Source: an uncultured virus (IMG/VR IMGVR_UViG_3300036857_000120) (lineage: Duplodnaviria; Heunggongvirae; Uroviricota; Caudoviricetes). Taken from it: a stretch of 20,000 nucleotides of DNA. The stretch lies in the IMG/VR virus record IMGVR_UViG_3300036857_000120; one strand, 5' to 3'. The notes beneath the pieces were generated by a model, which saw nothing but the letters and a program-made list of their open reading frames with translations, did not search any database and had not been told where the DNA came from. Positions 1 to 20,000 of the stretch are shown here, piece after piece. Numbering within the stretch: position 1 is the stretch's first letter; every line of letters starts with the position of its first letter. The translations under genes and the position numbers were made by a program.

Positions 1-383
1 TCGCGTGGTCGGTCGGGGTCGCGCACCAGGACGACTATCCGCGCGAGATTCCGCTCGAGCTCCTCGTCGCGGCGATTGGCGGTCCCGACGTCGAGCTTCA
101 CAGCGTCCAGACGCAAGGCGGCGAGGAGGCGACGGCGCATGGCGTCGTCGCGCACGAATTCCGGGACTTCATGCAATGCGCGGATCTCATGATGCAGATG
201 GACGAGATCGTCGCCATCGATACGGCGGCGCTCCATCTCGCCGGAGCCATCGGTCATCCGAAGGTCACCGCGCTCTTGTCGCACTGGCATTCCTGGAGAT
301 GGGACGCGCCATGGTATCCGACCATGAAGCTCGCAATCCAAAAGTCGCCCGGGGATTGGGCGAGCGCGCTCGCGCAATGTTGA
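1..383 (+). CDS. Glycosyltransferase family 9-like (heptosyltransferase-like, GT-B) protein, C-terminal part; 5' end outside window
   Basis: The frame is open from base 3 to TGA at 381-383: AWSVGVAHQDDYPREIPLELL...FRDFMQCADLMMQMDEIVAIDTAALHLAGAIGHPKV..LL..WHSWRW..PWYPTMKL..QKSPGDW. DxxxxxDTxxxHLAGAxG and WRW...PWYPxM are typical of GT9-like C-terminal domains, often TPR-fused. The ORF track shows only the last 70 aa. Confidence 0.8.
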   Translation, partial: AWSVGVAHQDDYPREIPLELLVAAIGGPDVELHSVQTQGGEEATAHGVVAHEFRDFMQCADLMMQMDEIVAIDTAALHLAGAIGHPKVTALLSHWHSWRWDAPWYPTMKLAIQKSPGDWASALAQC

Positions 384-967
384 CCCTCCCGATCACGTCG
401 CGGAACGAATTGCCGCCGATCCAGCCGGTCAATTGGGCGGGCTTGCCGCGCGAGTATCTCAACGCCGGAGAGTTGGAGATCATCATCGCCCTGGTTCGCT
501 CCATCGATCCGAAGATCATGGTCGAGATCGGGCTCGCGGCCGGAAGGACGGCGAAAGCAATCCTCCGCGAGCTTCCGGATCTGGAGCGGTATATCGGCGT
601 CGACACCGATCCCGGATATCGCACGAAACTGTCGAGCCAATGGACCGAGCGCGGCGCAAATCCCGGTCATCTCGCGCTCGCCGATTCGCGCTTTGACCGA
701 TGGCTTCTGCCGCGCGGATCCCTCGATCTCATTGCGGATGATTTCCCGGAGATCGACGCGATGTTTATCGACGGCGATCATTCGAGCGAGGCGGTCCGCC
801 ACGATAGCAATCTCGCGCGTTCCGTCGTGCGGCCGGGAGGGATCATCCTCTGGCACGACTACCACAATCACGGCGTCGAGGTGACGCGCGTCCTCGAGCT
901 CGACCGCGATCTCGGTTGCGATATCCGCCACGTCGAGGGGACTTGGCTGGCATACGAAAGGCGATGA
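377..967 (+). CDS. Class I SAM-dependent methyltransferase (Methyltransf_24-like)
   Basis: Motifs VEIGLAAGRT, YIGVD, FIDGDHS and VRPGGIILWHDY. ATG 377 overlaps the upstream stop (ATGTTGA). The ORF-track extension 5-376 overlaps the glycosyltransferase and is rejected. Confidence 0.85.
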   Translation: MLTLPITSRNELPPIQPVNWAGLPREYLNAGELEIIIALVRSIDPKIMVEIGLAAGRTAKAILRELPDLERYIGVDTDPGYRTKLSSQWTERGANPGHLALADSRFDRWLLPRGSLDLIADDFPEIDAMFIDGDHSSEAVRHDSNLARSVVRPGGIILWHDYHNHGVEVTRVLELDRDLGCDIRHVEGTWLAYERR

Positions 968-2034
968 CCATGCAGCAACAGGAAAGCGTCGTTCCGTTCA
1001 AGCGCGAGGCCGCGTTGCAGCTGCCGCCCGCAAATCAATTCGTCCGCGTCCTCGCCGCGCGGATCATCGCGCAATGTGCGCGGACCTCCGCGCTCGACGT
1101 CATGCGCGCTCGCTTCCCGAATGATCGCGTCGCCGCGGAGTGGATCATGCGCGCGGCAGTCGCGCCCGCGATGACCAGCGTCGCGGGATGGGCCGCGGAG
1201 CTCGCGCCGACGATGGTCGCGGATGGATTGACCGCGATGGGTCCAGCATCGGCCGCGCGCGAAATTCTCTCGCGCGCCTTGCGCCTCTCGTTCGAAGGTC
1301 TCGGCCATATCACCGTCCCCGGTCTGGTCGCGGACTTCGGCAATACCGGATGGGTCGCCGAGGGCCAGCCGATCCCGGTCCGCGGATTGACCCTGTCGCC
1401 GAAGACAATCGATCCGCACAAGCTCGCCGTGATCGTCGTCCTCACGCGCGAGATGATCGAAAGCAGCAACGCCGAGGCGCTCGTCTCCGACGCATTGATG
1501 AAGGGCGCGGGCCGCATCGCCGACGAGATCCTATTCGACGCCAATCCCGGCGACGCCGCGCGTCCGCCAGGTCTCCGCAACGGCGTGGCCGCGACGACGC
1601 CGAGCGGGAACACGGATGCGGAGCAAGCGGCGCTGGAGGATATCGCCGCGCTCATTAACGCGCTCGCGCCAGTCGCGGGGAATGGTCCCTATCTCCTCGT
1701 CGGATCGCCCGGGCGGGCGGCGATGCTCGCGCTCAAATTCGGCAACACCGACAACGTCACATTCCTGGGGTCGAGCGCGGTCATCAATGACCTCCTCGCC
1801 ATCGCGCCGGAGGCGCTCGCCATGGCGGCGTCGCCGGAGCCGATGATCGAGACCTCGACGGCGGGGACGGTCGTGATGGACGACACCGCGCCCGGGGCGG
1901 CCGGGGCGGCGGGGCCGGAGCGATCCATATTCCAGACCGATTCCATCGCGATCAAAATGCGCTGGCCGCTGAGTTGGCAACTAAGGGATTCCAGAGGTTT
2001 TGCATGGATGACCCCGGCGTGGAAAACGCCATAG
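964..2034 (+). CDS. HK97-fold major-capsid-like protein (paralogue 1; no protease, no obvious scaffold coiled coil)
   Basis: ATGA overlap with the methyltransferase stop. Contains GWVAEGQPIPV, HKLAVIVVLTREMIESS, RPPGLRNGV and RSIFQTDSIAIKM, each with a clear counterpart in the capsid domain at 3229-4674. Confidence 0.85.
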   Translation: MTMQQQESVVPFKREAALQLPPANQFVRVLAARIIAQCARTSALDVMRARFPNDRVAAEWIMRAAVAPAMTSVAGWAAELAPTMVADGLTAMGPASAAREILSRALRLSFEGLGHITVPGLVADFGNTGWVAEGQPIPVRGLTLSPKTIDPHKLAVIVVLTREMIESSNAEALVSDALMKGAGRIADEILFDANPGDAARPPGLRNGVAATTPSGNTDAEQAALEDIAALINALAPVAGNGPYLLVGSPGRAAMLALKFGNTDNVTFLGSSAVINDLLAIAPEALAMAASPEPMIETSTAGTVVMDDTAPGAAGAAGPERSIFQTDSIAIKMRWPLSWQLRDSRGFAWMTPAWKTP

Positions 2035-2147
2035 GCGCGGTACGGTGCGGCGGAGATTGGCGCGGCTGGCGATGCGACGGGCCGGAAGCCGCAGTTTAGA
2101 TCATTCAAATCGCTTGCGGTAGGACGGTCCCCGTCGCGGCGGGAAAC

Positions 2148-2189
2148 GGGGGGCGGGCGTCCTCGTGTCCTCCTGGACGTTCGCTCCCC
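2148..2189 (+). ncRNA. Candidate structured RNA: 15-bp stem with a CCUCCU-containing loop
   Basis: GGGGGGCGGGCGTCC (2148-2162) pairs with GGACGTTCGCTCCCC (2175-2189) using three G-U pairs that only form on the + strand. The loop is TCGTGTCCTCCT. Confidence 0.4.
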
Positions 2190-2195
2190 ACCGAT

Positions 2196-2243
2196 AAAAA
2201 AAGCGCCGCAGTCCGGGGAGGCCAATCCGACGGACCGCGGCGC
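2196..2243 (-). terminator. Putative intrinsic terminator on the minus strand
   Basis: 13-bp inverted repeat 2203-2215 / 2231-2243. Its single + strand A-C mismatch becomes a G-U pair on the minus strand, followed there by U7 (A run 2196-2202). The 15-nt loop is long for a terminator. Confidence 0.5.
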
Positions 2244-2358
2244 AGGGCCGATCCCGTTCCGTGCGGCGGTCGAGGATCGGCGGGCTCTATGGACAGAGCG
2301 CGCGGACGCTAGGCCGATTCGCCGGATGCCAGCAACCCGGACGCGGGAGGGTTTCCCC

Positions 2359-4674
2359 ATGCCGATGAAGCCGCACAAGGGCGAGAGCGAGTCGGAATTC
2401 ATGAACCGATGCGTCCCGGAGATGCTCGCGTCGGACAGTAGTCGGAGCAATGAGCAAGCCGTCGCGATCTGTGCCGACATTTGGGACCGCCGCGACAAGT
2501 CGGAGATCCGTCAACCTCCTCCGGTCGATCCGGGCGAGAGCCATGGCGAATATATCGACCGTTGCGTCGAGCAATTGGTCGACGAGGAGGACCTCGACGA
2601 GAGCGAGGCCGAAGATATTTGCGAAATGGAATGGGAGAACCGCATGACGACGCCGGTCATCACGAAGACTCACGCCGACGCGAGCGCGGGCGATCCGCTG
2701 TCCTTCGTTCTCTCCGATGCAACGCCGGATCGTTACGGCGACGTCATCGTCGTCGACGGGTGGCAACTCGGAAACTTCAAAAAAAATCCGGTCGCACTGT
2801 TTAGCCACGACCCGAAATTCATCGTCGGCCGATGGAAAAATCTCCGCGTCGAGAGCAATGGTCTCCGCGGCGATCTGGAGCTCGCGCGCGAGGGGACGTC
2901 GGATCGGATCGACGAGATCCGTCGTCTCGTCGAGGCCGGGATCCTCAAAGCGGTCTCCGTCGGTTTCAAGCCGCTCGAGCACGAGCCTATCGACAAGGAA
3001 GATCCTTGGGGCGGCGTGCGCTACACCAAATCCGAGCTAGTCGAGACTTCACTCGTGGCCGTTCCCGCAAATCCAAACGCGCTCGCGGTCGCGAAAAGTT
3101 TCGGCGTTTCTCCCGACACCTTGCGGCTCGTCTTCGCCAAGCATGGCACGGAAGACGAGACGACCAGGCGGCGGGACCTCCGCGCCAAGCATGGCGAATC
3201 GCAGCATCGAAACGACAGGAGGGGAGCGATGACGCTCGCCCAACGCATCCAGAATATCGAGGCGTCGATTGTCGCCAAGCGCGACGCGCTCGACGCGCTA
3301 CTCGCGAAGATGGACGACACCGACGTCAAGGACGCCGAGCTTACCGAGATGAACGATCTCAACGCCGATCTGGCTCGCCTGGAGAGGGCGCACGCCGGAT
3401 TGATCGAATCCGAGAAGCGTCTCGCGAAGGGCACCGACGGCGGCGGCAACGGCGACAACCGGAGTCGTGAGCTCACCGTCGTTCATGACCAGCGTCGCCC
3501 CACCAACGGCAACGGCCAGGAGCGCCGCGAGGAGATCAGAACTCCGGCCGTACATTCGCGCGGCAAGCCGAAGGACTTCACGCTCGTCGATCTCCTCGCC
3601 CGCGCGGGCGTGGTGACGATCCGCGCGAAGGAATGGAACATCCCCATGGAGGCCGCACGCGCGCGCATCTATGGCGATGACCTCGAGACCCGCGAGGTTT
3701 GCGACATTGTCTGTCGGTCCGCGGTCGCTCCGGCGATGACGACGGTCACCGGATGGGCGGCCGAGCTCGTCCAGCCGCGTTACGAGGCGATGCTCCCGCT
3801 CCTCATGCCGAGAGCATTGTTGACGCGGCTCGCTCCTCGCGGCCTCTCGCTCGACTTCGGCACCGCGGGCAAGATCGTCATCCCGGGTCGCCAGCGCACG
3901 CCGGCGCTCGCCGGATCCTTCGTCGGCGAAGGAATGCCGATCCCCGTCCGTCAAGGCGCGTTCACGTCGATCCAATTCACGAGAAAGAAGGTCGGCGTCA
4001 TCTCCGTCTGGACGAAGGAAATGGAAGACGCGAGCACGCCAGCCATCGAGGGCGTGATCCGCGAGGCGATCCAGGACGACACCAGCGTCGTCGTCGATAG
4101 CATCTTGATCGACGCCAACGCCGCGACCGTGATCCGGCCCGCCGGTCTTCTCAACGGCGTTGCCGCGCTCACGGCGACGACCGGCGGCGGACTCAACGCG
4201 CTCGTCGGCGATATCCTCCAACTCGTCGGCGCGATCACGACCGCGAGCTATGGCAATATCCGCAATCTCGTCTGGCTCGTGAATCCGGCGCAAGTCCTCT
4301 CCGCTTCCTTGACCGGCGCGGCGGCGACCGGCGTCTATCCGTTCAAGGAGGAGATCAGTCGCGGCACGCTCGCGAATATTCCGTTTATCGACTCGGCGAC
4401 CGTCCCGGCGAAGACGATGATCCTCGTCGACGCCGCGGACTTCGTCTCCATCGGCGGAGGCGCGCCGCGCTTTGATATCTCGGATTCTGCCACGATTCAC
4501 ATGGAGGACACGTCTCCGGCCGAGCTTGTCGGCACCGGCTCGCCCGGGACCGTCGCCTCGCCGCAACGGTCGCTGTTCCAGACCGACTCGCTCGCCCTCC
4601 GGATGGTCATGCCCTTGAATTGGGCGATGCGTCGTACCGGCATGGTCGCCTGGACTCAAAACGTAACGTGGTAA
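2359..4674 (+). CDS. Fused HK97-type prohead protease / major capsid protein with an N-terminal duplicated Cys/Trp module
   Basis: SD GGGAGG at 2345-2350 before ATG 2359. Protease motifs DRYGDVI, KKNPVALFSHD, GILKAVSVGF and ELVETSLVAVPANPNAL. These are followed by a coiled-coil, delta-like segment (MTLAQRIQNIEASIVAKRDAL...) and a capsid domain (FVGEGMPIPV, KKVGVISVWTKEM, RPAGLLNGV, RSLFQTDSLALRM). Confidence 0.92.
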   Translation: MPMKPHKGESESEFMNRCVPEMLASDSSRSNEQAVAICADIWDRRDKSEIRQPPPVDPGESHGEYIDRCVEQLVDEEDLDESEAEDICEMEWENRMTTPVITKTHADASAGDPLSFVLSDATPDRYGDVIVVDGWQLGNFKKNPVALFSHDPKFIVGRWKNLRVESNGLRGDLELAREGTSDRIDEIRRLVEAGILKAVSVGFKPLEHEPIDKEDPWGGVRYTKSELVETSLVAVPANPNALAVAKSFGVSPDTLRLVFAKHGTEDETTRRRDLRAKHGESQHRNDRRGAMTLAQRIQNIEASIVAKRDALDALLAKMDDTDVKDAELTEMNDLNADLARLERAHAGLIESEKRLAKGTDGGGNGDNRSRELTVVHDQRRPTNGNGQERREEIRTPAVHSRGKPKDFTLVDLLARAGVVTIRAKEWNIPMEAARARIYGDDLETREVCDIVCRSAVAPAMTTVTGWAAELVQPRYEAMLPLLMPRALLTRLAPRGLSLDFGTAGKIVIPGRQRTPALAGSFVGEGMPIPVRQGAFTSIQFTRKKVGVISVWTKEMEDASTPAIEGVIREAIQDDTSVVVDSILIDANAATVIRPAGLLNGVAALTATTGGGLNALVGDILQLVGAITTASYGNIRNLVWLVNPAQVLSASLTGAAATGVYPFKEEISRGTLANIPFIDSATVPAKTMILVDAADFVSIGGGAPRFDISDSATIHMEDTSPAELVGTGSPGTVASPQRSLFQTDSLALRMVMPLNWAMRRTGMVAWTQNVTW

Positions 4675-4734
4675 AACCCGCGGCCTAGGTCGCGAGTTGA
4701 AGGGCTGGAGACGGGTCGCATCCCGCGGCCCGTC
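4675..4734 (+). promoter_or_regulatory. Two stem-loops directly after the capsid stop (possible mRNA stabiliser or attenuator)
   Basis: AACCCGCGGC-CTAG-GTCGCGAGTT (4675-4698, imperfect) and GACGGGTCGC-ATCCC-GCGGCCCGTC (4710-4734, 10 bp with one G-U). No U-tract follows. Confidence 0.4.
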
Positions 4735-4757
4735 AATCCACAACAGGAGACGAAGAC

Positions 4758-5066
4758 ATGACAGACGATCCCGCCACCGAAGCCGCGCGCAAGCGCGTCG
4801 CCGAAGACAAGGAGCTCGTCGAGCGTTCGCGCGCGGAATATGCCGAGCGCACGAAGGGCAAGCCAACTCCGACGCAAGAGGAGTGCGATCTCGCCGTCTC
4901 CGGCGCGCACGTCGTCGAGAAGGAGGACGACGGATCCGGACCGGACCCGTCCGATCCGCGCAATCGGGAGGCGCATCAACGCCACCAGACGGCCCGCCCC
5001 GCGCCCGCGAGCGGCGGATATGCAACGCGGCAGACGACGCCGCGGCCGACGACGCGCTCCGAATAA
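4758..5066 (+). CDS. Small charged hypothetical head-region protein
   Basis: SD CAGGAG at about 4744-4749. Fills the gap between capsid and portal, and its TAA overlaps the portal ATG (TAATG). Confidence 0.75.
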   Translation: MTDDPATEAARKRVAEDKELVERSRAEYAERTKGKPTPTQEECDLAVSGAHVVEKEDDGSGPDPSDPRNREAHQRHQTARPAPASGGYATRQTTPRPTTRSE

Positions 5067-6547
5067 TGAACGCGCTCGCTCGCATCGCGCGAGTCCTCGC
5101 TCCCTTCGTCGCGAAAGCGGCGGAGGGAGAGTTTCGTCCTGGGCCGTACTATCTCCCGATCAGCGGGGGATATCTCCCGGACGGCGTTCCGACGAACTTC
5201 TGGCAATGCGCCATCGATCCGCAAGGGAGCGGCGCGCGCTCCGCGATGGTCGAGGCATGCGTCTCCGCCTATAGCCAGACCGTCGCAATGTGTCCGGGCA
5301 ATCACTGGCGCTCGAATTCAAAGGGCGGCCGGGATCGCGTCGACAATTCCGCATTGATGCGGATCATGCGCCATCCGAATGACTATTCGTCGATCTCCGA
5401 CTTCATGCTCAACGCGACGCGCATGCTCTACCTCGAGGGCAACGCCTATGCGCTCGCTCTGCGGAATTCGCGTTTCGAGGTCGACTCGCTTCATCTCATG
5501 GATTCGCGCCAGTCATATCCGCAGATCGCGGAGACCGGCGACGTGTTCTATCATCTCGCCGGGAACGAGATCATCCAGCGTCGGCTCGACATGATGGGCG
5601 GCGGGAAATTGATCGTCCCGCAACGCGACGTCATGCATATCCATTTGCACAATGATCGGCGGCAACCGTTCCCGATCCGCGGCGAGTCCCCGCTCTTGGC
5701 CGCGCTCGCGGAGATGGCGGCGACGGACGCGATCAAACAACAGCAAATCCAATTTTACATAAACCAGGCGCGGCCCTCCGCCGTGCTCTCGACCGATCTC
5801 GTCCTCCCGCGCGAGAAGGTCGCCGAGCTCCGTCAAATGTGGATGGAGCAAGCGAAGGGCCTCGACGGATGCGGCCCGGGCGGCGTCCCCATTCTCACGG
5901 CCGGACTCAAGGTCCAGCCATGGGCGGTCGTCGGCAAGGACGCGCAAGTCGCCGAGGTCATGAAGATCAGCAATGACCAGATCGCGCTTGCGTTCCGCAT
6001 CCCGCTCCAGATCCTAGGGCTCGCGTCGACCGCCTATCAATCGACCGAGGCGCTCATGCAATTGTGGATCGCGAGCGGTCTCGGGTTTGCGCTCAATCAT
6101 ATCGAGGAGAGTTTCGGTCTCCTGTTCGGATTGAAGGGCGTCCCCGACGAATATCTCGAGCTCGATACGTCGGCGCTCCTTCGCTCCATGTTCAAGGATC
6201 GGATCGAGGGACTCGCGCGCGCGGTGCAAGGCGGGATCCTCGCGCCGAATGAAGCGCGCAACCTTGAAGGATATGACGACGTGAAATTCGGGGACGAGCC
6301 TCGTGTCCAGCAGCAAGTCGTCCCATTGTCAGCTGCCGCGTCGATTCCAGTGAAGCCTCCAGGCGCTCCGGGTCCCGGCGCGCATCCGCCCGCTCCTCCC
6401 GCTCCCGGCGCTCCTCCGTCTGCCGCGGGCGAAGGAGATCAACCGAAGGACTACGACGACAATGTCCGACGGAACATCGCTCGAAGCCTTATCGCCTCCG
6501 CCGACGAACACCGCAGACGACGCACGGCGGCTCTCCGTGCTCAATGA
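5066..6547 (+). CDS. HK97-family phage portal protein
   Basis: VEACVSAYSQTVA, HPNDY...F...LYLEGNAYAL, VMHIH, GESPL, FYINQARPSAVL, IALAFRIP and GILAPNEARNLEGY, plus a Pro-rich C-terminal tail. Start at ATG 5066 by translational coupling; the ORF-track extension from 4697 is rejected. Confidence 0.92.
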   Translation: MNALARIARVLAPFVAKAAEGEFRPGPYYLPISGGYLPDGVPTNFWQCAIDPQGSGARSAMVEACVSAYSQTVAMCPGNHWRSNSKGGRDRVDNSALMRIMRHPNDYSSISDFMLNATRMLYLEGNAYALALRNSRFEVDSLHLMDSRQSYPQIAETGDVFYHLAGNEIIQRRLDMMGGGKLIVPQRDVMHIHLHNDRRQPFPIRGESPLLAALAEMAATDAIKQQQIQFYINQARPSAVLSTDLVLPREKVAELRQMWMEQAKGLDGCGPGGVPILTAGLKVQPWAVVGKDAQVAEVMKISNDQIALAFRIPLQILGLASTAYQSTEALMQLWIASGLGFALNHIEESFGLLFGLKGVPDEYLELDTSALLRSMFKDRIEGLARAVQGGILAPNEARNLEGYDDVKFGDEPRVQQQVVPLSAAASIPVKPPGAPGPGAHPPAPPAPGAPPSAAGEGDQPKDYDDNVRRNIARSLIASADEHRRRRTAALRAQ

Positions 6548-7892
6548 CGGATTGCGCGACGCGCTAGGCGAAACGATCCAGATCCTCCGGGAGCAATGGG
6601 AGCGCGAATATGCGCTGATGGAGATGCATGCGCGCACGACGCTCGCCGAGCTTCGCGCGCAACAGGTCGAGCGGCTCGCCGCGCTCGACGCCGCATCGCG
6701 CGTGATGATGGAGGAGCTCGGCGCAAGGGTCACGGCGCGGCTCGCACAAGTGAAGGACGGCGCGCCGGGAGCCGAGGGGCCAGCGGGTCCCGTCGGTCCC
6801 ATCGGCGAGAAGGGAGATCGCGGCGATGCGGGAGAACAGGGGCCAGCGGGTCCAGCGGGCGATCCGGGAAGGCAAGGCGATCCGGGCGCGAAGGGCGATG
6901 CGGGAGCAATGGGAGATCGCGGCGCGGACGGTCCTCCTGGAGCCGTCGGGCCTGTCGGTCCGTCTGGTCCTCCGGGCGAGGTCGGGCCAGCGGGCACGAG
7001 CGGCGAGCGAGGTCCCGACGGTCCTCCCGGCGAGCGCGGAGAAAAGGGAGACCCCGGCGACGTCGGCGCTCCCGGCGCGAAGGGCGAGACCGGAGATCGC
7101 GGCGCTCCCGGCGAGCGCGGAGAGGCGGGGCCGGAAGGTCCTACCGGAGCCACAGGGGCGGCCGGAGAAGCCGGTCCCGCGGGGCCGCAGGGGGAGAAGG
7201 GGGACCAAGGTCCCGAAGGGCCTCCGGGCCGTCCTGGAGAAGCGGGCGCGGCCGGTCCGGGCGGAGCCGAAGGTCCCGCGGGAGCCGCGGGTGACGTCGG
7301 TCCAGCGGGTCCGCGCGGCCTCGTCGGCGAGCGGGGAGAGATCGGACCAGCGGGGCCGGAAGGGCCTCCCGGGCCGGTCGGCGTTCTCCCGGCCGTAACG
7401 GCATTCGAGGCGGAGCGGGTCTATTACCGCGGCGACGTCGTCGCGCATAAGGGCTCGACGTTCCAGGCGCGCAAGGACACCGGCCAAGCGCCGCCGCACG
7501 GCGACTGGATCCCGCTCGCGTTCCGCGGCGTCGACGGCGTCTCGCCGAAGCCGCGCGGGACCTGGACGGCGACGGAGGCATATGCCGCGCTCGATATCGT
7601 CGCCAGCGACGGCGCATCGTTCATCGCGCTCCGCGATCTCCCCGGTCCGCTCCCGGGCGAGGGCTGGCAACTCCTCGTCCGCCAAGGTCGGATCGGACGA
7701 GCGGGGCCGCAGGGCGAGCCGGGGCCGAAGGGCGAGCGCGGAGATCCGGGCGCGCCCGCGCCGTCGATCATCGGATGGAAGCTCGACCGCGAGACCTATC
7801 GCGCGACGCCGATCCTCTCCGATGGCAAGCGCGGACCAGTGCTCGAGCTCCGCGGCCTGTTCGAACAATTCCAATCGGAGACGCGGGCATGA
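6462..7892 (+). CDS. Collagen-like protein (N-terminal coiled coil, 70 GXY triplets, two small beta modules, short second GXY run)
   Basis: GXY is uninterrupted from 6759 to 7388. It is followed by FEAERVYYRGDVVAHKGSTFQA...GDW and GTWTATEAYAALDIVASDGASFIA...GWQLL (resembling CBM5/12-type repeats) and about 8 further triplets. Start uncertain: ATG 6462 with AAGGA upstream, or GTG 6537. Confidence 0.85.
   Translation: MSDGTSLEALSPPPTNTADDARRLSVLNDGLRDALGETIQILREQWEREYALMEMHARTTLAELRAQQVERLAALDAASRVMMEELGARVTARLAQVKDGAPGAEGPAGPVGPIGEKGDRGDAGEQGPAGPAGDPGRQGDPGAKGDAGAMGDRGADGPPGAVGPVGPSGPPGEVGPAGTSGERGPDGPPGERGEKGDPGDVGAPGAKGETGDRGAPGERGEAGPEGPTGATGAAGEAGPAGPQGEKGDQGPEGPPGRPGEAGAAGPGGAEGPAGAAGDVGPAGPRGLVGERGEIGPAGPEGPPGPVGVLPAVTAFEAERVYYRGDVVAHKGSTFQARKDTGQAPPHGDWIPLAFRGVDGVSPKPRGTWTATEAYAALDIVASDGASFIALRDLPGPLPGEGWQLLVRQGRIGRAGPQGEPGPKGERGDPGAPAPSIIGWKLDRETYRATPILSDGKRGPVLELRGLFEQFQSETRA
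6759..7388 (+). repeat. Collagen Gly-X-Y repeat region (9-nt periodicity, 70 triplets)
   Basis: Counted from the translation, GAP GAE GPA ... GPP GPV GVL, with no interruption. Confidence 0.95.
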
Positions 7893-8092
7893 GCTTGCGC
7901 CAGGTCCTCCTCCAGTCCGCGCGCGTGGCCGAGCTTCGTCATCGTGCCGACGATCTCGCGCGCGCCGCGCGTCCGCCCGCGCGCATCGTATTGACCGGCG
8001 ATCCCAAGCGCGATCGGCGGCGTCTCGGTCTCCTCCTCCTGGACGAGCGCCGCAAAAATGCGAAACTCCGCGCGACCATCGGAGAGGAGTGA
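7889..8092 (+). CDS. Small basic hypothetical protein
   Basis: ATGA overlap with the collagen stop, GGAG at 7877-7880; MSLRQVLLQSARVAELR...ATIGEE. Confidence 0.6.
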   Translation: MSLRQVLLQSARVAELRHRADDLARAARPPARIVLTGDPKRDRRRLGLLLLDERRKNAKLRATIGEE

Positions 8093-8095
8093 TCC

Positions 8096-8317
8096 ATGCG
8101 CGTGACCTGTCCATGCTGCAAAGGCGACAAGCGCCTCCCATTGCACGAGAACGTCGACGGCATTGTCATCGTGACGCTTCCATCGTGCGGCCATTGTCAA
8201 GGCGAGGGCACAATCGAGAGCGAGATCCTCGAGACCGAATGCGCCATCGTTTACAGCGACGGGAGCGTCGTCGAGACGACGGCGCGACTCGTCCCGCGCT
8301 ATCCGACGACGGAGTGA
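8096..8317 (+). CDS. Small zinc-finger protein (DnaJ-type CxxCxGxG-like pair)
   Basis: Strong SD GGAGAGGAG upstream; CPCCKGDK and CGHCQGEG. Confidence 0.7.
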   Translation: MRVTCPCCKGDKRLPLHENVDGIVIVTLPSCGHCQGEGTIESEILETECAIVYSDGSVVETTARLVPRYPTTE

Positions 8318-8321
8318 GCTC

Positions 8322-8984
8322 ATGCCGGAGGTCGATATCGACGTTATCACCGAGGCGACGACGCATGATTTGATCTCGCTCGCCGATCTTAAAATCATGC
8401 TCGACATTCCGGCCGGGGACACGTCGAACGATCAGCAACTCCAATTGTTGATCGAGCAAAATTCCGAGGCGATTGCGATGGAATGCAATCGCGTTTTCGG
8501 AAAGGAGGAGGTCGAGGAGCTCTGGCAATGCGTCGCCATCGAATGCTGTCCGGACGGCGCATCGAAAATCTGGCTCTCGCATTATCCGGTCGATCTCGTC
8601 GAGCCATTCACGGTCGAGAGCCCGCCCGGGACGGTCCTGGATCCGACCGCCTATCGGGTCGAGAAATGGTCGGGGAAATTGACGATCAAAGCCGGGACGT
8701 CGAGCTCGATCCTCGTCCATTACACCGGGGGCTTCGATCTGCCCGACGAGGCTCCCGGTCCGTTGCAACAGGCGACCGGCGTCCTCGTGCGAAAGTATCG
8801 CACCGAAGCCGCGGCGGCGAGCACGAGCGGGAGCGGCGTCCGCATGCTCGCGCACAAGGATTCGCGGGTCATCTATTTCTCGCCGAAGGACATGGCGGGC
8901 GGGACGACGACGAGCACCGGACCGAGCGTCGAGACCAGCGCGATCAAAAATCTCCTCTCGAAATACACGCGATATTTTATTTGA
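8322..8984 (+). CDS. Head-tail connector/adaptor (HK97 gp6 / SPP1 gp15-like)
   Basis: DLISLADLKIMLDI..D...DQQLQLLIEQNSEAIAMECNRVF, LSHYPV, VHYTGGF..P...P..LQQA and C-terminal IKNLLSKY; expected position after the head genes. Confidence 0.8.
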   Translation: MPEVDIDVITEATTHDLISLADLKIMLDIPAGDTSNDQQLQLLIEQNSEAIAMECNRVFGKEEVEELWQCVAIECCPDGASKIWLSHYPVDLVEPFTVESPPGTVLDPTAYRVEKWSGKLTIKAGTSSSILVHYTGGFDLPDEAPGPLQQATGVLVRKYRTEAAAASTSGSGVRMLAHKDSRVIYFSPKDMAGGTTTSTGPSVETSAIKNLLSKYTRYFI

Positions 8985-8994
8985 GGGAGACGGC

Positions 8995-9564
8995 ATGGAC
9001 GACTTCGGCGGAATGCCGACGATCATCCGCTTTACCAAGGCGGAGGCCGACGAGGCGATTGCGGCGGGCGACAAGCGATGGCAATTCGCACGCAACAGGA
9101 ATGCGCGAAACTACGGGATCGATCTCTCGCCGGAGGAGTGCAAGGAGAACCATCACGTCGGGTCCATCGGCGAATGGGTTTGCGCCGAATATTTCGGTCT
9201 GGAATTCGAGGGCGGGACCGATTTCGATTCCTATGAATCGCTGGTCGCTCCGGACTTGAAGATCATCGAGGTCCGCGCGCGCCGGATCCAATTCGGTTTG
9301 AATGCCGATCTCACCATTCGGCCCGACGACAAGATGCGGCTCCCGGTCGTCCTCGTGCGCGTATCGATGGAGCGGATGCTCGCCGAGATCGTCGGCTGGC
9401 TGTGCGGATGGGAAGCAATCGAGCGCGAGGATAAAATCTGGTACGGCCCGCGCCAGGTCTTCTATGTCCCGCCTCCGTATCATTCGGTCCTGTCGCTCGT
9501 GCAATGGCTCGCTTGCGGTCGCCGTCCGCATTGGTGCCCGGAGAAATATCGGAGCGTCGCCTAA
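8995..9564 (+). CDS. Hypothetical protein, possibly PD-(D/E)XK nuclease-like fold
   Basis: SD GAGGGAG. Pattern GSIGEWVCAEYFG ... APDLKIIEVRAR ... VVLVRV ... EIVGWL resembles E...PD...ExK, with R in place of K. Confidence 0.55.
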   Translation: MDDFGGMPTIIRFTKAEADEAIAAGDKRWQFARNRNARNYGIDLSPEECKENHHVGSIGEWVCAEYFGLEFEGGTDFDSYESLVAPDLKIIEVRARRIQFGLNADLTIRPDDKMRLPVVLVRVSMERMLAEIVGWLCGWEAIEREDKIWYGPRQVFYVPPPYHSVLSLVQWLACGRRPHWCPEKYRSVA

Positions 9565-10076
9565 TGCCGTTCCTGGTCGAGGTCAGCACGAACCTCCGCG
9601 ATCACGGACCAATCGTGCGGAGCGCGGTCGTCATGCTGTCGCAACGCATCCGGACGCGAAGCCGGAAGGACATTGCGGCGGCCGGTCATTTCGGGCGCTA
9701 CGCGAAAGGATTTAATACGAGCTTCAAGCGCATCTCCGGCGGATATGTCGTCGAGACCCAACTCCGTCCCGCGTTTCTCAAGGTCAAGGAATACGGCGGG
9801 GTCTCCATCGGTAAACCGTTTCTCTGGATTCCGAAGCCGCCGCTCCGGATCAAACTCCGCAAATACGGCGGCAAGCTCATTCGCCCGAAGGGCAAGCGCG
9901 TCCTAATCCGCCCGACCGACGGCGAGGTCATGTATATCGCGATCCCAAGCGTGACCCATCGCGCGGTGTTCCATCTCCGCCAGATCGAGAAGGAGGAGAC
10001 CGAGCGATTCGTCGTGAACATGAAGGAAGGGATCTATTCGGCGAAGACCCAGGAGACCGTCCGATTCGGAGGCTAA
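9564..10076 (+). CDS. Basic neck/tail-completion protein (DUF6441-like; positional equivalent of lambda Z / HK97 gp10)
   Basis: TAATG coupling. Lys/Arg-rich, with EYGGVSIGKPFLWIP. The function is inferred from position. Confidence 0.55.
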   Translation: MPFLVEVSTNLRDHGPIVRSAVVMLSQRIRTRSRKDIAAAGHFGRYAKGFNTSFKRISGGYVVETQLRPAFLKVKEYGGVSIGKPFLWIPKPPLRIKLRKYGGKLIRPKGKRVLIRPTDGEVMYIAIPSVTHRAVFHLRQIEKEETERFVVNMKEGIYSAKTQETVRFGG

Positions 10077-10080
10077 CGCG

Positions 10081-10449
10081 ATGCTCTACAATCTCCAGGA
10101 CGATCTCTATCTCAAAGTCTGGGCGGTCTGGGCGCGGCCGGTCACCGTCACGCCGACGATCTCGCAACCCGCGCAACCGGCCTATGGCGGGCGTGGCTAT
10201 TACGATCAAAAGTCGCTCGACATTCTGGCGGAGAATGGCGCGATCATCTCCGACGGCGAGACCTATCTCGACATTCTCGAAAGCGAGTATCCGGTCCTGC
10301 CGATGCAAGGCGACCAGATCGATATCCCATTCCACCAAGGCGTGCGCGGCGGGACATTCAAGGTCCTCGATCTCACCCCGGGCAACGCCGGCGGGATGAT
10401 TACGATCACGCTCCGCAAGATCGTCACCGACAAACCGGCCACGCCATGA
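10081..10449 (+). CDS. Head-tail joining / head-closure protein (lambda FII-like)
   Basis: 122 aa, beta-rich pattern RPVTVTP...RGYYD...P.QGDQIDI....FKVLD...GG.ITITL; position in the neck cluster. Confidence 0.65.
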   Translation: MLYNLQDDLYLKVWAVWARPVTVTPTISQPAQPAYGGRGYYDQKSLDILAENGAIISDGETYLDILESEYPVLPMQGDQIDIPFHQGVRGGTFKVLDLTPGNAGGMITITLRKIVTDKPATP

Positions 10450-11078
10450 ACGCTCCGGTCCCGATCAATCCAAACGGCCACTATGCAAATTCCCGGTCCT
10501 GGATGATCCAGGGCGTTTTCCTGGAACGGTTGAAGCTCGTTCCGCCGTTCTCGACCGACGTCGCGAAATTCTGTCGGACCGTCGCGCTCCCGATCCAGGA
10601 GGAGCACTTGCCGCGTCTCGGCGTCTATCTCATGCCCGACGACAGTTTCGACGCGCTCAACGGGCCGCAAGGCAATCTCGGCCATCCGCATATGCGATGG
10701 AAGACGACACTCGGTTTCTCTTACATCGTGGTCAATAACGATCCGGAGATGACCGAATACGCGCTCGATATCGGATACTGGTCGATCCTCGCACTGTTGC
10801 ATGATCCGGCATGGGCCAAGTGGCCGGGGACCGATGATCCGATGATTAACGGCATATCGGGCGGCGCGTCGCGCAAGGTCTATGGCATGGCGGGCAAGCA
10901 GAACGAGACTCCCATCGGCGAGATGCAGATGGAGCTCGTCGTCCATCACGAGTGGATATTCGAGCCAATCGTGAACGATGTTTTCCAAGCGATGCATTCG
11001 CAACTCGTCCTCCCCGGCGACGATCCGGATAATCCGCAACGTCCGCCCGTCGTCACCGAATGGACCCTGGACCAGTAG
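10446..11078 (+). CDS. Putative tail terminator protein
   Basis: ATGA coupling; LPIQEEHLPRLGVY motif; lies just before the DUF2635-like and sheath genes, as in Mu-like tails. Confidence 0.55.
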   Translation: MNAPVPINPNGHYANSRSWMIQGVFLERLKLVPPFSTDVAKFCRTVALPIQEEHLPRLGVYLMPDDSFDALNGPQGNLGHPHMRWKTTLGFSYIVVNNDPEMTEYALDIGYWSILALLHDPAWAKWPGTDDPMINGISGGASRKVYGMAGKQNETPIGEMQMELVVHHEWIFEPIVNDVFQAMHSQLVLPGDDPDNPQRPPVVTEWTLDQ

Positions 11079-11092
11079 AGAGGAGAAAACAG

Positions 11093-11479
11093 ATGGATCT
11101 CATGCAACGCTATCCGGTCAGCGGTCGCCCGCGGCTCCGGGATCGCCATACGGGCTTGACGCGCCCGTCGCATATCCGCGTCCGCGCGGCGAACGAGCGC
11201 ATCCGATTGGCGATGAAGCACGGCGTCACTGGCGTCGGCTTCATGCCCGATATCGGGCAATCGGTCGAATGGCCTTTCGATCAATTCACGAAGCGCCGGA
11301 TCTTGAAGGGCGACGTCACAATCGACGAGGGCGCATCCGGCGGCGAGGCCGCGGCCGAAATATTCAAGCGGCACAAGATCACGGTCAAGACCGAGAACAG
11401 AAACGACGCCGAGCAACCGCACGGACGTTCGCCGCGCCGAAAGACCGCGGAGACCTTGCCGCCGAGCTCCTCGACGTAA
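11093..11479 (+). CDS. DUF2635-like (Mu gp38-like) small tail-region protein
   Basis: SD GAGGAG before ATG 11093. GQSVEWPFDQFTKRRILKGDVTI resembles the RRLxxGDV signature, and the gene directly precedes the sheath. Confidence 0.65.
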   Translation: MDLMQRYPVSGRPRLRDRHTGLTRPSHIRVRAANERIRLAMKHGVTGVGFMPDIGQSVEWPFDQFTKRRILKGDVTIDEGASGGEAAAEIFKRHKITVKTENRNDAEQPHGRSPRRKTAETLPPSSST

Positions 11480-11500
11480 TCCGACTCGAGTCGAGTCGGA
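11480..11500. repeat. Perfect 10-bp inverted repeat with 1-nt centre
   Basis: TCCGACTCGA-G-TCGAGTCGGA. Confidence 0.85.
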
Positions 11501-11508
11501 ATTCATCC

Positions 11509-11543
11509 GGCCCGTCGTGAGACGCGCCATTCCCATGATGGAG
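11509..11543 (+). promoter_or_regulatory. Conserved leader stem-loop plus SD, copy 1 (sheath)
   Basis: GGC-C-CGTC-GTGA-GACG-C-GCC then ATTCCC...GATGGAG; near-identical element at 13222-13259. Confidence 0.65.
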
Positions 11544-11550
11544 ACAAACC

Positions 11551-13155
11551 ATGCCGATCTCTTTTGATGCCATTCCCGCTCAATGGCGCATGCCGCTTTT
11601 CTGGGCCGAGGTCGACCCGTCGATGGCGGGGCTTCCGATTGTGCGCGACCCGATCCTCCTGGTCGGATCGATGATCGCGGACCCGACCGACACGACGATT
11701 TATCCGACGCCGGATCCGGCGCTCCCCACGGGCGTCGTGCCAGGTATCGCCGTGCCGAACATTCCAAAGCCCATCGGCACGCAAGCGCAAGCAGATCGCG
11801 AGTACGGGATGGGGAGCGAGCTTGCTTCCATGTTCGCCGCATGCGTCGCGAACAATTTCGCGCACGAGACATGGTGCCTGCCGGTCGCGCCGCTCGCGGG
11901 ATCGGAGGCGTCGTCGGGAACGATCACCGTCGTCGCGCCGGCGACCGAGGCCGGGATGATCCATCTCTATATCGCCGGTCATCACGTCGGGATCGCCATC
12001 GGCACGACCGATCTCATTGCGGATATCGCGACGCAACTCGCCGCGGCGATCAACGCCAATCCGAAATTGCCGGTCGTCGCGACCTCTGCGGCGGCGGTCG
12101 TCACGTTGACGGCGAAGACGCGCGGAGACAACGGCGACGATATCACCGTGCAACTCAATTTCTACGGCAAGATCGGCGGCCAGGAATTGCCGCCCGGGTG
12201 TCAACTCACGTTGCCCGCGACCGGCCGCTTGACCGGCGGCGGCGGCGTGCCCGACTTCACCGTCGCGATCTCCAATCTCGGCGAGCATGCTTACGAGTAC
12301 GTCGCGCTTCCTCACACCGACTCGAATACGCTGTTCGATTGGGAACAGGAATTCGGCTTTGAGGATATCGGCCGCTGGGGCTGGATGCGTCAGCTATACG
12401 GAATGATCTTCTGTGCCAAGCGCGGCGAATATTCCGACCTCCTCCTGTGGGGAGATCCGATCACTGGCGCGACGCCGAACTTCGGACCGATCTCGGTCAT
12501 GGGCGTCGAGGAGACCGCGGCCTCGCCGGTCTATGAATGGTGCGCGGCCTATTGCGCGAAGGCCGCGCGCGCGTTGACCAATGATCCGGCGCGCCCGCTC
12601 CAGACGTTGAAGCTCAACAAGATCCTGCCGTGCCAGCGGGAGGATTCATTCATCCTGCCGGAGTTGAATTCGCTCTCCGGCGTCGGGATCGCCACGCAAA
12701 AGATCGGCTCCGACGGACAGCCGATGGTCATGCGCGATACGACGACCTATCAACTCAATCTCTACGGCCAGAGCGACGATGCCTATGAGCTTGTGACGAC
12801 CATGTCGACGCTTGCGCGGATCATCCGCAATCAGCGCCAGGTCATTACGTCGAAATTCCCGCGACACAAGCTCGCGAATGACGGGACCAGATTCGGCGTT
12901 GGTCAAAAGATCGTCACGCCGAAGATCGTCAAGGCGGAACTCGTCTCGCAGTATCGGATCGACGAATTCAACGGCCTCGTCGAAGACGTCGCGTCGTTCA
13001 AGGATCATCTCATTGTCGAGCGCGATCCCAACAATCCGAACAGGCTCAACGTCCTGTGGCCGCCCGATCTCGTGAATCAGCTGCGCGTGTATGCGGTCCT
13101 CGTTCAATTCAGACTGCAATACAACCGCGGCCAGGATCTCGAGGTCATTCGCTAG
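11551..13155 (+). CDS. Contractile tail sheath protein (Mu gpL-like)
   Basis: MPISFDAIPAQWRMPLFWAEVD, YGMGSELASM, GRWGWMRQLYG, DPARPLQTL, TTTYQLN.YG..DDAY, KFPRHKLANDGTRFG.GQ.IVTP and VERDPNNPNRLNVLWPPDLVNQLRV. Confidence 0.95.
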   Translation: MPISFDAIPAQWRMPLFWAEVDPSMAGLPIVRDPILLVGSMIADPTDTTIYPTPDPALPTGVVPGIAVPNIPKPIGTQAQADREYGMGSELASMFAACVANNFAHETWCLPVAPLAGSEASSGTITVVAPATEAGMIHLYIAGHHVGIAIGTTDLIADIATQLAAAINANPKLPVVATSAAAVVTLTAKTRGDNGDDITVQLNFYGKIGGQELPPGCQLTLPATGRLTGGGGVPDFTVAISNLGEHAYEYVALPHTDSNTLFDWEQEFGFEDIGRWGWMRQLYGMIFCAKRGEYSDLLLWGDPITGATPNFGPISVMGVEETAASPVYEWCAAYCAKAARALTNDPARPLQTLKLNKILPCQREDSFILPELNSLSGVGIATQKIGSDGQPMVMRDTTTYQLNLYGQSDDAYELVTTMSTLARIIRNQRQVITSKFPRHKLANDGTRFGVGQKIVTPKIVKAELVSQYRIDEFNGLVEDVASFKDHLIVERDPNNPNRLNVLWPPDLVNQLRVYAVLVQFRLQYNRGQDLEVIR

Positions 13156-13221
13156 AGTCGCTTCGACTCCAGCGCCCGCGCGCTGGTAACGCAAACGGCC
13201 CGACGCGGGACAGGGCCGCTC

Positions 13222-13259
13222 GCCCCGTCGTGATGACGCGGCAATCCCGATAGATGGAG
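13222..13259 (+). promoter_or_regulatory. Conserved leader stem-loop plus SD, copy 2 (tube)
   Basis: GCC-C-CGTC-GTGAT-GACG-C-GGC then AATCCC...GATGGAG. Confidence 0.65.
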
Positions 13260-13267
13260 GTCCCACT

Positions 13268-13654
13268 ATGGCGCAAGCAGTCGCCGGAACGGCATTCTTC
13301 AAGGTCAACGGGAATCAACTCCCGTTGCGCGGCAACTTCACGGTCTCCTCCTCGCCCATCGAGCGGACAATGTTGGCGGGCCAGGATTACGTCCATGGCT
13401 ACCAGGAGCTTCCCCGCGTCCCCTGGATCGAGGGCGACGTGACGACGACGCAAGAATTGTCGCTCGAGGTCCTCGACGCGATGGTCGACGTCACCGTCAC
13501 GGCCGAACTTATCAACGGCAAGGTCTATGTTCTCAAGGAGGCGGCTTGCAAATCCGCCTTCGAAAACAATACGAGAGAGGGCCAGATCCGCGTCAAATTC
13601 GAGGGGACCTCGTGCGAGGAGATCGGAGGGGTCGGAGCCGGGATCGGCGCGTAA
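13268..13654 (+). CDS. Tail tube protein (Mu gpM-like)
   Basis: AGTAFFKVNGNQLPLRG, GQDYVHGYQELPRVPWIEG, TVTAELINGKVYVL and EGQIRVKFEG; follows the sheath. Confidence 0.92.
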   Translation: MAQAVAGTAFFKVNGNQLPLRGNFTVSSSPIERTMLAGQDYVHGYQELPRVPWIEGDVTTTQELSLEVLDAMVDVTVTAELINGKVYVLKEAACKSAFENNTREGQIRVKFEGTSCEEIGGVGAGIGA

Positions 13655-13680
13655 CATCGGCAACGTAACGGAGGACACGA

Positions 13681-14163
13681 ATGAACGAAATGAACCGACC
13701 GCCCGTCGAGGGCGAGCCCGTCATCCATCGCACCGACGCATTGAGGCCCGACATTCCCGAAGCGCCGCCGAAGCCCGCGGCGGCGCAACCGCCAGAGCGG
13801 CCGGAGGACACGGTCGACTTCGGCGAGGACGAGGATCGGGAGTTGACGCCGGAGGAGATCGAACGAAAGGAGGCGATGGAGGATCCGCTGGCCTATCCGT
13901 TGTCGCGGCCGATCCAGGCGCACGGCGAGGAGATCAAGATCCTCCGATGGCGCGAGCCGACGGGGGCCGATATCGAGAAGGCGGGCAACCCGATCTCGAT
14001 TGAGGTCATCCCCGACACCGGACGTTATCGCGTCGCCTTCGACGAGAAAAAAATGGCCGCGATGATCTGCCAGCTTGCGTCGATCCCGCCGCATAGCGTG
14101 CGCTCGCTCCGGGCCGGAGACTGGACCGCCATCGCGACGAAAATCTTCCGTTTTTTCGCATGA
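13681..14163 (+). CDS. Tail assembly chaperone (Mu gp41 / P2 E-like)
   Basis: SD GGAGG; LSRPIQAHGEEIKILRWREPTGADI...LASIPPHSVRSLRAGDW...FF; lies between tube and tape measure. Confidence 0.85.
   Translation: MNEMNRPPVEGEPVIHRTDALRPDIPEAPPKPAAAQPPERPEDTVDFGEDEDRELTPEEIERKEAMEDPLAYPLSRPIQAHGEEIKILRWREPTGADIEKAGNPISIEVIPDTGRYRVAFDEKKMAAMICQLASIPPHSVRSLRAGDWTAIATKIFRFFA
14151..14157 (+). other. Putative -1 programmed ribosomal frameshift site T TTT TTC
   Basis: Codons CGT TTT TTC GCA TGA give an X XXY YYZ heptamer. The -1 frame continues without a stop into ORF 14160-14351. Confidence 0.7.
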
Positions 14164-14351
14164 TGGTCGGAGGCGCGAGGCCCGACGATATCATCCTCTC
14201 CTGTTACAAGCTCGCCCGCCACTATCATCTCGATCCGGAAATCATCCTCCATAAACCGTTGAGCGACGTGCAACGCATGGTCGCCTGGACGAACCGGATG
14301 GAGGAGGAGATCGCGGCGGAGCAAGAGGCGCAGCAACGGATGCGCGATTGA
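14160..14351 (+). CDS. Tail chaperone C-terminal extension (gpGT / E+E'-type frameshift product, or small coupled ORF)
   Basis: -1 frame relative to 13681-14163; CYKLARHYHLDPEIILHKPLSDV; ends 3 nt before the first tape-measure-like gene. Confidence 0.75.
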   Translation: MMVGGARPDDIILSCYKLARHYHLDPEIILHKPLSDVQRMVAWTNRMEEEIAAEQEAQQRMRD

Positions 14352-14354
14352 GCG

Positions 14355-16640
14355 ATGGCGCAAGAACAGACCATAGAGATCAAAGTCCAGTTAAGGGACG
14401 AGATCAGCAGGGCGGCGGAGCAAGCGGTCGCCAAGCTCCTCCGCTTGAACCAGGTCGATACGTCGCGCTCGACGTCGGCGATGGACAAGCTCGGCCGCGC
14501 GGCGGCGTTCGCCGGTCGGGAGATCAGGGCGATCTCGACCATTACCGGCGTCGGCGGAATTCTCGGCGCGGGCGGGATCGTCGCCGGTCTGGTCGCGGCC
14601 AAGCGATCCCTGGACGAATTCGCGCAAAGCGGAATGCGGATGCATTTCACGGCGCGCGAGCTTCGCGTCTCCGAGGGATTTCTCCGCGACTACACCGACG
14701 CATTGAAGGCCGTCGGCCAGAGCGAGGGCGAGGCCGCGAGCGGGATCCAGAGCGGGCTCCGCACACTGGAGGAGGCATGGACCGAGGGCAAAGGCTCTCG
14801 CATGTTCAAGGAGCTCGAGAAGGGCGTCGGCGATAGCGGGACCCGTCTGTTCCGCGATCTCATGCAATCCTACGGACGCGACGGTCCGGAGAAGGCGTTG
14901 CAACTCGCGCTCGACCGCATGGAGCGGATGAACCCGCGCGCGCAAGCGGCGTTCATGAAGACCATGGGATTCGGAACGGTCGGCGCGACCGAACTCCGAA
15001 AGATATTGCCGCAACTCGTCCCCGTCATCCGCATGTCGAAGGACGAGATGCTCCGGTACAACGTCGCGAACATCAATCTGGAACGGACCTGGGGCAACAT
15101 CAAAACGACAGTCGGGAATGCGCTCCTCCCGGCGTTTACCGAATTGACCAAGGCGGTCGACGAATATCTCCGCACGCCCGCGGGCAAGCAATTTCTCGAG
15201 GATATCAAACGATGGGCGACCAGCATGGCGGAGTATGTCCGCTCGCAAGGTTTTGCCGATCGGATGAAGGCGATCACCGAAGGGAGCGAGAAGCTCGTCA
15301 CCGATCTCGGCGCGGCGTTCGCCGCGGCCGACAAGGTCGTGCAAGATATGGGCGCGTCGTGGGTCGGAATATTCGAGGCCCTCGCGGCGACAAAAATCAT
15401 CACATGGCTATTCGGTTTTGGGAACGCATTGCGCTTTATCGCGCCAATGGCCGGGGTCATTGCCGCGCTGACCTGGATCCTCCGCGACCCCGAAGGCGCG
15501 GCCAAAAAATTTAAGGAATTTCGCGACTTCAATCGCAAGTCGCTTGAGGAATTGAAAAAGGAACGACCGCAGGACCCGCGCGACCTGTTCCAGACGGAGG
15601 GACCGGCCGGAGGTGTCGGGACGATCCTGCAATTGTTTTGGGACCTGTTCAAAGGGAACATCGATCTATTCCCGGAGAAGAAAAGGACCGGCGCGCTCGC
15701 GCCCGCGGGCGAGGAGAAGGGCACAATCGAGAAGCTCGCCGAGGCGGCGCAAGTCCGCTCCGCGACCGGAGGTCTAAAGGACAAGCTCGCCAATCTCGAC
15801 GACGAGCTCGCGCAATTGACCGGCTTCCTCATGATTGGAGGTCCGGACGGGACGGCGGGATCGAGCGGATATGGCGCGGGTCTCGGCGGCGAATTGAGCC
15901 GCGGCGCTTACGACACGATGTTTAAGCGAGGGCCGATGGCGGGGCAGTATGACGCCATCGTCGCCGCGGCGGCGCGCCAGGATATCTCGCCGTCATTGCT
16001 GGCCGGGATCATGGCGCTGGAATCGAAAGCGCCACAAGGCGGCCCGTTCGGAATGAGCCGCGCGACGACGACGTTCCTGAATCCCGGCGGTCTCATGGGC
16101 GGCGGGCGCGGCAATCGGACATTCATGAACTTTCCGAGCATCGAGGCCGGGATCGATAAGACGGCGGCGGTCGTCGCGAAAAATCTCCAGGCGGGCGGCG
16201 GCACATTCGAGGGGCTCGCCGAAAAATACTCGCCGTCGAAAAATCCGAAAACCGGTCTGCCATATCCAAACGATCCGCACGGCACCAATCGGCTTTGGCC
16301 GAGTCTCGTTTCGAAATTCACGTCGCAGCTCACGGATCGCGGCTTTGATCCAGGCGGGCTCCAGGACGCCGTGCCCTATACTGGCGGAAGCGCCTCGACA
16401 TTCGATGATCGTTTCGGGACGTGGAACGATGCGACACTCCGGCTCAATCACAACATCGCGCGCGCGGACGGCGCATATAAGGGGAGCGGCGAGGTCGATA
16501 TCGATATCAGCAACGTCGCGGCCTCGCCCGACGCCAGCAATCCCTCGACCCTGTTCCGGCCGTTGATCCAGGAGAAGACGCCGCAGATGGCCGCGTCCGG
16601 AAACGACCGGTCGGTCCCGTCCTATTTCAATCAGGCATGA
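14355..16640 (+). CDS. Tape-measure-like protein 1 with a C-terminal glucosaminidase (GH73) / lysozyme-like domain
   Basis: Position after the chaperones; helical Ala/Leu-rich N-half with hydrophobic segments. At about 15940-16320: IVAAAARQDISPSLLAGIMALES, NPGGLM, FPSIEAGI and LAEKYSP...NDPHGTNRLW. Confidence 0.8.
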   Translation: MAQEQTIEIKVQLRDEISRAAEQAVAKLLRLNQVDTSRSTSAMDKLGRAAAFAGREIRAISTITGVGGILGAGGIVAGLVAAKRSLDEFAQSGMRMHFTARELRVSEGFLRDYTDALKAVGQSEGEAASGIQSGLRTLEEAWTEGKGSRMFKELEKGVGDSGTRLFRDLMQSYGRDGPEKALQLALDRMERMNPRAQAAFMKTMGFGTVGATELRKILPQLVPVIRMSKDEMLRYNVANINLERTWGNIKTTVGNALLPAFTELTKAVDEYLRTPAGKQFLEDIKRWATSMAEYVRSQGFADRMKAITEGSEKLVTDLGAAFAAADKVVQDMGASWVGIFEALAATKIITWLFGFGNALRFIAPMAGVIAALTWILRDPEGAAKKFKEFRDFNRKSLEELKKERPQDPRDLFQTEGPAGGVGTILQLFWDLFKGNIDLFPEKKRTGALAPAGEEKGTIEKLAEAAQVRSATGGLKDKLANLDDELAQLTGFLMIGGPDGTAGSSGYGAGLGGELSRGAYDTMFKRGPMAGQYDAIVAAAARQDISPSLLAGIMALESKAPQGGPFGMSRATTTFLNPGGLMGGGRGNRTFMNFPSIEAGIDKTAAVVAKNLQAGGGTFEGLAEKYSPSKNPKTGLPYPNDPHGTNRLWPSLVSKFTSQLTDRGFDPGGLQDAVPYTGGSASTFDDRFGTWNDATLRLNHNIARADGAYKGSGEVDIDISNVAASPDASNPSTLFRPLIQEKTPQMAASGNDRSVPSYFNQA

Positions 16641-16646
16641 TGCGCC

Positions 16647-19600
16647 ATGGCCGGGACACCGTTCTCCGAGATTCGGATCACCGACGAGGTCTCGGCAAAA
16701 TACGAGAACATGCGGCGCGGTTTGCGCGCGCGCGATCAATCCGTCGGCTTCCCGAAAACCATCGCGGCGGTCAAGGGCCTCGAGCATTCGGTCGAGCGGC
16801 TCAATCACAGCATCGCGCGCTTCCTGGGATTGTCCGGGATCTCGACGCTCCTGGGCGCGGGGCTTGTTGGCGGGATCGTGCGCGCGACGCGCGCGATGGA
16901 GCAATTCGCGCAAGGCGGATTGCAACTGCGCTACAGCGCGAAGGAGATCGGTCTCACCGCGGAGCGATTGCGATATCTCACCGACGCAGGTCGCGTGCTC
17001 GGTATGTCGCAAGACGAGGCGCGGAGCGGGGTCGTCAATCTCGCGCGCGCGATGGAGAACCTCCGGACCGAGGGCCGCAACGCAAAGGAATTCAAGGAGC
17101 TCGCGCAAGGCAAGGGCGGCGAGGAGTTGGGCCGCAAGCTAATCCAGATCGTCAACGGTCCCGACGGGATCAATCGCGCGATGGAGTTTCTCGCGCGGCG
17201 CACGCTCCAGATGGACCAGCGCGCGCAGACGTCGATCAAAAACATATTCGCGCAACCGTCCGTCGCGTGGGCCGAAGCGTTCAATGTGAAAGGATTGCAC
17301 GAGGTCAACGAGGGCAACCTCGAGGACATGAAAAAATACTCGCTCGCATGGGTCAACCTGGAGCGCACTTGGTACAATACGAAGGTCACTCTCGGACAAG
17401 CACTCCTCCCGGCGTTCACGTCGCTCCTCAACGTCACGCAACAATATCTCAACGGACCAGGTCGAGGTCTCGTTAGGCAATTCGCCGACTGGCTCAAATC
17501 GATAAAGCCGGAGGACATTCGCGCTTTCGCGCAAGGCGTCCGCTCGTCCATGGACGCATTCGTCGAGGGCGTCAAAAAGCTCTGGCCTTGGCTCCAGGCG
17601 ATAGACAAATTCGTCACCGAAAATCTCGGCGGCTGGAAGACGATCCTCGTATCGGTCTTCGTCCCCGCGCCGATCCTCTGGCTCACGAGATTCGGCGGCG
17701 CGCTCGCCAAGATCGGCACGCTCGCATGGGTCGTCTCCGCCATCGCGGGCGTTGCGATGCTCTCGCCCGCGGCCGGAGGCGAGGCCGCGCCATTGGGCGG
17801 CGCTCCGCGTCCAGGAGCCGAGGGCGGAGGCGGCGGCGGCGGCAGAGGCGGCGACAACACTCTCCCGGAGATCACGGTCACCCCGGACGACGTCCCGATC
17901 CCGCGGCCTCGACCTCCGCAACAGCAACGGCGCGGCGATCTCGGCGGCCGGATCCAACTCGCGGGTCTAGGCATTCCGACCGGGATCACGCTTCCCGACG
18001 AGGAGGGAAACTTTCCAAGCTCCTCCGGTCGCGGGACGACGACGCGCCAGGAGATCGCGAGCCTCCGACAGGATCGCGAGATCACGAAGGATCTGTCCGC
18101 GGTCGTCGAGACCACGACGCAAAAGGTCGCCGCGCTTAACGAGGTCATCTCGAAACTCCCGGTCACCGATGCGACCGGCGCGGGCCGGATCGCGGCCATC
18201 GCCGGAGCGATCTCCAGGGGCGGCGGAGGGGGCGGCGGAGGATTCGCGCCGCGCGGCGGAGGCGGAGGAGGGAGAGAGCCAAGTCCAGGCGGGGGGCCGC
18301 GCCGGGGCGGCGGCGGAGGCCGCGGGCCACGACCGAGCCGGAGCGATCCGCAACCGCGCTCGCCATCCACGACCAGCGATCCGGGCCGACGGCCCGCGGG
18401 CGACACGACCGGCCGCATCGAAGGCGGTCAATTGCCGACGCGGCAAGAACTTGCCGACAAATCAATCCCCGCGGGCGAACGGTTTAATAACCCGTTCAAT
18501 ATGTGGCACGACAAATATGCCGAGCAACAGGGCGGCGTCCCGGGAATCAAGATCACGCCATACGACACGCCCGCGATCTTCCCTAGCAAGATGGCGGGCG
18601 CTGCCGCCGCGATCCGCAAGATGGCCGAAAGCCCGTTGTATTCGGGCAAAACGATGTGGGACTTGATCGCCCAATGGGTCGGGCACGGTACGTCCTACGC
18701 GCCGATCATCGCGAAAGCCATCGGCGTCCCGGTCACGACCAGGATCACGCCCGAATTTTTGATGAGCGAGAAGGGCCTCGAGTTTCTCAAAACGATGGCG
18801 CGCTATGAAACGAAATGGGAGCGCGCTTATCCGTTGACCGACGAGCAATGGCGCGCCGCGCGCGATGCTGCATTCAAGCGGCCAGCGGCAAATCAGCAAA
18901 ATCCGCCAGCGCAACAGAACCAACCTCCGGCGCAACAAAATCAACCGCCAGCGCAACAGAACCAAGGACCGCAACAGTCCGCCACCCAGTCGCAACCGGG
19001 CTTGATCCAATATGAAAACTTCCCGGCATTCCGGACCAGGAATAATCGGGAGGTCGAAAACTTCGTCGGCTTCCAGCGCGCGGTCCAGAATATGTCGCCG
19101 GAGTTTCGCGGGCGGATCTCGGCGGCGATGCGTGACATGCCGGAAGATGTGCGCCGGAGCTTCATCATCAATGAGGGCTGGCGCACGTTTCAATATCAAG
19201 CCTATCTCAAACGGGCTGGACGATACGCCGCGCCGCCTGGACATTCCCGCCACGAGATCGGCGAGGCTATCGACGTTGACGAGGGACCGGCGCGCGATTG
19301 GCTCCGCAAGTATGGATGGAGATATGGGATCGAAGGCATCCGCGGCGACGCTCCGCATTTCCAATTGTCGCGACGATATCGCGGACCGCCGTTCGCGGGG
19401 CAGGATCCGGGCGCGCGCCAAAAGCCGATAATCGATCCGCATAAGGTTATCTGGACGAATATGCCCGATGACGGGACCGCGCCGGAGGGACGTTTCCGCG
19501 CGCGGCAGACGCGGCACCAGATTCAGATGAAGATCAATATCCGCGGCGGTCGCAACGTGCGCGTCGGGAGCTCGTCGGACAATCTCGACATGACGGTCCA

Positions 19601-19655
19601 GCGCGAGAAAGAAATGGACCCGACCGGCGGCGGTCGCATCCAGTCCCCGGGATGA
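16647..19655 (+). CDS. Tape-measure-like protein 2 with an NNPxN lysozyme-like domain and an M15 (VanY-like) peptidase domain
   Basis: N-half is paralogous to 14355-16640, followed by Gly/Pro/Gln-rich linkers. GERFNNPFNM...AIFPS..AG...MARYE at about 18474-18870; INEGWRT..YQ...AAPPGHSRHEIGEAIDV...WL...G.RYG....DAPHFQ at about 19092-19368. Confidence 0.8.
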   Translation: MAGTPFSEIRITDEVSAKYENMRRGLRARDQSVGFPKTIAAVKGLEHSVERLNHSIARFLGLSGISTLLGAGLVGGIVRATRAMEQFAQGGLQLRYSAKEIGLTAERLRYLTDAGRVLGMSQDEARSGVVNLARAMENLRTEGRNAKEFKELAQGKGGEELGRKLIQIVNGPDGINRAMEFLARRTLQMDQRAQTSIKNIFAQPSVAWAEAFNVKGLHEVNEGNLEDMKKYSLAWVNLERTWYNTKVTLGQALLPAFTSLLNVTQQYLNGPGRGLVRQFADWLKSIKPEDIRAFAQGVRSSMDAFVEGVKKLWPWLQAIDKFVTENLGGWKTILVSVFVPAPILWLTRFGGALAKIGTLAWVVSAIAGVAMLSPAAGGEAAPLGGAPRPGAEGGGGGGGRGGDNTLPEITVTPDDVPIPRPRPPQQQRRGDLGGRIQLAGLGIPTGITLPDEEGNFPSSSGRGTTTRQEIASLRQDREITKDLSAVVETTTQKVAALNEVISKLPVTDATGAGRIAAIAGAISRGGGGGGGGFAPRGGGGGGREPSPGGGPRRGGGGGRGPRPSRSDPQPRSPSTTSDPGRRPAGDTTGRIEGGQLPTRQELADKSIPAGERFNNPFNMWHDKYAEQQGGVPGIKITPYDTPAIFPSKMAGAAAAIRKMAESPLYSGKTMWDLIAQWVGHGTSYAPIIAKAIGVPVTTRITPEFLMSEKGLEFLKTMARYETKWERAYPLTDEQWRAARDAAFKRPAANQQNPPAQQNQPPAQQNQPPAQQNQGPQQSATQSQPGLIQYENFPAFRTRNNREVENFVGFQRAVQNMSPEFRGRISAAMRDMPEDVRRSFIINEGWRTFQYQAYLKRAGRYAAPPGHSRHEIGEAIDVDEGPARDWLRKYGWRYGIEGIRGDAPHFQLSRRYRGPPFAGQDPGARQKPIIDPHKVIWTNMPDDGTAPEGRFRARQTRHQIQMKINIRGGRNVRVGSSSDNLDMTVQREKEMDPTGGGRIQSPG
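18903..18965 (+). repeat. 3 x 21-nt coding tandem repeat (PPAQQNQ)
   Basis: CCGCCAGCGCAACAGAACCAA / CCTCCGGCGCAACAAAATCAA / CCGCCAGCGCAACAGAACCAA; copies 1 and 3 are identical. Confidence 0.9.
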
Positions 19656-19659
19656 TCCC

Positions 19660-20000
19660 ATGGCCTCGATCCGCGATATCCATAACGTCTGGCGCGATGC
19701 GCTCGTCCCGGCCTCGTTCAAGGGCGCGCCGTTCCATGTCGAGACGAGCCAGCGCGCGGGCGGGCGGCGGACCGTCGTTCACACCTACCCAAAGCGCAAT
19801 GTTCCCTACTCCGAGGACATGGGCCGGGAGCCGACGCGCTGGACGTTCTCCGGATATCTCATTCATTTCGACAAGGGATTCCCGGGCAATCTCTTGTCGC
19901 AAATCGCGCAGCTCAACGCGGCGCTCGACAGCGATGACGCGGGCCTCCTGATTCATCCGTTGATCGGATCGATGCTCGTCATGTGCGAGCGATGGTCCTA
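19660..20000 (+). CDS. Mu gpN-like DNA circularisation protein, N-terminal part (runs off window)
   Basis: Translated by hand from ATG 19660: MASIRDIHNVWRDALVPASFKGAPFHVETSQRAGGRRTVVHTYPKRNVPYSEDMGR...LIHPLIG. This matches the DNA_circ_N pattern and the expected position after the tape measure. Absent from the ORF track. Confidence 0.9.
   Translation, partial: MASIRDIHNVWRDALVPASFKGAPFHVETSQRAGGRRTVVHTYPKRNVPYSEDMGREPTRWTFSGYLIHFDKGFPGNLLSQIAQLNAALDSDDAGLLIHPLIGSMLVMCERWS

Follow-up and report, generated by a model that had tools for sequence, protein, structure and literature searches.

In the large virulent phage T4, whose protease and scaffold core are separate, the capsid proteins gp23 and gp24 are both processed. 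The first makes up the hexamer lattice, and its paralogue gp24 forms the pentamers at eleven vertices (PMC3012670). In Jabs, a siphophage of Mycobacterium abscessus, the hexons consist of MCPh (ORF72, 594 aa) after removal of 266 residues from its N-terminus, and the pentons of the unprocessed MCPp (ORF73, 257 aa), which has a smaller axial domain; cryo-EM solved these roles in a T=9 shell of 80 hexons and 11 pentons (bioRxiv 10.64898/2026.07.24.740622). Our work here concerns a 20,000-nucleotide stretch of DNA (the window) from an uncultured caudoviricete virus (IMG/VR IMGVR_UViG_3300036857_000120), in which, as in Jabs, two HK97-fold paralogues are adjacent in one head module: a long one with an apparently removable N-terminal part (FUS) and a short one without it and with a smaller axial domain (CAP1). 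The likeness to T4 that we propose is that FUS, as the main protein, would form hexamers and CAP1, as its paralogue, the vertex pentamers. The comparison with Jabs, an actinobacterial siphophage, has its bounds, since the two paralogues share 18% identity there and 32% here, and since the Jabs roles come from cryo-EM whereas those of CAP1 and FUS are predictions. Moreover, the account of these proteins in the Jabs report describes neither a protease fusion of the long protein, as in FUS, nor a glycosyltransferase linked to the capsid, whereas CAP1 travels with one such gene, X.

CAP1 (964..2034, + strand) encodes a free-standing 356-aa protein that matches Pfam Phage_capsid (35.6 bits, cutoff 24.2), TIGR01554 (33.4 bits, cutoff 27.5) and phrog_617, ‘major head protein’. 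These family matches contain no protease or scaffold part, in agreement with the earlier note on this DNA, which had described the first copy as intact, 356 aa long and lacking both. Its AF2 model is of only moderate quality (pLDDT 68.5, below 50 in the E-loop region), and Foldseek retrieves HK97-fold capsid proteins and encapsulins with it at probability 1.00. FUS (2326..4674, + strand) is one 782-aa ORF that joins N-terminal repeats, an HK97-type prohead protease (Peptidase_S78, residues 153-254), a coiled-coil scaffold and a major capsid domain (Phage_capsid, residues 490-706); phrog_617 covers its full length (E 6.7e-85), and its likelier start is ATG 2359, with a GGAGG Shine-Dalgarno sequence 8 nt upstream. 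The paralogue of CAP1 is the capsid domain of FUS (3574..4674, + strand; residues about 417-782), with a CAP1-profile alignment extending over FUS residues 423-778 and BLASTP giving a single alignment of CAP1 residues 44-348 with FUS residues 441-776 (108/337 identical, 32%, E 9e-35). The earlier note had placed two divergent paralogous HK97-fold capsid genes at 964..4674; these coordinates are right, the alignment bears out the paralogy, and all four motif pairs that it quoted occur in the CAP1 and FUS translations. The 291-nt spacer between the genes holds a GC-rich hairpin (2203..2243; -32.8 kcal/mol on the + strand, z -2.3), which is preceded on the + strand by A7, so that on the - strand U7 follows the hairpin, and which resembles a terminator only in this second orientation.

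Directly 3' of FUS lies the portal gene (4697..6547, + strand; Pfam Phage_portal, E 1.5e-56; phrog_12), an order typical of the group that is also found in relatives and in Burkholderia phage vB_SBP9. FUS shares both this order and its architecture with the protease–capsid fusions (phrog_617; NCBIfam NF045541) of Stx-converting phages such as BP-4795, whose fusion protein is annotated ‘major head protein/prohead protease’. FUS is not itself an NF045541 member, since its score for that model, 43 bits, lies below the cutoff of 525, and the annotated cultured fusion phages have one capsid gene under the match, in contrast to the pair of CAP1 and FUS. In the best cultured match, vB_SBP9, the protease is encoded separately and there is one capsid gene; cultured phages are distant, with best tblastn identities in the phage collection of 29% for CAP1 and 28% for the portal.

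The earlier note had suggested phylogeny as a check for a conserved paralogue clade, and CAP1 indeed forms one clade of its own, with 71 distinct orthologues that are intact ORFs at 47-88% identity. The orthologues are always free-standing, never fused: the best 120 of 394 near-length homologues measure 302-374 aa, 148 of the best 150 representatives are at most 487 aa long, and none of the 96 longer homologues, most of which also carry a protease domain, exceeds 36% identity. Values of dN/dS of 0.22 and 0.30 (against relatives L052 and L053) show that purifying selection acts on CAP1; the FUS capsid domain is 94% identical to that of L052, with a dN/dS of 0.15. The order TerS-TerL-...-CAP1-FUS-portal occurs both in L052 (CAP1 88% identical) and in the Bradyrhizobium locus L002, and in several loci (e.g. 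L065, L080, L097, L098) the end of TerL lies 20 nt or less from the CAP1 start. A full FUS lies downstream of CAP1 in 55 of 83 CAP1 loci and its start alone, at the locus end, in four more (L067, L102, L128, L130), while 24 loci end before the FUS position. This synteny places CAP1 in the same phage head module as FUS. CAP1 might instead be a decaying remnant of a duplicated capsid gene, or part of a separate element such as a satellite or second prophage, as its missing protease and scaffold could suggest and as a possible deep kinship with the lone capsid genes that small islands carry could allow. We consider this highly improbable in view of the intact ORF in all 71 orthologues, the dN/dS of 0.22-0.30, the fixed position after TerL, the ORF overlap with a neighbour, and the absence of integrase and replication genes from the CAP1 block. 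Conservation and synteny already contradict such an origin, and among the outcomes that the earlier note had named as fatal to its proposal, lack of conservation in relatives (there coupled with absence from particles) and a separate adjacent element are not what the clade and the head-module synteny reveal.

Upstream of CAP1, the window opens with the last 126 codons of X (3..383, + strand; the remainder lies upstream of the window), a predicted protein with a beta-domain, a TPR part and a GT-B/GT9-like glycosyltransferase part. Over its 126 aa the fragment shares 87% identity with the C-terminal end of a 396-aa relative (L052:8233-9423), whose AF2 model (pLDDT 91.5) has GT9 3tov, XcOGT, TibC and WaaC as top Foldseek matches; atlas neighbours of X are TPR/Glyco_transf_9 clusters. 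MT (377..967, + strand) follows, a class I SAM methyltransferase of the sugar O-methyltransferase-like Methyltransf_24/TylF/CmcI type (Pfam Methyltransf_24, 58.8 bits). It would be 196 aa long from ATG 377, a start chosen because its orthologues, which match TylF/CmcI, measure about 190 aa. X and MT overlap in ATGTTGA (ATG 377, X stop 381-383) and MT and CAP1 in ATGA (MT stop 965-967, CAP1 ATG 964), which suggests that the three genes are translationally coupled in the window. The earlier note had missed this coupling of CAP1 to a glycosyltransferase and a methyltransferase.

The architecture of X has precedents in bacterial flagellin modification. In Caulobacter FlmG (PMC7591256) and in Maf-1 (bioRxiv 10.1101/2023.12.03.569772), it is the TPR part that selects and binds the structural-protein acceptor. 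Like both, X has a TPR part joined to a transferase part of the GT-B type, but it is shorter than FlmG (about 395 versus 596 aa) and is phage-encoded beside a capsid gene, whereas the context of FlmG and Maf-1 is a flagellin gene. Similarly, phage-encoded glycosyltransferases have been linked with capsid-protein glycans in the cluster F mycobacteriophages Che8 and Rita (cited in PMC11256854), where, as far as that source describes them, the glycans are carried by the sole major capsid protein and the enzyme genes lie near the other genome end; here, by contrast, the phage is proteobacterial, X and MT neighbour a second capsid paralogue, and glycosylation is a prediction. X is present in 71 of 84 CAP1+ loci, 0 of 29 FUS-only loci and 1 of 19 others (L006, where a fragment of CAP1 is present), and in the portal-anchored sample in 6/10 CAP1+ versus 0/12 CAP1- loci. 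The X-MT-CAP1 block stays together across three gene orders; both Bradyrhizobium prophages have CAP1 and lack X. Because the link between X and CAP1 rests on one clade, it may represent a single evolutionary event. The CAP1 alignment has no Ser/Thr column that separates CAP1 with X from CAP1 without it. That CAP1 itself is the glycosylation target seems to us possible but less likely than not.

The TerL-FUS interval is variable and also holds GH25 and large ADP-ribosyltransferase-, Zeta-toxin- and DUF7178-bearing proteins, so that CAP1 could itself be an accessory gene. It would then act outside the virion, for instance as a capsid-like decoy that disturbs how competing phages or satellites assemble, or that hides the real capsid protein from host sensors, with X and MT as unrelated lysogenic-conversion enzymes on cell-surface sugars. 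GT9 enzymes classically act on lipopolysaccharide, and WaaC is among the fold matches of X. Lone capsid genes are also found in small integrase-primase islands, and CAP1 is missing in about half of the relatives (12 of 22 portal-anchored ones with a complete TerL-to-FUS interval), in which the fused capsid protein alone can therefore build the whole shell. We nevertheless judge a role outside the virion unlikely, since CAP1 shares its strand with the late head operon, in which it is translationally coupled, since X was never seen without CAP1 in complete loci, and since X has a TPR part, described as a protein-acceptor trait in FlmG, Maf-1 and OGT. Phylogeny also argues against it. The trees were compared on one common set of 40-41 loci, each complete from TerL to FUS and 17 carrying CAP1. 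To explain the presence of CAP1, one change suffices on the tree of the FUS capsid domain (SH-aLRT 98.8) and three on that of the FUS N-part (AU p 0.40); six are needed for the portal (AU p 8e-5) and likewise six for TerL (31 rows; AU p 3e-5), so that both flanking genes reject the CAP1+ grouping. CAP1 thus follows a single FUS capsid-domain lineage in its inheritance, despite the mosaicism of both flanking genes.

The same co-inheritance and selection also speak for a shell protein that is no vertex specialist, one that mixes into hexons, sets capsid size, builds a second kind of particle, or replaces some FUS-derived subunits so that fewer protease and scaffold copies are packed. A third paralogue, CAP3, occurs in five loci (L062, L108, L117, L122, L140); it suggests more than two roles and counts against a simple hexon/penton split, which needs no third paralogue. 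The tape-measure gene is duplicated in the window too, as the earlier note had claimed (14355-16640 and 16647-19655, 33% identity over 368 N-terminal residues). FUS capsid domains of CAP1+ genomes show no clade-specific indel against other FUS and only 3 diagnostic columns, so nothing suggests that they have lost penton formation. Nothing points to two particle types, and the solved two-paralogue HK97-fold phage shells that we found (Jabs, T4) put the short paralogue at pentons. The A-domain is smaller in CAP1, about 14 + 4 FUS residues being missing there and in CAP3, and Shine-Dalgarno pairing is weaker for CAP1 than for FUS in 40 of 49 loci, a comparison that leans towards FUS because more candidate starts were scanned for it. 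Median pairwise identity is 54.7% for CAP1 versus 67.2% for the FUS capsid domain, and in just one of 250 pairs is CAP1 the better conserved; we read this faster evolution as a minor-subunit trait. We therefore give a non-vertex shell role a small probability. Heterogeneous virions, a size modifier and an alternative shell, all raised in the earlier note, find no support here, and its vertex-protein idea emerges as the best-supported reading, through the analogy with T4 gp24 and Jabs, the co-inheritance with a FUS lineage and the smaller A-domain.

Taken together, CAP1 is probably a component of the virion shell, and by analogy the chance that it is the vertex (penton) subunit comes close to even. 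The explanation that we favor as a whole, in which CAP1 is a second shell subunit and most likely the vertex protein, we regard as evenly balanced. We hypothesize that the temperate myophage that encodes FUS also makes CAP1 as a second, functional shell protein, one that has co-adapted with the capsid domain set free from the protease-scaffold-capsid fusion. FUS would bring protease and scaffold into the procapsid and supply the hexons, and CAP1, without a scaffold of its own, would join this FUS-driven assembly and fill a special shell position, most likely the eleven five-fold vertices, as T4 gp24 and Jabs MCPp do. The TPR-glycosyltransferase X and the sugar-methyltransferase-like MT, co-translated with CAP1 in the window, may in turn attach a methylated sugar to CAP1 or to the shell.

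CAP1, the free-standing 356-aa capsid gene at 964-2034 (+ strand), and FUS (2326-4674, + strand, likely start 2359), whose 782 aa join a prohead protease, a coiled-coil scaffold and a capsid domain, are indeed the capsid paralogues that the earlier note took them to be. Their alignment covers FUS residues 441-776, with 32% identity across 337 positions (E 9e-35), and all four motif pairs quoted in that note are present in the translations. CAP1 passes the curated cutoffs of both PF05065 Phage_capsid (35.6 bits; cutoff 24.2) and TIGR01554 (33.4 bits; cutoff 27.5), against which FUS scores 33.5 and 32.2 bits, respectively. The AF2 model of CAP1 (pLDDT 68.5, with the E-loop region modelled poorly) returns 150 Foldseek matches in the PDB at E<=0.001, headed by the HK97, Che8 and D3 capsids together with encapsulins (probability 1.00, TM by target 0.44-0.58), pointing to a predicted HK97 fold with N-arm, E-loop, spine helix, and P- and A-domains. 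We rejected an assignment of CAP1 as an encapsulin shell protein, given a score of 11.2 bits against a cutoff of 100 for NF041155 and a gene position between the terminase and portal genes.

FUS carries protease and capsid domains in one ORF and matches phrog_617 over its full length (E 6.7e-85); it was not accepted as a member of NCBIfam NF045541 scaf_prot_MCP2, scoring 43 bits against a cutoff of 525, though the architecture is the same. The CAP1 alignment reaches only FUS residues ~417-782, so that CAP1 is without the long N-terminal maturation/scaffold part. Within the A-domain region, ~14 + 4 residues found in all FUS domains are absent from CAP1 and from CAP3, a third free-standing capsid paralogue of some relatives, a small difference whose placement in the fold comes from a moderate model. 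Ahead of the protease, the FUS N-terminus (2359-2650, residues ~18-105) holds two copies of ES..E(F/Y)..RCV....(A/E)..IC...W, a region to which no family matched. Two CAP1-like capsid proteins, P0295 (819 aa) and P0301 (894 aa), bear C-terminal extensions of 460-540 residues; when checked as candidate fusions of CAP1 with the neighboring glycosyltransferase-like gene X, the extensions showed neither similarity to X nor a Pfam family.

The + strand of the window (1-20000) carries a single late operon, that of a contractile-tailed phage. It opens with the 3' end of X (last 126 codons, 3-383, + strand), whose stop overlaps the start of the methyltransferase gene MT (377-967, + strand) in ATGTTGA at 377-383; the MT stop in turn overlaps the CAP1 start in ATGA at 964-967. 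Between CAP1 and FUS lie 291 nt of spacer that contain a strong hairpin (2203-2243), and FUS is followed by the portal gene (4697-6547, + strand). The hairpin has A7 ahead of it on the + strand and is intrinsic-terminator-like if read on the - strand, and no - strand gene lies to its right; a promoter and terminator scan of window 1-5000 gave nothing exceeding shuffled expectation. Genes for a collagen-like fibre, head-tail adaptor, sheath, tube, tail chaperone, two tape-measure-like proteins and a Mu gpP-like baseplate protein lie 3' of the portal gene. The collagen-repeat fibre ORF (6462-7892, G+C ~74%) sits directly 3' of the portal, overlapping the end of the portal ORF, and has a weak CBM_5_12 match. 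The proposed duplication of the tape measure was borne out as well, the genes at 14355-16640 and 16647-19655 adjoining each other with 33% identity across their N-terminal 368 residues; around residues 851-880 of the 1002-aa product of the downstream gene there is also a weak match to a VanY-type peptidase.

Because the window ends before the terminase, we turned to relatives for context, the nearest record, G001, giving none upstream as it begins inside FUS. In L052, a relative's locus whose CAP1 is 88% identical, the genes run small terminase, large terminase (TerL), CAP1 with or without X/MT, FUS and portal, as they do in L002 on a Bradyrhizobium chromosome, and in many loci CAP1 starts <=20 nt from the TerL end. 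A complete FUS lies 0.1-8 kb downstream of the CAP1 orthologue in 55 of 83 loci; FUS begins at the locus end in another 4, and the remaining 24 stop before FUS could appear. We considered whether CAP1 could be the capsid gene of a satellite, that is, of an integrase-primase island, and rejected this, as it lies between TerL and FUS in a block with no integrase, replication or primase genes. CAP1 is thus part of the same phage head module as FUS.

The variable stretch between TerL/CAP1 and FUS (L122:7101-9980, L124:6067-8751, L024:5168-8593, L074:13546-15309, L103:6978-9549) also encodes very large proteins, namely an ADP-ribosyltransferase-domain oxidoreductase, a Zeta-toxin-like kinase-domain protein and DUF7178 proteins; in L103 the products of this stretch are a further methyltransferase, a GDSL hydrolase and a protein with a Maf-type (MptE-like) domain. 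In a sample anchored on the portal, and hence blind to capsid content, CAP1 is present in 10 of the 22 loci with a complete TerL-to-FUS interval and absent from 12, one of which has a CAP3-like gene in its place. Among 201 species genomes of the family to which the L002 host belongs, a CAP1-type match is confined to that host. Nothing in the cultured-phage collection comes close; the best hit there, Burkholderia phage vB_SBP9, keeps this gene order but encodes its protease apart from its one capsid gene.

The free-standing form is a conserved lineage, unfused throughout. A word-indexed search gave 394 near-length CAP1 homologues, the best 120 of which are 302-374 aa long and 48-100% identical to CAP1. 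None of 96 longer homologues exceeds 36% identity to CAP1 and most also have a protease domain; they are FUS-type, and a fused CAP1-type form was found in none of the 96. An exhaustive profile search recovered 1026 representative clusters at E<=1e-30, with 148 of the best 150 being <=487 aa. The earlier note had proposed phylogeny as a check for a conserved paralogue clade, and a tree of 161 capsid domains taken from the loci under study does unite the 71 distinct CAP1 sequences in a single clade (SH-aLRT 99). Its sister is CAP3, which four loci of this tree carry, and the FUS domains form their own clade (support 99, mixture model). Because the two sets of domains form separate clades, CAP1 is not a recent copy of the neighboring FUS domain. 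In a first tree CAP1/CAP3 grouped with lone island capsid genes at SH-aLRT 94, but that node has a support of 26 in a quick tree under the mixture model, so that the deep branching among CAP1/CAP3, FUS and the remaining lone capsid genes is weakly supported; for this reason we make no further claim on CAP1 origin.

CAP3 itself (~346 aa, free-standing) occurs at L062:2139-3179, L108:4631-5644, L117:5322-6428, L122:2293-3336 and L140:2807-4060, standing directly before FUS in L140, where there is no CAP1. Two very divergent free-standing capsid paralogues also lie in FUS-type head modules (L013:14663-15724 and L014:7834-8877), one after the adaptor gene and one just before FUS. The small islands with a lone capsid gene (L008:4729-11387, L027:4896-10933, L042:4408-12309, L044:2704-12037) have a satellite-like layout, with an integrase, then (L008, L027) Toprim and AAA_25 primase/helicase-like genes, one lone capsid gene and small ORFs; L042 and L044 have large unmatched ORFs where the primase genes stand elsewhere, with an HNH gene in L042 and a weak small-terminase match in L044.

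Mapping CAP1 presence on four trees of the same loci, each with a complete TerL-to-FUS interval and 17 bearing CAP1 (quick IQ-TREE searches, LG+G4), reveals with which gene CAP1 has travelled. The FUS capsid domain tree (40 rows) requires a single change and holds the CAP1-bearing loci as one group with SH-aLRT 98.8, and the tree of the FUS N-terminal part (40 rows) requires 3 changes and does not reject such a group (AU p 0.40). The portal tree (41 rows) and the TerL tree (31 rows) require 6 changes each and reject it (AU p 8e-5 and 3e-5, respectively). Therefore, the genes flanking the CAP1-FUS pair have been exchanged among these phages, whereas CAP1 has remained with a single lineage of the FUS capsid domain. 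Such co-inheritance would be the pattern expected of two proteins that must fit in one shell.

Within the pair, CAP1 evolves faster than the FUS capsid domain. Across 36 genomes with both capsid genes (250 sampled pairs), median pairwise identity is 54.7% for CAP1, 67.2% for the FUS capsid domain, 55.2% for the FUS N-terminal part and 67.2% for the portal, and only 1 of the 250 pairs has CAP1 better conserved than the FUS capsid domain. The dN/dS is 0.22 against L052 and 0.30 against L053 for CAP1, versus 0.15 and 0.18 for the FUS capsid domain.

What might a second, scaffold-less subunit do? The hexamer lattice of T4 is built of gp23 and its vertex pentamers of gp24 (PMC3012670). Phage Jabs (bioRxiv 10.64898/2026.07.24.740622) has hexons made of a 594-aa protein minus its 266 N-terminal residues, and pentons made of an adjacent 257-aa paralogue that has no such N-terminal part and a smaller axial domain. 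CAP1 and FUS repeat this layout, with the difference that the roles in T4 and Jabs are solved whereas CAP1 is known here from genes: it is a second HK97-fold gene, a paralogue of the main capsid gene within one head module, and it is free of the long N-terminal maturation/scaffold part of a hexon protein. The best-supported reading is that CAP1 is a putative vertex (penton) subunit, the vertex protein suggested in the earlier note. On its side are the faster evolution of CAP1 and a ribosome-binding pairing weaker for CAP1 than for FUS in 40 of 49 loci, although the scan covered more candidate starts for FUS, which biases this comparison. Against it, FUS alone is enough in half of the relatives, some genomes have three capsid paralogues, and the FUS domains from CAP1-bearing phages have no special indel, with only 3 diagnostic columns setting them apart.

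CAP1 also keeps distinctive company. Of 84 loci with CAP1, 71 have X (~395 aa), against 0 of 29 FUS-only loci and 1 of 19 others, that one with a CAP1 fragment; in the portal-anchored sample it occurs in 6 of 10 loci with CAP1 and 0 of 12 without. Three orders of the block occur, X-MT-CAP1 in the window and CAP1-X-MT or MT-CAP1-X elsewhere. In the X model (pLDDT 91.5) a small beta domain is joined by TPR-like helices and a GT-B-type domain, and the best fold matches of X (Foldseek, probability 1.00) are the GT9 enzyme 3tov (E 4e-6), bacterial O-GlcNAc transferase homologues (XcOGT), the protein heptosyltransferase TibC, and WaaC, so that X is predicted to have a GT-B/GT9-like transferase fold. 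X scores 20.7-21.4 bits against Pfam Glyco_transf_9, just below the cutoff of 22. The helical repeats lie at residues 78-157 of the model, and TPR matches stay below Pfam cutoffs; TPR proteins turn up in a profile search of the PDB with E-values from 6.5e-4 to 1, and the Atlas neighbors are TPR/GT9 clusters (TM 0.75 by query). MT belongs to the Methyltransf_24/TylF/CmcI group. In FlmG (PMC7591256) and Maf-1 (bioRxiv 10.1101/2023.12.03.569772), a TPR domain selects the structural-protein acceptor. From gene linkage within one clade, we infer that X, aided by MT, may modify CAP1 or the shell; a comparison of Ser/Thr columns found none specific to CAP1 of X-bearing genomes, and no acceptor site was found.

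A more far-reaching proposal joins these strands: a large uncultured clade of alphaproteobacterial temperate myophages would build a two-paralogue head whose free-standing paralogue is decorated by a TPR-guided GT9-like glycosyltransferase and a sugar O-methyltransferase, giving glycosylated capsid vertices. We regard this full picture as improbable. If true, it would mean that phages of Gram-negative soil bacteria aim protein glycosylation at one specialised shell subunit, and the lone CAP1-like capsid genes of integrase-primase islands could be satellite tools that replace this subunit and re-size the head of the helper.

Shells of two HK97-fold paralogues are already on record for T4 and, from 2026 onwards, for phage Jabs; in the accessible literature on phages with two capsid paralogues we found these two, plus a two-component encapsulin, and did not find this phage group described. 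Here the two-paralogue arrangement occurs together with a protease-scaffold-capsid fusion, and the 1026 clusters recovered by profile search suggest that it may be widespread in soil prophages. Annotation calls for caution accordingly, as "phage major capsid protein" may name either of two non-equivalent genes within one prophage. Sister phages with and without the second subunit offer a natural comparison for the origin of vertex specialisation and the recruitment of a scaffold-less subunit, and the close association of CAP1 with a TPR-glycosyltransferase and a sugar methyltransferase is a testable lead to capsid glycosylation outside mycobacteriophages. The value of the finding thus lies in the breadth of the family, its pairing with a protease-scaffold-capsid fusion and its unexpected link to an enzyme pair of the protein-glycosylation type.

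Follow-up and report, generated by a model that had tools for sequence, protein, structure and literature searches.

Two tandem tape-measure paralogues are conserved as a pair in a phage family with a Mu-like tail module

The tail module of an uncultured soil virus of the Caudoviricetes (IMG/VR IMGVR_UViG_3300036857_000120), of which a stretch of 20,000 nucleotides was analysed here (the window), departs from the usual state of one tape-measure gene per tail module and carries two in tandem, TMP1 and TMP2. They are true paralogues, each composed of an N-domain, hydrophobic segments, an enzyme module and a C-terminal tail (Table 1), and they are kept as a pair across the phage family under purifying selection, with one C-terminal tail of each of two types in every complete pair, enzyme modules that are swapped among relatives, and relatives with one or three copies. 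The tape measure is the textbook single-gene molecular ruler, and phage Mu has one such gene, located between the chaperones and gpN. We propose that TMP1 and TMP2 are packed in the same tail lumen, most likely as a mixed trimer, and give this reading a probability of about 0.5.

Table 1. Features of the tail module in the window (aa, amino acids)
Feature	Coordinates	Strand	Basis or remark
Tail assembly chaperone, P2 E / Mu gp41 type	13681..14163	+	Pfam Phage_TAC_7 6.2e-9; phrog_166 3.6e-13
T-rich slippery heptamer	14150..14156	+	Read in the sequence, just 5' of the chaperone stop codon
Chaperone extension, 63 codons, probably reached by frameshift	14160..14351	+	ORF overlaps the chaperone stop
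TMP1, tape-measure paralogue 1, 761 aa, Q-type tail	14355..16640	+	ORF, BLASTP, PHROG match
TMP1 shared N-domain, residues 1-336	14355..15362	+	BLASTP against TMP2; phrog_2013 7.5e-9 over residues 11-270
TMP1 first hydrophobic segment, glycine-rich, residues 59-83	14529..14603	+	Kyte-Doolittle window 19, maximum 1.87
TMP1 second hydrophobic region, residues 337-376	15363..15482	+	Kyte-Doolittle maximum 1.83
TMP1 cargo, lysozyme-like / GH73-like glycosidase module, residues 500-658	15852..16328	+	phrog_1259 8.9e-18
TMP1 C-terminal tail, Q type: VDIDI strand, LFRP, TPQM, ends NQA	16422..16637	+	Kept across 19 orthologues
TMP2, tape-measure paralogue 2, 1002 aa, R-type tail	16647..19655	+	phrog_9570 and phrog_2276 matches
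TMP2 shared N-domain, residues 1-330	16647..17636	+	BLASTP against TMP1, PHROG match, hydrophobic periodicity
TMP2 first hydrophobic segment, residues 56-78	16812..16880	+	Kyte-Doolittle
TMP2 second hydrophobic region, residues 332-377	17640..17777	+	Kyte-Doolittle
TMP2 middle module, about residues 600-745	18444..18881	+	No Pfam or PDB match
21-nt repeat, three copies, encoding a Pro/Gln-rich linker	18903..18965	+	Tandem Repeats Finder score 98
TMP2 cargo, VanY / peptidase M15-like module, residues 815-895	19089..19331	+	Pfam VanY, NCBIfam VanY
TMP2 C-terminal tail, R type: KINIRG strand, VRV, TVQR, DPTGG	19434..19652	+	15 of 16 aligned orthologues
Start of Mu gpN-like gene (DNA_circ_N), truncated by the window end	19660..20000	+	Pfam 3.4e-22; phrog_184 4.7e-27

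The Mu-like context claimed by a sequence-only reading of this DNA was borne out by Pfam and PHROG, which identified sheath, tube, a Phage_TAC_7 chaperone, the two tape-measure genes and DNA_circ_N. The tail module of Mu comprises sheath L, tube M, chaperone gp41, tape measure gp42, gpN, gpP and gp45. The window has the same order and families (sheath, Tail_tube, Phage_TAC_7, tape measure, DNA_circ_N), and in a relative (L003) the gpN-like gene is followed by genes for a GpP-like hub and a Mu Gp45 spike; unlike in Mu, there are two tape-measure genes here and one or three in relatives. Both genes sit between the frameshifted chaperone and the baseplate hub genes, the position of a tape measure. 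The slippery heptamer is likely a -1 frameshift site, by analogy with lambda G/GT and P2 E/E', and the ORF behind it lies in the -1 frame relative to the chaperone, with no family match in Pfam or PHROG.

The protein sequences resemble curated tape-measure families in part only. TMP2 matched three PHROG families (phrog_9570 'tail length tape measure protein', 2.7e-12; phrog_2276, 1.1e-8; phrog_13674, 7.1e-5), and among solved chains a profile of its orthologues weakly matched one named 'gp41 Tape measure protein' (9b45_a, E 0.0027). The phrog_2013 match of TMP1 is to a 'lytic tail protein'. Pfam TMP_2 and TMP_3 were matched below cut-off only, and in orthologues only, and NCBIfam gave no match for either N-domain. 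In the TMP1 N-domain, hydrophobicity recurs with a period of 3.45-3.8 residues, equalled in 0 or 1 of 300 shuffles in three of four segments. Tape measures are typically long, mostly alpha-helical rods; here, hydrophobicity averaged over alignment columns has its peaks at periods of 3.35-3.8 residues, and in six of eight segments the 3.4-3.8 band exceeded nearly all of 300 shuffles.

As the sequence-only reading had proposed, the N-halves of the two proteins align: BLASTP gave one significant alignment (TMP1 residues 10-372 with TMP2 residues 8-366; 33% identity over 368 columns, E 5e-45), which contains the peptide matches quoted in that reading, and no second significant segment beyond it. 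The hydrophobic segment that it placed after each N-half is likewise present at equivalent places in both proteins by Kyte-Doolittle analysis. Two membrane-type hydrophobic stretches per paralogue occur throughout the clade of the window; in a second clade of the family no stretch rose above the threshold, save a short one in the position-1 protein of L027. Tape measures with an embedded wall hydrolase and a membrane segment are a known type (T5 pb2, TM4, phage G gp183); T5 pb2 combines a peptidase motif with a hydrophobic segment. The two window ORFs are in frame with each other, a TGA and two codons lying between them, and a read-through fusion was considered and rejected: relatives have intergenic gaps of -1, 0, 1, 2, 4, 5 or 7 nt, so that in-frame read-through is not conserved.

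The two C-halves had been described as unrelated and as carrying different cell-wall hydrolases. For TMP1, a peptidoglycan-hydrolase domain in the C-terminal part was found, with residues 500-658 matching phrog_1259, 'baseplate hub subunit and tail lysozyme'. Its match to Pfam Glucosaminidase stayed below the curated cut-off (E 0.058, 14.5 bits, cut-off 30.2), but an orthologue 69% identical to TMP1 (P0003) scored 38.3 bits, above that cut-off, and TMP1 has an A-L-E-S stretch that includes a candidate catalytic Glu of the GH73 motif. In TMP2, the VanY scores are also below the curated cut-offs (Pfam 9.5e-5, 22.6 bits, cut-off 25; NCBIfam 9.1e-7, 28.3 bits, far under the cut-off of 425). The stretch S-R-H-E-I-G-E-A-I-D in this module fits the zinc-ligand motif of Peptidase M15 / VanY; on its sequence the module is M15-like and not filed as an M15/VanY member. 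The assignment of different hydrolase cargo is therefore less firm than the sequence-only reading had suggested. The middle module of TMP2 hit unnamed viral clusters only in a protein atlas feature search (scores 0.91-0.92). Solved structures gave no match to either C-half in single-sequence searches, and M23 chains, weak SLT chains and one weak tape-measure chain in profile searches.

Enzyme modules lying between the conserved ends are freely swapped among relatives. The middle slot of TMP2 holds another module in two close orthologues (P0009 and P0010), while the module of the window recurs in P0062, and in TMP2 orthologues with 50-76% identity over the best local alignment a Peptidase_M23 replaces the VanY-like module in its slot. 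Glucosaminidase, M23, SLT, Amidase_2, Phage_lysozyme2, CHAP and M15_4 all occur across the family. It had been suggested that the two cargos are complementary. In each of the four lineages, among 15, with two recognised cargos, a glycosidase is paired with a peptidase or amidase, that is, a glycan cutter with a peptide cutter; most TMP1 orthologues have a cargo that was not recognised. Yet many TMP2 orthologues appear to carry SLT-like and M23 modules together, so complementary cargo is not a strict rule.

The extreme C-terminal tails qualify the claim of unrelated C-halves: there is no BLAST similarity between the C-halves, but the tails appear to be two specialised versions of one ancestral motif. 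One Q-type and one R-type tail occur in all 17 complete pairs, in the order Q,R in the clade of the window and R,Q in the second clade. Among the 16 aligned TMP2 orthologues, P0011 is the one with a different end. A profile comparison matched the TMP1 tail to those in position 2 of the second clade (probability 89.5%, E 2e-6). From clade to clade, R-type tails are weakly linked (19.6%, E 1.2e-3), and cross-type comparisons gave 0.1-0.2%. Between TMP1 and TMP2 themselves no similarity of the tails is detectable (hhalign probability 0.1%), and it is intermediate forms that point to their common origin. Among 81 full-length family members, 36 have a Q tail, 37 an R tail, 3 both and 5 neither. The tail of the single-copy locus L040 is composite, with elements of both types; it is the sole case that links a composite tail to a single copy, and loci for P0103, P0075, P0055 and P0085, sought as further composite-tail proteins, were not found in IMG/VR.

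The tandem arrangement is a feature of the family. In a survey of 42 sources (41 loci and the window), 30 had a same-strand tandem of two N-domain ORFs. In the remaining 12 a lone ORF was seen; 11 of these stop at a contig edge, one of which (L021) still contains the first 80 residues of the second gene, and L040 is the only truly single-copy locus; every related contig with enough room therefore has the tandem genes, save that one. Seventeen pairs are complete and non-identical, in about 15 lineages, with gene gaps of -1 to 7 nt. In one lineage (L042, L043 and L044) the stretch from the chaperone to the gpP hub contains three paralogues in tandem, of which the third duplicates the R-type copy. 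Orthologues of TMP1 include P0003, P0006, P0007 and P0013, and those of TMP2 P0009, P0010 and P0011. We see practically no chance that one gene is a redundant, dispensable or decaying duplicate or an assembly artefact: the pair is conserved across the whole family with both ORFs intact in the 17 complete pairs, the duplication is old, dN/dS against L003 is below 0.5 in every segment but a replaced one, and the junction is bridged by a Logan contig (16397-16845, 0 differences) from an independent soil run, X2, of a sample and study distinct from the likely source run X1.

No relatives were found in 185,579 species genomes, by TMP1 alignment or by the sheath protein, and a tblastn search of 50,697 phage records with both whole proteins and two N-domains gave no tape-measure match. 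The sole hit was to Bradyrhizobium phage BDU-MI-1, in which a hypothetical protein matches the TMP1 lysozyme module (35.5% identity, 2e-12). The closest record, G001, is a fragment of 12.6 kb and breaks off within TMP1. No RNA run was found to contain the stretch.

Within the clade of the window, position-1 and position-2 proteins form separate clades of 11 rows each (support 99/98 and 84/78) with mirrored topologies, and since identity within pairs is only 30-46%, the duplication is old. Purifying selection on the two genes is similar, with dN/dS against L003 of 0.27 (TMP1) and 0.28 (TMP2) in the N-domains and 0.30 and 0.31 in the tails; the segment above 0.5 is the TMP2 cargo (0.55), replaced between the window and L003. 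In both paralogues of one and the same subclade, E16 and W336 have moved closer together, at 309/307-308 instead of 320/316 residues, a matched shortening of the N-domain that represents a single evolutionary event, the sister lineage L026 being unmatched (325 versus 314 residues). A tree with all Q-tailed proteins as one clade, a constraint defined after the tree had been seen, was rejected (delta lnL 282, p-AU 9e-42). The N-domain tree thus conflicts with the tail typing, and the history needs repeated duplication or recombination. Paralogues of the same genome are more similar at variable columns than expected (27.5% versus 21.4%, reached by 0 of 2000 permutations), which could come from lineage rate or composition effects, and no negative covariation indicating size compensation between the paralogues was seen at aligned core columns.

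Taken together, these sequence patterns suggest a heteromeric tail core built from different proteins. TMP1 and TMP2 would both be complete and functional products of one late operon, handled by the single upstream chaperone, and would lie side by side in the lumen of one contractile tail. During infection both would leave the tail before the DNA and insert their hydrophobic segments into the envelope, and the wall would be cut by the lysozyme-like glycosidase of TMP1 and by the middle module and the M15-like peptidase of TMP2. The shared N-domain may serve as ruler and chaperone-binding region, and each C-terminal tail may keep a different half of an ancestral hub-docking tail; the two proteins would then occupy non-equivalent places in the baseplate hub, hence neither could be lost. 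We infer in this way the presence of both in the virion, their co-assembly and stoichiometry, hub docking and enzyme activity. The difference of 241 residues between the two proteins in the clade of the window counts against a mixed trimer, as it is unexpected for a simple in-register co-ruler.

A more specific and more tentative form of the mixed trimer is an obligate one, in which a composite-tail ancestor, as in L040, was duplicated, its Q and R halves were split, and one Q chain came to assemble with two R chains. The three-fold symmetry of the tail core would thereby be broken at the level of the genes, the second R duplication in one lineage would yield three different chains, one per position, and the chains, each with its own freely exchangeable wall enzyme, would place these enzymes at different heights along the narrow lumen.

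An alternative that we regard as unlikely is that one paralogue forms a homotrimeric ruler docked in the hub, while the other has turned from a tape measure into an ejection protein whose N-domain serves only for chaperone loading into the tube and which brings extra wall enzymes. The unequal lengths, the different tail types and the free exchange of cargo would all fit such a passenger, as would the gene transfer agent for which a separate peptidase beside a tape-measure trimer has been proposed (PMC7296036). Yet the N-domain is kept whole in both proteins, at the same length and the same dN/dS, and each also retains a conserved C-terminal tail of common ancestry; a passenger would require neither.

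It is more doubtful still that the paralogues act as serial rulers, a homotrimer of each stacked end to end so that tail length is their sum, with one tail type anchored to the hub and the other to the N-terminal end of the trimer below. Such stacking would account for one tail of each type in every pair and for one, two or three copies, but it gives no reason for the matched changes in N-domain length. Moreover, second-clade paralogues have 634-790 aa, about the length of the single-copy relative (708 aa), so that duplication would have doubled the tail.

The sequence-only reading had also raised two alternative tails, which we consider very improbable. Under this scheme there would be one paralogue per virion and two particle types with different wall enzymes, as bet-hedging across hosts or growth states. 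Although cargo does differ between the paralogues, 6 nt separate the genes, and the scan showed neither a terminator-like site at their junction nor, on the + strand of the stretch covered, anything resembling a promoter; they should therefore be co-expressed. Hub-docking tails need not specialise under this scheme, yet the two types are kept in every complete pair, and loss of a copy should be common, whereas a single-copy locus was seen once. Conservation of the pair across the family thus favours both proteins in one tail.

Mixed packing in one tail has partial parallels in known systems. In phage G, gp183 is a single tape measure (PMC8570332) of 2893 aa with a glucosaminidase and an M23 peptidase in tandem; like the genes described here, it belongs to a contractile tail, lies 3' of frameshifted chaperones and has a glycosidase and a peptidase near its C-terminus, but both enzymes are on one protein, whereas here they are spread over two paralogues. 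Tape measures in solved tails are trimers according to two reports (PMC7296036, PMC11445458), and those of the siphophages JBD30, T5 and 80alpha dock as a trimer in the baseplate hub by their C-termini (PMC11445458). The conserved extreme C-terminus is a shared trait; the siphophage trimers consist of three identical chains from one gene, while the present case involves two genes. For the RcGTA tail channel, a tape-measure trimer together with a separate peptidoglycan peptidase has been proposed (PMC7296036), so that, as suggested here, at least two protein species, one of them a wall hydrolase, would occupy the channel and leave it before the DNA; unlike the paralogues of the window, the RcGTA peptidase is a small unrelated protein (PMC7296036). 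Searches of the full-text literature, with subscription journals outside their coverage, found no description of at least two tape-measure paralogues in one tail module.

In summary, the retention of two (or one, or three) diverged tape-measure copies would mean that a phage tail can have a heteromeric ruler and ejection core. To our knowledge, every solved tail has three identical chains on its axis. Gene duplication would then be a route to diversify what phages inject into the cell wall, and the series of one, two and three copies within one family makes the question of a heteromeric core directly testable. The combination of conserved ends and swappable enzyme cassettes is also of practical interest for the engineering of tail-like particles.

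The N-terminal halves of TMP1 and TMP2, the two adjoining tape-measure paralogues of the window, align over 368 columns with 33% identity (E 5e-45), as the sequence-only reading had proposed, and pairwise alignment found similarity nowhere outside this stretch. Two hydrophobic stretches per protein also correspond in position (TMP1 residues 59-83 and 337-376; TMP2 residues 56-78 and 332-377), and beyond the second of them both proteins continue with glycine-rich linkers and then enzyme modules. In both N-domains the periodicity of column-averaged hydrophobicity is strongest at 3.35-3.8 residues and exceeds nearly all shuffles in six of eight segments, a sequence pattern that seems compatible with amphipathic helices. 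Contigs of two soil sequencing runs, X1, which may be the source of the window, and X2, from a different sample and a different study, bridge the TMP1/TMP2 junction with 0 differences, and the tandem pair is not an assembly artefact.

Features of the tail and head module of the window, and the paralogues of the related locus L042 (coordinates of that locus)
Feature	Coordinates	Strand	Remarks
Methyltransf_24 domain protein	5-967	+	1.1e-15; upstream of capsid genes; cut by window start
Capsid-like gene	916-2034	+	372 aa; matches Phage_capsid and phrog_617
Prohead protease fused to major capsid protein	2326-4674	+	matches Phage_capsid and phrog_617
Portal	4697-6547	+	
Collagen-like fibre	6462-7892	+	Pfam Collagen 3.4e-36, five stretches
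Head-tail adaptor	8322-8984	+	
Sheath	11551-13155	+	phrog_165, 4.4e-145
Tube	13268-13654	+	
Phage_TAC_7 chaperone	13681-14163	+	
T-rich slippery heptamer	within 14150-14163	+	immediately 5' of chaperone stop codon
63-codon ORF	14160-14351	+	-1 frame extension of chaperone
TMP1	14355-16640	+	761 aa
TMP2	16647-19655	+	1002 aa
DNA_circ_N (Mu gpN-like) gene	19660 onward	+	start only
L042, three paralogues	2753-10499		998, 743 and 839 aa; middle one with Amidase_2

The + strand of the window, which derives from soil metagenomes, is a contiguous virion module running from the methyltransferase at the left edge to the start of DNA_circ_N at the right, and its tail part is a Mu-type contractile tail. 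The slippery heptamer and the -1 frame ORF probably represent the classic chaperone frameshift arrangement. In L003, a close relative, the module goes on with a GpP-like hub and then a Mu Gp45 spike. The module holds no tape-measure candidate besides TMP1 and TMP2, and a search of cultured phages and the genomes of 185,579 species found no relative. The capsid genes lie 5' of the portal, an unusual order. The 372-aa protein is a paralogue of the capsid part of the fusion (32% identity, 337 columns, E 7e-35), which gives this phage a second duplicated structural gene besides the tape measure. The collagen fibre gene falls where the GC content of the window is highest (0.743, bin 7001-8000); called from its first ATG, it shares 86 nt with the end of the portal ORF.

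The tandem tape-measure pair is a trait of the whole phage family. The TMP1 N-domain, used as the query of an exhaustive search, returned 102 representative proteins at E <= 0.001 (66 at <= 1e-10), whose lengths cluster at ~700-800 and ~900-1100 aa. In a synteny survey of 42 sources (the window plus 41 IMG/VR loci recovered by searching with TMP1 and with two subgroup alignments), a profile scan for the N-domain found two such ORFs in tandem in 30. A contig end cuts 11 of the 12 sources with one ORF, and one of these, L021, retains the first 80 residues of a second gene. The twelfth, L040, is truly single-copy: its tube and chaperone are followed by a lone tape measure of 708 aa (1398-3524), whose tail is composite, and then directly by the gpP hub, so that a gpN-like gene is missing from this position. 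Three further loci, L042, L043 and L044 (metagenome scan, third subgroup), each carry three tandem paralogues between chaperone and gpP hub in an otherwise Mu-type baseplate; there DNA_circ_N lies 3' of the hub, not 5'. Complete pairs differing by at least one residue number 17, from ~15 lineages, with gene gaps of -1 to 7 nt and N-domain identities within pairs of 30-46%. At the window's junction (16638-16649) TMP1 and TMP2 stand in one reading frame, a TGA and two codons apart; relatives, with their varying gaps, do not keep this in-frame arrangement, and a read-through fusion was rejected.

TMP1 carries a lysozyme-like GH73-type module (phrog_1259, 8.9e-18), with Pfam Glucosaminidase sub-threshold in TMP1 itself and above threshold in its orthologue P0003. 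TMP2 has a module without assigned family at about residues 600-745 and, separately, an M15/VanY-like module slightly under the Pfam cut-off, in place of which TMP2 orthologues (50-76% identity, best local alignment) have Peptidase_M23, together with a different middle module. Modules across the family comprise Glucosaminidase, M23, SLT, Amidase_2, Phage_lysozyme2, CHAP and M15_4, and the lysozyme-like region is common to only 4 of 19 TMP1 orthologues. Among 15 lineages, modules are recognisable in both genes in four (the window, L003, L009 and L028), in one gene in six and in neither in five. The suggestion that the two genes deliver different and complementary wall hydrolases survives in part: in all four two-module lineages one module is predicted to cut glycan and the other peptide, yet many TMP2 orthologues have an SLT-like middle module plus M23. 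Relative to L003, enzyme regions are 39.5% and 27% identical and N-domains 88% and 82%, a far greater divergence that points to replacement of the enzyme regions. The modules are exchangeable cassettes, swapped freely. Within the TMP2 linkers, three copies of a 21-nt repeat encode a Pro/Gln-rich stretch (18903-18965) and GGC-type runs encode poly-glycine (17823-17853, 18217-18241); such repeats are possible sites of length variation.

The extreme C-terminal tails are the most informative feature of the pair. All 17 pairs combine one Q-type tail (a VDIDV-like strand, then LF(R/K)P, then PQM, often with FQ at the end) and one R-type tail (a KINVRG- or FNNVP-like strand, then GVK, then V-x-R). 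The gene order is Q,R for the clade of the window, but R,Q for a second clade. In profile comparisons across clades, Q tails match with 89.5% probability (E 2e-6) and R tails weakly (19.6%, E 1.2e-3), against 0.1-0.2% for cross-type comparisons. The C-halves had been described as unrelated, which needs qualifying for the tails, although TMP1 and TMP2 show no direct similarity there: Q and R tails of the second clade are still alike (95.8%, E 8e-9), and composite tails, with elements of both types, occur in several family members, the single-copy L040 protein among them. Classification of 81 full-length members, with profiles built from locus tails and partly from the same proteins, gave a balanced picture of 36 Q and 37 R, plus 3 with both types and 5 with neither. 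Since the C-termini of the three tape-measure chains in solved siphophage tails are described as lying on the axis, docked on the hub protein (PMC11445458), we infer that Q and R tails may be specialised hub-docking ends.

Tail tubes are reported to polymerise around a hub-anchored tape measure (XM1 preprint), which is a trimer in the solved cases described (PMC7296036, PMC11445458). We propose that both paralogues would lie alongside each other in a single tail. This is the simplest reading because both keep all tape-measure parts, share N-domain length and constraint, and have differing docking ends that are always kept as a set; judged from sequence, we give co-packaging of TMP1 and TMP2 in one tail a probability of about 0.5. 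A change from homotrimer to mixed trimer would yield the one-, two- and three-copy series, with the R type as the copy duplicated again, and an obligate heterotrimer is a tentative extension that we consider rather doubtful. N-domains within a genome are more alike than across genomes at variable columns (27.5% versus 21.4% ± 1.3%, 0 of 2000 permutations), which could come from lineage rate or composition effects. The N-domain of TMP2 matches PHROG tape-measure families (phrog_9570, 2.7e-12) and that of TMP1 matches phrog_2013 'lytic tail protein' (7.5e-9). That one paralogue is the ruler and the other a passenger seems unlikely, both having kept the full set of parts. In one subclade both N-domains are shortened by ~9-11 residues, from 320/316 to 309/307-308, a single event, unmatched in the sister lineage L026, that fits in-register packing; rulers placed end to end are less probable still. 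Least probable are the alternative tail types offered by the sequence-only reading beside a hetero-oligomeric ruler: the junction holds no terminator-like site and the scanned stretch no + strand promoter-like site that would separate the genes.

In the N-domain tree, the paired genes of the window's clade separate by position: those at position 1 (11 rows, support 99/98) and those at position 2 (11 rows, support 84/78) each form a clade, and the two branch as mirror images. The duplication is therefore older than the window's clade, and the two copies were passed on as a pair. Paralogues from one genome group nearer each other in the second major clade, to which L040 is sister, and in L025. 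Within the three-copy clade, duplication of the second type gave rise to the third gene, and each of the three orthologous groups has at least four representatives at 50% identity. A single clade for all Q-tailed proteins, a group named after the tree was seen, was rejected (delta lnL 282, p-AU 9e-42). Therefore, two histories are possible: repeated duplication and tail split, or N-domain exchange between copies. Compared with L003, dN/dS is 0.27 and 0.28 for the N-domains of TMP1 and TMP2, 0.30 and 0.31 for their tails and 0.11 for the sheath.

Several components of the present case are already known, namely tail modules of the Mu type, tape measures that include hydrophobic segments and wall hydrolases such as phage G gp183, whose single chain is described as combining a glucosaminidase with M23 (PMC8570332), and a separate peptidase in the channel, described for RcGTA (PMC7296036). 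Our literature search returned no tail module described as encoding two or three full paralogues of the tape measure. The present case adds a compact Mu-type family whose tape-measure genes form a series in copy number, whose tails are of two specialised types, with a composite one in the single-copy relative, and whose enzyme cassettes are exchanged freely.
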